Program-made: the position numbers and the translations under genes
From: Isurus oxyrinchus
Taxonomy: Eukaryota
Direction: 5' to 3'
NCBI GenBank assembly: GCA_026770705.1
Contig: JANJGN010000102.1
Coordinates: 310,001-374,000, forward strand
Length of the DNA stretch: 64,000 bases
The notes under the pieces: model-generated
Database searches by the model: none
Told to the model about the DNA's origin: nothing
What the model saw: only the letters and a program-made list of their open reading frames with translations
Part shown: positions 1 through 64,000 of the stretch, piece by piece
Layout of the letters: the number at the start of each line of letters is the position of its first letter
How positions within the stretch are numbered: position 1 is the stretch's first letter

Positions 1-901
1 TAAAGCTCCCTCTACACTGTCCCCATCAAACACTCCCAGGATAGATACAGCACAGGGTTAGATACAGAGTAAAGATCCCTCTACACTGTTCCCATCAAAC
101 ACTCCTAGGGCAGATACAGCATAGGGTTAGATGCAGCATAAAGCTCCCTCTACACTGTCCCCATCAAACACTCCCAGGAGAGGGACAGCACAGGGTTAAA
201 TACAGAGTAAAGCTTCCTCTACACTGTCCCCATCAAACACTCCCAGGACAGGTACAGCACGGGGTTAGATATGGATTATAGCTCCTTCTACAGTGTCCCC
301 ATCAAACACTGCCAGGACAGGTACAGCACGGGGTTAGATACAGAGTAAAGCTCCCTCTACACTGCTCCCATCAAACACTCCTAGGGCAGATACAGCATAG
401 GGCTAGATACAGCGTAAAGCTCCCTCTACGCTGTCCCCATCAAACACTCCCAGGGGAGGGACAGCACAGGGTTGGATACAGAGTAAAGCTCCCTCTACAC
501 TGTCCCCATCAAACACTCCCAGGCCAGGCACAGCACTGGGTTAGATATGGAATATAGCTCCTTCTACAGTGTCCTCATCAAACACTCCCAGGACAGGTAC
601 GGCACGGGGTTAGATATAGAATAAAGCTCCCTCCACAGTGTCCCCAACAAACACTCCCAAGGCAGATACAGCACAGGGTTAGATACAGAGTAAAGCTTCC
701 TCTACACTGTCCCCATCAAACACTCCAAGGACAGGTACAGCACGGAGTTAGATACAGCGGCAAGCTCCCTCTACACTGTCCCCATCAAACACTCCCAGGA
801 CAGGTACAGCACGGGGTTAGATACGGAGTAAAGCTCCCTCTATACTGTCCCCATCAAACACTCCCAGAACAGGTACAGCACAGGGTTAGATACAGGGTAA
901 A
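1..901 (+). repeat. 69-bp tandem satellite (TAAAGCTCCCTCTACACTGTCCCCATCAAACACTCCCAGGACAGGTACAGCACGGGGTTAGATACAGAG), ~13 units, runs off the window start
   Basis: Unit restarts every 69 nt (1, 70, 139...). Same unit occurs at 20815-22628, 34049-35051 and 36298-36522. Confidence 0.95.
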
Positions 902-964
902 GCCATCTCAAATGGCACATTTTGGGGTTAATGGCTGTTGGTGAGTGGAGACTGACAGGTCCTT

Positions 965-2245
965 GTGAATTCTCAGCTCACGCGGGAGAAAGATTAGCAT
1001 AGGTCTTGGGAACAGGAGATAGCTGAAGTTGTATTTGTATTTGTGGGTGTTAGGAATAAGCTATAGCTTTAAGTTTTAGTTTAATTTCTATTTCTGTATT
1101 TGTTTGTTAAAGGAACCTGAGTTTTAATTTTACTTTAAACTGATGCCTGCAATTTTGGAGGTTTTGTTTGTATACCTGAATTCTACTGAGGTTTTATGGC
1201 ACTTGAAGTAGGAAAAGCTATGCTGTTGCCTAGCAACAGGGAGGTCCACAGAGACAGAATAGAAGTTTTAGTTCACTTGGAAGCAGGTGCCAGGAGAAGC
1301 TGGACACAAGAGAGGGGACTGCAGGAAGCAGGTTTGAAAGGATGAGAAGTTCCCAAACCAGGGAGTGGCTCAGGAGAAAAGTCCCAGGAAGACAGTGAAG
1401 TCAAAGGAGAAGAACAAGAATTTGAACAAGGTCCTGCCTAGTGAAGTTAAACTTAGGAGCAGAGGACAATGCTCCAAATTAAAGAGAGAAAGCTGCAGAG
1501 AACAGACTTAAAGCAAATTAGGCTTGTTGGAAGGCAAAAGATCCAAGGAGGCAGCTGAGGGTCTATAACTCTTTACTATGAGCATGTGAAGCAGGCACGG
1601 CTGAGTATCAGAGAGAGAGAGTACAAGGAAGGCAAAGTTTGAATGCACATGGTGATCCAGAGGAGAGGAACATCAGAAGGAAAGATTGAAAGCCTGGAAG
1701 TGGACCCTTGTGGAAGGCGTCAGAGAGAAGGCATCATTTGGGAGAAGATTCCAAAGCAAATTCTTCACAAGTGGAGATTGGAAACCTTCGTATAAAAGAT
1801 GAAGTTCAGTGAGCCTGGTTGGCTCACGCTGTGACAAGTGTCTGGGGGGAGCTGATGAGAGATCCTTCGCATCATTTGGGGTGGCACTGTCACTTGGTTA
1901 CAGAGTGTGGTGTGTCTGACCACAGGTCGATTATTGGTTTACGTGGACTATGTACTTACAGTGAAGCTTAGAGTATAGGATAGCTTTTTAACTTGTGTTA
2001 CCTTTATGAATCTATATATATCTATGAAGGTGTAGTTGTGGGTAATGGAGTATTGTAATATAGTTCATCTTTTCTTGCTTAATAAATGTTTTATTGTTTT
2101 GTTAAAAAATCATCAGCTGTCTCCTATGACTGTTCAGTGGCTGCCCTCCATGTTTCTAAATAAAAAATAAAAGTTAGGTTCTATCCAGCTGAGTTCCAAC
2201 TTGGGATCTGAATTGTCCAGTAGTAACATCAGCTGGGATCGTAAC
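965..2245 (+). mobile_element. Probable solo LTR (degenerate)
   Basis: Imperfectly inverted termini (TGTGAATTCTCAGCTC ... CAGCTGGGATCGTAAC), AATAAA at ~2081, no ORF. No clean TSD seen. Confidence 0.5.
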
Positions 2246-2399
2246 TGACACTTAGTCCGTTTTTAGGTGACAGTGGCCGTCACCCTCTAAATATCACACA
2301 CCAGATGTCATGCTGCACACATCTTAACCATTCTTGCAAATGATTAATTCAAAGCAGAGAGAAAGAGGGAGAGAGAGAGAGAGGAATTCTAGTCAAGGG

Positions 2400-3452
2400 T
2401 AGGAATCAGATGGAACAGTCAGAGAATGGCTGTGGCACAGAAGGAGACATTCAGCCCATTGTGCCCTCTGCAAGAGTATCTCACCCCGTCCCACTCCCAA
2501 CCTTTTCCCCGTAACCCTGTACATTCTTCCTTTTCATATAACAATCCAATTCCCCTTTTGAAAGCCTCGACGGATCCTGCCTCCATCAGACTCTCAGGCA
2601 GCACATTCCAGATCCTAACCACTCGCTGTGTGAGAAAGTTTCTCCTCATGACTCCATTGCTTAGAACCATAGAAAAGTTACAGTGCAGAAAGAGGCCATT
2701 CAGCTCATTGTGTCTGTACCGGCCATAAAGAGAAAAGAAGTTAACCTCTTTTTTAATCCCACTTTCCAGCACTTGGTCCATAGCCTTGCAGGTTACAGTA
2801 CCTCAGGTGCAGATCCTGGTATCTCCTAAATGTGTTGAGTGTTTCAGCCTCAACCACTAATTCCAGGCAGTGAATTCCAGATTCCCACCGCACTCTGGGT
2901 GAAGAAGTTTTTCCTCATGTCCTCTCTAATCGTTCTATCAATCACCTGAAATCTGATCCCCCCGTGTAATTGACCCCTCAGCTAGGGGAAAATGGGTCTT
3001 TCCTGTCTATCCTATCTAGGCTTCTCATAATTTTGTACACCTCAATTAGGTCACCCCTCAGCCTCCTCTGTTCTAAGGAAAACAATTCCAGCCAATCCAG
3101 TCTTTCCCCATAGCTGCAATTTTCCAGCTCTGGCAACATTCTTGTAAATTTCCTCTATGCTCTCTGCAAAGCGATTATGACCTTCTTGTACACAAAATTC
3201 CAGCTGTGGCCTAACCAGCATTTTATATAGTTCCATCATTTCATTCCTGCTTCTGTATTCAATACTTCATCCAATAAAGGAAAGCATTCCATATGCTTTC
3301 TTGATCACTTTGTCCACCTGTCCTGCCACCTTCAGGGACCTGCAAACATGCACTCCAAGGCCTCTTATTTCCTCAACCCCTCTCAATATCCTCCCATTTA
3401 TTGAGTAGTCCCTTGTTTTTTTTGACCCCCCCCAAATGCATTACCTCACACT
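2400..3452 (-). mobile_element. CR1-clade LINE 3' fragments (continue at 5066-5225 after the Penelope insertion)
   Basis: Minus-strand ORFs contain CR1 C-terminal motifs RRNFLTQRVVRIWNVLP and LYKMLVRPQLEFCVQ. Confidence 0.85.
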
Positions 3453-5065
3453 AGGTACCTCACCAGTCCTACTCCGGCCCCCTTCCACAACTCTTTCTCC
3501 GGTACATCGATGATTACTTCGGTGCTGCTTCATGCTCTCGTCAGGACTTGGAAAAATTTATTAATTTTGCTTCCAATCTCCATCCCTCCATCATTTTCAC
3601 GTGGTCCATCTCTGACACTTCCCTTCCCTTCCTTGACCTCTCTGTCTCAATCTCTGGTGATAGACTATCCACCAATATCCATTACAAACCTACCGACTCC
3701 CACAGCTACCTCGATTACAGCTCCTCACACCCCGCTTCCTGTAAGGACTCCATCCCATTCTCCCAGTTCCTTCGCCTCCGTCGCATCTGTTCCAATGATG
3801 CTACCTTCAAAAACAGTTCCTCTGACATGTCCTCCTTCTTCCTTAACCGAGGTTTTCCCCCCACGGTCGTTGACAGGGCCCTCAACCATGTCTGGCCCAT
3901 CTCCCGCGCATCCGCCCTAACGCCTTCTCCTCCCTCCCAGAAACATGATAGGGTCCCCCTTGTCCTCATTTATCACCCCACCAGCCTCCGCATTCAAAGG
4001 ATCATCCTCCGCCATTTCCACCAACTCCAGCATGATGCCACCACCAAACACATCTTCCCTTCACCCCCCTTATCGGCATTCCATAGGGATCGTTCCCTCT
4101 GGGACACCCTGGTCCACTCCTCCATCACCCCCTACTCCTCAACCCCCTCCTATGGCACCACCCCATGCCCACGCAAAAGATGTAACACCTGCCCCTTCAC
4201 TTCCTCTCTCCTCACCATCCAAGGGCCCAAACACTCCTTTCAAGTGAAGCAGCATTTCACTTGCATTTCCCCCAACTTAGTCTACTGCATTCATTGCTCC
4301 CAATGTGGTCTCCTCTACATTGGAGAGACCAAATGTAAACTGGGCGACCGCTTTGCAGAACACCTGCGGTCTGTCTGCAAGAATGACCCAAACCTCCCTG
4401 TCGCTTGCCATTTTAACACTCCACCCTGCTCTCTTGCCCACATGTCTGTCCTTGGCTTGCTGCATTGTTCCAGTGAAGCCCAACGCAAACTGGAGGAACA
4501 ACACCTCATCTTCCGACTAGGCACTTTACAGCCTTCCGGACTGAATATTGAGTTTAACAACTTTAGGTCTTGAACTCCCTCCTCCATCCCCACCCCCTTT
4601 CTGTTTCTTCCCCCTTCCTTTTGTTTCTTCCAATAAATTATATAGATTTTTCTTTTCCCACCTATTTCCATTATTTTTAAATATTTTAAAATCTTTTATG
4701 CTCCCCCCACCCCCACTAGAGCTATACCTTCCATTCTTAATTAGCACATTCATTTCGATAATGTCACCAACTTCAACACCTGTGTTCTTTTGTTCTGTTG
4801 TCTGTGACATCGTTTGATGATCTGCTTCTATCACTGCTTGTTTGTCCCTACAACCACACCACCCCAACCCCGCCACCACACACACACACACCTTAAACCA
4901 ACTTATATTTCACCCCTTCCTTGGATTCACCTAGTTCTGTTGAAGGGTCATGAGGACTCGAAACATCAACTCTTTTCTTATCCGCCGATGCTGCCAGACC
5001 TGCTGAGTTTTTCCAGGTAATTCTGTTTTTGTTTTGGATTTCCAGCATCCGCAGTTTTTTTGTTT
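3453..5065 (+). mobile_element. Penelope-like retroelement, 5'-truncated (RT C-terminus, GIY-YIG endonuclease, terminal tail)
   Basis: ORF 3548-4573 has NLVYCIHCSQCGLLYIGET...RFAEH (GIY-YIG) and ends PSGLN; RYIDD lies just upstream. 12-bp TSD TTACCTCACACT at 3441-3452 and 5066-5077. Confidence 0.93.
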
Positions 5066-5459
5066 TTACCTCACACTTCTCTGGTTTAAATTCCATTTGC
5101 CACTTCTCTGCCCACTAAACCAAACTTTCTTTTGCCAATCGCCTTAAATCTGTCTCCTCTGGTTCTCGATCCTTCCACCAAGTTTCTCCCTATCTACTCT
5201 GTCCCAGGCCCTTCATGATTTTCAAAGTGGAATTGTTATATTTTATCATAAGATATTCCAAACCATCTTTGATTAATAAGCTAAAGCATGAATGTCTGAA
5301 TATGACTGATTGCACCTATGCTATTTACTTTATTAACTACAATAGCTGAGGGAACACAATATTTCACTTAATATCCAAAGCACATATTCTGCTTGGGCTT
5401 GCCAGTGTGCAAATAAATCATCGCAATTGAATTCCTTGGTGCAACGTTTCTTGTATACG

Positions 5460-5556
5460 ATGGTAACTCAACGGACCTGCACCAGCTGTCTTCCTTTATT
5501 CTGCATTATTTTTGGGATAATAGGGGTGTCCTTTACCTAGCATTCACAGCAGCAGG
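5460..5556 (+). pseudogene. Candidate degenerate leader exon of the MHC alpha (WA) pseudogene
   Basis: ATG at 5460 gives MVTQRTCTSCLPLFCIIFGIIGVSFT* (hydrophobic core, TAG at 5538). No intact GT donor; position is upstream of the alpha1 exon. Confidence 0.3.
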
Positions 5557-5609
5557 GAAACCAGCCAATCCCCCTCCCTTTTCTTTTCTGTTCCAATCTC
5601 ACTCAGCCA

Positions 5610-6360
5610 CCGCCCCTCACTTCTTCTTCCAGTACATTGATGATAGCCGCTTCCTGTGCTGGCCCGGAACTGGAACATTTCAATCAACTTTGCTTCCAAT
5701 CTCCACCTTATGTTCAGTCCACGAGCATCACCCTGAGATTCTGGTCGCCTGTCTCTTTAATTTTCCACCTCACTCTGACTCTGACCTCCCTGCCCTAGGT
5801 CTGTGGCACTGTTCTGACTCTGACCTCCCTGTCCTCGGTCTGCAGCACCGTTCTGACTCTAACCTCCCTGCCCTCGGCCTGCGGCGCCATTTTGACTCTG
5901 ACTTCCCCGTCCTTGGTCTGCGGCGCCGTTCTGACTCTGACCTCCCTGCCCTCGGACTGTGGCACCATTCCAATGAAGCTCAAGGAGTAACACCTCATCT
6001 TTTGATTAGTCGCTTTACAGCCTTCTGGACTCAACATTGAGTTCAACAATTTTAGATCATAATCTCTATTCTCATTCTTTGGGCGGCAGCTGTTGGTGAT
6101 GATTCTATGTTTCCCGTTTACACCTCCTCTAGACCTATCATCTGTTTCTATCTCTTGTCTCATTACCATCTTTTTTGCCCTTGCGCCCTCAGCATTTGTC
6201 ATTTAATCTCTCCCGTCCCCTCTACCCTATCCCAGACCTTCACTTTTATTCTTCCTACCCCTCCCCACCCCTCTGTATTTGTTTGAAACCTGTCACCTCT
6301 CTTTCCCCAGCTCCAATGTAAGGTCTTCGAGCTTGAATGTTAACCCTGTTTCCCTCGCCA
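5610..6360 (+). mobile_element. Old Penelope-like fragment containing a 39-bp tandem amplification (5770-5975)
   Basis: QYIDD-like and ...PSGLNIEFNNFRS-like remnants; about five copies of CTGACTCTGACCTCCCTGCCCTCGGTCTGCGGCACCGTT. Confidence 0.7.
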
Positions 6361-6429
6361 GCATTACTGCCTTGGCTCTGGACCATTCCTGGCTTTTTCA
6401 GAGTCCCTTACTTATGCTTGTGTGTTTAT

Positions 6430-7510
6430 TTTCTATTCCTTCTTGGGATGTAAGTGTCGCTGGCGAACCGGCATTTGCTGCCCACCCCAAATTGCTTCTT
6501 GAACTGAGTGTCTCACTAGAGCCACTTCAGAGGGGCCAATTAAGAGTCAGCCACATTGCTGTGGGCCTGGAGTCACATGTAGGCCAGACTGGGTTAGGAT
6601 GGCAGATTTCCTTACCTGAAGGGACAGTGAACCAGATGGGGTTTTTACACCAATTCAGTAATCTCATGATTATATCAGCTTTTTAAATTCTGGGTTTATT
6701 AATGAATTTCATTTACATTTCCCCAGCTGCCATGGTGGGATTTGAATTCATGGGCAGGATTTTTTGAATGGGTCCCGCGCCATCACCCACAGAGTCAATG
6801 GGGACACTACCTCGCTGATCCTGGCAGCTGTTGAACACTCCATGAGGCTTTCGTTGTCTAAGTTTGAGGCCATTGCCTCACCACCACCCCCATCCCCCCC
6901 CCACCCCAAACCTGGGGAGGGGGAGCCATCGTAAGAGAGCTGCTGGTTAACCTGATTGGCTGACAGAACTATAGTCCCAGCAGCGCCACGTTTGAGTGGT
7001 GCCCACTGCTAAGGCTACAGCCAGTCCTCGAAGAGGAGGTTATGAAGGCCGGTGTTTTTTTTATTCTTTCATGGGATGTGGGCATCGCTGGCTAGACCAG
7101 CAACTATTGCCACCCCCTATTGACCTTGAGAAGGTGGTGGTGAGTCACCTTCTTGAACTACTGCAATCCCTGTGCTGTAGGTACACCCACAGCACTACTA
7201 GGGAGGGAGTTCCAGGATTTTGACCCAGCGACAGTGGAGGAACGGCTGATGTATTTCCAAGTCAGATGGTGAGTGGGTCGGAGGGGAGCTCACAGGCGGT
7301 AGTGTTCCCATGTGTCTGCTGCCTTTGTCCTTCTAAGTAGTAGTGGTCGCGTGTTTGGGCGGGAATGTCACAGGAGCCTTGGTGAGTTGCTGCAATGCAT
7401 CTTGTCGATGGTACACACACTGCTGCCCCTGTGTGTCGGAGGGAGTGAATGTTAAAGGTGTGGATGGGGTGTCGAACAAGCAGGGTGGCTTTGTCTTGGA
7501 TGATGCCCAT
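6430..7510 (-). mobile_element. HE1-type SINE and HER1/CR1-type LINE 3' fragments
   Basis: Same sequence blocks recur at 26480-28190, 43975-44270, 56870-57290 and 63570-64000. Confidence 0.7.
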
Positions 7511-7794
7511 GGAGTGGCCAGCTAAAGAGCCTCAACAGGTCCAGGGGGCCCCACATCTCCACTGCCCCCCCCCCCCCCACCCCCCCTCCCCGATCCGCCC
7601 CTCCATAAGATAAGAGACAGCTCGGAGTGGGTGGGTACGTGGCAGACAGGCCACGTACTGCATATCACCAGCAGTGCCACCGGGTTCGCAAGTGGGGGGG
7701 AACCATAAAACCATGGCTCTGGATTATGAGCCCAGTGACATCCACAGTAAGTTACCATCCCCTGAAGCTGATCCCAATTATTTTTCACTTCTAG

Positions 7795-8042
7795 CAGAGC
7801 AAAGAGTGCGGGGGATGATTTTCAGCGTCTCTGACAGCCGGACCTCCATCGTCACCTCGACCAATGATGACATGACCCTCGCCTACCATAACAGCACCGA
7901 GTCCAACTTGTGTTCCTTACCGAGGCGCTGAACGCGCTCCATGCCGAGTCAAACAATCTCATCCAGAAATACCAGAGCTATCTGACATTGAATGAAATCG
8001 TTCTCAACGAAATGGCGAACCGCATCCCGGAGAAACAAAACG
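7795..8042 (+). pseudogene. MHC W-category alpha chain (WA) alpha1 exon, 1-bp deletion near 7907
   Basis: Acceptor TTTTTCACTTCTAG, donor G|GTAATT, phase 1-1, 248 nt (3n-1). Repaired translation AEQRVRGMIFSVSDSRTSIVTSTNDDMTLAYHNSTESNxVFLTEALNALHAESNNLIQKYQSYLTLNEIVLNEMANRIPEKQN. Splices in frame (GAC) to the Ig exon. Confidence 0.8.
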
Positions 8043-8249
8043 GTAATTTGAATAGTCACTTGGTGGTACGGAATATGAGCATTGGTGAAAAACAGACATG
8101 ATGTTGAAACTTTTTGTCTCACAATCATCAGGATAGATGGAAGAATACCAAATTTCAAAGGGGAGAGAGAACAAAGAATGACACTAAGAACTACACCAAT
8201 GACCATTTTTAAATTATCAGTAGGATTCGCACATACACATGCTAGAAGC

Positions 8250-8530
8250 TACATATATTCATATGCAGGGACCTGCCCTCTGCAGACAGAAGGAACGTAT
8301 CCAGCCATGGCACCTTTTTCGAATTAAATAAAAGTGTGAGGGACAAAAGCTCCCTGGTGCATTCTCCATGGCAACACCTTGACAATAAGAGTTGACTTTC
8401 CAGCCAATCAGCACCCTATTCTCATGCAGTATAAATTGTTGCTCCCTCAGAAATTTGGCATTCTTGCTTCTGTCCTGGTGAGTCCAAGAGAAAAAGCTTT
8501 GACAGCATGTTTCTTTTCTCAGCAATCCTC
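8250..8530 (+). mobile_element. Terminal fragment of a second putative Penelope-like family (degenerate hammerhead-like motif at ~8475-8500)
   Basis: Reverse-complement homolog of 57670-57980; motif CTGGTGA-GTCCAAGAG-AAAAAGCTT. Confidence 0.5.
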
Positions 8531-8759
8531 AAATGCTGTACTGTCAGGTGACCAGTCTTTAATTCTATGATTCCTTTCTCAATTACCTCATGCTCCCCCT
8601 CATAGAGTTATACAGCACAGAAACAGGCCCTTCAGCCCGTATTTGTCTCAATTTGAGATATCCCATCCACCCCAACGCCTGCTTTATGCTCAGTTCTCAA
8701 TCCTCCTCCCTTACTTATTGGAACATCCCGGGAGCTCCAAGACGGTGAGGCACTAGGCT

Positions 8760-9385
8760 CGGGACACGAGTCAAGGAACAGGGGAGGCCATTCAGCCCCT
8801 TGAGCCTGCATCACCATTCAATCCAATCATGGCTGATCTACAACCTAATTCCATTTTAGGCCACACCTGGAGTCACTGTGAGCAGTTCTGGGCATCACAC
8901 CTTCGGAAAGATATGCTGACCTCGGAGAGGGTTCTGTGTTGATTGACCAGAATGATCCCTGGACTCCAAGGGTTAAATTCTGAGGAGAGGTATCAGAAAC
9001 TATGCTCATATTCCCTGGAATTGAGAAGGTTAAGGGGGTGATCTGAACAAAGTTTTCAAGATATTCATGGGAACTGATAGCTCCGATTGAGATGGACCGT
9101 TTCCCGCTGGTTGGTGGGGGGGCGGGGTGGGGGGGGGGGGGGGGGGGAGGGGGGTGTAGGGTAGTCTGGGACAAGGGGGCAGAGTCTGAAAATGAGAGGT
9201 AGACCCTTCAGGAGTGAAGTGAGGAAAGACTCCTACACACAAAGGGTAGTTGGAGTTTGAAACTCTCTTCCCCAAATGGCCATTGATGCCGGGTCAACTG
9301 TTACTTTTAAATCTGTGAGATTGAGATTTTTGCTAACCAAAGGTTTTAAGGGATACTGGGCGAAGGCAGGTAGGTGGAGATAGGT
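8760..9385 (+). mobile_element. CR1 3' fragments hosting the second Penelope copy (resume at 11489-11550)
   Basis: CR1-like RPHLE..QFW and YTQRVVGV remnants; sequence resumes after the TSD. Confidence 0.75.
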
Positions 9386-11488
9386 AAAACAAAAACAGAA
9401 TTATCTGGAAAAACTCTGCAGGTCTGGCAGCATCGGCGGAGAAGAAAAGAGTTGATGTTTCGAGTCCTCATGACCCTTCGACAGAACTTGAGTTCGAGTC
9501 CAAGTAACAGCTGAAATATAAGCTGGTTTAAGGTGTGTGTGTGGGGGGGCGGAGAGATAGAGAGAGAGAGAGAGGTTTGGGGGGGGTGTGGTTGTGTGGA
9601 CAAACAAGCAGTGATAGAAGCAGATCATCAAAAGATGTCAACGACAATGGTACAATAGAACACATAGGTGTTAAAGTTAAAGTTGGTGATATTATCTAAA
9701 CAAATGTGCTAATTAAGAATGGATGGTAGGGCACTCAAGGTACAGCTCTAGTGGGGGTGTTTTTTTTTATAATGGAAATAGGTGGGAAAAGGAAAATCTT
9801 TATAATTTATTGGAAAAAAAAGGAAGGGGGAAACAGAAAGGGGGTGGGGATGGGGGAGGGAGCTCACGACCTAAAGTTGTTGAATTCAATATTCAGTCCG
9901 GAAGGCTGTAAGGTGCCTAGTCGGAAGATGAGGTGTTGTTCCTCCAGTTTGCGTTGGGCTTCACTGAAACAATGCAGCAAGCCAAGGACAGACATGTGGG
10001 CAAGAGAGCAGGGTGGAGTGTTAAAATGGCAAGCGACAGGGAGGTTTGGGTCATTCTTGCGGACAGACCGCAGGTGTTCTGCAAAGCGGTCGCCCAGTTT
10101 ACGTTTGGTCTCTCCAATGTAGAGGAGACCACATTGGGAGCAACGAATGCAGTAGACTAAGTTGGGGGAAATGCAAGTGAAATGCTGCTTCACTTGAAAG
10201 AAGTGTTTGGGCCCTTGGACGGTGAGGAGAAAGGAAATGAAGGGGCAGGTGTTACATCTTTTGCGTGGGCATGGGGTGGTGCCATAGGAGGGGGTTGAGG
10301 AGTAGGGGGTGATGGAGGAGTGGACCAGGGTGTCCCGGAGGGAGCGATCCCTATGGAATGCCGATAAGGGGGGTGAAGGGAAGATGTGTTTGGTGGTGGC
10401 ATCATGCTGGAGTTGGCGGAAATGGCGGAGGATGATCCTTTGAATGCGGAGGCTGGTGGGGTGATAAGTGAGGACAAGGGGGACCCTATCATGTTTCTGG
10501 GAGGGAGGAGAAGGCGTGAGGGCGGATGCGTGGGAGATGGGCTGGACACGGTTGAGGGCCCTGTCAACGACCGTGGGTGGAACACCTCGGTTAAGGAAGA
10601 AGGAGGACATGTCAGAGGAACTGTTTTTGAAGGTGGCATCATCAGAACTGATGCGATGGAGGCGAAGGAACTGAGAGAATGGAATGGAGTCCTTACAGGA
10701 AGCGGGGTGTGAGGAGCTGTAGTCGAGGTAGCTGTGGGAGTCGGTGGGTTTGTAATGGATATTGGTGGACAGTCTATCACCAGAGATTGAGACAGAGAGG
10801 TCAAGGAAGGGAAGGGAAGTGTCAGAGATGGACCACGTGAAAATGATAGAGGGGTGGAGATTGGAAGCAAAATTAATAAATTTTTCCAAGTCCCGACGAG
10901 AGCATGAAGCGGCACCGAAGTAATCATCGATGTACCGGAGAAAAAGTTGTGGAAGGGGGCCGGAGTAGAACTGCAACAAGGAATGTTCCACATACCCCAT
11001 AAAGAGACAGGCATAGCTGGGGCACATGCGGGTACCCATAGCCACACCTTTTATTTGGAGGAAGTGAGAGGAGTTGAAGGAGAAATTGTTCAGCGTGAAA
11101 ACAAGTTCAGCCAGACGGAGGAGAGTAGTAGTGGATGGGGATTGTTCGGGCCTCTGTTCGAGGAAGAAGCTAAGGGCCCTCAGACCATCCTGGTGGGGGA
11201 TGGAGGTGTAGAGGGATTGGACGTCCATGGTGAAGAGGAAGCGGTTGGGGCCAGGGAACTGGAAATTGTTGATGTGATGTAAGGTGTCAGAGGAATCATG
11301 GATGTAGGTGGGAAAGGACTGGACAAGGGAGAGAGAAGGGAGTCAAGATAACGAGAAATGAGTTCTGTGGGGCAGGAGCAAGCTGAGACGATCGGTCTAC
11401 CGGGGCAGTTCTGTTTGTGGATTTTGGGTAGGAGATAGAAGCGGGCCGTCCAAGGTTGGGCGACTATCAGGTTGGAAGCTGTGGGAGA
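9386..11488 (-). mobile_element. Penelope-like retroelement, 5'-truncated (RT, GIY-YIG, tail)
   Basis: ORF 9864-11228 with [24 protein letters not shown] and the GIY-YIG block. 15-bp TSD TAGGTGGAGATAGGT at 9371-9385 and 11489-11503. Confidence 0.95.
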
Positions 11489-11639
11489 TAGGTGGAGATA
11501 GGTGACAGATCAGACATGATCTCGCTGAATGGTCAAAGTCTTCCTGTTCTGTCTATTTGGGGGGTGATCTGCTTAATTTTGAAGATGCGAGCTCTGCTGC
11601 TAACACCCCCTTTCAAGTTTTTAACCTTGTGCCTTCCAG

Positions 11640-11919
11640 ACGACCCCATAGTGTTGCTTTATCCGGATGAACCCTTCACCTTAGTGGGGGAAGAACACCC
11701 TGAATTGTTTTGTGAGTCATCTGTTTCCGCCAGTGGCCCATGTGTCCTTCCTGAAGAACGATCAGCCCCTATCGGGGCAATTGAGGTCCTCGCAGTTCAC
11801 CTTCGACAACAGCTGGACGTTTTAAATCTTGAAATATGTGCAAATTGAGCCTGCTGTTGGGGACAAGTATTCGTGTGTGGTGGAGCTAGTCACCAAGGAG
11901 CAGTTCCGAGCCTACTGGG
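11640..11919 (+). pseudogene. MHC W-category alpha chain (WA) alpha2 Ig-C1 exon, beta-2-microglobulin-like; +1 frameshift at ~11685 and TAA at 11823-11825
   Basis: Acceptor CCTTCCAG, donor G|GTACAG, 280 nt. Repaired: DDPIVLLYPDEPFTLGGKNTLNCFVSHLFPPVAHVSFLKNDQPLSGQLRSSQFTFDNSWTF*ILKYVQIEPAVGDKYSCVVELVTKEQFRAYW. Both Ig Cys present; equivalents of B2M F56, W60, F62 and W95 present. Confidence 0.9.
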
Positions 11920-14900
11920 GTACAGTCCATCATTAAAACTGGGGTACATTGATCATTAACACTGGGGTACACTGATCATTAACACTGGAGTATGCTGATC
12001 ATTAACACTGGGGTACAGTCCATCATTAACACTGGGGTACACTGATCATTAACACTGGGGTACACTGATCATTAACACTGGGGTACACTTATCATTAACA
12101 CTGGGGTACAGTCCATCATTAACACTGGGGTTACAGTCCATCATTAACACTGGGATATACTGATCATTAACACTGGGTTTCACTTATCATTAACACTGGG
12201 ATACACTAACCATTAACACTGGGATACACTGATCATTAACACTGGGGTTCATTTATCATTAACACTGGGATACACTGATCATTAACACTGGGGTTCACTG
12301 ATCATTAACACTGGAGTATGCTGATCATTAACACTGGGGTACAGTCCATCATTAACACTGGGGTTACAGTCCATCATTAGCACTGGGATACACTTATCAT
12401 TAACACTGGGGTACAGATCATCATTAACACTGGGGTACAGTCCATCATTAACACTGGGATATACTGATCATTAACACTGGGTTTCACTTATCATTAACAC
12501 TGGGATACACTAATCATTAACACTGGGATACACTGATCATTAACACTGGGGTTCATTTATCATTAACACTGGGATACACTGATCATTAACACTGGGGTTC
12601 ACTGATCATTAACACTGGAGTATGCTGATCATTAACACTGGGGTACAGTCCATCATTAACACTGGGGTACACTGATCATTAACACTGGGGTACACTGATC
12701 ATTAACACTGGGGTACACTTATCATTAGCACTGGGATACACTTATCATTAACACTGGGGTACAGATCATCATTAACACTGGGGTACAGTCCATCATTAAC
12801 ACTGGGATATACTGATCATTAACACTGGGGTTCACTTATCATTAACACTGGGATACACTAATCATTAACACTGGGATACACTGATCATTAACACTGGGGT
12901 TCATTTATCATTAACACTGGGATACACTGATCATTAACACTGGGGTTCACTGATCATTAACACTGGGATATACTGATTATTAACACTGGGATACACTTAT
13001 CATTAACACTGGCATACACAGATCATTAACACTGGGGTACAGATCATCATTAACACTGGGGTATAGTCCATCATTAACACTGGGGTATAGTCCATCATTA
13101 ACACTGGGGTATAGTCCATCATTAGCACTGGGATACACTTATCATAAACACTGGGGTACAGTCCATCATTAACACTGGGGTACAGTCCATCATTAACACT
13201 GGGATATACTGATCATTAACACTGGGGTTCACTTATCATTAACACTGGGATACACTAATCATTAACACTGGGATACACTGATCATTAACACTGGGGTTCA
13301 TTTAACATTAACACTGGGATACACTAATCATTAACACTGGGATACACTGATCATTAACACTGGGTTTCATTTATCATTAACACTGGGGTACAGATCATCA
13401 TTAACACTGGGGTACAGTCCATCATTAACACTGGGGTACAGTCCATCATTAACATTGGGATATACTGATCATTAACACTGGGGTTCACATCATTAACACT
13501 GGGATACACTAATCATTAACACTGGGATACACTGATCATTAACACTGGGGTTCATTTATCATTAACACTGGGATACACTGATCATTAACACTGGGGTTCA
13601 CTGATCATTAACACTGGGATAAACTGATCATTAACACTGGGATAAACTAATCATTAACACTGGGGTACCCTGATCATTAACACTGGGGTACCCTGTTCAT
13701 TAACACTGGGGTACCCTGATCGTTAACACTGGGGTACCCTGATCATTAACACTGGGGTACAGTCCACCATTAACACTGGGGTGCAGTCCATCATTAACAC
13801 TGGGGTACACTGATCATTAACACTGGGGTACAGACCATCATTAACATTGGGGTACAGACCATCATTAACACTGGGATATACTGATCATTAACACTGGGAT
13901 ATACTGATCATTAAGACTGGGGTACCTGATCATTAACACTGGGGTGCAGTCCATCATTAACACTGGCGTACAGTCTGTCATTAACACTGGGATATACTGA
14001 TCATTAACACTGGGATACACTTATTATTAACACTGGGGGACAGTCCGTCATTAACACTGGGATACACTGATCATTAACACTGGGATACATTTATCATTAA
14101 CACTGGGATTCATTTATCATTAACACTGGGATACACTGATCATTAACACTGGGGTTCACTGATCATTAACACTGGGATAAACTGATCATTAACACTGGCA
14201 TACAGTCCTCCATTAACACTGGCATACAGTCCGTCATTAACACTGGGATATACTGATCATTAACACTGGGATATACTGATCATTAACTCTGGGATACACC
14301 GATCATTAACACCGGGGTATGCTGATCATTAACACCAGGGTATGCTGATCATTAACACTGGGGTATGCAGATCATTAACACTGGAGTATGCTGATCATTA
14401 ATACTGGGTTACAGTCCATCATTAACACTGGGGTGCACTGATCATTAACACTGGGTTACAGTCCGTCATTAACACTGGCGTACAGTCTGTCATTAACACT
14501 GGGATATACTGATCATTAACACTGAGATATACTGATCATTAACACTGGGGTACACTGATCAATAACATTGGGATATACTGATCATTAACACTGGGATATA
14601 CTGATCATTAACTCTGGGATACATTTATCATTAACACTGGGATACACTGATCATTAAACTGGGGTTCACTGATCATTAACTCTGGGATACATTTATCATT
14701 AACACTGGGATACATTGATCATTAACACTGCGGTATGCTCATCATTAACACTGGGGTACAGTCCATCATTAACACTGGGGTACACTGATCATTAGCACTG
14801 GGGTACGGTCCGTCATTAACACTGGGATATACTGATCATTAACACTGGGATATACTGATCATTAACACTGGGGTACACTGATCATTAACTCTGGGGTGCA

Positions 14901-15700
14901 CCGATCATTAACACTGGGGTACAGTCGGTCATTAACACTGGTGTATAGCCGTCATTAACACTGGGATATACTGATCATTAACACTGGGATATACTGATCA
15001 TTAACTCTGGGATACATTTATCATTAACACTGGGATACACTGATCATTAACACCGGGGTATACTGATCATTAACACTGGGGTATGCTGATCATTAACACT
15101 GTGGTATGCTCATCATTAACAATGGGGTACAGTCCATCATTAACACTGGGGTACACTGATCATTAGCACTGGGGTACGGTCCATCATTAATACTGGGATA
15201 TACTGATCATTAACACTGGGATATCCTGATCATTAACACTGGAGTACAGTCCGTCATTAACACTGGGATATACTGATAATTAACACTGCGATATCCTGAT
15301 CATTAACACTGGGGTACACTGATCATTAACTCTGGGGTGCACCGATCATTAACTCTGGGATACAGTCCGTCATTAACACTGGCGTATAGCCGTCATTAAC
15401 ACTGGGATATACTGATCATTTACACTGGGATAAAGTGATCATTAACACTGGGGTACACTGACCATTAACACTGGGATACACTGATCATTAACACTGGGCT
15501 ACACTGAACCTTAGTACTGGGATACACTGATCATTAGCACCGGGGTTTACTGAACATTAGCACTGGGGTACAATCCATCATTAACACTGGGATATACTGA
15601 TCATTTACACTGGGGTACAATGCATCATTAACACTGGGGTACACTGATCATTAACATTTGGGTAAAGTCCATCATTCACAGTGGGATACAGTATGTCATT
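11914..15700 (+). repeat. 23-24-bp minisatellite (CATTAACACTGGGGTACACTGAT variants), ~160 units
   Basis: Direct inspection; the array begins in the last codons of the alpha2 exon. Confidence 0.95.
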
Positions 15701-15719
15701 AACAGTGCGACACAGTAAC

Positions 15720-16335
15720 TGACAGACAAGGCACAAACTGACAGACAGACATTTACAGACTGACAGACAGGCAGAGACGAATGGACAGACATAGACTGCG
15801 AGGTAGACAGGTGCAGACTGAGACAGATAGACACAGACTGATGGAAAGATTCACAGGCAGACATTGACAGCCGGTAAAAACACACTGAAAGACAGATACA
15901 CACAGGGCAGACAGGGGTTTCAGACCCATTCACAACAGCAGAGGTGAAGGTAGACACGGTCAGAGACAGACACACACACACACACCACACACACAGTCAA
16001 ACACACACACACAATCACAGACACACACAGTCATAAACGCGCACTGTCACAAACACAGTCACAAAGATACACACTGTCATATATATGCACACTCATAAAC
16101 GCACACACAATCACAGACACACACACTCTTAACATGCAGTCACAGGCACACACATAGTCACAAACTCACGCCGTCACAAACACACACATAGTCACAAACT
16201 CACACAGTCACAAACACACACAGTCAAAGACATACACAGTCACAAACACACACAGTCACAGACACACACAGTCACAAGCACGCACAGTCGCAAACTCACA
16301 GTCACAAACACACGCAGTCAAAGACATACACACAG
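15720..16335. repeat. GACA/CA-rich low-complexity repeat
   Basis: Direct inspection. Confidence 0.85.
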
Positions 16336-17926
16336 AGCAGAATTTTACATCTCGCAGACGAGTCCCCACCCGACGTGATTGGGTGTAAAATAGTGCGCGA
16401 TGACATCAGGTGAGCGTCCCGACGTCATCCTGCGCTCACACGATATTTTGCTCAGTGAGCGCACATGGGAGTCGGAGCCGTGCCCATCATCAATTAGAAG
16501 GCTGCTTCAGGCCATTAAAAAGGCAATTGACCAAGGTTTCACGTTGCCTGCGATTTCGCGCTCGTTGCACGGGTAGGTGGGCAGCCGACATTTTTGCAAA
16601 ACCTCATCCAAGGACGGGATAAAAAGGGTTAGCAGCATTGCCAGTGTGAGGACTTTGGTAGATAGTTTGCTGCCGGTTCCTTATTGGTACTTGGCAGCTT
16701 CATCTCTGTCCAGGGCTTCATTGGTAGCATTTCCAGGCTGGATGTGAGGACTCCTTGATGTTTTCAAGGCTCCTGGAGGATCTTGACCGTATAGACCCTT
16801 CCAAGTGTGACCCTGGTAATGGGGATTGTGCTCCCCGCTGGAGGCACCTCCTCTGAAGAGGAAGAGAGGGGCAGAAGGGAGAGGAGGCCTGCTATCCCAA
16901 TGCAGCTTCTGGGGGGAGCGACCTGTGGGTGGAAAGGTGCAGGCACAGCGGGCACAGAGCCAGCAGGTATCCCACAGTGGAAGGGGCCTCAGTGGACGCC
17001 ACTATCCTGCTGCCAGAGTTTACAGTGGGAGTGCAGCTACATCAATATGTCCAGCTGACCCACTGGTGCCTTGATGGCCACATGTGTGCAGTCGATGGTA
17101 TCCTGGACGCAGGGGAACCTAGCAATCATTGCAAAGCCTCTGGCTCACTCAACCTGGCTGGCCTCGTTTGTACGGAAATGAATAACTGTCAGTGCCCACC
17201 TGATCAGAGCTTCTCTCACCAGCTTCATGCAACTGTGAACAGCTGATTGGGAGACTCCACACAGATTCCCCACTGACCCCTGGAAAGTGCCAGAGGCATA
17301 GAAGTTGAGGAGCACTGTGGCCTTCAGAGCCACTGGCTTGGGGTGTCCACCCACACAACCGGAGATGATCTCAGATCCAGTCATCTGGCAAACGGAGGTC
17401 ACGGTCTCCCTTGAGAGGCAGAGCCTCCTTCGGCATTGCACCTCGGACATATAGAGGTAGCTGCATCGCCGCCTGTAAACCCTAGCAGCAGGATAGTGGC
17501 ATCTTCTGCAGCCCCTTCTGCCTTGGACTACCTGCTGGCCCTGCACCCCCTATGCCTGCACCTCTCATCCCACAGGTCGCTCCCCTGGAGGCTGAATATC
17601 GACACCTGGCCTCCTCCCCCTTCTGCCCCTCTCTTCCTCCTCAGAGGAGGTGCCTCCAGCGGAGACCACAATATCCATTACCAGGGTAACAAGAGGATGT
17701 CTGATACCTGGAAGGGTCCACACGATCTGAATTCTCCAGGGTCCTTAGAGACACCAAGGAGTCCCCAATTGAAGCCTGGAAATGCTAACAATGAAGCCCC
17801 GAACAGAGATGAAGCTGCTATATACCAATAAGTCACCAGCAGCAAACTATCTACCACACTCCTCACTTCTCACGCTGGCAATGCTGCTGACCCTTTTTAT
17901 CCCATCCATGGATGAGGTTTTTGAAA
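16336..17926. mobile_element. PIF/Harbinger-type DNA transposon remnants, two fragments in opposite orientation
   Basis: Minus ORF 17145-17546 ...VALKATVLLNFYASGTFQGSVGNLCGVSQSAVHSC... matches the Harbinger/HARBI1 transposase N-terminal motif. GCAGAATTTT-type terminus at ~16338. 16730-17050 is an inverted homolog of 17440-17760. Confidence 0.8.
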
Positions 17927-17974
17927 AAAGACACAGTCACAAACAAACACACACACAGTCACAAACACAGTCGC

Positions 17975-18017
<43 letters not shown>

Positions 18018-19001
18018 TAGAGTCACAGACACACTCAGTCACAAACAAAGTCACACACACACACACAGTCACAAACATGCTTAGTCACAAACACAGTCAC
18101 AAACAAACACACACAGTCTCAAACACAGTCACGCACGCACACACAGTCACAAACACGCTTAGTCACGAAGAGAGTCACGCACGCACACACAGTCACAAGC
18201 ACGCTCAGTCACAAACAAAATCACGCATGCACACACACACAGTCACAAACACGCTTAGTCACAAACACAGTCACAAACAAACACACACAGAGTCACAAAC
18301 ACGCTCAGTCACAAACAGTCACAAACAAACACACACAGGCACAAACACGCTTAGTTACAAACAGTCACAAACAAACACACACGCAGTCTCAAACACAGTC
18401 GCGCACGCGCACACACACGGTCACAAACACGCTCAGTGACACACAGTCACAAGCATGCTCAGTCACAAACAAAATCACGCACGCACACACACGCAGTCAC
18501 AAACACGCTTAGTCACAAACAGAGTCACAAACAAACACACACAGAGTCACAAACACAATCGCGCACGCACACACACACACAGTCACAAATACGCTCAGTC
18601 ACAAACAGTCACAAACAAACACACACAGAGTCACAAACACAGTCTCGCACGCACGCGCACACACAGTCACAAACACGCTCAGTCACAAACACAGTCACAA
18701 ACAAACACACACAGGCACAAACACGCTTAGTTACAAACACAGTCACAAACAAACATACACACACAAAGTCACAAACACGCTCAGTCACAAACAGTCACGC
18801 ACAAACACACATGCACACGCACACACACACACACACACACAGTCAAAAATATGCTCAGTCACAAAAACAGTCACGCACGCACACACACACACACACAGTC
18901 ACAAACACGCTTAGTTACAAACACAGTCACGCATGCACACACAAAACACTCACAAACACAGTCACGCACAAATACACACACACACACACACACACACACA
19001 C

Positions 19002-19117
19002 GGCAGAATTTTATGACAGCAGGGATTTTACGTTCCCGCTGTTGTCAATGGCATTTATAACAGCCCGCCGCATTTTACGGCCCTGTCCCCGTGGTAACGG
19101 GGCCGTAAAATTCTGCC
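19002..19117. mobile_element. 116-bp MITE, copy 1
   Basis: 12-bp TIR GGCAGAATTTTA ... TAAAATTCTGCC, same end type as the Harbinger remnants. Confidence 0.75.
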
Positions 19118-19672
19118 CACACAGTCACAAACATGCTCAGTCACAAACACAGTCATGCACAAATACACATACACACACACACATACACAGTCAAAATCAT
19201 GCTCAGTCACAAACACAGTCACGGACAAACACACACATACAGACAAAAACATGCTCAGTCACAAACTCAGTCACGCATGCACACAGACACACACACGGTC
19301 ACAAACACGCTTAGTCACACAGTCACAAAGACGCTCAGTCACAAACAAAGTCATGCACGCGCACACACACAGTCACAAACATGCTTAGTCACAAACACAG
19401 TCACAAACAAACACACACAGAGTCACAAACACAGTCTCGCACGCACGCGCACAAACGGTCACAAACATGCTCAGTCACAAACACAGTCACAAACAAACAC
19501 ACATAGGCACAAACACGCTTAGTTACAAACACAGTCACAAACAAACACATACACACACACAGTCACAAACACGCTCAGTCACAAACAGTCACGCACAAAC
19601 ACACATGCACACACACACACACACACACACACACAGTCAAAAATATGCTCAGTCACAAAAACAGTCACGCAT

Positions 19673-19705
<33 letters not shown>

Positions 19706-19807
19706 CACAAACACGCTTAATTACAAACACAGTCACGCATGCACACACAAAACACTCACAAACACAGTCACGCACAAATACACACACACACACACACACA
19801 CACACAC

Positions 19808-19923
19808 GGCAGAATTTTATGACAGCAGAGATTTTACGTTCCCGCTGTTGTCAATGGCATTTATAATGCCCCGCCGTATTTTACGGCCCTGTCCCCATGG
19901 TAACAGGGCCATAAAATTCTGCC
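19808..19923. mobile_element. 116-bp MITE, copy 2 (part of the tandem duplication)
   Basis: Same TIRs and same flanks as copy 1, offset 806 bp. Confidence 0.75.
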
Positions 19924-20421
19924 CACACAGTCACAAACATGCTCAGTCACAAACACAGTCATGCACAAATACACATACACATACACACACATACACAGTC
20001 AAAGTCATGCTCAGTCACAAACACAATCACGGACAAACACGCACATACAGACAAAAATATGCTCAGTCACAAACTCAGTCACGCATGCACACACACACAC
20101 ACAGTCACAAACACAGTCACACACAAGCACACATACACACAGTCACAAACATGCTCAGTCACAAACACAGTCACACATTCACACAGTCACAAACATGCTC
20201 AGTCACAAACAGTTACACACACAGTCACACAGTCACAAACACACAATCACAGTCACAGACATACACACAAAGTCACAAATCTGCTCAGTCAAACAAGTCA
20301 CGCATACACACACATACACAAACAATGCACACACACAAACGTGTACACACAGACTCATACAAGCGCACACATATTACATACAAATACAGAATTAAACTAA
20401 CTAATACCCTTTGATTTACAG

Positions 20422-20542
20422 AGGCAACAACGTCAATCATAAAAACCCAGTACAGATTGCAATCTGCGCAGTCGGCTTTGTGATTGGTGCCCTGGGAATG
20501 ATGACTGGCATCTGCCTGATTTTCTACTAGCGGGGAAATGAG
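20422..20542 (+). pseudogene. WA connecting-peptide/TM exon (class II alpha-type TM), frameshift near exon start
   Basis: Acceptor TTGATTTACAG; NNVNHKNPVQIAICAVGFVIGALGMMTGICLIFY*RGNE then GTAAAT. CxxGxxxGxxGxxxG is the class II alpha TM motif. TAG at 20528-20530. Confidence 0.85.
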
Positions 20543-20814
20543 GTAAATCGATTTAATTGTCTCTGGGGGCGGATATCTCTGACCTTCCAGCCAAACAAAT
20601 TGCTGAGAAATGGGTTTCTCTCCAAACTCCTCTTTGTTAATGAACTATGCTCAGCACCGGCAACAATCAGCACAGGAGAAATTAAACTGTTCACGGTGGA
20701 ATGAGTTTGAGGTTGTTTGTATTGATTACTCAAATCTCACACCAAACTGCATGGGGTAGGGTAAAACTTGAATGAGACCAGTAAAGAACTCTGTTCTCAG
20801 TTGAAAATTTGTTG

Positions 20815-22628
20815 GGGACGGTGTAGAGGGAGCTTTACTCTGTATCTAACCCCGTGCTGTACCTGTCCTGGGAGTGTTTGATGGGGACGGTGTGGAGGGA
20901 GCTTTACTCTGTATCTAATCCCGTGCTGTACCTGTCCTGGGAGTGTTTGATGGGGACAGTGTAGAGGGAGCTTTACTCTGTATCTAACCCTGTGCTATAC
21001 CTGTCCTGGGAGTGTTTGATGGGGACAGTGTAGAGGGCGCTTTACTTTGTATCTAACTCCGTGCTGTACCTGTCCTGAGAGTGTTTGATGGGGATGGTGT
21101 AGAGGGAGCTTTACTCTGTATCTAACCCTGTGCTGTACCTGTCCTGGGAGTGTTTGATGGGGACAGTGTAGAGGGAGCTTTACTCTGTATCTAACCCCGT
21201 GCTGTACCTGTCTTGGGAGTTTGATGGGGACAGTGCCCCATGCTGTACCTGCCCTGGGAGCGTTTCATGGGGACAGTGTAAAGGGAGCTTTACTCTGTAT
21301 CTAACCCCGTGCTGTACCTGTCCTGGGAGTGTTTGATGGACACGGTGTAGAGGGAGTTTTAAACTTTATCAAAACCCGTGCTGTACCTGTCCTGGGAGTG
21401 TTTGATGGGGACGGCATTGAGGGAGCTTTACTCTGTATCTAACCCCATGCTGTACCTGCCCTGGGAGTGTTTGATGGGGACAGTGTAGACAGAGCTTTAC
21501 ACTGTATCTGACCCCATGCTGTACCTGTCCTGGGAGTGTTTGATGGGGACGGTGTGGAGGGAGCTTTACTCTGTATCTAATCCCATGCTGTACCTGTCCT
21601 GGGAGTGTTTGATGGGGACAGTGTAGAGGGAGCTTTACTCTGTATCTAACCCCGTGCTGTGCCTGTCCTGGGTGTGTTTGATGGAGACGGTGTAGAGGGA
21701 GCTTTACTCTGTATCTAACCCCGTGCTGTACCTGTCCTGGGAGTGTTTGATGGGGACAGTGTAGAGGGAGCTTTACTCTGTATCTAACCCCGTGCTGTAC
21801 CTGTCCTGGGAATGTTTCATGGGGACAGTGTAGAGGGAGCTTTACTCTGTATCTAACCCCGTGCTGTACCTGTCCTGGGAGTGTTTGATGGGGACGGTGT
21901 GGAGGGAGCTTTACTCTGTATCCTACTCCGTGCTGTACCTGTCTTGGGAGTGTTTGATGGGGACGGTGTGGAGGGAGCTTTACTCTGTATCTAATCCCAT
22001 GCTGTACCTGTCCTGGGAGTGTTTGATGGGGACAGTGTAGAGGGAGCTTTACTCTGTATCTAACCCCGTGCTGTGCCTGTCCTGGGTGTGTTTGATGGAG
22101 ACGGTGTAGAGGGAGCTTTACTCTGTATCTAACCCCGTGCTGTACCTGTCCTGGGAGTGTTTGATGGGGACAGTGTAGAGGGAGCTTTACTCTGTATCTA
22201 ATCCCGTGCTGTACCTGTCCTGGGAATGTTTCATGGGGACAGTGTAGAGGGAGCTTTACTCTGTATCTAACCCCGTGCTGTACCTGTCCTGGGAGTGTTT
22301 GATGGGGACGGTGTGGAGGGAGCTTTACTCTGTATCCTACCCCGTGCTGTACCTGTCTTGGGAGTGTTTGATGGGGACAGTGTAGAGGGAGCTTTACTCT
22401 GTATCTAACCCCGTGCTGTACCTGTCCTGGGTGTGTTTGATGGGGACGGTGTAGAGGGAGCTTTACTCTGTATCTAACCCTGTGCTGTACCTGTCCTGGG
22501 AGTGTTTGATGGGGACAGTGTAGAGGCAGCTTTATACCATATATAACCCCGTGCTGTACCTGTCCTGGGAGTGTTTCATGGGGACGGTGTAGAGAGAGCT
22601 TTACACTGTATCTAACCCTGTGCTTCAA
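20815..22628 (-). repeat. 69-bp satellite array (~26 units)
   Basis: Reverse complement of the unit at 1-901; source of the 23-aa-periodic ORF 21369-22628. Confidence 0.95.
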
Positions 22629-24826
22629 TACCCCTGGACTAAGGAGGCTTCAGACATCCTGGTTCCCTGATCTCCTTGCCAGTGAGCCCTATCCATTTGG
22701 GACAGTTTCGGTTTGGCTATAGTCCTACCTCCAAGGTCGATTAGCCTACCGAGATCTACCACATGCATGAAGAACAGCTGCCAGGGTGTGCTATCTGAGG
22801 CCCATGGAAACTACAGCCCTTAAAGCAGCAGGGGAGAACGGCGGGTGGGCAGAATATTGAATCTGATGGCTGGGTGCTCGGTTTGGCAGACACCCAGCAC
22901 TACAAATATCTTTTGTCACAAATAAGGTGGGGTCCAGGGATCAGCAAACCATACCTGCGGAGGAGCCACAGGACTCGATGCTGAATGGAGAAGGGGCACA
23001 AGATGAAGGGACCCGTGTGGATCGGAGTGATCCAAACCAACCAGCAGAATGTTGAGCCAATCTGTGTCCTAATCTGATTTCACACACACACTCTTGTTCC
23101 TCAAAACTGTGTTTCCTTCAAAAAAAATTACATAATTTCTGCAAACGTGATACTGTTTTATTGTTAATTTTNNNNNNNNNNNNNNNNNNNNNNNNNNNNN
23201 NNNNNNNNNNNNNNNNNNNNNNNNNNNNNNNNNNNNNNNNNNNNNNNNNNNNNNNNNNNNNNNNNNNNNNNNNNNNNNNNNNNNNNNNNNNNNNNNNNNN
23301 NNNNNNNNNNCTCTCTCCCTGCCACTTTGAGGTTTGAAAGCACTTCCTCATTCCAGGGATGAGGAACTTGAGTAACATAGAATCGTTGGCTGGCACAGCA
23401 CAGAAGGAGGTCATTCAGCTCATCGTGCCTGTGCTCTCTGTTTGAAAGAGTGGTCCAATTGGTCCCCTATTCTCCAAGGCTAAAATTTTTCCCCTTCAAG
23501 TATTTCTCCAATTCCCCCTTTTTGAGCGTGAATCTGCTTCCACTGCCCTTTCAGGCAGTGCCTTCCAGATAACAACTCGCTGCGTCAAAAAAATTCTCCT
23601 CATTTCCCCCTCTGGTTCTTCCACCGATTCTCTCCAATCTGTTTGCACCACCCAATCCACGCCCCCCCCCCCCCCCCACCCCCCCTCTGGTTACCGCCCC
23701 ACCTGCCACTGGAAACAGTTTCTCCTTATTTACTCAATTGAAACCTTTCATGATTTTGGATGCCTCGATTCAATCTCCCCTTTAACCTTCTCTGCACCAA
23801 GGAGAACAATCCCAGCTTCTCCAGTCCCTCCACATGAACTGAGGTCCCCTCATCCCCGGGAACCGTTCTGGTAAATCTCCTGTGCCTTCCCTGGTACAGG
23901 AGATGGTACTGAGGGAGTTCCGTGGATGGATTGGAGAAGTTGGGAGTGTTCTCCTTGGGAAGAGAAAGTTGAGAGGAGATTTGAAAGAGGTGTTCAAAAT
24001 CTCAAGAGGCTCTGGGACAGAGTAGATAGGGAGAAACTGTTCCCATTGGCGGAAGGATTGAAAACCAAAGGGACACAGATTTAAGGCGGTTGGTAAAAGA
24101 AGCAATGGGGACATGAGGAGAAACTTTTTCATGCAGTGAGTGGTTAGGATCTGGAATGTGCTGCCTGAGAATGTGGTGGAGGCAGGGTCAATCGAGGCTT
24201 TCCGAAGGGGAATTGGTTCATTATCTGAAAAGGAAGAATGTGCAGGGTTACGGGGAGAAGCCATGGGATGGCACCAGTTGAATTGCTCATGCAGAGAGCC
24301 AGTGCAGACACGATGAGCCAAATGGCTTGCTCCCCGTGACGTAGCAATTTGGTGATTCTGATTAACTGCCCAGAGATGCTCACATCTGTGGACGGCAGCT
24401 GAAGACTATGGTTGATTCTGCTGCCTTCACATGCGTTTTGAGCGCAGAGTCGAAGACCGAGAACATAGGAGGCCATTCAGCCCCTCAGGTCTATTCCCCC
24501 ATTCAACAAGATCACGGCTGATCTGTGACCTATATCCAGATACCCACCTTTGCCCCAAATCCCTTAATACCTTTGGCTAACAAAAATCTCTCAATCTCAG
24601 TTTAAAATTAACTGACCCGGCATTAATTGCCATTTGGTGAAGAGAGTTCCAAACTCCGACCACCCTTTGTGTGTCGAAGTCTTTCCTCATTTCACTCTCA
24701 TTTTTGGACTCTGCCCTCTCATCCCAGGCTTCCCCAACCAGCGGGAAACAGTTTCCCTCTGTCAACACTCTCAGTTCCCCTTAATGTCCTGAAAACTTTG
24801 ATTAAATCACTCCCTGAATCTTCTAA
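21488..24826 (+). repeat. Source segment of the inverted duplicate at 31910-35051
   Basis: Near-identical ORFs in opposite orientation (e.g. 23782-24321 vs 32415-32954). The diagnostic satellite variant at 21488-21520 matches 35019-35051. Confidence 0.93.
23172..23310. other. Assembly gap (139 N)
   Basis: N run; the equivalent position in the inverted copy holds a (CA)n microsatellite (~33431-33490). Confidence 0.98.
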
Positions 24827-24933
24827 ATTCTGGGGAATACGACCCTTGTTTGTATAAATGGATCACCTGGGAGAGTTTCTATTGGATCCAGTATCGCAAT
24901 GGAATTCAACGCCTTCGAGACAGCTGGGGCAAG
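24374..24933 (+). pseudogene. Unidentified gene X, exon A, split by an antisense CR1 fragment (24461-24857)
   Basis: Acceptor CTGCCCAG; DAHICGRQLKTMVDSAAFTCVLSAESKT[E]WITWESFYWIQYRNGIQRLRDSWGK is open once the CR1 is removed; donor AAG|GTATGC, phase 0. Confidence 0.45.
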
Positions 24934-25034
24934 GTATGCTACATGGATAAAACTGGAAGAAAGCATTTATAAACAATGAGTAAAATATACTGCGGGTGGC
25001 TATTGAACAATAAATTGGGAATATCTTGCACATA

Positions 25035-25770
25035 TGAACGTACGAACTAGGAACAGGAGTAGGCCACTCAGCCCCTCGAGCCTGCTCCGCCATTCAATAT
25101 CATGGCTGATCTGATTGTAACCTCAACCCCACATTCCTGCCAACCCCCCGATAACCTTTCACCCCCTTGTTAATTCAGAATCTATCCACCTCTGCCTTAA
25201 AAATATTCAAAGACTCTGCTTCCACTGTCATTTGAGGAAGAAAGTTCCAAAGGCACTCGAACCTCTGAGAGACAAGATTTCTCCTCATCTCCATCCTAAA
25301 TGGGCGAACCCTTACATTTAAACAGTGACCCCACGTTCTAGATTCTCCCACAAGAGGAAACATCCTCTCTACTTCCACCCTGTCAAGACCATTCAGGATC
25401 TTAAAGGTTTCAATCAAGTAACCTCTTACTCTTCTAAACTCTAGCGGATACAAGCCTAGCCTGACCAATCTTTCCTCATAAGACAATCCACCCATTCCAG
25501 GTATTACTCTGGTAAACCGTCTTTGAGCTGCTTCTAACGCATTTACATCCTTCCTTAAATAAGGTGACCAATACTGTACACGATACTCCAAATGTGGTCT
25601 CACCAGTGCCCTGTACAACTGAAGCAAAACCTCCCTACTTTTGTGTTCAATTTAGCTCACAATAAATGCTATCATTCTATTAGCTTTCCTAATGACTTGC
25701 TGTGCCTGCATATGAGCCTTCTGTGATTCATGCAGTAGGACACCCAGATCCCTCTGCACCTCAGAGCTCT
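25035..25770 (-). mobile_element. CR1 LINE 3' fragment
   Basis: ORF 25175-25627 LYRALVRPHLEYRVQYWSPYLRKD... Confidence 0.9.
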
Positions 25771-26290
25771 GGGCCCATTGAATGTATGGAAAATATCCGA
25801 TTGTGCCAGCTGGCCTCATCCTATGCAATAAATCCAGAATCTATTCATCCCTCACCATGCGATGTGTGTTTTGCGAGTTGGCGAAGGCTGGTGAAGGTGT
25901 CACCGCCTGCCCCTCACCGCCTGCGAGGAAGTAATGAGATGTCAGTTCTCAGCGCAACAGTTCAGAGACCCTCCGTAAACAACGTGCGGAGACACGTGCC
26001 CAACTAAAAGTCCCCAAGCCTCCCACCACCCGCTGATCAGGTCCAGTGTGCCTCTTGCTTGCACGCAGCTTGATTCCTTCGGCGACGAACACTGCTACCC
26101 CCAACTGAGGCAAGATCCCACCTGCAATCATTAAAAACTCACAGTGCCGGTCCCACCTTCTTCTATTGTCCATAACCCTGGAAGCTCCTCATCCTCGAGA
26201 AACTGTTCAACTCCCTTTTGAAAGTGTTGATTCAGCTGAGGGCGTTTTGTTAGGGACATATCTTTTTATTTCTGTCGGGCTGTTGTAAAG

Positions 26291-26378
26291 AACATATCCT
26301 TTTCGGTTCTGTTGGACTGTCGATTAGAATTACAACAGCTGCAGGTTGAAAGGCATGCCCACTGGGACAGGATGAGAG
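26291..26378 (+). pseudogene. Gene X exon B
   Basis: AG/GT-bounded, phase 0 to 1, open: NISFSVLLDCRLELQQLQVERHAHWDRMR. Confidence 0.45.
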
Positions 26379-26479
26379 GTAAATACAATGTTGCAGTTCT
26401 GGGACAGAGTGTGTCATGAAAGACAGGATGGTGCCAGAAAGAAATTCAGGACCAAGGGAGCAGACTGACAATAGCAACA

Positions 26480-28190
26480 GACGGTGGTATAGTGGTATTG
26501 TCACTAGATTGGTATTCTAGAGATCCAGGAAAATGCTCTGGATACGCATGTTTGAATCTCACCATGGCAGAAAGTGATATTTGAATTCAGTAAAAATCTC
26601 CAATTAAAAGCCTGATGTTGACCATGTTGTAAAAACCCATCTGGTTCACTAATGTCCTTTAGGAAAAGAAGTCTGCTGTCCTTACATGTGTACATCCAAA
26701 CCCACAGCACATGGTGGACTCTTAAAATGCTCCATGAACAAGGAGCAATTAGGGATGGGCAATAAATGCTGGCCTAGCCAGCAAAGCCTGCATGCCACGA
26801 ACAAATAAAAAAACAAATCTACCACCTTAAACATTCACTCCCTCCACCACTGATGCACAGTGGCAGCAGTGTGTGTACCATCTACAAGATGCACTGCAAG
26901 AACTCACCAAGGCTCCTTTGACAGTGCTGCCCAAACCATGACTTTTACCATCTAGAAGGACAAGGGCAGCAGAAACATAGGAACACCACCACCTGGAGGA
27001 ACACCACCCCTCTGAGCCACTCACCTTCCTGACTTGGAAAGATATCGGCTGTTCCTTCTCTGTTGCTAGGCCAAAATCCTGGAACTCCCTCCCGAGCAGA
27101 ACTATGGGTGTACCTCCACCGCAAGGACTGCAGTGGTTCAAGAAGGTGGCTCACCACCACCTTCTCCAAGGGCAATAAATGCTGGGCCCAGCCAGCAATG
27201 CTTGTTGTGATGCCTTGCAGGCCCACTCAACCTGTCCGCTTAGCAGTGACAGCAGGCTGAGGGCTGTTCCGGGTCATGGTGTTTACTGATTGAGGTGGAG
27301 TGATGCTTCTGCTGAAGGCCCAGGGCAGCCTCACTGTTGCCCAGTGGCTTGCTTAAGAACTCGATCTGAGATGCCAATTAGGGGGTTGTGTACAGTGTCA
27401 GCTGGGCCGAGAGGGCCTAGGGTTGGGTGGCTGACGGGTTGGAAGCAAGAAGGAGGGGACTGATTTCTGACTTTGGGGGCTGGGTTTGTGAGGCTCTGTC
27501 ATATAAAACATCAGCGACTTTATGTATAACACTTAGACCTTGTTATTCTTTCACGCAATGTAAGCGTTGCTGGTGAGGCCAGCATTTATTGCCCATCCCT
27601 AATTGCCCTCGAACTGAGTGTCTTGCAAAGGCCATTTCAGAGGGCAATCAGAGCTCAACCACATTGCTGTGGACTTGGAGTCACGTGTAGGTCAGACGGG
27701 GTAAGAACGGCAGATTTCCCTCCCTATAGGACATTTAGTGAACCAAGTGGGTTTTTACAACAATCGATGATAATTTTCATGGGCACCGTCACAGATTCTG
27801 GCTTCTAATTACAGATTTATTCACGGGATGTGGGCGTTGCTGGCTAAGCCAGTATTTAATGCCCATCCTTAATGGCCCTTTGGGAAGTTGCTGGTGAGAT
27901 GCCTTCTTGAGCCACAGGAGTCCATGAACTGAAGGTACACGCACAGCGCTGTGAGGGAGGGAGTTCCAGGATTCTGACCCAACGACAGTGAAGTAATGGC
28001 TGATATATTTCCAAGTCAGGATGGTGAGTGTCTCGGAGGGGAATTTCCAGGTGGTGGTGTTCCCATGTACTTGCTGCCCTTGTCCTTTTAGATGGTAGAG
28101 GTCTTGGGTTTGGAAGGTGCTCTCTATGGAGGTGAGTTCCTGCTGTGCATCTCGATGATGTTACACAGAAATTCACCAAGGCTCCTTAGA
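26480..28190. mobile_element. Cluster of HE1-type SINEs and HER1/CR1-type 3' fragments, both orientations
   Basis: tRNA-like head (GGTATAGTGG...GTTTGAATCTC) at ~26485 and recurring body and tail blocks. Confidence 0.7.
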
Positions 28191-28194
28191 CAGC

Positions 28195-29095
28195 ACCGTG
28201 CAATCCCAAGACCTTCCAAATGCCCCATTACTACTTCCTTAATAATGGACTCCAACAATTTCCCAACGACAGACGTTAAACTAACTGGTCTATTGTTTCC
28301 TACTTTCTGCCTCCCCCACTTTTTGAAGAAGGGCATTATATTAGCATTTTTCCAATCCACTGCAACCTTTCTGGAACCTAGGGAATTTTGGAATATTATA
28401 GCCAATGCATCCACTATCTCCACTGCCACTTCCTTTAAGACACTGGGATGTAGGCCATCAGGTCCTGGGGACTTGTTACCCTTTAATCCCAATAGTTTGC
28501 TCAGTACTTTTTCTCCAGTGATGATGATTGTTCTAAGTTCCTCCTTCTCGATACCCTCTGCACTACCTGTTACTATTGGGGTGGTACTAGTGTCCTGCAC
28601 CGTGAAAACTGAGGCAAAATGTTGATTGAGCGTCTCTGCCATTTCTGGTCCTCCAAGGGACCAACATTCACTTTAGCTACTCTCTTTCCTTTTATATACT
28701 TGTGGAAGCTTTTGCTATCAGTGTTTACATCTTGCGCTAATTTTCTTTCATAATTTACCTTTGCTCTTTTTATTATTTTTTTAGTAACCCTTTGTTGATC
28801 ATTAAAAATTTCCCAATCTTCCAGCCTGCCACTGATCTTTGCAATTTGCTATGCCTTAGTTTTTGCCTTTATGTTATCTTTAACCTCCTTGCTTAGCCAT
28901 GGATGTTTTTTCCCCTCTTACCAGCTTTCTTCCTCTTTAGAATATATTTTACTTGGGAGGAATTGAATATCTCCTTAAATATCTGCCACTGTTCATCAAC
29001 TGTCCCACCTTGTAGTCTTCCTGCCCAGTCCACAAGGGCCAAATCTGCCCTCATGCCTATGTAGTTAACTTTGTTTAACTCCAGAACACTAGGAA
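28195..29095 (-). mobile_element. CR1 ORF2 internal fragment
   Basis: LNQHFASVFT...KSPGPDGLHP...DWKNANI...RPVSLTSVVGKLLE. Confidence 0.92.
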
Positions 29096-29354
29096 CAGGC
29101 AGGAAAGTGTAGCTGAGGTTACAGTCAGATCAGCCATGATCTTACTGAGTGACAGAGCAGGCTCGATGGGCTGAATGGCCTACTCCAGCTCTGAATTCCT
29201 GTGTCCTTATGGTTCGACTGATTCTTTTTATTAAACAACATAATTCATGGTGGGATGTGGATGTTGCTGCCAAGGCTGCTGATTATTGCCCATCCCCTAC
29301 AGTTGCCCTATCCTGTGCACACCCCCAACACCCCCCTCCCCCCATTGCAAAAAG

Positions 29355-29548
29355 TGCCAGCCTGGATGATGGGCCAAAGCGGGAGCGTCTTAACGCCGAG
29401 TGAGGCTGCCCTGTGCGCACGAGCGGAATTGAGGTCGCTTCGAAAAATGCCTCGGCGAACCCGACCAACTGCATTTTGGTCGTGGCCCCAATTCGAGGCA
29501 CCGGAAGTTTCTACTAGGAAAGACTTTGAGCCTTTTCACCTTTTCTAA
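29355..29548 (+). pseudogene. Gene X candidate last exon
   Basis: C-rich tract then AAG acceptor, phase 1; (V)PAWMMGQSGSVLTPSEAALCARAELRSLRKMPRRTRPTAFWSWPQFEAPEVSTRKDFEPFHLF*; CpG-rich unique sequence. Confidence 0.4.
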
Positions 29549-30327
29549 CCAACGGGCGGAGCAAAGCTACCAGCTGAGGTTTCCTGTCACCCCAATGGCA
29601 TCATTCACACTGTAAACTGTTCTCGTTTCTGTCAATCCAGTTTACGCATCACTTTTTCTTAAGCTTTGACTTACAGTCTCTCCAATTTCACCAGTAATTT
29701 GGAAGAAGGTCATTATATTTTTTTGACGTTCCTGCTCCGCCTTTTTTTTCTGGCAATGTGTTGGGATCCACAGGGTTGTGGTGGGGAGGTGGGGCATTGA
29801 AGCGCGCAGGAAGCAGCAGGTGGTTTCACACCCTCCCTCCCACCTCGTGTCTCTCTTGTGGTCAAGCTGCACTTTTTGAAATGTAAACGGTTGCCTGTTC
29901 CTCTCCGACAGAGAGCGAGAGAGGGGCATTGTTGACACATGGGTGGGGAACAAGAGAAAGACAGGCAGCATCAGAGAGCCAGAAGGGAGTCAGAGGGACA
30001 GAGACGCGCGCATTCAGAGATAGAGCAAGATGGAGAGGCACACTTACAGATAAGAAGAGAAAGAAGGTAGGAAGACGGGAAGAGGGACGGGGGCACAGAG
30101 TAAGAGGGAAGTGGAGACAGAAGGAGTGAGACAGAGGGAGACAGGGAAAGGATAGACGGACGCAGTTAGACGTTGATAGAAAGGAGACTGCGGGAGGTAA
30201 AACAGGAGTTTGGACAGGTACAGGGAGAGAGGAGAATACATGGGTGTATATGAAGAAGGACAGATACAGCAGGGCATTTAGACAGTCAGGAGTGATATCA
30301 AGCCATACCTCCGCACACTGTACTCAG

Positions 30328-30633
30328 GAAAGGTTGACCGTCTGCAAGAATGCTCAAAGGCTCAAGAGGGCCAAAGATGCCTCTAAATTGAATAGGCAGA
30401 AGGGACAGTCTCTGTCATCTGGATTGAAGGGCCCCGTGTGAAATGGTGATCAGGGGCGCCAGTCCACGCCAGCCAAATATCAGCACCAGAAACCTGAGGT
30501 GGGGCTTCTCTGGACAGGACTGAAAACCGACCCCACATCACTTGTCAACCGACTGGGGAGAGACGGAGGCAGAGGCTGGTATGTGGGGAAGAACTGGAAA
30601 TGGGTGGCACTCAGCGTAACCAGAGTTGTAAAG
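30328..30633 (+). pseudogene. Exon upstream of the TM exon: either a short ATG exon (30600-30633) or a decayed Ig-V exon
   Basis: Strong donor G|GTAAGA. ATG at 30600 gives MGGTQRNQSCK in phase 1. Ig-like pieces AQEGQ, SVIW, GWYV, VTRVV lie in mixed frames upstream. Confidence 0.4.
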
Positions 30634-30699
30634 GTAAGAGATGGAACCTGCTTTAACTCTTTGGGCGGAAAGGAGAAAAGTGGGCCCTACCAGGTGGTA

Positions 30700-31150
30700 G
30701 GGGTTTAGAAGGTGCTGTCGAAGGAGCCTTGGCGAGTTGCTGCAGTGCATCCTGTCGATGGTACACACACTGCTGCCCCTGTGCGTCGGTGGTGGAGGGT
30801 GTAAATGTTGAAGGTGGTGGATGGGGTGCCAATCGAGGGGGCCGCTTTGCCCTGGATGGCGTCGAGCTTCTTGAGTGTTGTTGGAGCTGCACTCATCCAG
30901 ACAAGCAGAGAGTATTCCATCACACTCCTGACTTGTGCCCTGTAGATGGTGGACTGGTTTGGGGAGTCAGGGGGTGAGTTATTCATCGCAGAATTCCCAG
31001 CCTCTGACCTGCTCTTGTTGCCACAACATTTATATGGCTGGTTCAGTTCCGTTTCTGGTCAATGGTAACCCCCTCCCTTAGGATGTTAATAGTGGGGGAT
31101 TCAGTAATGGTAATGACATCGAATATGGTCATTGCCTGGCACTTGTGCGG
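30700..31150 (-). mobile_element. HER1/CR1-type LINE fragment
   Basis: IYRAQVRSVMEYS..WMSAAPTTLKKLDAIQ. Confidence 0.85.
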
Positions 31151-31404
31151 CATGAAGGTAACTGGCACCATGAGAGTGGGACTCATAGGGGTGAATTCAG
31201 GGCAATATTTCAGACCAATCCATGGCTGGACAAGTGGACGTGGGGCCGCAAGTGCAGGACATCTCTTTGGGAGGGGAATTGGTGGAACGGAGACAAATAT
31301 CCCTGTAAGGGGAGAGGAAGAATGGCTGGGTCTTTGGGGTAGGGTTAAGAAGTGACCACCTCTCCTGTGCCTGTTTAACTCTGTGAACTGTGTTGACCTG
31401 GCAG

Positions 31405-31521
31405 GATTACAGGATCTGTGCTGCAGTTCCCTGATGTGGACCATCTTAGGGGCCACAGGATTTTTCCTGTTCCTCTCTGTGACTTGTAACATTCTCTGCT
31501 GTGCTCGGAGCTACAGAAAAG
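31405..31521 (+). CDS. TM exon of a small transmembrane adaptor/receptor (TRAT1/SIT1-like TM)
   Basis: Phase 1-1, 117 nt, CTGGCAG / G|GTAACA; GLQDLCCSSLMWTILGATGFFLFLSVTCNILCCARSYRK. Confidence 0.7.
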
Positions 31522-31781
31522 GTAACATGTCTTGCCAGACAGCTTCTGCTATAGGTGGCTTTGGGGGAGTTGAGGAGGGCTAGGTGTGGTTAGGTTGGTT
31601 TGGTCACAGGACGAGCAGGAGTGGCTCAGTCACTGGGGCTGAAATGCTTCCCACTCGCATCTAGATTGCGCAGTCACTCAATGTCCTGCTGAGCAAACAG
31701 CATGTGGCCTCCCGGTATCAGCTACGGCTCAGTGTGTCAAAGGGTAGTGGGGTCAAGCCCCACCCAACACACAAAATCCAG

Positions 31782-33429
31782 AGATAAAAACAAAGAAAAC
31801 TGCGGATGCTGGAAATCCAAAACAAAAACAGAATTACCTGGAAAAACTCAGCAGGTCTGGCAGCATCGGCGGAGAAGAAAAGAGTTGACGTTTCGAGTCC
31901 TCATGACCCTTAGAAGATTCAGGGAGTGATTTAATCAAAGTTTTCAGGACATTAAGGGGAACTGAGAGTGTTGACAGAGGGAAACTGTTTCCCGCTGGTT
32001 GGGGAAGCCTGGGATGAGAGGGCAGAGTCCAAAAATGAGAGTGAAATGAGGAAAGACTTCTACACACAAAGGGTGGTCGGAGTTTAGAACTCTCTTCACC
32101 AAATGGCAATTAATGCCGGGTCAGTTAATTTTAAACTGAGATTGAGAGATTTTTGTTAGCCAAAGGTATTAAGGGATTTGGGGCAAAGGTGGGTATCTGG
32201 ATATAGGTCACAGATCAGCCGTGATCTTGTTGAATGGGGGAATAGACCTGAGGGGCTGAATGGCCTCCTATGTTCTCGGTCTTCGACTCTGCGCTCAAAA
32301 CGCATGTGAAGGCAGCAGAATCAACCATAGTCTTCAGCTGCCGTCCACAGATGTGAGCATCTCTGGGCAGTTAATCAGAATCACCGAATTGCTACGTCAC
32401 GGGGAGCAAGCCATTTGGCTCATCGTGTCTGCACTGGCTCTCCGCATGAGCAATTCAACTGGTGCCATCCCATGGCTTCTCCCCGTAACCCTGCACATTC
32501 TTCCTTTTCAGATAATGAACAAATTCCCCTTCGGAAAGCCTCGATTGACCCTGCCTCCACCACATTCTCAGGCAGCACATTCCAGATCCTAACCACTCAC
32601 TGCATGAAAAAGTTTCTCCTCATGTCCCCATTGCTTCTTTTACCAACCGCCTTAAATCTGTGTCCCTTTGGTTTTCAATCCTTCCGCCAATGGGAACAGT
32701 TTCTCCCTATCTACTCTGTCCCAGAGCCTCTTGAGATTTTGAACACCTCTTTCAAATCTCCTCTCAACTTTCTCTTCCCAAGGAGAACACTCCCAACTTC
32801 TCCAATCCATCCACGGAACTCCCTCAGTACCATCTCCTGTACCAGGGAAGGCACAGGAGATTTACCAGAAAGGTTCCCGGGGATGAGGGGACCTCAGTTC
32901 ATGTGGAGGGACTGGAGAAGCTGGGATTGTTCTCCTTGGTGCAGAGAAGGTTAAAGGGGAGATTGAATCGAGGCATCCAAAATCATGAAAGGTTTCAATT
33001 GAGTAAATAAGGAGAAACTGTTTCCAGTGGCAGGTGGGGCGGTAACCAGAGGGGGGGTGGTGGGAGGGGGTTCAAACAGATTGAAGAGAATCGGTAGAAG
33101 AACCAGAGGGGGAAATGAGGAGAATTTTTTTGATGCAGCGAGTTGTTGTGATCTGGAAGGCACTGCCTGAAAGGGCAGTGGTAGCAGATTCACGCTCAAA
33201 AAGGGGAAATTGAATAAATACTTGAAGGGGAAAAATTTTATCCATGGAGAATAGGGGACCAATTGGATGGCTCTTTCAAACAGAAAGCACAGGCACGATG
33301 AGCTGAATGACCTCCTTCTGTGCTGTGCCAGCCAACGATTCTATGTTACTCAAGTTCCTCATCCCTGGAATGAGGAAGTGCTTCCAAACCTCAAAGTGGC
33401 AGGGAGAGAGAGAAGGGCAGAATGTTAAA

Positions 33430-33479
<50 letters not shown>

Positions 33480-35145
33480 AAATACACACACTACTTACAA
33501 AGTCTAAAATTAACAATAAAACAGTATCACGTTTGCAGAAATTATGTAATTTTTTTTGAAGGAAACACAGTTTTGAGGAACAAGAGTGTGTGTGTGAGAT
33601 CAGATTAGGACACAGATTGGCTCAACGTTCTGCTGGTTGGTTTGGATCACTCCGATCCACACGGGTCCCTTCATCTTGTGCCCCTTCTCCATTCAGCATC
33701 GAGTCCTGTGGCTCCTCCGCAGGTATGGTTTGCTGATCCCTGGACCCCACCTTGTTTGTGACAAAAGATATTTGTAGTGCTGGGTGTCTGCCAAACCGAG
33801 CACCCAGCCATCAGATTCAATATTCTGCCCACCCGCCGTTCTCCCCTGCTGCTTTACGGGCTGTAGTTTCCATGGGCCTCAGATAGCACACCCTGGCAGC
33901 TGTTCTTCATGCATGTGGTAGATCTCGGTAGGCTAATCGACTTTGGAGGTAGCACGACAGCCAAACCGAAACTGTCCCAAATGGATAGGGCTCACTGGCA
34001 AAGAGATCAGGGAACCAGGATGTCTAAAGCCTCCTTAGTCCAGGGGTATTGAAGCACAGGGTTAGATACAGTGTAAAGCTCTCTCTACACCGTCCCCATG
34101 AAACACTCCCAGGACAGATACAGCACGGGGTTAGATACGGTATAGAGCTGCCTCTACACTGTCTCCATCAAACACTCCCAGAACAGGTACAGCACGGGGT
34201 TAGATACAGAGTAAAGCTCCCTCTACACCGTCCCCATCAAACACTCCCAGGACAGGTACAGCACGGGGTTAGATACAGAGTAAAGCTCCCTCTACACCAT
34301 CCCCATCAAACACACCCAGGACAGGTACAGCACGGGGTTAGATACAGAGTAAAGCTCCCTCTACACCGTCCCCATCAAACACTCCCAGGACAGGTACAGC
34401 ACGGGGTTAGATACAGAGTAAAGCTCCCTCTACACTGTCCCCATCAAACACTCCCAGGACAGGTACAGCACGGGGTTAGATACAGAGTAAAGCTCCCTCT
34501 ACACCGTCCCCATCAAACACTCCCAGGACAGGTACAGCACGGGGTTAGATACAGAGTAAAGCTCCCTCTACACCATCCCCATCAAACACACCCAGGACAG
34601 GTACAGCACGGGGTTAGATACAGAGTAAAGCTCCCTCTACACCGTCCCCATCAAACACTCCCAGGACAGGTACAGCACGGGGTTAGATACAGAGTAAAGC
34701 TCCCTCTACACCGTCCCCAACAAACACTCCCAGGACAGGTTCAGCACGGGGTTAGATACAGAGTAAAGCTCCCTCTACACCGTCCCCATGAAACATTCCT
34801 GGGACAGGTACAGCACGGGGTTACATACAGAGTAAAGCTCCCTCTACACTGTCCCCATCAAACACTCCCAGGACAGGTACAGCACGGGGTTAGATACAGA
34901 GTAAAGCTCCCTCTACACCGTCCCCATCAAACACACCCAGGACAGGTACAGCACGGGATTAGATACAGAGTAAAGCTCCCTCCACACCGTCCCCATCAAA
35001 CACTCCCAGGACAGGTACAGCATGGGGTCAGATACAGTGTAAAGCTCTGTCGAAGGGTCATGAGGACTCGAAACGTCAACTCTTTTCTTCTCCGCCGATG
35101 CTGCCAGACCTGCTGAGTTTTTCCAGGTAATTCTGTTTTTGTTTT
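31782..35145. mobile_element. Composite insertion: inverted Penelope tail, 3.1-kb captured genomic copy, Penelope tail; 13-bp TSD
   Basis: TSD ACACAAAATCCAG at 31769-31781 and 35146-35158. Tails at 31784-31911 (-) and 35046-35145 (+). The host SINE is split and resumes after the TSD. Confidence 0.88.
34049..35051 (+). repeat. 69-bp satellite array inside the captured segment
   Basis: Direct inspection. Confidence 0.95.
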
Positions 35146-35174
35146 ACACAAAATCCAGGCTGACTCTTCTATTG

Positions 35175-35825
35175 CAGTACTGTCGGATGGTCAGTGTTGA
35201 GGGAGAGCCGCACTGTCGGATGGTCAGGACTCACGGAGTGCCGCACTGTCGGAGGGTCAGTACTGAGGGAGCGCCGCACTGTCGGAGGGTCAGTACTGAG
35301 GGAGCGCCACACGGTTGGAAGGTCAGCGCTGAGGGAGCGTCACACTGTTGGAGGATCAGTACTGAGGAAGCGCCGCACTGTGGGAGGGTCAGTGCTGAGG
35401 GAGCGCCGCACTGTCGGAGGGTCAGTGCTGAGGGAGCGCCGCACTGTCGGAGGGTCAGTGCTGAGGGAGCGCCGCACTGTCGGAGGGTCAGTGCTGAGGG
35501 AGTGCCGCACTATCGGAGGGTTAGTACTGAGGGTACACCACACTGTCAGAGGGTCAGTACTGAGGGAGCACCACACTGTCGGAGGGCCAGTACTGAGGGA
35601 GCTCCGCCCTGTCGGTGGGCCAGTGGTCAGTACTGAGGGAGTGCCATACTGTTGGATGGTCAGTGCTGAGGGAGCGCAGCATTGTCAGAGGGTTAGTGCT
35701 GAGGGAGTGCCGCACTGTCGGAGGGTCAGTGCTGAGGGAGTGCTGCACTGTCGGAGGGTTAGTGCTGAGGGAGTGCCGCATTGTCGGAGGGTTAGTGCTG
35801 AGGGAGTGCCGCACTGTCAGAGGTG
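35175..35825 (+). repeat. 30-bp minisatellite (GTCAGTACTGAGGGAGCGCCGCACTGTCGGAGG-like) expanded from a SINE body
   Basis: About 21 units directly following the resumed SINE sequence. Confidence 0.9.
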
Positions 35826-36297
35826 TGTACCAGAGTAAAGAGTTAGTTTATCTTGCAGCTGTTTGCCTGACACAGTTAACCTTTACATAATGCAGGCACG
35901 TATCTGGAATCTCTCGCCTGTAACAGACTTTATGCCCAGGGCTTACTTCTGCGCTGCTCAACCGCTGCAAGTGTGGGTGGGCTCAGGAAATGCTGCAACC
36001 AATCCTGGGTGTGTCTGAAAAGTGACCTGGGCTGCCGTTGCCTTGGAATTTGGCCTCTCTCCATGGCCGAAGTCAAACGCGGCGAGGAGGAGAGGCTGTG
36101 CCCTCTTGAGGTGAGGTGTCTCCAGAGCTGAGCTTACCTCGCACCTGCTGGGGGGGGGTCTGCAGTCAGCACCGCTTTGTACTGACAACCCACAAAGCCC
36201 ACGGTGACCCCAGGCATGTCCAGCGAGGGCAGACAGGGGACATGGAGCGACCTACAGGAGACAAACAGGCAGAGTATGGGGAAGGTGGTGAGGAGGA

Positions 36298-36522
36298 GGG
36301 GACGGTGTAGAGGGAGTTTTGCTCAGTATCTAACCCCGTGCTGTACCTGTCCTGGGAGTGTTTGATGGGGACTGTGTAGAGGGAGCTTTACTCTGTATCT
36401 AACCCCGTGCTGTACCTGTCCTGGGAGTGTTTGATGGGGACGGTGTAGAGGGAGCTTTACTCTGTATCTAACCCTGTGCTGTACCTGTCCTGGGAATGTT
36501 TGATGGGGACAGTGTAGAGGCA
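36298..36522 (-). repeat. 69-bp satellite, ~3 units
   Basis: Direct inspection. Confidence 0.9.
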
Positions 36523-36547
36523 GTTTTATGCCTGTATACTTTGGACT

Positions 36548-37050
36548 ATGTCAGTATTTACAGGCGGTCTCGAGGGAGCGTGTCAATATTTACAGGGTGT
36601 CTATGGGGAGTGTGTGAGTATTTACAGGGGATACCGGGGAGTGCGTCAGTATTTACAGGGGTTCCCCGGGGAGTGTGTCAGTATTTACAGGGGGCCCCTG
36701 GAGAGTGTGTCAGTATTTACAGGGGATACCGGGGAGTGTGTCAGTATTTACAGGGGGTACCGGGGAGTGTGTCAGTATTTACAGCGGGTACCGGGGATGT
36801 GTCAGTATTTACAGGGGGTCCCCGGGGAGTGTGTCATTATTTACAAGGGGTACCGGTGAGTGTGTCAATATTTACAGGAGACCTCTGGAGAGTGTGTCAG
36901 TATTTGCAGGGGTACCGGGGCGTGTGTCAGTATTTACAGGGGGTCCCCGGAAGTGCGTCAATATTTACAAGGGATCCCCGGGGTGTGTGTCAGTGTTTAC
37001 AGGGGGTCCCCGGGGACTGTGTCAGTATTTACGGGGGTCCCCAGGGAGTG
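36548..37050 (+). repeat. ~31-33-bp minisatellite (GTGTGTCAGTATTTACAGGGGGTACCGGGGA)
   Basis: Direct inspection. Confidence 0.9.
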
Positions 37051-37059
37051 AACTAAAAG

Positions 37060-37188
37060 GGTTCTGAAGAAGAGTCATACGGACTCAAAACGTTCACTCT
37101 GTTTTTCTCTCCACAAAAACTGCTGATTTTTCCAGCACTTTTTGTTTTCGTTTCAGATTTCCAGCATCACCAGTATTATGCCTTTATC
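37060..37188 (+). mobile_element. Solo Penelope tail (older subfamily)
   Basis: CTGAAGAAGAGTCATACGGACTCAAAACGTT... homologous to the tails at 4935-5065 and 61330-61470. Confidence 0.7.
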
Positions 37189-37189
37189 A

Positions 37190-39800
37190 AATGAGGACAT
37201 ATGGGTAGAAGTAAAACACAAAAGGGGCAAACACACTTTTGGGTGTGTACTATAGGCCCACAAAGAGTCAGGCCGAGATAGAGGATCAAATATGCAATCA
37301 AATTTCAGAGAAGTGTAAGAATAATAAGGCAGTAATAGTGGGGGATTTTAACTACCCAAATATTAACCAGGATAGTTTTAGTGTGCAAGGTAAGGAGGGA
37401 GCAAAATTCTTAAGTTGCATCCAGGAGAAACTTTTTAGCCAGTACATAGAAAGCCCAACAAGGAAGGGAGCAGTTCTGGACCTAATATTCGGAAATTAGC
37501 CTGGGCAGATGGAAGGCATATCAGTAATGGAGCATTTTGGAGATAATGACCATAACTCAGTTAGATTTAGGATAGTTATGGAAAAGGATAAGGTTGGGCC
37601 TGGAATAAAAGTTCTAAATTGGGGAAATGCTAATTTTAATAAGATGAGATACAATTTGGCACAAGTGGACTGGGAGCAGCTACTTGCAGATAAAACTGTG
37701 TCAGAGTAGTGGAAGGCATTCAAGGAGAAAATAGTGAGAGTACAAGGCAAATATGTTCCCGTAAAGATAAAGAGGGGCTCTAAGTCTGAAGAATGCTGGA
37801 TGTCAAGGGACATAAAGGTTAGGATTAAGAGAAAAAGAGAAGCTTATGGCAGATACTGAGGGCTCAATATGGCAGAGTCCCAAGAGGAGTATAAAAAGTG
37901 CAAGGGGAACTTAATGGAAACTACGAAAGCTAAGAAAGTGCATGAGAAAGCATTGATGGGTAGAGTAAAGGAAAACCCAAAGGGGTTTTTTAAATAGATA
38001 AAGAGCAATAGAATAACTAGGGGAAGAGTAGGGTTAATTAGGGACCATGGAGGTAATCTATGTGTGGACCCGGAAGATGCGGGTACAGTCCTCAATGAAT
38101 ACTTTGCGTCGGTCTTCACAATGGAAAAGGACGATGCAGGTATAGACATCAGGGTGGAGGAATGTGAAATATTAGAGGAAATTAACATAGAGAGAGAGGA
38201 GGTGCTTGTGGGTTTAGCGGCCTTAAAAGTGGATATATCCACAGGCCCGGATGAGATGTATCCCAGGCTGCTGAGGGAGGCAAGGGAAGTGATATCAGGG
38301 GCCCTGGCAGTAATTTTCAATTACTCTCTGGCCACAGGTGAGGTGCCGGAGGATTGAAGGATTGCTAACGTTATCCCATTATTGAAAAAGGAAGGAAGGG
38401 ATAGACTAGGAAATTACAGGCCAGCCAGTCTAACCTCTGTGGTGGAGAAGTTACTAGAAAGAATTCTGAGGGACAAAATATATCTGCACTTGGAGAGAGA
38501 CGGATTAATCAGGGATAGTCAGCATGGATTTGTTAAGGAAGGTCATGTTTGACAAATTTGATCTAATTTTTTGAGGAGGTAACCAGGAGTGTTGATGAGG
38601 GTAATGCATTTGATGTGGTCTACATGGACTTTAGCAAGGCTTTTGATAAGGTCCCTCATGGCACACTGGTCAAGAAAGTAAGAGCCTATGGGATCCAAGG
38701 CAAAGTGGCACATTGGATCCAAAATTGGCTGAGAGGCAGGAAGCAGAGGGTGATGTTAGAGGGATGTTTCTGTTACTGGAAGTCTGTTTCCAGTGGGATT
38801 CTGCAGGACTCAGTGCTGGGGCCCTTGCTGTTTGTGATGTACATAAATGATTTGGACTTAAATGTAGGGGCTATGATGAAGAAGTTCATGGATGACGTGA
38901 AAATTGGTAGGGTGGTAAATAGTGAGGAGGATAGCCATAAACTGCAGGAGGATATCAATGGTCAGGTCAGGTGGGCAGAGCAGTGACAAATGGAATTCAA
39001 CCTGGAAAAGTGTGAACGAATGCACATGGGGAGGGCTAACAAGGCGAGGGATTACACTATGAATGGTAGGATCCTGGAAAGTACTGAAGATCAGAGGGAT
39101 CTTGATGTGCATATCCAGGGATTCCTGAAGGTAGCAGGGCAGGTAGATAAGGTGGTTAAGAAAGCATATGGGATACTTGCAATTATTAGTCGAGGCGTAG
39201 AAGAGCCAGGAGGTTATGCTGGAACTGTACGAAATGCTGGTCAGGCCACAATTGAGTACTGTGTGCAGTTCTGGCCACCACATTATAGGAAGGATATGAT
39301 TGCACTGGAGAGGGTACAGAGGAGATTTACCGGGATGCCACCTGGGCTGGAGGGTCTGAGCTATGAGGAAAGATTGTATAGGCTGGTGTTGTTTCCCTTG
39401 GAGCAGCGATGTTTGAGGGGGGACCTGATAGAGGTGTATAAGATTATGAGGGGCATAGATAGGGGGGACAGGAAAGCACTTTTTCCATTAGTAGAGGGGT
39501 CAATAACCAGGGGGCATAGATTTAAGGTAAGAGGTAGAAGAGTAAGAGGCGAGCTGAGGTGAAATTTTTTCACCCAGAGGTTGGTGGAAGTCTGGAACTC
39601 ACTGCCTGAAAGGGTGGTTGACTCAGAAATGCTCATAACATTTAAGAAGTATTTAGATATTCACTTGCATTGCCATGGCCTGCAGGGTCATGGGCCAAGC
39701 GCTGGAAAATGGAATTAGTGTAGTCAGATCTTTGTTGACCAGCATGGACACGATGGGCCAAATGGCTTCCTTCTGTGCAGTAAAAGTCTATGAGTCTATG
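37190..39800 (+). mobile_element. CR1 LINE, most of ORF2 (APE C-terminal half and RT) plus 3' UTR, with stops and frameshifts
   Basis: GVYYRP, IVGDFNYPNI, VLDLIF, YMDFSKAFDKVPH, FMDD, FFTQRLVEVWNSLP; (CTATGAGT)n-type tail. Confidence 0.95.
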
Positions 39801-39912
39801 GGGGTGAGAGAAACTGCCATTTACTTGGAATATTTTTGGCTGTATAAGAATATTTCAGGGGTTGTGGATATATTTAACCCAGTAGTACAACTTGGTGTTT
39901 TTCTGTTTCCAG

Positions 39913-40020
39913 CAAAGTTCATTAACCGGGCAGGACCATGTCGGATGAATCCATGCAATTCCAGTATGCGGTCCAGTAGCTCAAACACTTCTAACTCCTC
40001 CAACACCAGGTGCTCTTCAG
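39913..40020 (+). CDS. Ser-rich cytoplasmic exon of the TM adaptor/receptor
   Basis: TTTTTCTGTTTCCAG / CAG|GTAACT, 108 nt, phase 1-1; AKFINRAGPCRMNPCNSSMRSSSSNTSNSSNTRCSS. Confidence 0.6.
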
Positions 40021-40062
40021 GTAACTGTGGTTCTATATATCTGTCAACCTGTTTTCGGTCAT

Positions 40063-40390
40063 GGGGCAGGATTTTTCCTATGGCGGGCGGGATGGGCGGG
40101 GGTAGGCACGGAGCCAATCGCCTCCCGCAATCTGCTCCGCACTGCCATTTTACACGGGCAGACCAATTAAGGCCCGCCCAGCGTAACACACGACCAGTAG
40201 TGCTCAGTGCTACTTGCGCGGGCAGGGGGAGGAGAGAGAGTCAGGGCCAGTGCTCCTTCGCGCATGTGCGCAAAAGAGCGCAGCAATCTCCCTGAGGCAC
40301 AGAGCTGCCTCACGGAGATTGAATGGATATTAAAACAATTGAATAAATGATTTAAAAATGTATTTAAACATGTCCCCTCATGTGACTGAG
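40063..40390 (+). mobile_element. Harbinger-type non-autonomous element end
   Basis: GGGCAGGATTTT terminus and CpG-rich subterminal sequence related to 16336-16620 and 44670-45020. Confidence 0.55.
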
Positions 40391-40646
40391 TAATGCTGCA
40401 TTCTGTAAATAACTCGGATATTAAGTAAAAAGATTGGTGTCTGGTTTCCTGTTTCACCGTCTGGCTTTGTAATCAGTTGCCATCTAACTCTTACTGTGAG
40501 ATTTTGTTAAATACAAAATGGCTTCCACAAGGCCATATTCAACCAATTCATTATCAAGTACTTTGGGCTGTTCCTCAGAAAGATGATCAGAGTGTTATAT
40601 AAACTCCAACTTTTCCTCCTTAATCTCATTCTCTTTTCCTTCCTAG

Positions 40647-40732
40647 AATGCAAAGTCAGATATGAAAGATTGTGGGAAAATTTGAAGAATTTTAATTCCA
40701 TGTTTCTATCTGTATTCACTGCAGTTTTCTGA
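40647..40732 (+). CDS. Candidate last exon with ITIM (VRYERL)
   Basis: Strong acceptor CTCTTTTCCTTCCTAG, phase 1; ECKVRYERLWENLKNFNSMFLSVFTAVF*. Confidence 0.5.
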
Positions 40733-42009
40733 TCAAACTTTATGTTATCATTGTCGTTCAGTCTCTCAGTGTCCTGTTTGTGTGTGAGCTTTCATTGGGA
40801 TTTGTCATCCCTGTGCGTGCTGAAAACTGTCAATAGATTTACTGATCACTCTCACCATTTCCCCAAAACATGTTCAGTAAATAATGGGGTCTGTTTATTT
40901 GATGCATTAAAATACATTGGAATGAAAGCTGTCCCATTGTGTTGTGAATGTCTCATCTTACACTGTATTTGTGCTACAACTGGTTAAAATTAAAGTATTC
41001 AGGAACTCTGGCATTTTAGCAATAATAGAGAGGTAAAGGAGTTAGATTGCTCCTGAAACGGGGTTGAGATTTGGGCGCCAGGCGATGTGTACAGAGCTAA
41101 AGAGAGACCGGTGCCAGGATTTTGGAAATCAGTCCGCTGGCCTCCTTCATGTCGGACCATGAATGATGGGTTTTGTCATGACCCCAGAGGCAGCTGACTA
41201 CCCTTGCTGGAAATAATGATCATAACTGTGCTCAATCTGTACACAGGTTAATGAGCCAATCCTCTGCTATGTTGGGTGCCCCTCAATCCCACACCTGCTA
41301 TCTCGCTGTTGCATCTGCAGCTGAAGGTGGGCAGAAGAGAGGGGCTGTGGTGGTTTACGCCCCCACCCTCCATTGATCGCATGCAACGCCATTGGGTCAT
41401 CTTCAAGATGGCAGTAGAGGCAGGTTTTCAATGGATGAGTGGATTGGAGGACTTTCAGTAAATTCGCCCCTTTACAGGTGGCTTACACTGAAGGAGCTGC
41501 TCTTTCTGCAAACAGTTGGCAGGTCTTTTGTCATTTCTGGTGCCAACTCTGACCAGGAGTCTGCCACCTGCACCCAAAATGTTCATCAGGGTGACTATGC
41601 GCCCCTGCTTTCCAGAGGCAGCCCCTGGCTCACGTGCCATGACCCTCACCACCTAGGCTCGACCTCTCATCCTGAAAGGCAGCCTGCAGCATGTACTCAC
41701 CTCTTGGCTGGGACTTGAATCCATGGCCATTGGACTCAGAGGTGGGAGTGCTACCACTGTGGGAAAGAGCAAGAATGGGCCCTTGCAGCTTTAACATGGA
41801 ATACGTTTCGAAGGCATTTTAGAAAAACGGCGACAGGAGAAGAATGAAGAGAATCTTTGCCAAGCCCCAGCAGAAGAATTGAAGAGGAATGACTGAACGT
41901 TTCGTTAGAGAAATCGGTTTCAGATCTTGAAAGGTGGGTTTTGAGGGAGGGTCCATAGCATGTGGGCCGAGGAGGCTGAAGGCAAGGCTGCTAATAGTGG
42001 GGGCAAGGG

Positions 42010-42300
42010 GGTTTTCCCTCGATTTTCCCCTCCAGTAACTGTTTCTGTCTACCATCTGCTCTAGTTATGTGACTGAAGTGTCTTATTTTTCTTGCTCTGA
42101 TGTTCTGTACTAACTTCCTCTCTTCTGCCGCCATTTCCAGCGCTTCCTCATTAGCCTTTCTGTGTTGGGGTCATGCCGAGCATTCTCCCATAAGTCCACA
42201 TCTCTAACGCGTTCAGCTTATCAATAGTCTCTTGGTTTGTTGTCCATGTCTCTGAGTGATATAACATTGGTGTATAAGAAGCAAGATTCACACTGTTGCT
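42010..42300 (-). mobile_element. RTE-clade LINE C-terminal fragment
   Basis: Minus-strand LYHSETWTT...KLNALEMWTYGRMLG...NEEAL...RKIRHFSHITR...LLEGKIEGK. Confidence 0.75.
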
Positions 42301-42539
42301 GTATTCTTGAGCAGGAGTTTACTAGTGCGGCTTGCTGAAAGAAACAAAGTTCCGATGCCAGTTACCCAAGGCATGAACTGCCAACCTCCCGATGTCCTGC
42401 AACACGAACAGATCCCACGGATGTGTAATACAGAGTCTTTGGGAATTATGGCCAGGCACACCTCAAAGAAAGATGTCATGATGCAACCCTAATATCTCAG
42501 ATATAGTTATACAATAATAGTCTTTTTGTATGTAAGCGT

Positions 42540-43800
42540 GGACTACAGGACAATATAGATGGGCTGGTCAGATGGGCAGAGCAGTGGCACATGGAATTTA
42601 ATCCTGGGATGTGTGAGGTGATATATTTTGGGAGGACTAATAATGCAAGGAAGTACACGACGAATGGTAGGACCGTAGGAAGTACAGAGGATCAGAGGCA
42701 CCTTGGTGTGTATGTTCCTAGATCCCTGAAGACAACAGGACAGGTAGATAAGCTGGCTAGGAAGGCATATGGGATACTTGCCTTTATTAGTCAAGGCATA
42801 GAATATAAGAGTAGAGAGGTTTTGATGGACCTGTAGAAAGCATTAGTTAGGCCACAGCTAGAGCACTATGTGCAGTTCTGGTTGCCGCCCTGTAGGAAGA
42901 ATGTGATTGCACTGGAGAAGATGCAGAGGATATTCACCAGGATGTTGCCTGGGCTGGAGCTTTTCAGCTATGGATAGGCTGGGATTGTTTTCCTTAGAGG
43001 AGAGTAAGCTGAGGGGTGACCTGATTGAGGTGCACAAATTATGAGGGGCCTAGATAGAGGAGATAGGAAGAAACTTTTCCCCTTAGTAGTGAGGTCAATA
43101 ACCAGGGGGTATAGATTTAAGGTAAGGAGCAGGAGGTTTAGAGAGAGTTTTAGGAATGATTTTTCACCCAGAGGGTGGTGGTGTATCTGGAACTCGCTGC
43201 CTGAAAGGGTGGAAGAGGCAGGAACCCACACAACATTTAAGAAGTATTTGGATGAACACTTGAAACACCACAACATACAGGGCTATGGGCCAAGTGCTCG
43301 AAAATGGGATTAGAATAGATAGGAGCTTGATGGCCAGCACAGACACGATGTGCCGAAGGGCTTAGAACAAAGAAGGCTGAGAGGTGACTTGATTGAGGCG
43401 TATAAAATTATGAGGGGAATAGATAGAGTGGACAGGATAAAATTGTTTCCCTTGGTGGAGAATTCTAGAACCAGGGGACATAGATTCAAGAAAAGTGGCA
43501 GAGGGTGTTGGGGGAACATGAGGAAGAACTTTTTTACGCAGAGGGTAGTGGGTGTCTGGAATTCGCTGCCAAGTTGGTGGTAGAGGCAGAAACTCTAAAC
43601 TCTTTTAAAAAGTACCTGGATTTGCACCTTAAGTGCTGTAAGCTGCAGGGCTTTGGGCCCGGTGCAGGAAGGTGGGATTAGAAAGGGCACCTGGGTGTCC
43701 TCGGGCTGGCATGGACAAGATGGGCCGAATGGCCTCCTTCTGTGCTGTAACTTTTCTATGGCTTCCTTCCATGCTGCAAAACTCTATGACTCTATGTAGC
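42540..43800 (+). mobile_element. Two nested CR1 3' fragments
   Basis: Two successive LRGDLIE...WNSLP blocks, each with a 3' UTR. Confidence 0.9.
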
Positions 43801-44354
43801 ACCTCAGCATTCTGATGCTAAGATTCAGCTCCAGTTTCTTTGATGTTAAAACATCCTTCATTTTGACAAAGCCGATCTTGGTTCTCTCAATTTTCCTTCG
43901 GACCTCACAATCTCATCTCCCAACGCCTGTGATAATCTGCTCAAGATGCATGAACCTTTTCTCTTTTTAAAAATTCTTTCATGGTGTCACTGGCTAGCCC
44001 AGCATTTATTGCCCATCCCTAATTGCCCCTTGAGAAGGTGGTGGTGAGCTGACTCTTAAGCCGCTGCAGTCCATGTGGTGTAGGTACACTCACCATGCTG
44101 TTAGGGAGAGGGTTCCAGGATTTTGACCCAGCGACAGTGAACAAAGGGCCAATGTATTTCCAAGTCAGGATGGTGTGTGTGGCTCGGAGGAGAACTTCCA
44201 GGCGCTGCTGTTCCCATGCGTTTGCTGCTCTTGTCCTTCGAGGTGATGGAGGTTGTGGGTTTGGAAGATTCTGGGGGAGGAGGGTGAGCGGGGCAAGTGG
44301 GGAACTTCACACATGCGTGCAAGTGCACACTGGAAAAGCTCCCTGAGGCACAGA

Positions 44355-44665
44355 GATAAAAACAAAAAACTGCGGATGCTGGAAATCCAAAACAAAAACA
44401 GAATTACCTGGAAAAACTCAGCAGGTCTGGCAGCATCGGCGGAGAAGAAGAGTTGACATTTCGAATCCTCATGACCCTTCAACAGAACTGAGTGAATCTA
44501 AGGAGAGGGGTGAAATATAGTTCTGTCGAAGGGTCATGAGGACTCGAAACGTCAACTCTTTTCTTCTCCGCCGATGCTGCCAGACCTGCTGAGTTTTTCC
44601 AGGTAATTCTGTTTTTGTTTTGGGTGAAATATAAGCTGGTTTAAGGTGGGGGCTGGGGGGGTTGG
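44355..44665. mobile_element. Penelope tail (-) with a second tail (+, 44520-44621) inserted in it
   Basis: 12-bp duplication GGGTGAAATATA at 44508-44519 and 44622-44633. Confidence 0.85.
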
Positions 44666-45759
44666 GACATGTTACAAATGAGGTGTAAATTTTTGAATTT
44701 TATTTTTAATTGCTGTTAGAAACCTCATCACGCCCGTGGATGAGGTTTCCTAAAAAGTGCAAAGGCCGCTTGACCTTTTCGCCTGCTCACCAACCGTAAC
44801 TTGGACAGGCACTGAAAAATTTAAGTTAATTAATACTTTAATGGCCTTAATAGGCCTTCTAATTGTCAGCGGGCGCACTGCCGATTCCCGCGCGCACCCA
44901 CTGACCTAACTATCGTTCGAATGCGCATTGGTGTCAGGACATTCGCCTGACGTCATCGCGCGTCATTTCACGCTCGAGCAGGTCAGGCATGTACCCACTC
45001 GGGGAGGTGAAAATTCTGCCTTCAGTAAGGGTGACCATGAAATTATCATCGATTGCTGTAAAAATCCATCTGGTTCACTAAAGTCCAAATCTGCCGTCCT
45101 TACCCGATCTGGCCTACATGTGACTATTAACTGCCCTCTGAAATGGCCCTAGCAAGTCACTCAGTTCAAGGGGCAATTAGGGATGGGAACAAATACTGGC
45201 CTGACCAGCGATGCCTGCATCCCATGAAGGAATACATCTTTTAAAAAAAAGTTTACATAACATCTTTCACATCCCCAAGACATTCCAAAACCTTTCACAG
45301 CCGGGAGGTTACGTTAGAAATGCAGTTCCTGCCGTGACACGGACAAAAGTGGCAATTCATTTTGCACAGCAGGATCCCAGGAAAGGGGAGTGAATGAACC
45401 ACCAGTCAGTTCTCTTTTGGTGACCTTGGTTGAAGGAGGAATGTTGGCCTGGAGATTGAGGACACCTTTCATAGACAACCCACGGAGAATCTTTCCCTCC
45501 TCCTCAGACTGCCAGACCTGGCGTCAGCTTAATGTCTGGTCCACAAGGCCACCCTCCGACAATACGGCACTCTCTGGGCATTGTAGTCGAGCCTCAGCCC
45601 CCTCCGGGTATATATTCAATGGGATTTGGAACAGTCGGATTGAGAGGTGACAGACCTAACAATTGAACCAGGCACACTCGCCAAAAAAGATCAAGGGAAA
45701 AAGAGAAGGAAAATCAGCTCAGAGGAAATGTGCAGTTTTCCTGTAAGTGAGGGGATAAG

Positions 45760-46300
45760 ACGATTCGAGGATTCAATAGGGACAGTAGAGAGAAACTATT
45801 TCCCCTGGTGACAAGAGACCAGAACAAGGGGGCAAAACCTTAAACTGGGAGCCAGGCCATTGAGGGGTGATGTCAGGAAGTGCATCTTCGCACAAAGGGG
45901 AGTGGAAATCTGGAACTCTCTCTCCTCCACCCCACCTCTCCACCACAAAAAGCTGTCAAGGCCGCAGGGTTAACTGGAAATTTCTAAACTGAATTTAATA
46001 GATTTTTTGTTGGGTAAGGGGATTAAGGGTCACCGAGGCAGGGTGGGCGAATGGAGTTAAGATGTAGATCAGGCATGATCTTATCGGATATCTGAACAGG
46101 CTCGTGAGGCTGAAGGGCCTCATCCTGTTCCTGTGTAACATGCTCCAGAGACTGAATAGTCTCCTCCTGCTCCTGTGTAACAGACTTGTGGGGGGCTGAA
46201 GGGCCTCGTCCTGTTCCTGTGTAACAGACTCAAGAGGGGCTGAATGACCTCCTCTTGTTCCTGTGTAACAGGCTCGAGAGGGGCTGAATGGGCTCCTCCT
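45760..46300 (+). mobile_element. CR1 3' fragment ending in a ~40-bp tandem amplification of its tail
   Basis: Repeated CCTGTTCCTGTGTAACAG..CTC..GAGGGGCTGAA units at ~46095-46300. Confidence 0.75.
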
Positions 46301-46759
46301 TAACCTCATTCTGTGCCCATCTGGACCACTTCCCCACAGGCAGTTCCCGTACCCTCCAGCTACCCCACAGAGATCACATCGGCTGCCAAAAAAACCCTCA
46401 GATATGCAGCATTAGATATAGGGAACTTGACAGCCCTTCCTGGAATTGTACAGCGTTGCACAGAGTATCATATTCGCTAAGAGGCATTAGCATCATGAAA
46501 TCAAAGGTATAGTTAATCCCAAACAAGCGTTACCAGAAACTCTTAGTTCTGTGAGAAATGCAAAAAGCATAAATCAAATCAACTGTGACTGAAACCATGG
46601 GGATGACGATCATAAAATAATTCACTGTGCCGGACCATGGGAGAGGGAATCTGTTCACAGCGAAGCAGGCTTTACCATGGCTCTTTAATTCAGTATCTCA
46701 CTTTGTTCTCAGGATGCAGGATCACCATCTCCATTCACCCCAGTGAATCATCGAAACAG

Positions 46760-47575
46760 CTCTTAGCCACTCAGCCCCTTGAGTCTGCTCCCCCATTCAA
46801 TAAGGTCGTGGCTGATCTGATTGTGGCCTCGACTCCACTTTCCTGCCTGTCCCTCGTAACCCCCGACTCCGTTGTCAATCAAAAATCTGTCTAACTCGGC
46901 CTTGAATATATTCAATGAGTCAGCCTCCACTTCTCTCTGGGGGAGAGAATGCCACAGACTGACAACCTGGAGAGAAGAAATTCCTCCTCATCTCCATCTT
47001 CAATGGGAAACACCTTATCCTTAAATTGTGTTTGATGAGGGGAAACATCCTCTCAGCATCCACCCTGTCAATCTCCATTTAAGAATCTGACATGTTTCAA
47101 TAAGATTGCCCCTCATTCTTCTAAACTCCAATGGATAGAGGCCCGACCTGCTCAATCTTCCTTCATAAGACAAACCCCTTCATCCCAGAATGAGACGGGT
47201 GAACCTTCTCTGAACTACTTCCATCGCAATTATATCATTTTCCAAATAAGGAGACCAAAACTGTACACAGCACTCCAGATGCGCTCTCACCAAGGCCCTG
47301 TACGACTGCAGCAAAACTTTCCGACTTTTCTATATTGCATTCCCCTTGCAATAAACACCAACTTGCCACTTGCCTTCCTAATCACTTGCTGCATCTGCAT
47401 ACTAACTTTTTGTAATTCATGCACCAGGACACCCAGATCCCTCTGTACCTCAGAGTTCCACTGTCTCTTCCCATTTAAATAATATGCTGCTTTTCAAATC
47501 TTCCTGCCAAAGTGGACAGGTTCACATTTTCCCACATATCCACCTGCCAAATCTTTGCCCACTCGCTTAACCCAC
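46760..47575 (-). mobile_element. CR1 3' fragment
   Basis: Homologous to 25035-25770. Confidence 0.85.
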
Positions 47576-47949
47576 TGCCTTTGTAGAATATACCTCAACT
47601 ACCCTCCTACCCATCTATTCCCCTCACTTGAATGGCTTCCTCTACCACGGTGCCATGATCAGTTTGCTCATCCATCTTGCAGCCCCCAGAGAATTGAGTA
47701 GTTACAGCAAGGCCAAAGACCATTCAGCCCATCGAGCCCAGGTCAGTTCTCTGCGAAAACAACTCATCTAATCCCACTTTCCTGTAGCCTTGAAATTTTT
47801 ACTCTTCAGTTGGTTATGCAATTCACTTTTGATAGCCTCAATTGACCCTGCCTGCGCCACTCTCAGGCAGAGCGTTCCGGATCCTAACCACTCGCTATGT
47901 GAAAAAGTTTTTCTCCGTGTCTCCGTTGCTTCTTTTGCCAATTGTCTTG

Positions 47950-48760
47950 AATCTGAAAACCGAATAACTACTGCTGTAGAGAGGGCTTTAAACTGATTAG
48001 GGGGTTGGGGAGGGGTAGGGCTCTGGAGAGGGGATACTTAGGCTTGCAAAGCAAAAGGATATGGCAGCGTTGCAGGGCAGCTATTTAGGTAATGACATCC
48101 CGAGTGTGACAGGAAGGGACAGTGTGTGCAAACACAAAAAAAAGCAGCAAATAGGGTCAAGGGGAGGGGTGCGGGGGAATGATTAAAAGGCAAAATTAAT
48201 GGATTTTTATTTAACTGCACATAGTATTCCAAACAAAAATAAATGAATTAATGGTACAAATAGAGCTTAGTGTATATGATCTTATAGCCGTGATGGACAC
48301 ATGGTTACAAGGAGATCAAAGCTGGGAACTAAATATTCAGGGGCATGTGACTTTTCGAAAGGACAAGCAGGAAGGAAAGGGTGGCAGGTAGCTTTGTTAG
48401 CATGAGGTGGAATAAGTACGTTAGCAAGAAATGATCTTGGATCGGGAGATGTGGAACCCATATGGGTGGAGGTAAGAAATAATAAGGGGAAGAAGACATT
48501 GGTGGGAGTAGTCTATAGGCCCCCTAACAGTAGCTAATCTGTAGGACAGAGAATAAATCAGGAGATAATGAGGGCATGTAAAAAAGGCAGTATATTAATC
48601 ACAGGTGACTTTAATCTTCATGTAAGTTGGGTAAATCAAATTGGCAGAGGTAGCCATGAGCAAGAATTCATAGAGTGTATTTGGGACAGTTTCCTAGCAC
48701 AATATGTTATGGATCTAATCAGGGATCAGGCTATTTTGGATCTGGTAATCTGTAATGAGG
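47950..48760 (+). mobile_element. CR1 ORF2 APE endonuclease fragment
   Basis: YLTAHS..NK, DTWLQ, VGVVYRPP, ITGDFNL, ILDLV motifs. Confidence 0.85.
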
Positions 48761-49494
48761 TGAGTTGCTGCAGTGCATCTTGTAGATGGTACACACACTG
48801 CTGCCACTGTGCGTCAGTGGTGGAGGATGTGAATGTTTGTGGATGTGGTGTCAAACAAGCGGGGTTGCTTTGTCCTGGAAGGTGTCGTGCTTCTTGAGTG
48901 TTTTTGGAGCTGCACTCATCCAGGCAAGTGGAGAGTATTCCATCACACTGCTGACTTGTGCCTTGTAGATGGTGGACAGACTTTGGGTGATCAGGAGATG
49001 AGTTACTTACCTGGTCTTGTAGCTATAGTATTTATGTGTCTGGCCCAGTTCAGTTTCGGGTCAGGATGTTGATAGTGGGGCAATTCAGCAATAATAATGC
49101 CATTGATTGTCAAGGGCAATGGTTAGATTCTCCCTTGTTGGAGATAGCCATTGACTGGCACTTAGGTGGCACGAACATTAGTTGCCACTTATCAGCCCAT
49201 TCTATGGTGTTTAGGAGAATGAGAAGTGATCTCATTGAAATGTATGAAATTCTGGGAGTGTTTGACTGGGTCGATGCTGAGAGGCTGTTCCCCATCTTTC
49301 ACCCCCCATTCCCACCTCCAGCTGGAGAGCCAAGAACAATAGAACATGCGGGGCGGCGGGAGGGCGGGTCACAGTCTCAGGGTGAGGGGTCAGCCATTTC
49401 AGACTGAGATGAGGGGAAAATTCTTCACTCCGAGGGTTATGAATCTTTGGAATTCTCAACCCCAGAGGATTGTCAGTCACATTTGATATGGAGA

Positions 49495-50045
49495 TCGAGA
49501 GATTTCCCGGCATTGAGGGAATTAAGGGATATGGGGGTGGACAGAGAGTAGAGATAAATTTTTGATTGGGGGATTAAGGGATACCAGGAGTGGGAGAAGG
49601 AGCGGAGGTAGATTTTTGGATTTTTGATTGGGGGGATTAAGGGATACGGGGAGTGGGTGAAGATAGATTTTTGATTGGGGGATTAAGGCATACGAGGAGT
49701 TGGCGGAAGGTGAAGATAGATTTTTGACTGGGGGATTAAGGGATGCGGGGAGTGGGTGGGAAAGTGGAGATAGGTTTTTGATTGGGGGATTAAGGGATGC
49801 GGAGGAGTGGACGGGAAAGCGGAGATAGATTTTTGATTGGGGGATTAAGGGATACGGGGAGTTGGTAGAAGGTGAAGATAGATTTTTGACTGGGGGATTA
49901 AGGGATGTGGGGAGTGGGTGGGAAAGTGGAGATAGGTTTTTGATTGGGGGATTAAGGGATGCGGGGGAGTGGGCGGGAAAGCGGAGATAGATTTTTGATT
50001 GGGGGATCAAGGGGTACAGGGAGCGGGCAGAGGGTGGAGATAAAT
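49495..50045 (+). repeat. ~53-bp minisatellite derived from the CR1 ORF2-end/3' UTR
   Basis: About ten AGATAGATTTTTGATTGGGGGATTAAGGGATACGGGGAGTGGGCGGGAAAGTGG units following a CR1 fragment. Confidence 0.85.
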
Positions 50046-50274
50046 TCAATAGGAGGTCTCAAAATGGAAATTGGATAAATATTTAAGGGGGAAAAATTTG
50101 CAGGATTATGGTGGGGAGACGGGCTGGGGTGGGGATTAATTGGACAGATCTGTCAAAGAGCCAACACAGGCACAATGGGCTGAATGGCCTCCTTCTGTGC
50201 TATGTAGTTCTATGGTTCAACCTCCTTAATCTGGGGGCACTGAGGTCAATGGAATTAGCCATGAAACCTGAATA

Positions 50275-50840
50275 AAACACTGATTCAGCCTCAACTGGAG
50301 TATTGTGTTCAATTTTGGGCACTGGAGTTTAGGAATGATGTGAAGGCTTTAGAGAGAGAGAGAGAGTGCAGAAAAGATTCACAAGAATGGTTCCAGGGAT
50401 GAGGGACTTCAGTTCCTTGGATAGATTGGTGTAGTTGTGAGTGTTCTCCTTGGAGAAGAGAAGGTTAAGAGGAGATTTGATCGAGGTGTTCAAAATCATG
50501 AGGGTCTCTGGGACAGAGTAGACAGGGAGAAACTGTTCCCATTGGCGGAATGGTCAAGAACCAGATGGACACAAATTTAATGCGGTTGGCAAAAGAAGCG
50601 ACGGAGACCCGAGGGGAAACTTTTTCACACAGCGAGTGGTTGGGATCTGGAATGCACTGCCTGAGAGTGTCGAGGAGGCAGAGTCAATTGAGGCTTTCAA
50701 GAGGGAATTGGGTCATTATCTGAAGAGGAAAAATGCGCAGGGTTACGGTGAGAAGGCCGGGGGTGTGGGGCTGGGTGCATTGCTCATTCGGAGAGTCAGT
50801 ACAGGCCTCTTCCTGCGCTGTGGCAGTTCTGTAGTTCTGA
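50275..50840 (+). mobile_element. CR1 3' fragment
   Basis: PQLEYCVQFW ... FFTQRVVGIWNALPE. Confidence 0.88.
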
Positions 50841-51106
50841 GAGCTCATGAGTATGAGTCAGTCATCTCCTGTGTTGCTGTGGACGAGGGGGTGACACGGA
50901 GGGAGAGAAGGATAAGGTGAGTGAGGGATGAGTTATTGAACATAGAGAAAGGAAGGAAATTGCTTGGGGGTGGGTGTGGTGTGGTGGTGGTATGCGGAGG
51001 GAGGCTGCGGGAGTGAGGAAGGGTCAATTTGACCCAGTTTGCTTCGGAATGGGCGGTTGTCAGTCTTACGTTAATGCATTAAGTGTCTGCTTTCTCTTCC
51101 TTCCAG

Positions 51107-51364
51107 GAGCACACATTTTGCAGGCACAGTTCTCCATCGAAAAATCTCATCATTCAGCAGTTAGCCTGAGGTTCGCTTATGAAGGAACAGAACTCATCCA
51201 GTTCAACTACATCACCAATCAGTTCGTGGCCACTGAGCCGCTGGCAAAGTCTTTCGCTGAGCAACTTAACAGCGACCAGAAGAAGGTCAGAAGGTACATT
51301 CGCTATGGCTCCTTTGCAAATCTGGTGTCAGATGTGGTTTTACGGGCCACTCGCCAACTGATCG
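51107..51364 (+). pseudogene. MHC W-category beta chain (WB) beta1 exon (open, class I alpha2-like)
   Basis: TTTCTCTTCCTTCCAG / G|GTAAGT, 258 nt, phase 1-1; GAHILQAQFSIEKSHHSAVSLRFAYEGTELIQFNYITNQFVATEPLAKSFAEQLNSDQKKVRRYIRYGSFANLVSDVVLRATRQLI. Confidence 0.87.
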
Positions 51365-51546
51365 GTAAGTGCGGAAAAGAGCGGGTAGGGTGGGGGTGGG
51401 AGCGAGAAGTGAGATTAATTGGTTAGAACTTTCAAAGAGCTAACACGGGCATGGTGGGCAGAATGGCATCATCCTGGGCTGTGGGGTGCGGTGTGTTACC
51501 GCATCAAGCATGTACACACGTCAGGAGGCCCCAGCTGACTGAACTC

Positions 51547-52324
51547 TGTCATGAAGTTATTAATGTATACAATATTTTGGAAAATATTTTTCCTTTGAAA
51601 TAGAAGTTTAGTCTGCTGGTGTGTCTTAATTGGATTACAGTCAGCTAGTCTGGGTGCTTGGATATGTACTAGTTTGAGATGTAAACAGAGGGGTAGAGTG
51701 TATTTGCATTTTTTGAATAGAGCATTGAAGAAGTGGGGTGAAACCTTGATGCCTTTCTAGCAGATACCAAGCAATATGTTTTTATTGCTAATAAAATTGG
51801 TACAATGAATGGGGTTTTATTGTTAAAAGGTAAAGTTCAAAGAGTCTGGTCAGACAATGAGAATTTGAATTCAATCAGGGGTGGTAGGTATAACTTCAGT
51901 AGTTTTTGGGTGTGAAAGCAGAGGCAATGTGAGATCAAAAGGCAGCTGCAAGCCTCCAGCTGGCTCCAGAGTGAAAGGAGCCTCATTTTGAATTTGTAAG
52001 GTGAAAATGCTTTGCCTGGTGTTTGGTTAAGTCTATGGGTTGCTGTTGCCCTAATGGAGATTAGTTTGGGAATTTGTTAAAAGATGTGATAGTAGTAATT
52101 TGCCGCCATGTGTATATATATATATATATATTCTAAACCTGTGCAAATTAATAAAATGTTTCAATTAGTTTAATGTAAACCCTGAAGAACTGATGGTCTG
52201 ATTCCTGAATTTAGAGTCGCATCTCGAACATAACACTTAAAATTATAGCTTATGACAGTTGTTTAAAGTTTCCCTCTGGGATTTTTTAAATAACTCCATT
52301 TTACCAACAGCATTGGTCATAACA
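51547..52324 (+). mobile_element. Solo LTR (778 bp, Gypsy-like)
   Basis: TGTCATGA...TCATAACA inverted termini, 4-bp TSD ACTC (51543-51546, 52325-52328), internal AATAAA. Confidence 0.85.
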
Positions 52325-52814
52325 ACTCTGCGCATGTAAAGAGTTGTGAGCACTTGGCCGGCCGGCAACAGTGGTGGGGGGAGTCATTGATGTTGTTCAC
52401 AGCTTGAGCTAATCGAGCAACTTTCCGAACCTCTCTGCATTTCCCTGCAGAGAGTGTCTTTTGCAGTCCACCTCGCTTGAGATCCTTCCTGTCAAAACTA
52501 CAACATTTTAACTGTTTATATATAATGTCTTTAACACAAGAAAAACATCCCTGAGGCACAACGTGCCAGGATTATGAAGCAACCTTTGACCCTGAGACAC
52601 GCCAGGAGATATAAGGGATGGGTGACCAAAAGCTTGCTCACAGAGGTCAATTTTTAAGGAGCATCTTAAAGGAGGAGAGAGAGGGAGAGGGAGAAGTTTA
52701 GGGAGGAAATTTAGGGCCCCAGGCAGCTGAAGGCACAGCCGTCAATAGTGGAGCGATAGAAATCGGGGGATGCTCAAAAAAACAGGTCTGGAGGGACACA
52801 GAGATCTCGAAGGG

Positions 52815-53095
52815 TTATAGGAGGTTACAGAGATAGGGTGGGTTGTTGGGGCTGGAAGAGGTCACAGAGGAAGGGAGGGTTGTAAAGGCTGGAGGAGGTT
52901 ACAGAAGTAGGGAGGGGTGTAGGGGCTGGAGGAGGTTACAGAGATAGGGAGGGTTGTAGGGGCTGGAGGAGGTTACAGAGATAGGGAGGGTTGTAGGGGC
53001 TGGAGGAGGTTACAGAGATAGGGAGGGTTGTAGGGGCTGGAGGAGGTTACAAAGGTAGGGAGGGTTGTAAGGCTTGGAGGAGGTTAAAGAGGTTA
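52815..53095 (+). repeat. 32-bp minisatellite (GGAGGTTACAGAGATAGGGAGGGTTGTAGGGGCT-like), interrupted by a CR1 and resuming at ~54178
   Basis: Direct inspection. Confidence 0.85.
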
Positions 53096-54177
53096 AATTG
53101 GCTGTCTGGCAGGAGGCAGAGAGTGGGGATAAGGGGGTCCTTCTCAGGATGGTGGCCGGTGACTAGTGGACTTCTGCAGGGCTCAGTGTTGGGAGCACAA
53201 CTTTTCACATTATACATTAATGATCTAGATGAAGGAACTGAGGGCATTCTGGCTAAGTTTGCAGATGATACTAAGATAGGTGGAGGGACAGGTAGTATTG
53301 AGGAAGCAGGGAGGCTGCAGAAGGAGTTAGACAGGTTAGGAGAATGGGCAAAGAAGTGGCAGATGGAATACAATGTAGGGAAGTGTGAGGTCATGTACTT
53401 TGGTAGAAGAATAGAGGCATAGACTATTTTCTAAATGGGGAGGGAATTCAGAAATCTGGAGTGCAAAGGGACTTGGGAATCCTAGTCCAGGATTTTCTTA
53501 AGGTTAACTTGCAGGTTGACGTGGTAGTTAGGAAGGCAAATGCAATGTTGGCATTTATTTCGAGAGGACTAGAACATAAAAGCAGGGATGTGCTGCTGAG
53601 GCTTTATAAGGCTCTGGTCAGACCACATTTAGAATATTGTGAGCAATTTTGGGCCCCGTATCTCAGGAAGGATGTGCTGGCCCTAGAGAGGATCCAGAGG
53701 AGGTTCATGAGAATGATCTCAGGAATGAAAGGCTTAACATATGAGGACTCTGGGTCTATACTCAATGGAGTTTAGAAGGATATGGGGGGATCTGATTGAA
53801 ACTTACAGAATACTGAAAGGCCTGGATAGAGTGGATGTGGGGAAGATGGTTCCATTAGTAGGAGAGACTAGGACCTGAGTGCACAGCCTCAGAGTAAAGG
53901 GAAGACCTTTTAGAACAGAGATGAGGAGAAACTTCTTTAGCCAGAGAGTGGTGAATCTATGGAATTCATTGCCACAGAAGGCTGTGGAGGCCAGGTCATT
54001 GAGTGTATTTAAGACCAAGATAGATAGGTTCTTGATTGGTAAGGGGATCAGAGGTTACGAGGAGAAGGTGGGAGAATGAAGTTGAGAAACATTTTATGCC
54101 ATGATTGAATGGCGGAGCAGACTCGATGGGCCGATTGGCCTAATTTCTGCTTCTATGTCTTATGGTCTTATGGTCTA
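53096..54177 (+). mobile_element. CR1 RT/3' fragment
   Basis: VTSGLLQGSVLG, KFADDTKIGG, RPHLEYCEQFW, (TCTTATGG)n tail. Confidence 0.93.
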
Positions 54178-54603
54178 AGAGATAGGGAGGGTTGTAGGAG
54201 CTGCAGGAGGTTGCCATAAGATGTAGGAGCACAAGTAGGTCATTCGGCCCATCCAATCTGCTCTGCCATTCAATGAGATTATGGCTGATCTGATAAACCT
54301 CAAATCCGCTTCCCTGCCTTTTCCCCATAACCCTTGATTCCCTTATTGGTTAAAAGTCTGACACTTCCCTCCATGTCCAGCCACACAGCAAAGATGCTCT
54401 CAGGCGGTGTACTTGAATGATAGAATTTTGCAGCACCAAAGGAGGCCATTCAGCCCATTGACTCTGTGCTATAAATCTGCTGAGGCCACTGGAATTTTCA
54501 TTAATCTGGATTGAGGAAATCTGGGTGATTTTATCTGAAGTCTTTTCTGCTCTGCCGCATTTTCTGAGGAGTTTTGAATCCATTGGCCTTCCATCTTCTG
54601 TAG

Positions 54604-54683
54604 CCAAGCCTTCCATCAACATAACCACCCTCCGCTTGCACCCTTACTTCTGATCTGCCGTGTGGATGGATTTTATCCAAGAG
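54604..54683 (+). pseudogene. WB beta2 Ig-C1 exon, frameshifted and 3'-truncated
   Basis: Acceptor TCTTCTGTAG, phase 1; AKPSINITTLRLHP / LLICRVDGFYPR, then homology stops. Confidence 0.8.
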
Positions 54684-55922
54684 TATAGCTCAGTATAGTT
54701 TTCTTATTTGTAAATAAATCTACCCATTAGTTTTAGCCTGAACGGAATGATTTACTTATAGTATCTACAATGTTTAAAGTCAGGAGGAGGATTATTTTGG
54801 AACTAAAGGGTGATTGTTAATGTACGAGCTTTCAGGGTGTGAGCAAAGGCGTAGGCTTTGACTCACAGGGCGCTTAAACTTCATTTAAATAAAATGTCAT
54901 TCTGTCTCACAAGAGGCTCTTCAGTGCCTTTGGTCTACAAAGGGAGGATGGCGATTCCTGCCTATTTCAATTCTGCAATTAACGGGTGTTTGCTTAGGCA
55001 AGGGTAGGTGTACAGGTCAGCCATGAGCTAACTGAACGGCAGGTGGAACAGGCTCAAGACACAGAATGGCCTGTTCCTGTGCTCTGATCAACATTCAGTT
55101 ACACAACATTGAGCTTGGCAATGGGCCCTCCGCTGTTGAAAACCTTGCTGATGTTCACATGAGGAGGAGGAGTGGGCCAGAGGGCAACCAGCACCCATGG
55201 AGCGTAAGCCCTATTGACTTCAGGGAGAGAGGTGAGAAGACTTGGCAGAATCTGTTACATTAGCCAGCGTCCATGTTGATCTGACTTGTTAACACAGATC
55301 TGTAATAAAAATGCAGCAAAGTCTTTGTGAAGTTCTGGGGAAGAAACAGAGGAAGCATTCAAAAGCAAAACTGCATGTATTGTTAAAACATGGATTCATT
55401 TCTTTTCATTTCCTTCTAGACTCCTTCTAGACTCCTTCTAGTGGTACATGTTTGTATGGTAGCCTTGAGCAGACAAAATGCACATTGCAATTTTCAATAC
55501 ACTGCGGTCATGTATATCCAAAGCCACTGATTAATGAGTGGTGTCTATTAACAGTGCATAGCACCAGAGAGTGCTGGGGCTTTAGCCTGCATATGCACAA
55601 GAGCCTCTTGTGAGACAGAATGACATTTTATTTAATGAAGTTGTTCCTCTCATTGGCAAGCTTAGCTGCATCCCTGGGGCAGCAATGTGCAGGGACGGGT
55701 GCAGCAGAAACGTCACTTGATTGGTTTCTGGCACTTTGTAGAAGCAAGATGCCAGGGATGTAGATGCCCGCCTGACAGCAGCCATGCCTGCCCACCCGCC
55801 CTCCCGTCTGTGTTGTGGCCCATAATCTCAAGGTGCCCAAGGGCCTGGGGAAAGAAACAAAGTTGTTCATACTAACCCGGCGCTGTGATATCTTCCGACC
55901 CTAATTCTACTTCGTTCCCCAG

Positions 55923-56024
55923 CTCCTAAGATGAAAAGCTGGCCGACTTACGGATACGTGACCGGGATAGTATTCATGATACTTGGAATCATAGCCCTGG
56001 CTGGAGGAATCAGCAGGTGGAGAG
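55923..56024 (+). pseudogene. WB connecting-peptide/TM exon (class II beta-type TM)
   Basis: TTCGTTCCCCAG / G|GTAGGA, 102 nt; xPKMKSWPTYGYVTGIVFMILGIIALAGGISRWR. GxxxxxxGxxxxxxG register as in class II beta TMs. Confidence 0.85.
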
Positions 56025-56074
56025 GTAGGAATATTGATGCATGTTCTAACCAACTCAGAAACTCCACCTGTTTG

Positions 56075-56485
56075 GCAATGATGAGAGATGGTAGTGTTGT
56101 GGTAATGTCACTGGACTAGTAACTCCAGAAGCCCAGGCTAATACTCTGGGGACACAGGGTATTCAAACCCCACCCCAGCTGCTGGTGGAATTTAAACTCA
56201 GTTAATAAAATCCAGAATTGGAAGCCAGTCTCAGTGATGGTGACCGTGAAACTACCATCGAATGTCATAAAAACCCCACCTGGTTCACTAATGTCCTTTA
56301 GGGAGGGAAATCTGCCGTCCTTACCCGGTCTGGCCGACACGTGACTCCAGACCCACAGCAATGCGGTTGACTCTTAACTGTCCCTCTGAAGTGGCCCTTA
56401 GCAAGATACTCAGTTTAGGGGGCAATTACAGACGGGCAACGATTGCTAGCCACGCCCACATCCCATGGAAGGATAAAGAAAAATG
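56075..56485 (+). mobile_element. HE1-type SINE
   Basis: tRNA-like head and CR1/HER1-like tail; an inverted homolog lies at 56870-57290. Confidence 0.75.
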
Positions 56486-56726
56486 ATGTGCCTCCATGAG
56501 AGGGTGGCATGACAGATTTGTGTTTATAAGCCCCTGTGTACACAAAACCAGCCAGCCCATGAGTTCAGCCGTCACTTCCATCTTTCCCCCATTAGGTGTT
56601 CCTGGATTGCAGAATGTGTTTCACTGGGGGATGGGTTTCACTGATTTCCGAGAGGATAGGGGCTGGCGGTGGGGAAGAGAGTGTCAGCCAAGGATTCGGA
56701 GCTAATGTTGACTATTTCTTTCCCAG

Positions 56727-56813
56727 GGCTCCATGCCTGTGGCTCACAACCTGAACCAAACCAGAGTCAAGTCAACACGCATTCCAATGCGTATTCCTCT
56801 AACACGGATTTAG
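56727..56813 (+). pseudogene. WB cytoplasmic exon 1
   Basis: TTTCTTTCCCAG / G|GTAACA, 87 nt, phase 1-1; GLHACGSQPEPNQSQVNTHSNAYSSNTDL. Confidence 0.65.
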
Positions 56814-57323
56814 GTAACAGAGTGACATTTGGTCTCTGCACTGTAGCACGCGTGCACAAGCACTTAATTTTCTTTTGTCCTTTCATGGGGATGTGGGCAT
56901 TGCTGGCTAGCCCAGTATTTGTTGCCCATCCCCAATTGCCCCTTGAACTGAGTGGCTTGCTAGGGCCTTTCAGAGGGGAAGTTAAGAGTCAACCCCCACT
57001 GCTGTGGGACTGGAGTCATGTGTAGGCCAGACCAGGTAAGGACGACAGATTTCCTTCCCTAAAGGACATCAGTGAACCAGATGGGGTTTTTACGACAATC
57101 GATGCCTAAAGGACAGCAGTTTTTACAACAAAGAAATCAATGCTATGAATATCTCGTTTTATATTCCAGATTTATTAATTAAATTTAAATCCCACCAATT
57201 GCTGTGTTGGGATTTGAACCTGTGCCCCCAAAGCATTAGCCTGGTCCTCTTAACTGTAAGTCCAGTGACAATACCACAATTCCACTGTCTCCTCAATGGT
57301 GCACTGTGTCTATAACCTCGCAG

Positions 57324-57647
57324 CTAAGTTCTGGATGGGAACTGCACTGTTGCTGAGGTGTGTGAAACTCATCCTCCACATTAGCATGAGCTCTGCCCAA
57401 CCTGCTTCAACTCTTGAGGTTCTTCAATCTTCCCAAGGACCCTTTCCCCAACTTCCTTCCCGATCTCAGTCCGGTAACTCCTGACGGAAAGCATGCAGGC
57501 AGACACAAGGCAAGGACGTTATCGGACCTGGCCGATGCTCACAGTCTGGCCTCCCACACAATGCACAACTCCTCAGATGAGCATAGAGGGTCTATGGACT
57601 CTGTGCCCCTGCAAGAGGCAGCGACTGCAGAGAAAGACAGATTGTAG
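57324..57647 (+). pseudogene. WB candidate cytoplasmic exon 2 (frameshifted)
   Basis: CCTCGCAG / AG|GTAAAC; protein-like frame FFNLPKDPFPNFLPDLSPVTPDGKHAGRHKARTLSDLADAHSLASHTMHNSSDEHRGSMDSVPL. Confidence 0.5.
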
Positions 57648-57669
57648 GTAAACACCGAGAGAGACTATA

Positions 57670-57980
57670 GTGAAAGAGAGACATGCTGCCAAAGCTTTTC
57701 ATCTTGGACTCCTCAGGACGAACCTAAGAATGCCAACTGTCAGGCGATCACAACAGTTTATACTAGGGAGAAAGGTGCCAATTGGTTGGCAGGTTGACTC
57801 TGATTGGCCGAGGAGTTACCATGGAGAAAGCAACAGGGAACCATTGGCTCCCTGAACTCCCGAGTAATTCAGAAAAGACACAAACCTTGAACATGTTTCT
57901 TTTGCTTGCAGAGGGTGGGGCCCTGTGTATGAATGTATGTCACTTCGAGCAAGCATAAATGAGCCACATTACGTGCTTGA
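57670..57980 (-). mobile_element. Putative Penelope-like terminal fragment with hammerhead-like motif (57691-57716)
   Basis: Minus strand CTGAGGA-GTCCAAGAT-GAAA-AGCTT; homolog of 8250-8530. Confidence 0.55.
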
Positions 57981-58305
57981 CTGATTATCTTAAATTGGTT
58001 GTTAGTGTCACTTGGCGCACTCAGGATTGTTCAGCAAATGCTGCACTTTGTCCTGACAAAAACATTGTTGGCAACACATCCCCTTTTCCAGCCATATTAA
58101 GTTCTGTGCTGTCAATTGACTGATGGTGAAATTACAGCAGCATTATAATTATCTTCTAAAATTAACGTGCTAGCACCATTCACGTAGCCCTATACAGCTG
58201 CTCGGCAGCAATGGAGAATGTAACAGGAATTGGAGCGTTACAAACAATACTAAACTCTTGTTACCTGTAGATATCTGTCATCCCCTCTTGCACTTTTCTT
58301 CCCAG

Positions 58306-58585
58306 GAGTATGGACACAGGGGGAGGCTAATCACCTCTATGTGGAAAGTGAACGGACTCCCAGACCCATACCCACTTGAAACGGAGCATCAAACTCAGAA
58401 CCCCCAACCCTCCCCATCCCCCTCCCAGATATCTGGAGACTGAGAGACGTCGGCTGAATCTGCCTCCACTCACCTTCCGAAAGAGCGTGTCCTGTGGAAC
58501 CATGAGTCGGAATTCAGTCCAATCGATCACTTCAGAGACTGACTCAGAGGAGCTGACTCTGCGATACAATACACCTCTGGTTTAG
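58306..58585 (+). pseudogene. WB candidate last exon (two nonsense codons); polyA signal AATAAA at ~58793
   Basis: CTTTTCTTCCCAG, phase 2; SMDTGGG*SPLCGK*TDSQTHTHLKRSIKLRTPNPPHPPPRYLETERRRLNLPPLTFRKSVSCGTMSRNSVQSITSETDSEELTLRYNTPLV*. Confidence 0.55.
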
Positions 58586-59209
58586 TCTGTTTATTTAACT
58601 CTTACTACTCCAGGCTCTGTTAACCTGCGAGAAAAAAACTCATGGCTACTGTTCCACCCTTATTTAATTGATATAATTCTCACGTGGCTCCTGCTTGTAG
58701 TTACTCCACCGTCACTTGTTACTTTCTGGATTGTTAAAATACATGAACGAGAATTATAAATGGAAACGAAATATACAAAAACATAGGAACCAAATAAACT
58801 TTAATAGAAAATATGGATCCTCACACACAGAAGAATTAGGCTTTTGTTAATATAGATATAAACCTGATTGAAATTATTGGCTTTAATGTACAGCTCTCCC
58901 AATGATCTCCGATGCCACATTTGGCATCATTTGTTGATGTGACGGAGTTAGCAAAGTGCAGCAGTCAATTCATCATTAATTGCCCCCTTAAGGGCCCCAA
59001 CTGGGGCTAGGGCTGGCCTTGGCTTCTAGGCTTCGTCCATCCCACTGTAAAATTTTGGACAGGCTGGGCAGGCTGGAGGATGAAATCTCCCCACCAACTA
59101 GTCCGACAGTCCAGGAAAATAAAAGCTAAGCTCATTCATCTGGATTTCCACTCATGGGTGCTCATTCGTCCTTCAATCTTCGACACTGAATGCTCTTTTC
59201 AAACCAAAT

Positions 59210-62040
59210 ATTGGAGAAGCTGGGACTGTTCTCCTTGGAGAAAAGGAGGTTGAGAGGAGATTTGATCGAGGTGTTCAAAATCACGAGGAGTCTGGGACAG
59301 AGCAGATAGGGAGAAACTGTTCCCATTGGCGGAAGGATCGAGAACCAGAGGGACACGGATTTAAGGCGATTGGTAAAAGAAGCAAGGTAGATACGAGAAG
59401 GAATTTTTTCACGCATCAAGTGGTTAGGGAATGCACTGCCTGAGAGTGTGGGGGAGGCAGGGTGAATGAGAGCTTTCAAAAGGCAGTTAGGTCATTATTT
59501 GGAAAGGAAGAATGTGCAGGGTTACAGGGAGAGGACGGGGGAATGGCACTGGATGAGTTGCTCATTTGGAGAGCCAGTGCAGATAGGATGGGCTGAAAGG
59601 CCTCCTTCTGCGCTGTTACAATGCTGTGATCCTGCGATAATCTCCTGGCTCACATTCTGCACAAGGAGTACCAGCTTCTGTCTTCAATCGAGGTCCTGAG
59701 GATGACAAGTGAGAAGTGGACTTTACACAGGAGGCGTCTCTCTTGTTGGGGAACAAGGAACAAGAATCCTGCTTTATTAGAAAATCACTGGCACCTGGAG
59801 TCTGTGATCATCTCCTCCCCATGACTTTAATCCCAATCTGCTGCTTGCTCCCCTGATCTTGTGCCCTCATTCTAGATTCCCCCACAAGGGGGAAACATCC
59901 TGTCAGCATCTACCCTGTCAAACCCCCCTGGCTTCAGATTCTGATTTGTTTCAATAAAATCACCTCTCATTCTTCTAAACTGCAATGGGCACAGGCCCAA
60001 CCGGCTGAACTTTTCCCCATAAGACAAACCTCTGATCCCAGGAATCAACCAAGTGAAGCTTCTCTGAACTACTTCCAATGAACATACCCCACCTTAAATA
60101 AGGAGACCAAAACTGTACACAGTACTCCAGGTGCGGTCTCACCAATGCTCTGTACAGTTGCAGCAAGATTTCCCTACTTTTATACTCTATCCCTCCTCGC
60201 AATAAATGCTAACCTTCCATTTGCCTTCCTAATCACTTGCTGCACTTGCGTACTAACTTCTGATTCATGCATTCATCACAGAACCTGCTGATTCAAGTAT
60301 TTGTCATTACAGTAAAGGGTGGGGGGCATCATATTCAGTGCTAATACTTGAATGTGTCAATGGGAGACATCTATACACAATTTTTCGACCCTCCCTTTGT
60401 GCATCATGTCCATCTTGTGACGTTCTTTCCTGTGAAGGGATACATTTTCTGAAGGAAGGAGGCGGAGAGACAGTATAAAATAAAGGGTACAATTCTATAG
60501 TGGGTACAGGAGCAGAGGGACGAGGGTGTATATGTGCATAAATCATTGAAGGTGGCAGGACAGGTTGAAAGAGCTGTTTCCAAAGTATATCGTATCCTTG
60601 GCTTTATTAAGAGGGGCATAGAGTATAAGAGCAAGGAGGTTATGCTGAATTTATACAAGACACTCGGTTAGACCTCAGCTGGAGTATATATGGATGCCAC
60701 ATCATAGGAAGGATGTGAACACAAAGAGAGTGCAGACGAAGTTTACAAGAATGGGTGTTTCAGGAATAAAAAACTTCAGCTAATGAGGATAGATTGGAGA
60801 GGTTGGGACTGTTCTCTTTGGAGAGAAGGCTGGGAGGAGATTTGATAGAGAGGTTCAAAACCATGAGGGGGCTGGACAGAGTAGATTGGGAGAAGCTGTT
60901 CCCACTCGTAAAAGGATCAAGAACAAGAGGGCACAGATTTAAAGGAAACAAGCGTGATGTGAGAAATAAACTTTTTCACATGGCGAGTGGTTCGGGTCTG
61001 GAATGCACTGCCTAGAAGTGTGGTGGAGGCAGGCTCAGTCGAGGCATTCAAGAGGGCATTAAATGGTTATTTGAATAGAAATAATGTGGAAGGGTATGGG
61101 GAAAAGGCAGGGCAATGGCACTAGGTCATAATGCTCATTTGGAGCGCTAGCGCAGACACGATGGGCCGAATGGCCTCCTTCTGTGCCATTAAGATTCTGT
61201 GATTGTGTGGTGTAGATAAGTTATTGAAGGTGACAGGACAGGTTGAGAGAATGGTTAATAAAGCAAGGAGTGTCCTAGGCTTCATTAATCGGGGCATACA
61301 GAACAAAAACAATGAGGTTATGGTAAAAAGATAAAAGCAAAATACTGCGGATGCTGGAAATCTGAAACAAAAACAGAAAATGCTGCAAAAACTCAGCAGG
61401 TCTGACAGCATCTGTGGAGAGAGAAAAACAAAGTTAATGTTTCAAGTCCGTATGACCCTTCTTCAGAGCAGAGGTTATGATAAACTTGCATAAAACACTA
61501 GTTCAGCCTCAGCTGGAGTATTGTGTCCAGTTCTGGGTGCTGCACTATATGAAGGATGTGAAGGCTTTAGAGAGAAAGAGAGAGAGAGAGTGAGTGCGGC
61601 AAAGATTCAAAAGAATGGTTCCAGGGATGAGGGACTTTGGTTCCATAGACAGATTGGAGAAGTTGGGACTGTTCTCCTTGGAGTAAAGGAGGTTGAGAGG
61701 AGATTTTTTGGAGGTGTTCAAAATCACGAGGGGTCTGGGACAGAGTAGATGGGAAGAAACTGCTCCCAGTGGCGGAAGGATCAAGAACTAGAGGGACACT
61801 GATTTAAGGCGATTGGTAAAAGAAGCAACGGAGATGTGAGGAGAAACTTTTTCACACAGCGAGTGGTTAGGATCTGGAATGCGCTGCCCAAGAGTGTGGG
61901 GGAGGCAGGGTCAATTGAGACTTTCAAAAAGGAATTGGGGAATGGACAGGGCACTGGCACTGGGTGATTTGTTCTTGCATTGAGCCACCACAGACATAAT
62001 GGGCCAAATGGCCTCCTTCTGTACTGTCACTATTCAGTGA
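59210..62040. mobile_element. Cluster of CR1 3' fragments (both strands) with a solo Penelope tail at ~61330-61470 (-)
   Basis: Repeated LGLFSLE.RRLRGDLIE and RPHLEYCVQFW blocks. Confidence 0.88.
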
Positions 62041-63569
62041 TTCCCTGATAATGCAGACTTCGGTGGAGGGCTGGAACGGATTTGGGGGAGGGGGGTGTCA
62101 GGGGCGCTTGGTAGGTGCTGCGAAAAGATTCCGCATGAAACGCTGGTCAGAGTAGCTCATGGACAGCCCCCATGCGGCAACCAAAGGGGAGGCCATTCAG
62201 CCCCTCGAGGCTGTTCCAACATTCAATCAGATCATTGACCACATTCCAAATGACACTCCAACTCAACAAAACTCTATCGATCCAAGTCTTAACTATTTCA
62301 ATTGACCCGCCATCTAATTGGGAAACAGTGCCCACGTGTTCTGGATTCCTCTGCCAAGGGGAACAGTTCCTCTGCATCCACCCCCTCCCCAGCTGGTGTC
62401 GCCTTCCTTAAGGAGGTCTGTGGGTAACATCCCTGCCTCTGAGCCGGAAGCCACCGGTTCAAGTCCCACTCCAGGACCTGATGATTCGTAACGCAGTCAA
62501 ACAGGTTGAGTATCAACTTATAATTCCTTCCAACACACGCACCACTTAGAGTGGGAGAGATTCCTGGTCATTCATGTGGAGGAAGGAAATTAGCGCCTCT
62601 GACTGCCACTATCCATACCTCTGCACTACAACATGCAGGTAACCCAGCCCTTCAGAGGGCTGGACTGCTGCTCTGGATCTGACTGGTGCAAACAGCACAG
62701 TGCCAGATCCCTGTCCTGGCTGGGGTGGATTTGTGAGCTGTCCCTATCCACAATGGAGATCAGGGCACAGTGGGTCAGACAGCAAACTAGAGAAGGTAGC
62801 CTTCATGAGGGTGCAGTGCCCCAAGCTGAGCAGTTACTTCAATTGGGAAGTCTGAGCAAGGCCCTTATTGGCCTGAACTACCACATCTTCCCCTTTATAA
62901 CTTAGCACCCCTGCGATAAAGACTTTCTTTCAGCTTTGCCTGCTGCTTTCTGTACACGTTCACAGCTTGTAATCTTCTGCTTCACTTGAGTCCTCATGGT
63001 CATTCCCAAGCGAAGGCACTGAGAGGCCATTACAGGGGTGGTAGGGGTGGGAGACAGACTCTCCTCTCCTTTAATAACTGGCAAATTGCGGACGACATAC
63101 CATGCACTCACCTTATACCGTGTCCTTTGTCAAGCCATCTCCTGGAAGACAGAACAAAACTAAAGTCAGCGTGTGGACCGGGGTTTTGAGCTGGTACATT
63201 CTCAAACTGCTTACACCTCTACAGCGAGATCTCTGCTAACCAGTGTAATAGGGCTTGGCTAATGTTGGGCAAGCTGCTGGGCACTGGTCCTGCCCCGTAC
63301 TGTGTGGGCAATCCACTCACAGTGCAATTGTGACAAGTACAGAGGCTGAATCTGAATGTTCACGGACTGCAAGAGATGGGTGTCACTGCAGTCCTACAAG
63401 GAGAAGATGCCTTGACTAAGCTCAGCTGTTCTGCAAAACTGCCAATGTTTCAATTGACAGCAAGTATAGAGTACTTGAGAGATTCCACGGAGGCCTGGGG
63501 TGGATTAATCCAAAAGCTCTTTCTCACTCCTTCAATCGCAAACCCTTAACTTTCTGACCCAGAAGAGGC

Positions 63570-64000
63570 AACATTTACTGCCCATCCCTAGTTGCCCCTT
63601 GAGAAGATGGTGGTGAGCCACCTTCTTGAACCTCAGCAGTCTGTACGGTGTAGGTACACCGATGGTGCTGTTCGGGAGGGAGTTCCTGGATTTTGACCAA
63701 GTGACAGTGAAGAAATGGCTGATGTATTTCCAAGACAGGATGGTGAGTGACTTAGAGGGGAGATTCCAGGTGCTGGCGTTCCCATGTGTCTGCTGCCCTT
63801 GTCCTTCTAGATGGTAGCAGTTGTGGGTTTTGAATGTGCTGTCGAAGGAGCCTTGGCGAGTTCCTGCAGTGCATCTTAGAGATGGTACACGCTGCTGCTA
63901 CTGTGCGTCGGTGGTGGAGGGAGTGAATGTTTATGGATGTGGTGCCAATCAAGTGGGGCTGCTTTGTCCTGGATGGTTTCGAGCTTCTTGAGTGTTGTGG
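63570..64000 (-). mobile_element. HER1/CR1-type LINE 3' fragment
   Basis: NIHSLHHRRTVAAACTISKMHC motif shared with 7070-7510 and 30700-31150. Confidence 0.8.

What the first reader, a model, noticed from the sequence alone, without database searches (positions are those of the whole stretch)
7795..20542. MHC W-category alpha-chain (WA) pseudogene: class II architecture with a beta-2-microglobulin-like Ig domain
Seen: three spliceable exons missed by the ORF track because each is frameshifted. The Ig exon aligns by eye to human B2M: NTLNCFVS vs NFLNCYVS; SFLKND vs DLLKNG (no canonical Ig Trp); SQFTFDNSWTF vs SDLSFSKDWSF; terminal W. The TM has the class II alpha CxxGxxxGxxGxxxG motif. Established: this combination defines W-category alpha chains (Okamura et al. 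2021, PNAS). Inference: a dead member, possibly of an uncatalogued subfamily; the alpha1 domain has no Cys.
Basis: partly seen in the sequence, partly recalled or inferred. Interest (0 to 1): 0.85.

Follow-up and report, generated by a model that had tools for sequence, protein, structure and literature searches.

The report
Dead shark W-category MHC alpha gene

Summary
Canonically spliced exons on the + strand encode an alpha1 domain (7795-8042), a C1-set Ig domain (11640-11919) and a connecting peptide/TM (20422-20542). I add an intact cytoplasmic exon (22927-23055).

All pieces are 82-100% identical (five of six 93-100%) to great white shark XP_041037342. They also carry the W-category marks: Y8, F instead of the Ig core Trp, F57, W61 and the class II alpha TM glycine motif. 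The family match is to WA_Nds3L, which Okamura et al. named in 2021, so "uncatalogued subfamily" is not supported.

There are five disabling lesions:
- a 1-nt deletion at 7908-9
- an inserted T at 11685
- CAA>TAA at 11823
- a 4-nt deletion at about 20435/6

Contigs from two related lamnid organisms lack the 11685 and 11823 lesions. One probable RNA contig ends exactly at the 11919 donor, so the relatives' copy looks alive and spliced.

The alpha1 deletion is shared with white shark, and Okamura's SI reports the same frameshift. A Penelope-like element sits in intron 2. No leader exon and no head-to-head WB partner were found.

The scan already found two intact WA_Nds3L copies of this genome on other DNA. 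I could not obtain reads from the window's own species. Interest is low.

The parts
7795..8042 (+). alpha1 exon (248 nt, phase 1 to phase 1); the frame changes near the middle
   Evidence: AG at 7793-4 and GT at 8043-4. 97% and 93% identity to P0010 residues 29-66 and 68-111.
7908..7909 (+). Lesion 1: 1-nt deletion (TT where relatives have a full codon: TTT in organism A, GTT in the published corrected white shark sequence)
   Evidence: Exon is 248 nt against the 249 required. X1 contig has +T behind 7907. White shark-like X5 contig has no insertion. Okamura SI 2-1-4-3 reports the same missing nucleotide.
9386..11488 (.). Penelope-like retroelement inserted in intron 2, flanked by a 15-bp target-site duplication (9371-9385 and 11489-11503)
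   Evidence: 91% identical to 5035-3464, which carries a GIY-YIG ORF. TSD found. White shark contigs X5 rec 20 and X7 rec 25 run from 9370 straight to 11489.
11640..11919 (+). alpha2 Ig C1-set exon (280 nt)
   Evidence: Pfam C1-set E 1.7e-7. 94.8% identity to P0010 over 77 aa. AG at 11638-9 and GT at 11920-1.
11685..11685 (+). Lesion 2: inserted T inside a G run, causing a frameshift
   Evidence: 'Left out 1' at 11685 in contigs X1, X7 and X5. Relatives read TLGGKNTL or TLEGKNTL.
11823..11825 (+). Lesion 3: nonsense codon TAA (CAA, Gln, in relatives)
   Evidence: T>C at 11823 in X1, X7, X5 and X15. Q at this position in P0010, P0011, P0001 and in Ambystoma WA.
20422..20542 (+). connecting peptide / transmembrane exon (121 nt), with the glycine motif C-x2-G-x3-G-x2-G-x3-G
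   Evidence: 89-95% identity to P0010, P0015 and P0011. AG at 20420-1 and GT at 20543-4.
20435..20436 (+). Lesion 4: 4-nt deletion between these bases (relatives read S-D/G-N-H; the window reads TCA|ATCAT)
   Evidence: Exon is 121 nt against the 125 required. The frame shifts between EATTS and HKNPVQ.
20528..20530 (+). Lesion 5: nonsense codon TAG (K in white shark, E in basking shark) directly after the TM helix
20808..22624 (.). 69-bp satellite array inside intron 4
   Evidence: Self-BLAST ladder. The same family occurs at 1-903 and 36298-36528.
22927..23055 (+). cytoplasmic-tail exon with stop codon TGA, intact
   Evidence: 42 of 42 residues identical to the P0010 tail.

Best explanation
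This is an unprocessed (intron-containing) pseudogene of the shark W-category MHC alpha-chain subgroup WA_Nds3L. It lies in the W-category gene cluster of a lamnid shark closely related to the great white shark.

A live WA chain is a type I membrane protein. Its alpha1 domain forms half of an MHC groove platform. Its alpha2 Ig domain carries beta-2-microglobulin-type contact residues (Y8, F57, W61, and no core Trp). It pairs with a WB chain through class II-type TM glycines.

This copy cannot make that protein. Three of its four recognisable coding exons are broken by three frameshifts and two stop codons. No leader exon or promoter-sharing WB partner is seen within 7.8 kb upstream. A retroelement has landed in intron 2.

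The most likely history is birth-and-death evolution of a duplicated cluster. A redundant WA_Nds3L copy first lost its frame in alpha1, a lesion shared with a white shark locus. It then decayed further in this lineage.

Shown here: exon structure, family assignment, the lesions, and their absence in relatives. Inferred: the order of events, orthology to the frameshifted white shark locus, and that the copy is non-functional.
For: Exon borders, phases and lengths.

C1-set domain.

Nearest proteins:
- S. canicula XP_038638474, the named Ambystoma WA_02, and Chiloscyllium and Heterodontus WA.
- 82-100% identity of the six pieces to white shark P0010, five of them 93-100%.
- P0015 matches the published great white WA_Nds3L.

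Five lesions against intact lamnid proteins.

Related organisms' DNA contigs lack the 11685 insertion and the 11823 stop, and one lacks the 7908 deletion.

The white shark empty site and a 15-bp TSD date the retroelement insertion to this lineage.

On the window-specific side of the three-way comparison, five of eight exon substitutions change the protein, including the stop codon. That is what relaxed constraint would give.

Two nonsense substitutions, a T inserted into a G run and a 4-nt deletion are not typical long-read assembly errors.
Against: No reads from the window's own species or individual could be laid. The lesions therefore rest on the assembly plus comparison.

The genome has two intact WA_Nds3L paralogues nearby (earlier notes s1-864173 and s1-864163). 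The relatives' contigs could be orthologues of those copies and not of this locus.

The cytoplasmic exon and all eight splice dinucleotides are still perfect. The decay is therefore young or the sample of sites is small.

The leader exon might lie beyond the window start.
Confidence: 0.85

Rival explanations
1. The gene is dead only on the assembled haplotype. It would be a polymorphic null allele of a WA_Nds3L locus that is functional in other individuals of the species.
For: Organism A is 1.4-2.6% divergent from the window and has intact alpha1 and Ig exons. MHC-region haplotypes can differ in gene content. A short X1 contig, identical to the window at half depth, hints at shared alleles (record 3).
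Against: Five independent lesions plus a private retroelement insertion imply long neutral decay, which is unusual for a segregating allele. The contigs differ from the window at 1.4-3% everywhere, which fits another species better than another allele.
Confidence: 0.08
2. The gene is functional and the lesions are assembly errors.
For: Relatives have open frames at 11685 and 11823. Splice sites and the last exon are intact.
Against: Five errors in 778 coding bases would be far beyond the error rate of a chromosome-scale assembly. Two are base substitutions creating stops, one is a 4-nt deletion and one is a T inside a G run. The alpha1 deletion is seen independently in white shark data.
Confidence: 0.04
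3. It is a pseudogene of a conventional class II alpha or DM-alpha gene and not of the W-category.
For: For the ortholog's whole alpha2 domain, class II alpha chains score as high as beta-2-microglobulin in PDB. NCBI names the relatives 'class II histocompatibility antigen alpha chain-like'.
Against: F replaces the Trp that the paper describes as invariant in class II alpha2. W61, F57 and Y8 are present. Pfam MHC_II_alpha does not hit alpha1 of the window pieces or of the intact relatives. The sequence is near-identical to the published WA_Nds3L.
Confidence: 0.01

Closest known systems
Great white shark WA_Nds3L (Okamura et al. 2021, PNAS, PMC8713811; contig QUOW01001706; RefSeq XP_041035583.1 and the paralogue XP_041035580.1/XP_041037342.1)
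   Same: Same exon structure. 82-100% amino-acid identity in every piece (93-100% in five of six). Cys-free alpha1 with an NST glycosylation site. VSFLKND, FTFDNSW, the TM glycine motif and an identical cytoplasmic tail. The published genomic copy also lacks one nucleotide in mid-alpha1, at the same codon.
   Different: The window copy has four further disabling lesions and a Penelope-like insertion in intron 2. No leader exon and no head-to-head WB_DS3-like partner were detected within 7.8 kb upstream. In white shark the two start codons are 1742 bp apart.
Beta-2-microglobulin
   Same: C1-set domain without the core Trp (F/L instead). W at the heavy-chain contact position, with F four residues before it. 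Y near the N-terminus. Beta-2-microglobulins are the best PDB hits of the 44-aa piece.
   Different: B2M is a free single-domain secreted chain. Here the domain is exon 3 of a membrane-anchored class II-type alpha chain. Over the whole domain of the ortholog, class II alpha scores equally well.
Conventional MHC class II alpha chains (e.g. HLA-DQA, H2-A alpha)
   Same: alpha1 / Ig / CP-TM / CY exon order with phase-1 introns. The TM motif CxxGxxxGxxGxxxG aligns glycine for glycine with HLA-DQA in the ortholog.
   Different: The conserved Trp 37 is missing. The alpha1 is not recognised by Pfam MHC_II_alpha. B2M-type interface residues are present.

Membership tests
W-category MHC alpha chain (WA) | Class II alpha-type gene architecture: alpha1 exon, C1-set alpha2 exon, CP/TM exon(s), phase-1 domain borders | tested here: met
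W-category MHC alpha chain (WA) | No Trp at Ig core position 37 (F or L instead) | tested here: met
   C-x13-F in NCFVSHLFPPVAHVSF. Criterion taken from the paper.
W-category MHC alpha chain (WA) | W61 with F/Y57 and L55, the B2M-type interface residues | tested here: met
   QFTFDNSW has W61 and F57. Position 55 is F, not L, exactly as in white shark WA_Nds3L.
W-category MHC alpha chain (WA) | Y8 in alpha2 | tested here: met
   DDPIVLLYP. Column 8 in the Dataset S2 row of white shark WA_Nds3L.
W-category MHC alpha chain (WA) | Alpha-chain-specific TM glycines | tested here: met
   ICAVGFVIGALGMMTG. The ortholog's TM aligns with the HLA-DQA TM. The 30-aa piece alone finds nothing in PDB.
W-category MHC alpha chain (WA) | alpha2 clusters with WA and B2M, not with IIA, in a tree | not testable with these tools
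   No B2M or IIA sequence was obtainable by reference. A WA-only tree places the window next to the white shark sequences at 97% identity. PDB ranking is ambiguous. The published tree is Fig. 7 of PMC8713811; Dataset S2, the alignment used for it, contains a white shark WA_Nds3L row.
W-category MHC alpha chain (WA) | Head-to-head pairing with a WB gene | tested here: not met
   No WB or leader exon in 1-7794 on either strand. The only WB is WB_DS1-like, 28 kb downstream on the same strand. The partner could lie beyond the window start.
Subgroup WA_Nds3L | Near-identity to the published great white shark WA_Nds3L across alpha1, alpha2, TM and tail | tested here: met
Conventional MHC class II alpha | Invariant Trp 37 in alpha2, and alpha1 recognised as MHC_II_alpha | tested here: not met
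   F at position 37. No PF00993 hit for the window pieces or for the intact relatives.
Functional gene | Open reading frame through all coding exons | tested here: not met
   Three frameshifts and two stop codons. Not confirmed with reads of the same individual.

The most novel reading that the evidence does not exclude
The 1-nt deletion in alpha1 may be one old lesion inherited by two lamnid genera, not an assembly error as the 2021 paper assumed when it 'corrected' the white shark WA_Nds3L sequence. On this reading the published white shark WA_Nds3L locus is itself alpha1-frameshifted. That locus is otherwise intact, and a white shark WA_Nds3L-type copy (paralogue unresolved) is transcribed and spliced. 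It would be either a slowly decaying expressed pseudogene maintained by gene conversion from its intact paralogue, or a locus with some residual role. The window copy would show the end state of that decay.
Probability: 0.3. Interest if true: 0.3.

Novelty: new member of a known kind. Interest (0 to 1): 0.2.

Why it matters
The finding adds a dated example of gene death to the shark W-category cluster. That cluster is discussed as a relic of the class I / class II split.

It shows that WA_Nds3L exists as several copies in lamnids, at least one of them decaying.

It also gives a practical caution. The frameshift in the white shark WA_Nds3L genomic sequence, treated in 2021 as something to correct from expressed reads, recurs in an independent run and in another genus. 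It is therefore probably real, and the expressed reads may come from a paralogue.

For annotation, the locus should be marked as a pseudogene. It does not bear on how W-category molecules work.

Tried and rejected
I could not fetch the white shark or basking shark loci, so orthology could not be settled at the DNA level.
- A tree with B2M, class II alpha and DM alpha was not possible. A search with the 118-aa Chiloscyllium fragment found nothing. A profile of seven WA proteins returned only WA proteins. All three homology searches are used.
- Pfam finds nothing for the two alpha1 pieces, the last Ig piece or the TM piece.
- PDB finds nothing significant for the alpha1 piece or the TM piece alone.
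- The leader exon was sought with four relatives' signal peptides and not found.
- No second WA copy, no WA_DS10-like exon and no second complete C1-set exon exist in the window.
I did not make the joined or repaired spliced protein or send it to any tool.
- The N run 23172-23310 was left alone.
- Read laying covered only 7700-12000. The two lesions in the TM exon were therefore not compared with reads.
Full report
**What is in the sequence**

The genome is a shark's. On the + strand there are four exons with canonical AG/GT borders.

| Exon | Coordinates | Length |
|---|---|---|
| alpha1 | 7795-8042 | 248 nt |
| Ig (alpha2) | 11640-11919 | 280 nt |
| connecting peptide / TM | 20422-20542 | 121 nt |
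| cytoplasmic, ending in TGA | 22927-23055 | 129 nt |

Intron phases are those of class II alpha genes: phase 1 at both ends of the two domain exons.

The 44-residue piece 11691-11822 alone passes Pfam's C1-set threshold at E 1.7e-7. Its best PDB matches are beta-2-microglobulins (5e-5), narrowly ahead of class II alpha chains (1.6e-4).

**Family**

I searched 1.84 billion representative proteins with that one piece, using HMMER. It returned six hits. The best four that are real relatives are:
- a Scyliorhinus canicula "class II alpha-like" protein at 80% identity
- Ambystoma tigrinum WA_02, deposited under that name by the discoverers of the W-category
- a Chiloscyllium protein
- a Heterodontus protein

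A follow-up search gave great white shark XP_041037342 (P0010), basking shark P0011 and Heptranchias P0012. Identity of the window's pieces to P0010 is as follows.

| Piece | Identity to P0010 |
|---|---|
| alpha1, first piece | 97% |
| alpha1, second piece | 93% |
| Ig, first piece (18 aa) | 82% |
| Ig, second piece | 93% |
| Ig, third piece | 100% |
| TM | 93% |
| cytoplasmic tail | 42 of 42 residues |

The host is therefore a lamnid shark close to Carcharodon.

White shark has two such genes in RefSeq:
- XP_041035580/1, with a haplotig copy XP_041037342/3
- XP_041035583 (P0015), a 187-aa model that starts at a Met near the end of alpha1

P0015 carries the residues of the published "great white shark WA_Nds3L": DPTVLL, TTSGNH, GGLG and KWGNE. 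The window gene is thus a member of the WA_Nds3L subgroup named by Okamura et al. 2021 (PMC8713811). It is not an uncatalogued one.

The paper's defining WA features are met:
- Y8 (VLLYP)
- F at the Ig core Trp position
- F57 and W61 (FTFDNSW)
- the alpha-chain TM glycines

Position 55 is F instead of L, as in white shark WA_Nds3L. Pfam's MHC_II_alpha model does not recognise alpha1 in the window pieces or in the intact relatives scanned, the named Ambystoma WA_02 included.

For the ortholog's whole alpha2 domain, class II alpha and B2M score about equally in PDB. "B2M-like" therefore holds for specific interface and core residues and not for overall similarity.

**Lesions**

Against the intact lamnid proteins and by exon-length arithmetic (248 vs 249, 280 vs 279, 121 vs 125 nt), there are five lesions:
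1. One nucleotide is missing at 7908-9.
2. A T is inserted at 11685 in a run of G.
3. CAA has become TAA at 11823.
4. Four nucleotides are missing at 20435/20436.
5. TAG stands at 20528, where white shark has K and basking shark has E.

All splice dinucleotides and the last exon are intact.

**Comparison with sequencing runs**

No run of the window's own individual was identifiable. The holders are two coded organisms, 1.4-3% divergent from the window.

Organism B matches white shark proteins at nine diagnostic codons.

- In A and B the T at 11685 is absent and 11823 is C, so their Ig exon is open.
- Organism A also has the extra T after 7907, giving an intact alpha1.
- The white shark-like contig X5 has the same 248-nt alpha1 as the window.

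Okamura's SI (2-1-4-3) states that the white shark genomic WA_Nds3L [quoted passage not shown]. They corrected it from expressed reads. Their corrected sequence places the missing base at exactly this codon. The truncated RefSeq model P0015 fits the same defect.

The alpha1 frameshift is therefore real in white shark. It is either inherited from a common ancestor or recurrent.

A 520-nt contig of X15, probably RNA, aligns to 11743-11919 and leaves the genome exactly at the predicted donor. It carries CAA at 11823. A white shark copy is therefore spliced as predicted.

White shark contigs pass from 9370 directly to 11489. The window's 9386-11488 is a Penelope-like element with a 15-bp target-site duplication, inserted after the lineages split.

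On the window-specific side of the three-way comparison, five of eight exon substitutions change the protein, including the stop. Exon and intron divergence are alike, at about 2.3%. This agrees with relaxed constraint, although the numbers are small.

**Context**

- No leader exon is detectable in the 7.8 kb upstream. That stretch is satellite and Penelope-like sequence.
- No WB lies head-to-head.
- The only WB gene in the window (51.1-57 kb, same strand) matches white shark WB_DS1-like by eye. Its beta2 exon changes frame and stops after FYPRV. The rest of that exon is nowhere in the window, so it too looks dead.
- Earlier notes of this scan report two intact, transcribed WA_Nds3L copies 14.5 kb and 84.7 kb beyond the window end. 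I could not see those sequences. They mean the relatives' contigs might be orthologues of an intact paralogue and not of this locus.

**Conclusion**

This is a duplicated, unprocessed WA_Nds3L pseudogene in a cluster evolving by birth and death (confidence 0.85).

The rivals are:
- a null allele on this haplotype only (0.08)
- assembly error (0.04)
- a conventional class II alpha pseudogene (0.01)

**Limits**

- No tree with B2M, IIA and DMA could be built.
- The joined or repaired protein was deliberately not made or searched.
- The TM-exon lesions were not compared with reads.
- The N run was not touched.

Noticed in passing
window 51107-57022 (+): [quoted passage not shown] Its beta1, TM and first cytoplasmic exons read through. 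The beta2 exon (from 54603) changes frame after KPSINITTLRLH and stops after PLLLICRVDGFYPRV at 54686. The 3' half, with the Y-x-C-x-V-x-H motif, is nowhere in the window. No WA_DS10-like partner lies upstream. It is probably a second pseudogene.
   Followed up: partly
window 9371-11503: A Penelope-like retroelement (9386-11488) with a 15-bp target-site duplication lies in WA intron 2. It is 91% identical to the copy at 3464-5035, which carries a GIY-YIG ORF. White shark contigs show the empty site.
   Followed up: yes
window 21630-24826 and 31910-35047: A 3.1-kb segment is present a second time in inverted orientation at 96-97% identity. It contains part of the intron-4 satellite, the WA cytoplasmic exon and its 3' flank. 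The exon copy lies at 33756-33628 on the minus strand. The original is interrupted by the N run 23172-23310, which I left alone.
   Followed up: partly
window 20808-22624, 1-903, 36298-36528: A 69-bp tandem satellite family occupies WA intron 4, the window start (inverted) and a short block at 36.3 kb.
   Followed up: no
white shark proteins P0014 and P0015: RefSeq white shark has two WA_Nds3L-type genes on one 9.47-Mb scaffold. The 2021 paper describes one. The paper's 'corrected' alpha1 may have used transcripts of the paralogue.
   Followed up: partly

Follow-up and report, generated by a model that had tools for sequence, protein, structure and literature searches.

Results

The window, a 64,000-nucleotide stretch of repeat-rich shark DNA from Isurus oxyrinchus, carries exons of W-category MHC genes on both sides of a short candidate gene, all of them on the + strand. 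Upstream is a WA Nds3L-like gene at 7795-23055 (alpha1 7795-8042, alpha2 11640-11919, TM 20422-20542, last exon 22927-23055; +) and downstream are WB DS1-like exons at 51107-58379, so the candidate does lie between WA and WB, as a sequence-only reading of this DNA had placed it. W gene names were assigned by eye from the available parts of Datasets S1-S3 of PMC8713811 (Okamura et al., 2021). Four exons between these genes (30600-30633, 31405-31521, 39913-40020 and 40647-40732) are bounded by AG/GT, all share phase 1 and splice to a stop-free frame of 114 aa, and at the sequence level this part of the reading is confirmed. The frame had been proposed to encode a TRAT1-like transmembrane adaptor with an ITIM, possibly the only intact gene of the window; this last description is misleading, and we identify the frame as a composite of exons from two genes that makes up no intact gene.

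The first coding exon (30600..30633, +; donor AAG/gtaaga) supplies the Met, an N-x-S sequon (NQS) and an extracellular Cys10 that is invariant in proteins P0001-P0004. It is identical at 11/11 residues to P0001, a great white shark (Carcharodon carcharias) protein, and at 10/11 to the Cetorhinus SIT1-like protein P0002. Exon 2 (31405..31521, +) encodes a transmembrane segment that is identical at 36/38 residues to P0002, and at 33/38, 30/38 and 25/38 to proteins of Heterodontus (P0003), Heptranchias (P0004) and Mustelus (P0018), respectively. Used as a query with three flanking codons, exon 2 matched four proteins among nine candidates, namely great white LOC121272835 (P0001) and full-length proteins of Cetorhinus, Heterodontus and Heptranchias, and nothing else. 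These full-length proteins are 206-210 aa long, two of the three are named SIT1-like, and all match Pfam family SIT (PF15330) at E 1.5e-5 to 1.7e-4, which is below the curated cut-off; the earlier placement of exon 2 as a TM of the SIT/TRAT1 family is borne out by these relatives. Searched singly against Pfam, exons 2, 3 and 4 matched 0 families. A diverged W-chain TM was also considered for exon 2 and rejected, given its 79-97% match to SIT1-like proteins; the available part of Dataset S3 of PMC8713811 has no row corresponding to it.

A profile of the three full-length shark proteins found 22 proteins among 1.84 billion; 20 were looked up, with 8 named SIT1, 2 named TRAT1 and 10 having no family name. 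Against this profile, chimaera TRAT1 scored 1.1e-9 and gar SIT1 2.3e-26. A tree was made of 18 of the full-length sequences found, excluding fragments, P0001 and some weak matches; in it the two TRAT1 proteins form a branch of their own (support 100/99) and, with TRAT1 as outgroup, five shark proteins make up the sister group of bony-vertebrate SIT1 (support 89/92). We assign exons 1-2 to the N-terminus and transmembrane exon of a shark SIT1, the lymphocyte protein signaling threshold-regulating transmembrane adapter 1, and not of TRAT1; the adaptor family and the extracellular Cys had been read correctly, and the paralogue had not. By its N-glycosylation sequon and Cys the encoded ectodomain is identified as SIT1-type, with a putative disulfide dimer, and the same features (sequon and Cys for a disulfide dimer) are given for human SIT in the available part of PMC2193021.

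Exon 3 (39913..40020, +) matched two proteins of six candidates when used as a query, P0001 and the great white class II-like beta chain P0005, and is identical at 31/35 residues to P0005 residues 258-292. In the available part of Dataset S3 of PMC8713811, P0005 is WB Nds5L and exon 3 corresponds to the WB Nds5L row. We identify exon 3, which had been taken for an adaptor exon, as an orphan cytoplasmic exon of the W-category MHC beta chain WB Nds5L; a six-frame search of the window for the remaining WB Nds5L parts (TM, leader, last coding exon) returned chance-level matches only. Exon 3 is spliced at both ends in contigs of 4/4 runs (X1-X4, presumed RNA).

Contig sets X1-X4 (at most three samples, from two studies and two organisms) were compared with positions 39800-42500, and their contig depth was not taken as expression level. 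They reveal a WB paralogue that differs from the window at 9-10 of 111 bases over exon 3, and in X1 this exon is preceded by WB juxtamembrane sequence. WB contigs of three of the four runs join 40020/40022 to 40645 through 28/26 extra letters carrying the final WB codons and stop (the fourth run has the same extra letters as a loose end), and end at 40916-40926, just beyond a poly(A) signal, ATTAAA, at 40906. Judged against these WB contigs, 40647..40926 (+) is the WB Nds5L terminal exon without its first 30 nt, which held the last codons and stop. The missing 30 nt are flanked by two AG dinucleotides; losing them keeps the reading frame and takes away the stop. Record 5 of X1 spans the deletion site and lacks the 30 nt, so the deletion is common to organism A; the alignment of this record breaks off at 40670, so that in this organism the Leu codon of the motif described below would contain another base.

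The earlier exon 4 (to 40732) falls inside this terminal exon, and we identify it as ancestral WB 3' UTR opened by the deletion of the last WB codons and stop. The hexamer VRYERL (40655-40672), proposed to be an ITIM, lies directly after the WB stop codon in the WB transcripts (presumed RNA contigs) and, since these contigs have the stop before 40647, is read from former UTR. It has no counterpart in 5/5 intact shark SIT1 proteins, and ITIM-like hexamers occur 181 times in 127,996 six-frame residues of the window, a rate at which 0.09 are expected in a 63-residue tail. Comparison of exon 4 with P0001, P0002 and P0005 gave no credible match (scores 9-16), and the 40020-40647 junction is not among the joints listed for the four runs. 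Window-type contigs end at 40021, an edge at odds with a next exon that starts AATG, as exon 4 does. For this exon, the two outcomes that the sequence-only reading had named as counting against it, exons unjoined and Tyr unconserved, are thus largely what is seen.

A dedicated 114-aa, four-exon ITIM adaptor, putatively recruiting SHP-1/2, could in principle be made as an isoform, with the acceptor at 40646 and ATTAAA at 40906 intact and an in-frame deletion that organism A has in common. We regard it as very improbable on account of a tail that consists of a WB exon and WB 3' UTR, a last junction that is not among the listed joints, a RefSeq model that skips exon 4, the Leu-codon change implied for organism A and the chance rate of the motif. 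A 114-aa protein that finishes in exon 4 would be no more than a minor isoform, whose ITIM-like hexamer arose by accident.

The great white RefSeq model LOC121272835 (XP_041035582.1, P0001), a predicted protein of 259 aa annotated as uncharacterized, is composed of SIT1 exons 1-2, exon 3, and the WB DS1 beta1, TM and two tail exons. The same seven exons of the window (30600-58379) are open over 259 residues with intact splice ends, and their product is identical to P0001 at 242/259 residues (17 differences). The fourth exon, a WB DS1-like beta1 (51107..51364, +), is identical at 77/85 residues to P0001 and at 78/85 to intact great white WB P0014, and gives a weak MHC_II_beta match. A WB DS1 beta2 (Ig C1) remnant follows at 54604..54685 (+); it is frameshifted and truncated, with a two-frame tblastn match limited to P0006 residues 102-133, and is also skipped in P0001. 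The WB DS1-like connecting peptide/TM exon (55923..56024, +; 32/33 identical to P0001), which corresponds to the WB DS1-like row in the available part of Dataset S3 of PMC8713811, provides the second TM of the fusion, and is followed by cytoplasmic exon 1 (56727..56813, +; 27/28) and the last coding exon (58306..58379, +; 21/23), whose stop TGA ends at 58379.

Two window-type contigs, X2 record 9, with 5 letters unlike the window, and X4 record 23, with 0, both cover 39911-40021. Their left edge fits the final AG of exon 2, and their right edge is what would be expected if the following exon began with G rather than T, as 51107 (GAGC) does and 40647 (AATG) does not; in two organisms, contig edges are thus compatible with a path from exon 3 to 51107. 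We interpret the locus as a SIT1/W-category chimera, already predicted, unnamed, in great white RefSeq; our search found no published account of the composite origin of LOC121272835. The fusion product has two hydrophobic peaks and a single YxxPhi motif, beside the second TM. A C1-set match is present in P0005 and absent in P0001, and no W-chain leader was found in the window.

Intact shark SIT1 relatives have five tail tyrosine motifs (YGNI, YAKL, YTE/YSEV, YASV, YANK), in an order corresponding to that of human SIT (Y90GNL, Y127TSL, Y148 ITIM, Y169ASV, Y188ANS; available part of PMC2193021). These motifs are confined to the intact relatives, and a six-frame search of the window for SIT1 tail exons with the five tyrosine motifs gave chance-level matches only. 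The window extends no more than 5.6 kb past the WB DS1 stop, which leaves room for a reading in which SIT1 is intact, the W pieces being inserted in its intron 2, its tail exons lying beyond 64000 and normal SIT1 being made by skipping. We find this doubtful: two terminal exons stand in the way, among the protein matches P0001 is the sole great white one with the SIT1 N-terminus and there is no intact great white SIT1, and the 90% cluster of P0002 has one member while the WB clusters contain both Cetorhinus and Carcharodon. The missing great white SIT1 could reflect annotation gaps.

The surroundings of the candidate are rearranged. The WA Nds3L-like copy has four lesions (a frameshift in alpha1, a frameshift and a stop in alpha2, and a stop in the TM), and lies on the same strand as the WB exons; head-to-head pairing of WB with WA, given as a rule in the legend to Fig. 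5 of PMC8713811 (Okamura et al., 2021; available part), is not found here with an intact WA. WA DS5/DS10 exons and a WB DS1 leader gave chance-level matches only in a six-frame search of the window. An inverted copy of the WA Nds3L-like 3' end occupies 31910..34052 (-), starting 390 bases into SIT1 intron 2, with 97.1% and 98.2% identity to 22625-24826 and the WA last exon at 33750-33622; it resembles the great white WA Nds3L tail in the available part of Dataset S3 of PMC8713811. This copy probably marks a rearrangement break. Misassembly of a repetitive cluster is suggested as the source of this arrangement by the high identity of the inverted copy (97-98%) and by an N gap in one of its arms; we consider this the least probable reading, for the independent great white model has the same exon order, the window-type exon 3, 9-10/111 bases off the paralogue, is found in separate contigs of two organisms, and the deletion is also seen in organism A.

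Intact great white WB Nds5L and WB DS1 share a 9,475,417-base contig with P0001, so the WB pieces of the window are a duplicate. Intact SIT1, WB DS1 and WB Nds5L of the basking shark (Cetorhinus) are on one 942,897-base contig, and SIT1 and WB are also on equal-sized contigs in Mustelus (246,137) and Heterodontus (16,181,965); judging from equal contig sizes, these three sharks seem to have SIT1 and W genes on a common contig, and no WB match was returned for Heptranchias or Hemiscyllium. Most window exons resemble those of great white more than those of basking shark, which makes it likely that the rearrangement dates to the lamnid lineage.

Discussion

Beginning from the observed exon origins, the UTR origin of VRYERL and an open seven-exon frame that recurs in the great white model, we consider it probable that the locus is an expressed, non-signalling relic of a fusion, in a W cluster that has been duplicated and is decaying. 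Rearrangement of this cluster, by duplication and deletions and with an inverted WA piece, would have taken place in a shark close to the great white, cutting SIT1 after its TM exon and leaving, downstream and in the same orientation, fragments of two WB genes. The SIT1 promoter would then drive a transcript through the downstream phase-1 exons, with window-type transcripts continuing from exon 3 into 51107, and because the exons are all in phase 1, a transcript from SIT1 would splice in frame to 259 aa. The product would retain the SIT1 ectodomain Cys and TM, and is predicted to have its N-terminus outside, a beta1 domain that faces the cytosol and lacks both beta2 and a WA partner, and a second TM. 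Without the five docking tyrosines, and unable to be an MHC chain, it would most likely be a non-signalling relic. The broken neighbouring WA copy and WB beta2 were counted for the relic.

The seven-exon fusion may alternatively be a young functional gene that pairs with or replaces SIT1, as a tail-less decoy or a W-chain trafficking partner, and this we hold to be unlikely. Neither species has a break in the frame or in any of the 12 splice ends, a point against pure decay, and in a neutral simulation frame and splice ends survive together in only 1-22% of cases; the fusion path has 0 lesions and the similar-sized WA copy 4, at about p 0.06 by our own count. Spliced window-type contigs in two organisms (presumed RNA), and the lack of an intact great white SIT1 among the matches, point the same way. 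Against function, the 17/259 amino-acid differences fall within the neutral expectation, as the simulation gives 11-22 at 2-4% divergence, a divergence taken from organism A, which may not be great white. The WB exons of P0001 are moreover identical to the intact great white WB paralogue at 84/85, 30/33, 28/28 and 23/23 residues, so that they may be held open by gene conversion. The topology is implausible for a beta1 domain, and the product has no more than one YxxPhi motif, which adjoins the second TM. Marginally less credible to us is the broader proposal that lamnids lost or disabled canonical SIT1 and keep an exon-shuffled SIT1-MHC-W fusion under selection, and that tight SIT1-W linkage in several shark orders places SIT1 in an ancient MHC-related immune cluster.

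These results remove a supposed new ITIM adaptor and explain an uncharacterized great white gene as a SIT1/MHC-W chimera, and the locus illustrates cleanly how phase-1 exons can be shuffled and how a motif can emerge from a 3' UTR. There are also leads for comparative immunology, in that SIT1 seemingly lies within a shark W-category cluster and lamnids may have lost it; great white-type sharks may be without intact SIT1, which in mammals is a negative regulator of T-cell signalling. Literature on SIT1 with shark and MHC, or on the YASV motif, was not found in a search that left subscription papers mostly outside, and no title among the adaptor papers listed concerned sharks. The word "adaptor" occurs 0 times in the available main text of PMC8713811, whose SI Figs S11-S12 may already depict SIT1 beside W genes.

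Among known systems, TRAT1 (TRIM) is of the same Pfam family and has a similar TM, yet stands on a separate branch and has a far weaker profile score than bony-vertebrate SIT1. The TRAT1 tail has YGNL/YASL and a PI3K YxxM motif, and no tail of this type was found in the window. A conserved, coded ITIM, as in LST1/G6b-type adaptors, is likewise not seen at this locus. With SIT1, exons 1-2 are orthologous and the short ectodomain with its N-glycan sequon and Cys, and one TM, are held in common, whereas the whole cytoplasmic tail is absent from the window and MHC-W exons are in its place. The W-category beta chains WB Nds5L and WB DS1 are the source of fusion exons 3-7, but their architecture (leader, beta1, Ig C1 beta2, CP/TM/CY) is not that of the fusion, which has no leader and no beta2, combines two WB genes in one path and has a foreign TM ahead. 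The closest counterpart is LOC121272835 of Carcharodon carcharias, with an identical seven-exon fusion architecture.

The WA Nds3L-like copy (MHC-like alpha chain; 7795-23055, forward strand) is a pseudogene with frameshifts and stops in its alpha1, alpha2 and TM exons: one frameshift in alpha1, a frameshift plus a stop in alpha2, and a stop (20528-20530) in the final part of the TM exon. Its last exon looks intact. A 3.8 kb array of 162 copies of a 23-mer (11914-15690) starts within the final bases of the alpha2 exon, and the 23-mer unit overlaps both this exon end and the donor site. Two copies of a reverse-transcriptase retroelement (3455-5035, forward; 9386-11342, reverse) lie within the WA region in opposite orientation and are 90% identical. 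An inverted duplication has arms at 20808-24826 and 31910-36528, with 97-98% identity in their unique parts, and contains a 69-mer array that is also present at 1-903. A 139-base N gap interrupts the left arm at the point that corresponds to a CA repeat in the right arm.

The WB (beta chain) isoform X2 of the basking shark Cetorhinus (P0011) contains residues matching 39870-39912, the intron immediately 5' of the WB Nds5L cytoplasmic exon (39913-40020); this corresponds to an alternative acceptor for WB Nds5L lying further upstream. At position 40732, 15 nt are missing from contigs of organism B, one of the two organisms behind the contig sets, in both a WB-paralogue-type contig (set X4) and a window-type contig (set X3); gene conversion or an allelic difference may account for this shared absence. 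The WB DS1-like beta1 exon (51107-51364) has 7-8 differences among 85 residues relative to great white and is equally far from basking shark. The window's other exons lie nearer great white, a pattern of either faster change or an older allele in beta1.

SIT1-like and W-category WB proteins come from source contigs of equal size in Cetorhinus (P0002 with P0006 and P0011), Mustelus (P0018 with P0008) and Heterodontus (P0003 with P0009 and P0010), which suggests, across these three genera, that the shark W cluster is home to SIT1.

What the first reader, a model, noticed from the sequence alone, without database searches (positions are those of the whole stretch)
31769..35158. Penelope-mediated capture: 3.1 kb of nearby genomic DNA copied between two inverted Penelope tails with a TSD
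Seen: TSD ACACAAAATCCAG, then a Penelope tail (-, 31784-31911), an inverted copy of 21488-24826 (satellite, unique DNA, CR1 pieces, part of gene X exon A), a Penelope tail (+, 35046-35145) and the TSD again. The whole unit splits a SINE. Both junctions fall within the hammerhead-like motif and show microhomology with the source (TT on the left, TCTGTC on the right, matching a variant satellite unit at 21488-21493). The source has no such Penelope tail at either end, so this is not ordinary read-through transduction. Inference: the Penelope RT or repair synthesis switched template onto a locus ~7 kb away (DNA or unspliced RNA) and back. That would be a route to local inverted duplication and exon shuffling; I do not know whether it has been described in vertebrates.
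Basis: partly seen in the sequence, partly recalled or inferred. Interest (0 to 1): 0.85.

Follow-up and report, generated by a model that had tools for sequence, protein, structure and literature searches.

The report
Retroelement insertion that copied nearby DNA
A shark Penelope-like retrotransposon insertion consists of two short outward-facing element ends, bounded by one 13-base target duplication, that enclose a 3.1 kb inverted copy of DNA lying 7 kb away; it shows that this element type can make local inverted duplications in a vertebrate, as was already seen in rotifers.

Summary
The core observation holds at the stated coordinates. ACACAAAATCCAG occurs only twice in the window, at 31769-31781 and 35146-35158. 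It brackets a minus-strand Penelope-like (PLE) end (31782-31911), an inverted copy of 21488-24826, and a plus-strand PLE end (35046-35145).

The junctions share TT (left) and TCTGTC (right) with the donor. TCTGTC occurs in only one unit of the donor satellite. No PLE end adjoins the donor, so this is not transduction.

The frame matches published PLE features. These are an inverted 5'-truncated arm, a 30-40 bp "tail" at one end only (here 37 nt, left), and in vitro cutting and extension of both DNA strands from two RT start sites.

My preferred reading (about 0.55) is one integration event. Both nicks primed short cDNAs, and one cDNA end switched by microhomology onto nearby DNA or RNA before joining the other. 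A two-step history cannot be excluded: a hairpin-shaped insert, later broken at its apex and filled (about 0.25).

Three side claims were not supported. Rfam finds no hammerhead. No coding domain was found in the cargo. The split SINE could not be verified.

Foreign sequence captured between PLE repeats within a TSD is published for bdelloid rotifers, so this is a new variant of a known kind. Other first-reader notes of this scan list similar PLE "sandwiches" in this genome; I did not check them.

The parts
31769..31781 (.). Left copy of the 13-bp target-site duplication ACACAAAATCCAG
   Evidence: only two copies in the window, each abutting an arm's 3' end
31782..31818 (-). 37-nt 3' extension (the PLE 'tail' in the sense of Arkhipova and colleagues), present on the left arm only. 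It corresponds to the stretch between the two RT start sites.
   Evidence: three copies end at GTTTTTGTTTT and three carry this extra 37-38 nt; compare PMC11167929 and PMC8557442
31819..31911 (-). Left PLE arm core (AAGGGTCATGAGG...GTTTTTGTTTT, reverse-complemented). Its 5' end is at the cargo junction, and 31910-31911 (TT) is shared with the donor.
31912..35045 (+). Cargo: an inverted copy of donor 24824-21494. It holds CR1-like LINE pieces, unique DNA and 14.4 units of a 69-bp satellite. The stretch 33411-33505 lies opposite the donor's N run and was left aside.
35046..35051 (+). TCTGTC, a 6-nt microhomology shared by the donor satellite unit (21488-21493) and the element sequence AGTTCTGTCGAAGGG
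35052..35145 (+). Right PLE arm core (GAAGGGTCATGAGG...GTTTTTGTTTT), ending at the inner RT start site with no extension
35146..35158 (.). Right copy of the TSD
21488..24826 (-). Donor locus, 6.9-10.3 kb upstream of the insertion site, including the microhomology bases at both ends. It has an N run at 23172-23310 and no PLE end at either boundary.
9386..11228 (-). Reference long copy of the same PLE family. Its ORF 9864-11228 has RT and GIY-YIG domains, followed by a 3' region that ends in the same arm sequence.

Best explanation
This is a single Penelope-like element (PLE) integration that went astray.

1. The element's GIY-YIG endonuclease made nicks 13 bp apart in the target.
2. Both 3'-OH ends primed reverse transcription on PLE RNA. 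One started at the outer RT start site (left arm, with the 37-nt extension) and the other at the inner site (right arm).
3. Each cDNA ran only about 95-130 nt, to or near a preferred 5' end of the template (AGTTCTGTC...). I infer this to be the RNA 5' end, because long copies have a TATA-like box 29-32 nt upstream and an initiator-like CAGTTC there.
4. Normally such ends jump to the cognate template or to each other. Here the right-hand cDNA end (...GACAGA-3') annealed to the only TCTGTC-bearing unit of a satellite 10 kb away.
5. It was then extended for 3.1 kb along that locus, either as single-stranded DNA or as a local transcript.
6. It finally joined the left-hand cDNA at a TT microhomology.

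Shown: the anatomy, the junction sequences, the element's family and the absence of a PLE end at the donor. Inferred: that it was one event, the order of the switches, the polymerase involved, and whether the donor was DNA or RNA.
For: - One exact 13-bp TSD brackets the whole unit and abuts both arms' 3' ends. Neither arm has a TSD of its own.
- The arms are identical over their shared 93 nt.
- The 3' ends fall into two classes 37 nt apart, and only one end carries the extension. This is the published PLE hallmark (PMC8557442, PMC3846280) and corresponds to the two RT start sites of the anole PLE. That enzyme cuts and extends both strands in vitro (PMC11167929).
- Both junctions show microhomology, and the 6-nt one uses the single donor satellite unit that carries TCTGTC.
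- There are no untemplated bases at either junction, and no loss from the right arm's usual 5' end. The nested arm at 44521 and an older solo arm at 61329 begin at the same homologous position.
- No PLE end lies at the donor.
- Contigs from elsewhere in the genome join minus-strand arms to plus-strand arms, so head-to-head arm pairs are common there (table 5).
Against: - There is only one locus, and no empty-site allele or orthologue was secured. In one search, organism-B contigs leave the alignment at 31768 with 60 unplaced letters. That fits either an empty site or a slightly diverged arm.
- A two-step history gives the same final sequence.
- Copy-donor divergence is uneven: 0.5%, 4.9% next to the N run, 1.8%, and 3.4% in the satellite. 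Dating the duplication against the arms is therefore weak.
- The transcription-start reading of the arms' 5' end rests on motif inspection of three copies only.
- No PLE reverse transcriptase has been shown to copy 3 kb of foreign template.
Confidence: 0.55

Rival explanations
1. Two steps. A cargo-free, hairpin-shaped PLE insert (two outward-facing arms inside one TSD) landed first. Later the palindrome broke at its apex, and the break was repaired by microhomology-mediated, replication-type synthesis (MMBIR/FoSTeS-like) templated on DNA 7-10 kb away.
For: - Head-to-head arm pairs exist at many other loci (table 5).
- Microhomology of 2 and 6 nt and a nearby inverted template are typical of replication-based templated insertions (established knowledge).
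- The cargo sits exactly between the two arms' 5' ends.
Against: - No bases appear to be lost from the arms at the apex, whereas broken palindromes are usually resected.
- The 6-nt microhomology uses the very end of the right arm, as expected for a nascent cDNA 3' end.
- It needs two rare events at one spot.
Confidence: 0.25
2. Two independent PLE insertions happen to flank a pre-existing inverted segmental duplication, and the 13-bp repeat is a coincidence.
For: PLE ends are very abundant in this genome, with depths in the millions, table 2.
Against: - An exact 13/13 repeat abuts both arms' 3' ends. The word occurs nowhere else in the window, and 0 of 100 shuffles gave two copies.
- Neither arm has its own TSD.
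- Homology to the donor stops exactly at the arms.
- The arms are identical to each other.
Confidence: 0.03
3. Assembly artefact: a haplotype or chimeric-read mis-join created the second copy.
For: The donor contains an assembly gap or mask (N run 23172-23310), and divergence rises next to it. The short-read contigs laid do not visibly bridge the arm-cargo junctions.
Against: - A mis-join would not produce two PLE arms with a one-sided extension and an exact TSD, nor microhomology junctions.
- The copies differ by 0.5-1.8% plus indels, and they lie 7 kb apart in inverted order.
- In run X1, one contig carries donor-type letters and leaves the alignment exactly at 31910. Another carries the copy-type letter at 32386.
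Confidence: 0.05
4. Transduction or mobilisation of a pre-formed composite: an RNA that already contained arm-cargo-arm, or cargo next to a PLE end, was retrotransposed.
For: Genes framed by PLE repeats were mobilised in trans in Adineta vaga (PMC3846280).
Against: - No PLE end adjoins the donor on either side.
- The only copy of the cargo lies 7 kb from its donor.
- Depth in the less repetitive cargo bins is close to that of the unique left flank, so the composite does not appear to be amplified (table 2).
Confidence: 0.05

Closest known systems
[quoted passage not shown]
   Same: Non-element DNA is framed by PLE terminal repeats and the whole unit is flanked by one TSD. [quoted passage not shown] They also invoke template jumps.
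   Different: - The rotifer case is an invertebrate. Its best example has two direct pLTRs plus one inverted pLTR and was read as mobilisation in trans.
- Donors were not located next to the insert, and no junction microhomology with a donor was reported in the passages read.
- Here there are only two short inverted arms. The donor is identified 7 kb away in cis, without PLE ends, and both switch points are readable.
Canonical PLE insertion architecture, and the in vitro behaviour of the Anolis PLE 'PAc' (PMC8557442; Frangieh et al. 2024, PMC11167929)
   Same: An inverted 5'-truncated copy lies at one end, with a TSD and a 30-40 bp 'tail' at one end only. Both DNA strands are cut and extended, and there are two internal RT start sites with the tail between them. 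Here the 3' ends fall 37 nt apart and the extension is one-sided.
   Different: Published descriptions have element sequence between the arms, not 3.1 kb of foreign DNA. No hammerhead was detectable here with Rfam models.
L1 twin priming with template switching, and L1-associated local rearrangements (Ostertag and Kazazian 2001; PMC11702581)
   Same: Both target 3' ends prime cDNA, a discrete TSD is preserved, junctions show microhomology, and a middle segment comes from a template switch. Local inverted duplications at the target have been reported.
   Different: - The enzyme family differs: APE-type endonuclease LINE versus GIY-YIG PLE.
- In L1 the second priming is internal and microhomology-driven. 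Here both arms start at fixed RT start sites.
- L1 middle segments are usually other RNAs, not a 3-kb unspliced piece of neighbouring DNA.
Replication-based templated insertions (FoSTeS/MMBIR)
   Same: The donor is nearby and copied in inverted orientation, with 2-6 nt microhomology at entry and exit and no loss of the donor.
   Different: Those events are not bounded by retroelement cDNA arms and a TSD. Here the invading 3' ends would be nascent cDNAs.

Membership tests
Endonuclease-containing Penelope-like element (the family the arms belong to) | Single ORF with a reverse transcriptase followed by a C-terminal GIY-YIG endonuclease | tested here: met
   ORF 9864-11228(-) lies upstream of the same arm sequence. 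It hits RVT_1 (E 1.8e-4) and then GIY-YIG (E 3.8e-4), both just under Pfam's cut-offs. Homologues at E 1e-136 to 1e-195 pass both cut-offs. The YIDD motif is visible.
Endonuclease-containing Penelope-like element (the family the arms belong to) | [quoted passage not shown] | tested here: met
   The translation reads LVYCIRCSQCGLLYIGET.
Endonuclease-containing Penelope-like element (the family the arms belong to) | Hammerhead ribozyme motif in the terminal repeat | tested here: inconclusive
   No Rfam hammerhead family hit at gathering score over the window, or at E<=10 on 4700-5200 and 31560-31930. By eye, only the blocks ...AUGAG... and CGAAAC-GUC resemble the core.
Canonical PLE insertion signature | Inverted 5'-truncated copy at one end, with the whole unit inside one TSD | tested here: met
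   A minus-strand arm at 31782-31911 and a plus-strand arm at 35046-35145 lie inside the 13-bp TSD.
Canonical PLE insertion signature | 30-40 bp 'tail' extension at only one end | tested here: met
   A 37-nt extension is at 31782-31818 only. Six copies in the window fall into two 3'-end classes.
Canonical PLE insertion signature | Partial tandem (pseudo-LTR) arrangement with element body between the ends | tested here: not met
   Only the two arms are element sequence. Everything between them matches the donor locus.
PLE-framed capture of host DNA (as in Adineta vaga) | Non-element DNA between PLE terminal repeats, flanked by one TSD | tested here: met
PLE-framed capture of host DNA (as in Adineta vaga) | Empty site with a single TSD copy in an allele or relative | tested here: inconclusive
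   In one search, organism-B contigs follow the left flank to 31768 and then carry 60 letters that were not placed.
Retroelement 3'/5' transduction | A source element directly adjoining the transduced DNA at its original locus | tested here: not met
   No arm-like sequence lies at 21488 or 24826. The nearest are at 9386-9478 and 37120-37168.
L1-type twin priming | Two oppositely oriented cDNA segments of one RNA inside a discrete TSD | tested here: met
   The element is not a LINE, so this is a likeness in how it works, not family membership.
MMBIR/FoSTeS templated insertion | Microhomology at both junctions with a nearby template | tested here: met
   TT and TCTGTC. The donor is 6.9-10.3 kb away and inverted.
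MMBIR/FoSTeS templated insertion | Dependence on replication or a DNA (not RNA) template | not testable with these tools
   The cargo has no intron or poly(A) mark that could tell RNA from DNA.

The most novel reading that the evidence does not exclude
Template jumping after a short run-off cDNA may be an inherent step of PLE integration, with internal initiation about 100 nt from the RNA 5' end followed by a strong-stop-like transfer. If so, its mis-targeting to nearby chromosomal DNA would be a recurrent source of local inverted segmental duplications in shark genomes, including the MHC W-category region where this one lies.
Probability: 0.25. Interest if true: 0.75.

Novelty: new variant of a known kind. 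Interest (0 to 1): 0.5.

Why it matters
How Penelope-like elements integrate is still largely unknown. The first biochemical work (2024) showed that both target strands are extended from two internal start sites, but not how the two ends are resolved.

This locus is a natural record of that resolution step going wrong. Both arms, both start sites, both switch points and the donor can be read in one 14-kb stretch.

It shows that in a vertebrate a PLE integration can duplicate several kilobases of neighbouring DNA in inverted orientation. Such duplications could seed further rearrangement by providing inverted repeats 7 kb apart inside an MHC gene cluster.

It also gives a concrete search pattern for a genome-wide test: outward-facing arms, a 12-14 bp TSD and a foreign middle.

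Tried and rejected
- Rfam, whole window at gathering score and two sub-regions at E<=10: no hammerhead and no SINE or tRNA family.
- ARAGORN on the left flank: no tRNA-like head called.
- Search for a second SINE copy spanning the insertion site, to rebuild the empty site: none in the window. The one weak pattern match at 38518 is unrelated. From memory, the continuity CACAAAA(A)TCYAGGCTGAC matches the common shark tRNA-derived SINE, but this was not tested.
- Read laying (single call, four runs of short-read contigs): the arms are so repetitive that junction-bridging pieces were not listed.
  - It showed a donor-type contig leaving the alignment at 31910 and a left-flank contig ending at 31781 in run X1.
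  - It also showed organism-B contigs leaving at 31768. Presence or absence of the insert in organism B stayed unresolved.
- The tool skipped 33423-33492 as a repeat.
- Pfam on six cargo or donor-flank ORFs: nothing, so the 'exon' claim is unsupported.
- RNA fold of the arm: no better than shuffles, z = 0.63.
- A-to-G or G-to-A bias between copy and donor, as a mark of RNA editing or cDNA deamination: 9 versus 5, not significant.
The best protein relatives are only 60-67% identical, so they belong to other families.
- Bacterial promoter/terminator scan: not applicable and empty.
Full report
**What is there.**
- The word ACACAAAATCCAG stands at 31769-31781 and 35146-35158 and nowhere else in the 64-kb window. 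None of 100 shuffles gave two copies.
- Directly inside the left copy lies a 130-nt retroelement end on the minus strand (31782-31911). Directly inside the right copy lies a 100-nt end of the same element on the plus strand (35046-35145).
- Both ends therefore point outward with their 3' termini against the duplication.
- Over the shared 93 nt the two arms are identical to each other and to a third young copy at 44521-44613.

**The cargo and its donor.**
- Everything between the arms (31912-35045) is the reverse complement of 24824-21494. That locus lies 6.9 to 10.3 kb upstream.
- Identity is 98.5% over 31910-33410 and 98.2% over 33506-34052.
- Divergence is uneven: 0.5% in the first 1.15 kb, 4.9% in the 350 nt next to the donor's N run, and 1.8% beyond it. 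An 18-nt and a 3-nt indel also separate the copies.
- The 69-bp satellite part aligns at 96.6% once two clean one-unit (69-nt) gaps are allowed, and it ends at donor position 21488.
- The donor has 139 N at 23172-23310. I did not fill them or read them from the copy.
- The cargo consists of CR1-like LINE pieces, unique DNA and satellite. None of its ORFs has a Pfam domain, so I could not confirm that part of an exon was copied.

**The junctions.**
- On the left, the arm ends ...CCTCATGACCCTT and the cargo goes on AGAAGATT. The donor reads ...AATTT AGAAGATT, so TT is shared.
- On the right, the cargo ends ...GTAAAGC, followed by TCTGTC and then GAAGGGTCATGAGG.
- The donor unit at 21488-21498 reads AAAGCTCTGTC, where the other satellite units read AAAGCTCCCTC. 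This word occurs only there and at the junction.
This makes it a true 6-nt microhomology between element and donor.
- There are no untemplated bases at either junction.
- No element end lies at either donor boundary, which excludes read-through transduction.

**The element is Penelope-like.**
- Two longer copies in the window carry the same end behind about 0.8 kb of shared sequence.
- One of them follows an ORF (9864-11228, minus strand) with a reverse-transcriptase match and then a GIY-YIG match. It also has a YIDD motif and the string VYCIRCSQCGLLYIGET. [quoted passage not shown]
- Its relatives in sharks, rays and many invertebrates (E down to 1e-198) pass Pfam's cut-offs for both domains.

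**The frame is the ordinary PLE signature.**
- The six copies of this end in the window stop at one of two points 37-38 nt apart: after GTTTTTGTTTT, or after ...TTTGTTTTTATCT.
- In the finding, only the left arm has the extra 37 nt.
- The literature describes exactly this: an inverted 5'-truncated copy at one end, a TSD around the unit, and a 30-40 bp 'tail' often present at one end only (PMC8557442 and PMC3846280).
- Frangieh et al. 2024 (PMC11167929) showed that a purified Anolis PLE protein cuts and extends both target strands, unlike R2 and L1.
- They also showed that reverse transcription starts at two adjacent internal sites, and that the 'tail' is the sequence between them.
- The shark locus reads as that reaction fossilised: two cDNAs, one from each nick, one started at each site.

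**Where the arms end.**
- The right arm begins at (T)CTGTC. The nested solo arm at 44521 begins at GTTCTGTC, inside a 12-nt TSD GGGTGAAATATA. An older-family solo arm at 61329-61460 begins at the homologous GCTCTGAA.
- In one search (tables 5 and 5c), contigs from other loci join a minus-strand arm to a plus-strand arm, and some begin AGT-TCTGTC.
- In the three long copies this point is preceded at 29-32 nt by TTATATTT. In two of the three it sits in an initiator-like YCAGTTC (read directly).
[quoted passage not shown] This is inference from motifs, not a test.
- In the anole element the RT start sites also lie only about 110 nt into the unit.
- The 'hammerhead-like' label could not be supported. 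No Rfam hammerhead model matches, even at E<=10, and the arm folds no better than shuffles.

**Most likely mechanism.**
- I read this as one integration event (confidence about 0.55).
- Nicks 13 bp apart were made in the target, and both 3' ends primed cDNA.
- The right-hand cDNA reached the template's 5' end. Instead of jumping to its proper acceptor or to the other cDNA, it paired through six bases with the one TCTGTC-bearing satellite unit nearby.
- It was then extended for 3.1 kb and joined the left-hand cDNA at TT.
- Which end invaded first, which polymerase did the long synthesis, and whether the donor was single-stranded DNA or a local transcript are all open. The cargo carries no splice or poly(A) mark.
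- The cis-proximal, inverted donor resembles replication-type template switching. RNA donors would resemble L1 chimeras and the twin-priming-plus-switch insertions seen experimentally (PMC11702581).

**Rivals.**
- Two-step history (about 0.25): a cargo-free hairpin insert first, then a break at its apex filled from the neighbouring locus. It yields the same sequence and fits the abundance of head-to-head arm pairs. It requires two rare events at one point with no resection.
- Coincidental flanking insertions (0.03), assembly artefact (0.05) and mobilisation of a pre-formed composite (0.05) are each contradicted. The evidence against them is the exact TSD, the identical arms, the sharp homology limits, the lack of a PLE end at the donor and the unamplified depth.

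**Reads.**
- The single read-laying run used short-read contigs of one run of organism A and three runs of organism B.
- In run X1 (organism A, possibly the assembly's own sample), a 460-nt contig carries the donor's letters at 32061 and 32086 and leaves the alignment exactly at 31910. This is the donor's flank.
- In the same run, a 259-nt contig carries the copy's G at 32386 at about twice flank depth, and a left-flank contig ends exactly at 31781.
- Organism-B contigs follow the left flank to 31768 and then carry 60 letters that were not placed. This fits an empty site (TSD plus 47 nt of right flank), but it equally fits a slightly different arm.
- Many cargo bins are high-copy LINE sequence, so perfect matches there are not locus-specific.
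- The reads therefore neither prove nor disprove the structure in a second genome.

**Comparison with what is known.**
- The closest precedent is Adineta vaga. [quoted passage not shown]
- This locus differs in four ways. It is in a vertebrate. It has only two short inverted arms. Its donor is identified in cis and lacks any PLE end. Both switch points show microhomology.
- These differences favour template switching at integration over mobilisation of a pre-existing composite.
- My literature searches found no vertebrate case. The library does not cover all journals.
- First-reader notes of this scan list further tails-out PLE inserts and cargo 'sandwiches' elsewhere in this genome. I could not inspect them, and they are not counted as evidence.

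**Verdict.** This is a new variant of a known kind, with moderate interest (0.5). It is an informative single locus rather than a new class of mechanism. A genome-wide scan and an empty-site test would raise or lower that score quickly.

Noticed in passing
window 44354-44640: A nested insertion. A 93-nt plus-strand PLE arm (44521-44613, starting GTTCTGTC and ending GTTTTTGTTTT) sits inside the body of a minus-strand copy of the same family, flanked by a 12-nt TSD GGGTGAAATATA. It shows that the short arm inserts on its own.
   Followed up: partly
window 3464-5068 (+) and 9386-10973 (-): Two longer copies of the same PLE family face each other, tails inward, 4.3 kb apart. They are 96% complementary over 1159 nt. 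The minus-strand copy keeps a 454-codon RT plus GIY-YIG ORF. Whether they are separate insertions or another inverted duplication was not examined.
   Followed up: partly
window 61329-61460: A solo arm of an older, roughly 82%-similar PLE family, inserted into a LINE with a TSD of about 9 nt (GAGGTTATG). Its 5' end is at the same homologous position as the young arms.
   Followed up: partly
window 35179-35823: A 33-bp satellite of 19 units starts about 20 nt after the right TSD copy. It appears to derive from the body of the SINE-like sequence that the insertion interrupts.
   Followed up: no
window 23311-23710 versus 33030-33410: Differences between copy and donor cluster in the 350 nt next to the donor's N run: 17 mismatches, an 18-nt gap in a G-run and a 3-nt gap. 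Most are G in the donor where the copy has A or T. This may be lower assembly quality beside the gap rather than real divergence.
   Followed up: partly
window 20808-22624, 34053-35047, 36298-36500 and 1-903: The same 69-bp satellite occurs in at least four arrays in the window. The array at 36298 onward lies only 1.1 kb from the insertion, in the donor's orientation.
   Followed up: no
long PLE copies at window 4890-4945, 9479-9545 and 44480-44640: TTATATTT lies 29-32 nt upstream of an initiator-like (C/T)(C/T)AGTTC, exactly where the short arms begin. This may be the element's promoter and transcription start.
   Followed up: partly

Follow-up and report, generated by a model that had tools for sequence, protein, structure and literature searches.

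A tandem-duplicated WB-DS1 gene of Isurus oxyrinchus is probably a transcribed chimeric pseudogene

We have analysed here a W-category MHC beta gene in a 64,000-nucleotide stretch of Isurus oxyrinchus DNA (the window; positions 310,001 to 374,000 of the forward strand of contig JANJGN010000102.1, hereafter C102). Its first-domain exon encodes the beta1 domain of a WB chain of subgroup DS1, and is neither class I nor conventional class II. The gene copy is most probably a transcribed chimeric pseudogene, namely a tandem-duplicated, leaderless WB-DS1 that has had beta2 deleted and beta1 spliced to the transmembrane (TM) exon. The signal exon, the partner gene and most of the second domain have been lost, and thus the copy is likely to make no working MHC chain. 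The W-category function of this genome rests on an intact gene 76 kb upstream, of which the window copy, presented as the WB gene in the initial annotation, is a truncated duplicate.

The assignment to WB, which agrees with the initial annotation, is one of direct orthology to DS1. Window beta1 is identical at 78 of 86 residues to the white-shark DS1L row when compared by eye, and two database proteins match it at 91% identity (90.7% for the protein reading the same as the DS1L row) with E about 1e-41, which excludes chance, as against 23% for the nearest class I or class II domain. The published WB-DS1 sequences ('great white shark WB DS1L', Datasets S1-S3 of PMC8713811; XP_041035565.1, XP_078391005.1) share with the window copy H3, Q6, A32, G35, E37 and the lack of a cysteine pair. 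The beta1 motifs quoted in the initial annotation are indeed present in the translation, and H3, Q6, A32 and G35 (equivalent to HLA-A2 H93, Q96, A117 and G120; residue numbers, including D37, follow PMC8713811) align with the HLA-A alpha2 row of Dataset S1. Position 37 (HLA D122), where D37 is class I-type, is Glu in the window, as it is in 7/8 published DS1 rows. The domain had also been described as class I alpha2-like but lacking the groove disulfide. The bond is certainly missing, the domain having no Cys. Class I alpha2 and class II beta1 both have this disulfide, however, so that its loss marks DS1 and is no likeness to class I; the cysteine pair is absent from every published DS1 row (PMC8713811). 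These DS1 features, the missing cysteines included, were published in 2021 (Okamura et al., PMC8713811) and are not new here. Beta1 has the half-platform of class I alpha2 and class II beta1 in the model (four strands, then helices) and the class I-type A32 and G35, but lacks the intradomain disulfide normal for both (at least two Cys in 11/11 class II rows) and is at most 23% identical to them.

Searches against Pfam and PDB sequences alone leave beta1 unclassified. The MHC_II_beta (E 0.0029) and MHC_I (E 0.023) profiles both fall under the cut-off, and the best MHC-like PDB match (E 0.44) ranks below three FabG chains. The FabG matches (E 0.014-0.027) were judged to be chance. In a tree of beta1 (92 columns), the window sequence lies inside a 10-row DS1-like set (SH-aLRT 96), WB as a whole being without support; this tree left out 7 unlabelled rows and 2 rows without an Ig motif, with 44 of 150 matches scanned for labels. 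A class II beta family search of the same genome gave none at E 0.001 and two weak matches at E 1-2, so that this genome's own class II exons are absent from the tree. In the phylogeny, which the initial annotation had proposed as a check, the best tree places beta1 outside the 11-row class II set (SH-aLRT 99), but AU tests on beta1 alone (92 columns) reject neither a forced class II beta grouping (p 0.24) nor a forced class I alpha2 grouping (p 0.28). A structure model of the intact white-shark chain, built from a 21-row alignment that includes class I and class II rows (mean pLDDT 70, pTM 0.52), best matches class II beta chains (E about 1e-14, rmsd about 13 Å); the model confirms the domain type and leaves class I and class II unseparated.

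These unrejected groupings and the class II structural match are what would speak for reading the gene as class I (a nonclassical heavy chain) or as conventional class II beta, which we regard as extremely unlikely. The upstream search for a class I alpha1 exon, also suggested in the initial annotation, gave no match at E up to 1 in 464 kb with four alpha1 exons of the same genome as queries, and 0 of the 33 MHC_I family matches in the genome lie on C102. The leader of the intact copy is immediately 5' of beta1, and its beta2 carries P57 and G61; conventional class II beta traits are missing, with G61 rather than W61 in this paralog and no Cys in beta1. Gene structure and direct orthology (91% to published DS1) together refute a class I or conventional class II identity.

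The intact, spliced WB-DS1 (C102:282661-291183) stands head-to-head with its own WA-DS10L and has the class II beta-type architecture of leader, beta1, beta2, TM and tail. The two chains would form a heterodimer of class II shape whose interfaces are of class I type; a surface WA/WB heterodimer has been demonstrated for salamander chains (PMC8713811). Beta1 is present three times in the genome, always on C102, and an intact DS1 beta2 only once. The three head-to-head WA/WB pairs described for white shark (PMC8713811) are all found in this genome. The WA gene of the window (alpha2 near 11.7 kb), previously offered as the complement of this WB, belongs to another pair: it is WA-Nds3L, itself broken and head-to-head with WB-DS3L, whereas the partner of WB-DS1 is WA-DS10L. 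A 'repaired WA+WB' model built from the window would consequently mismatch the chains.

Relative to the published WB-DS1, the window copy is without leader, WA partner, usable beta2 and beta1 glycan sequon, and has foreign exons in front (Table 1). The boundaries in the initial annotation are exact (the beta1 exon begins at 51107 and the TM exon ends at 56024), and it correctly gave beta1 and TM as open and beta2 as broken, although the damage to beta2 is larger than was stated. Beta2 retains its acceptor at 54604, has a frameshift deletion after 54640 and loses homology to the intact copy at 54683. Compared with the intact copy, 293 nt are absent from this region (the donor plus 189 nt of exon and 104 nt of intron), and the P57/G61 part of the domain, present in the intact copy, is deleted. 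The TM exon is of class II beta type, as annotated; it carries the glycines of that type and is one residue off the white-shark row of Dataset S3. Window and intact beta1 differ at 12 nt and six amino acids, and the N-glycan sequon is lost in the window copy. Of these six residues, four changed on the window side; they include D26E and T36I, which sit where the remaining DS1 rows mostly agree. Across the deletion zone upstream of beta1, the collinear pieces jump from 265044 to 277625 and from 281882 to 283731 on C102. A leader scan that recovers the true leader of the intact gene found no candidate in the window copy between beta1 and the tail exon that precedes it; the leader exon has a single match in 464 kb, at the intact gene, and WA-DS10L alpha1 is likewise single-copy and beside that gene, so that the window copy has no head-to-head WA partner.

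Table 1. Features of the chimeric WB-DS1 copy (window coordinates)
Feature	Position	Strand	Details
SIT1-like adaptor exon 1 (ATG), duplicated stub	30600..30633	+	
SIT1-like adaptor exon 2 (TM), duplicated stub	31405..31521	+	
Tandem-duplication junction in minisatellites	36298..37050	.	left = adaptor intron 2, right = WB-Nds5L intron
WB-Nds5L Ser-rich cytoplasmic exon, duplicated	39913..40020	+	phase 1/1; third exon of chimeric frame
Stepwise-deletion zone	48695..50033	.	WA-DS10L exons and WB-DS1 leader exon removed from window copy
WB-DS1 beta1 exon	51107..51364	+	258 nt, AG/GT, open, phase 1/1, 0 Cys
Beta2 (Ig C1) remnant	54604..54683	+	13-nt deletion, stop 54651-54653; 3' two thirds of exon lost, as is donor
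Connecting peptide/TM exon, class II beta-type	55923..56024	+	102 nt; 1 silent difference vs intact copy
Cytoplasmic exon 1	56727..56813	+	skipped in some isoforms of intact gene
Cytoplasmic exon 2 with stop codon	58306..58379	+	

The remaining seven exons, all of phase 1, read through as an open frame of 259 aa that runs from a SIT1-like stub through the tail exon of another WB to beta1, TM and tail, and this frame and every splice dinucleotide are intact in both copies that this genome carries. The white-shark model XP_041035582.1 (LOC121272835, 'uncharacterized'), a predicted protein, has the same seven-part chain of 259 aa without beta2, is identical at 242/259 residues, and comes from a contig with a separate intact WB. 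Its beta1 is more converted, being one residue off the white-shark intact gene, whereas six residues separate window beta1 from the intact gene of the same genome. The first two exons are shared, with 1-2 residues different, with a SIT1-like adaptor (Pfam PF15330; basking-shark LOC144672883), the tyrosine-bearing tail exons of which are missing from the window copy; the full SIT1-like gene lies at C102:483910-491545. The SIT label reflects a below-cut-off match (24 of 27.6 bits, E 5.9e-05), and a SIT family search of this genome missed the C102 gene, whose last exon alone gave no SIT match. The stub retains its cysteines and one glycan sequon. Charge around the first TM is +1 before and +5 after, and on this count the first TM would be N-out, placing beta1 in the cytosol, where it could not meet the WA alpha1 domain.

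A unit of roughly 70 kb, made up of the end of the W cluster and the adjoining SIT1-like gene, was duplicated, and its junction put the first two adaptor exons 5' of the WB-Nds5L tail exon; WA-DS10L, the leader and most of beta2 were lost through deletions. Over C102:346500-487000 two units stand at 99.5% identity, and these may be either real or a haplotype duplicate. Unequal crossing-over at the junction minisatellites may have created the duplication, and the adaptor promoter would drive the chimeric copy. H6R in the stub and C to S in the tail exon, which the white-shark model has as well but the parent genes lack, point to a single origin of the chimera before the species split. Divergence from the intact copy is patchy and disregards exon borders: beta1 differs by 4.7%, the next 900 nt of intron by 3.2%, the TM region by about 1% and the flanking introns by 10-12%, and the 80-nt beta2 remnant has 9 substitutions and 2 deletions. 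Gene conversion from the intact gene would preserve open beta1 and TM exons and leave the unconverted beta2 to decay. The chimera departs from the parent exons by 15 silent and 20 replacement differences (pS 8.5%, pN 3.3%), with no indel in 780 nt. The silent share of 43%, as against about 25% in a neutral simulation, and the pN/pS of about 0.4 include differences from the parent lineage and from converted tracts, and the selection signal is therefore confounded, though still not absent.

Beta1 with the letters of the intact copy was found in three of four public runs, which all come from one sample and are presumed to be RNA; the lengths of the assembled pieces match the spliced intact mRNA exactly (387 = 2+282+102+1; 500 = 2+282+102+114). 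Window-type beta1 is present in run X1, where a length of 104 = 1+102+1 agrees with a beta1-TM splice that stops at the CY1/CY2 fork, and zero depth at 54692-54978 excludes read-through into the beta2 remnant. From these piece lengths in one run, beta1 is likely spliced directly to TM in the window copy. Were the copy instead a silent pseudogene, the X1 signal would reflect either simplification of the contig or an allele of the intact gene that is converted and skips an exon. Such a reading would draw on a joint deduced from piece lengths, on runs that are one sample of guessed RNA status, and on the single mixed 3' contig of X1, into which two arms lead, one intact-type with 7 differences and one window-type with 1 difference, and which is intact-type at 51315 and window-type at 51349 and 51363. 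It is nevertheless quite unlikely, since the 104-nt fit follows a length rule that is exact in run X9 and the depth gap rules out read-through; counted on the same side, the other three runs show no window-type arm among the pieces listed.

Several observations count against the preferred reading, namely the frame and splice sites intact in both copies, the 242/259 agreement with the white-shark model, the excess of silent differences, the absence of indels in 780 nt and the window-type beta1 in X1. A functional young lamnid chimera would be a two-pass protein in which the adaptor's short outer stub and TM are kept and its tyrosine tail is replaced by the Ser-rich linker and WB beta1. SIT1 dimerises through disulfide linkage. 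The chimera could act as a decoy subunit, dimerising with the SIT1-like adaptor and diluting its signalling motifs. Such a signalling-dead decoy, tissue-restricted in expression and in frame since before the white-shark split, with an MHC half-domain reused cytosolically, is an unlikely outcome. In its favour are the frame and splice sites kept in two species (on the white-shark side, in a predicted protein), the shared H6R and C to S, the beta1-TM splice deduced in X1, the excess of silent differences, and the conserved stub cysteines and sequon. Against it, an in-frame chain is the default outcome when every parent exon is phase 1, the frame would stay open by chance with a probability of 0.49-0.26 after 18-36 random substitutions, and conversion imports clean sequence. 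The joint of adaptor exons to beta1 is in no read, a cytosolic half-platform domain would have no partner, and the chimera was not found for basking shark (3 matches among 10 candidates).

A further possibility is a W beta chain without beta2 that reaches the surface through an unrecognised leader, or with the first TM as signal anchor, and competes for WA-DS10L. The parts kept, beta1 and TM, are indeed those that would contact WA alpha1 and the WA TM. We consider it very unlikely: the leader scan is empty, the charge asymmetry favours N-out, the glycan sequon is lost, and the deletion has removed P57, through which beta2 contacts WA alpha2.

A transcribed pseudogene thus remains the preferred reading, and the contribution of the locus is modest: a complete W cluster mapped together with a flanking adaptor gene, illustrating birth-and-death with patchy gene conversion. 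The W locus type is the proposed source of class I through exon shuffling; were the chimera functional, an MHC domain would here have left the MHC architecture by exon shuffling. The parts of the literature on W-category MHC and shark SIT1-type adaptors consulted mention no chimera, and Fig. S11 of PMC8713811 may describe extra white-shark copies; in the main text of PMC10751288 neither W-category nor SIT1 occurs. The published white-shark DS1L rows should be used with caution, as their beta1 and TM ends come from the chimeric model and their beta2 from the intact one. Finally, several RefSeq proteins named 'class II beta-like' are identified as WB-DS1.

The beta1 exon is that of a W-category WB gene, as the initial annotation had proposed; it belongs to subgroup DS1, which is already published (PMC8713811). 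Pfam is ambiguous here, with matches to class II beta (E 0.0029) and to class I (E 0.023, in the alpha2 half) both falling under the cut-off. A database search recovered two proteins, from white shark and basking shark, with 91% identity to the exon, and the Datasets of PMC8713811 contain a row, 'great white shark WB DS1L', that shares 78 of its 86 residues. Residues H3, Q6, A32 and G35 are the same as in HLA-A alpha2, and position 37 is Glu, likewise in seven of the eight DS1 rows of those Datasets. In the phylogeny called for earlier (51 domains, 92 columns), the exon falls inside the DS1-like set (SH-aLRT 96), away from the class I alpha2 domains (97) and the class II beta1 domains (99). 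AU tests do not reject a forced grouping with class II beta (p 0.24) or with class I alpha2 (p 0.28). The family call therefore rests on gene structure and direct orthology, not on the deep tree. A class I alpha1 exon, which upstream of beta1 would have pointed to a nonclassical class I gene, was not found in 464 kb, and we regard a class I or class II gene as extremely improbable despite the AU results. In the assembly 33 exons match class I, and stops interrupt many of them (G000:C21:93-100 Mb, C21:66.13 Mb and C16:53.77 Mb); the class I genes sit on contigs other than that of the W cluster. Among the alpha2 exons, L055, L059 and L063 form a divergent group, and two of these have fewer than two Cys.

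The Cys pair is absent from all eight DS1 rows in PMC8713811, and of ten DS1-like database proteins nine lack Cys altogether in the beta1 domain, the remaining one having a single Cys; at least two are present in every one of the 11 class II rows and in the majority of class I rows. Loss of the disulfide is thus a trait of the DS1 subgroup, and the main text of PMC8713811, as available to us, does not discuss it. W molecules have been described as having low polymorphism and no full set of peptide-anchoring residues (PMC8713811; commentary PMC8812513).

The feature limits first described fall exactly on exon borders; beta1 is open with zero cysteine, TM is open and beta2 is broken. The beta2 remnant has lost 13 nt and contains a stop (54651-54653), and 3' of it 293 nt present in the intact paralog, donor included, are gone. 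Since the leader, beta2 and the partner gene are all missing, the window copy cannot give a W heterodimer. Its intron 2 contains a decayed reverse-transcriptase fragment (53097-54176), presumably LINE-like from its motifs, that the intact copy does not have at this place.

Features of the window and W-category gene pairs on contig C102
Feature	Position	Strand	Remarks
Chimeric exon 1	window 30600-30633
Chimeric exon 2	window 31405-31521
Duplication junction	window 36298-37050		adaptor intron 2 joined to WB-Nds5L intron
Chimeric exon 3	window 39913-40020
Chimeric exon 4 (beta1)	window 51107-51364		258 nt, phase 1, exact exon border
Ig C1 (beta2) exon remnant	window 54604-54683		80 nt, between beta1 and TM exons
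Chimeric exon 5 (TM)	window 55923-56024		102 nt, exact exon border
Chimeric exon 6	window 56727-56813
Chimeric exon 7	window 58306-58379
Pair 1, WA-DS5L	C102 240-243 kb	minus
Pair 1, WB-Nds5L	C102 246-257 kb	plus
Pair 2, WA-DS10L	C102 274-276 kb	minus
Pair 2, WB-DS1L (intact copy)	C102 282661-291183	plus	every exon open
Pair 3, WB-DS3L	C102 300-305 kb	minus
Pair 3, WA-Nds3L		plus

The contig, of which the window is G000:C102:310001-374000, carries three head-to-head WA/WB pairs, whose subgroup names were assigned by matching by eye to the white-shark rows of PMC8713811. The WA exons within the window are those of WA-Nds3L, broken in alpha1, alpha2 and TM (approximately 7760-8060, 11620-11930 and 20415-20545). 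The earlier pairing of the window WB with this WA is therefore wrong, WB-DS1 being head-to-head with WA-DS10L. On C102, open copies of the three WA-Nds3L exons are present in two places, 394-401 kb and 464-471 kb. The broken WA-Nds3L adjoins an intact WB-DS3L, and the open duplicates flank broken WB-DS3L copies; a working WA-Nds3L/WB-DS3L pair would have its two genes in different repeat units.

The distal end of the W cluster, with the adjoining SIT1-like gene, is repeated in units of about 70 kb, and the window spans the last part of unit one and the first part of unit two. Identity between units two and three is 99.55% across 35 kb (G000:C102:346543-381854 and 416568-451874), either because they duplicated very recently or because the assembly holds a haplotype duplicate. 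After the third pair, directly beside the cluster, comes a complete SIT1-like adaptor gene (G000:C102:483910-491545), whose first two exons recur as stubs near C102 340600 and 413790. Past the duplication junction, the collinear pieces omit WA-DS10L and the WB-DS1 leader exon. Only in the window copy does adaptor intron 2 contain a 3-kb insertion (31910-35047), which is an inverted duplicate of sequence from behind the WA TM exon (about 21630-24826).

Seven exons with AG/GT ends, all phase 1, form a chimeric frame that stays free of stops for 259 aa in both units. White-shark XP_041035582.1 shares 242 of these 259 residues, and white shark also has a separate intact WB (XP_041035565.1), whose contig is equal in length. 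Exons 1-2 match a basking-shark protein carrying a below-cut-off Pfam SIT hit; the complete gene for this protein is the one at C102 483910-491545. Two residues are common to the window and white-shark chains and absent from the parent genes, which suggests that the chimeric chain arose once, before the split of white shark from Isurus oxyrinchus. In our literature searches we did not find the rearranged copy or its conserved chimeric frame in print, and both are probably debris. For the white-shark WB DS1L of Datasets S1-S3 in PMC8713811, the beta1 end and TM are those of the chimeric RefSeq model, but the beta2 is that of the intact model (compared with database proteins P0001 and P0160); this published chain is either a composite or a white-shark duplicate still holding beta2.

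The first hydrophobic segment of the chimera has a net charge of +1 before it and +5 after it, and by the positive-inside rule is predicted to be N-out. This would place beta1 in the cytosol and the WB tail outside, the opposite of an MHC chain; a surface chain that simply does without beta2, as the open beta1 and TM might suggest, is very unlikely.

Contigs over window 50100-58700 came from four public runs of one sample (X1, X7, X8 and X9), presumably of RNA. In X7, X8 and X9 one contig covers beta1, with 10, 10 and 11 differences from the window, and over the same stretch the intact copy shows 10; the unaligned lengths are exactly those of spliced intact mRNA (387 nt in X9, 500 nt in X8). 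In X1, a 142-nt piece differs from the window at 1 position, a parallel piece shows the 7 intact-type differences, and the two run into a 233-nt contig that has 1 difference. The leftover 104 nt of that contig (1+102+1) fit the TM exon as far as the fork between the tail exons, and from these lengths we infer that a window-type copy splices beta1 straight to TM. A silent copy is quite unlikely, and we consider the window copy likely to be a transcribed chimeric pseudogene. Intact WB-DS1 has an 87-nt first tail exon (L009:9519-9605, that is G000:C102:289519-289605) that is skipped in X8, as it is in RefSeq isoforms from white shark and basking shark; one catshark protein and one sevengill protein also lack it.

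Compared with the intact copy, the window copy diverges by about 1% near TM, by 4.7% in beta1 and by 0.7-3.3% across much of the intron after beta1; immediately upstream of beta1 the figure is 9-16%, and ahead of beta2 it is 7-15%. The low-divergence tracts extend through introns, a pattern that fits gene conversion, rather than exon selection, as the reason why beta1 and TM stay open. Relative to the parent exons, the complete chain has 15 silent (pS 8.5%) and 20 replacement (pN 3.3%) differences and is free of indels, compared with 28 indel events in 8189 nt of the five aligned regions. This would count against pure neutrality, although half of the path is parent lineage, and could be read as favoring a functional decoy of the SIT1-like adaptor; an open frame also persists after 18-36 random substitutions in 49-26% of simulations, and we think such a decoy unlikely. 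Elsewhere in the window, a long minisatellite of about 23-nt units occupies 11914-15704 in a WA intron, and a 69-nt minisatellite lies at 20808-22624.
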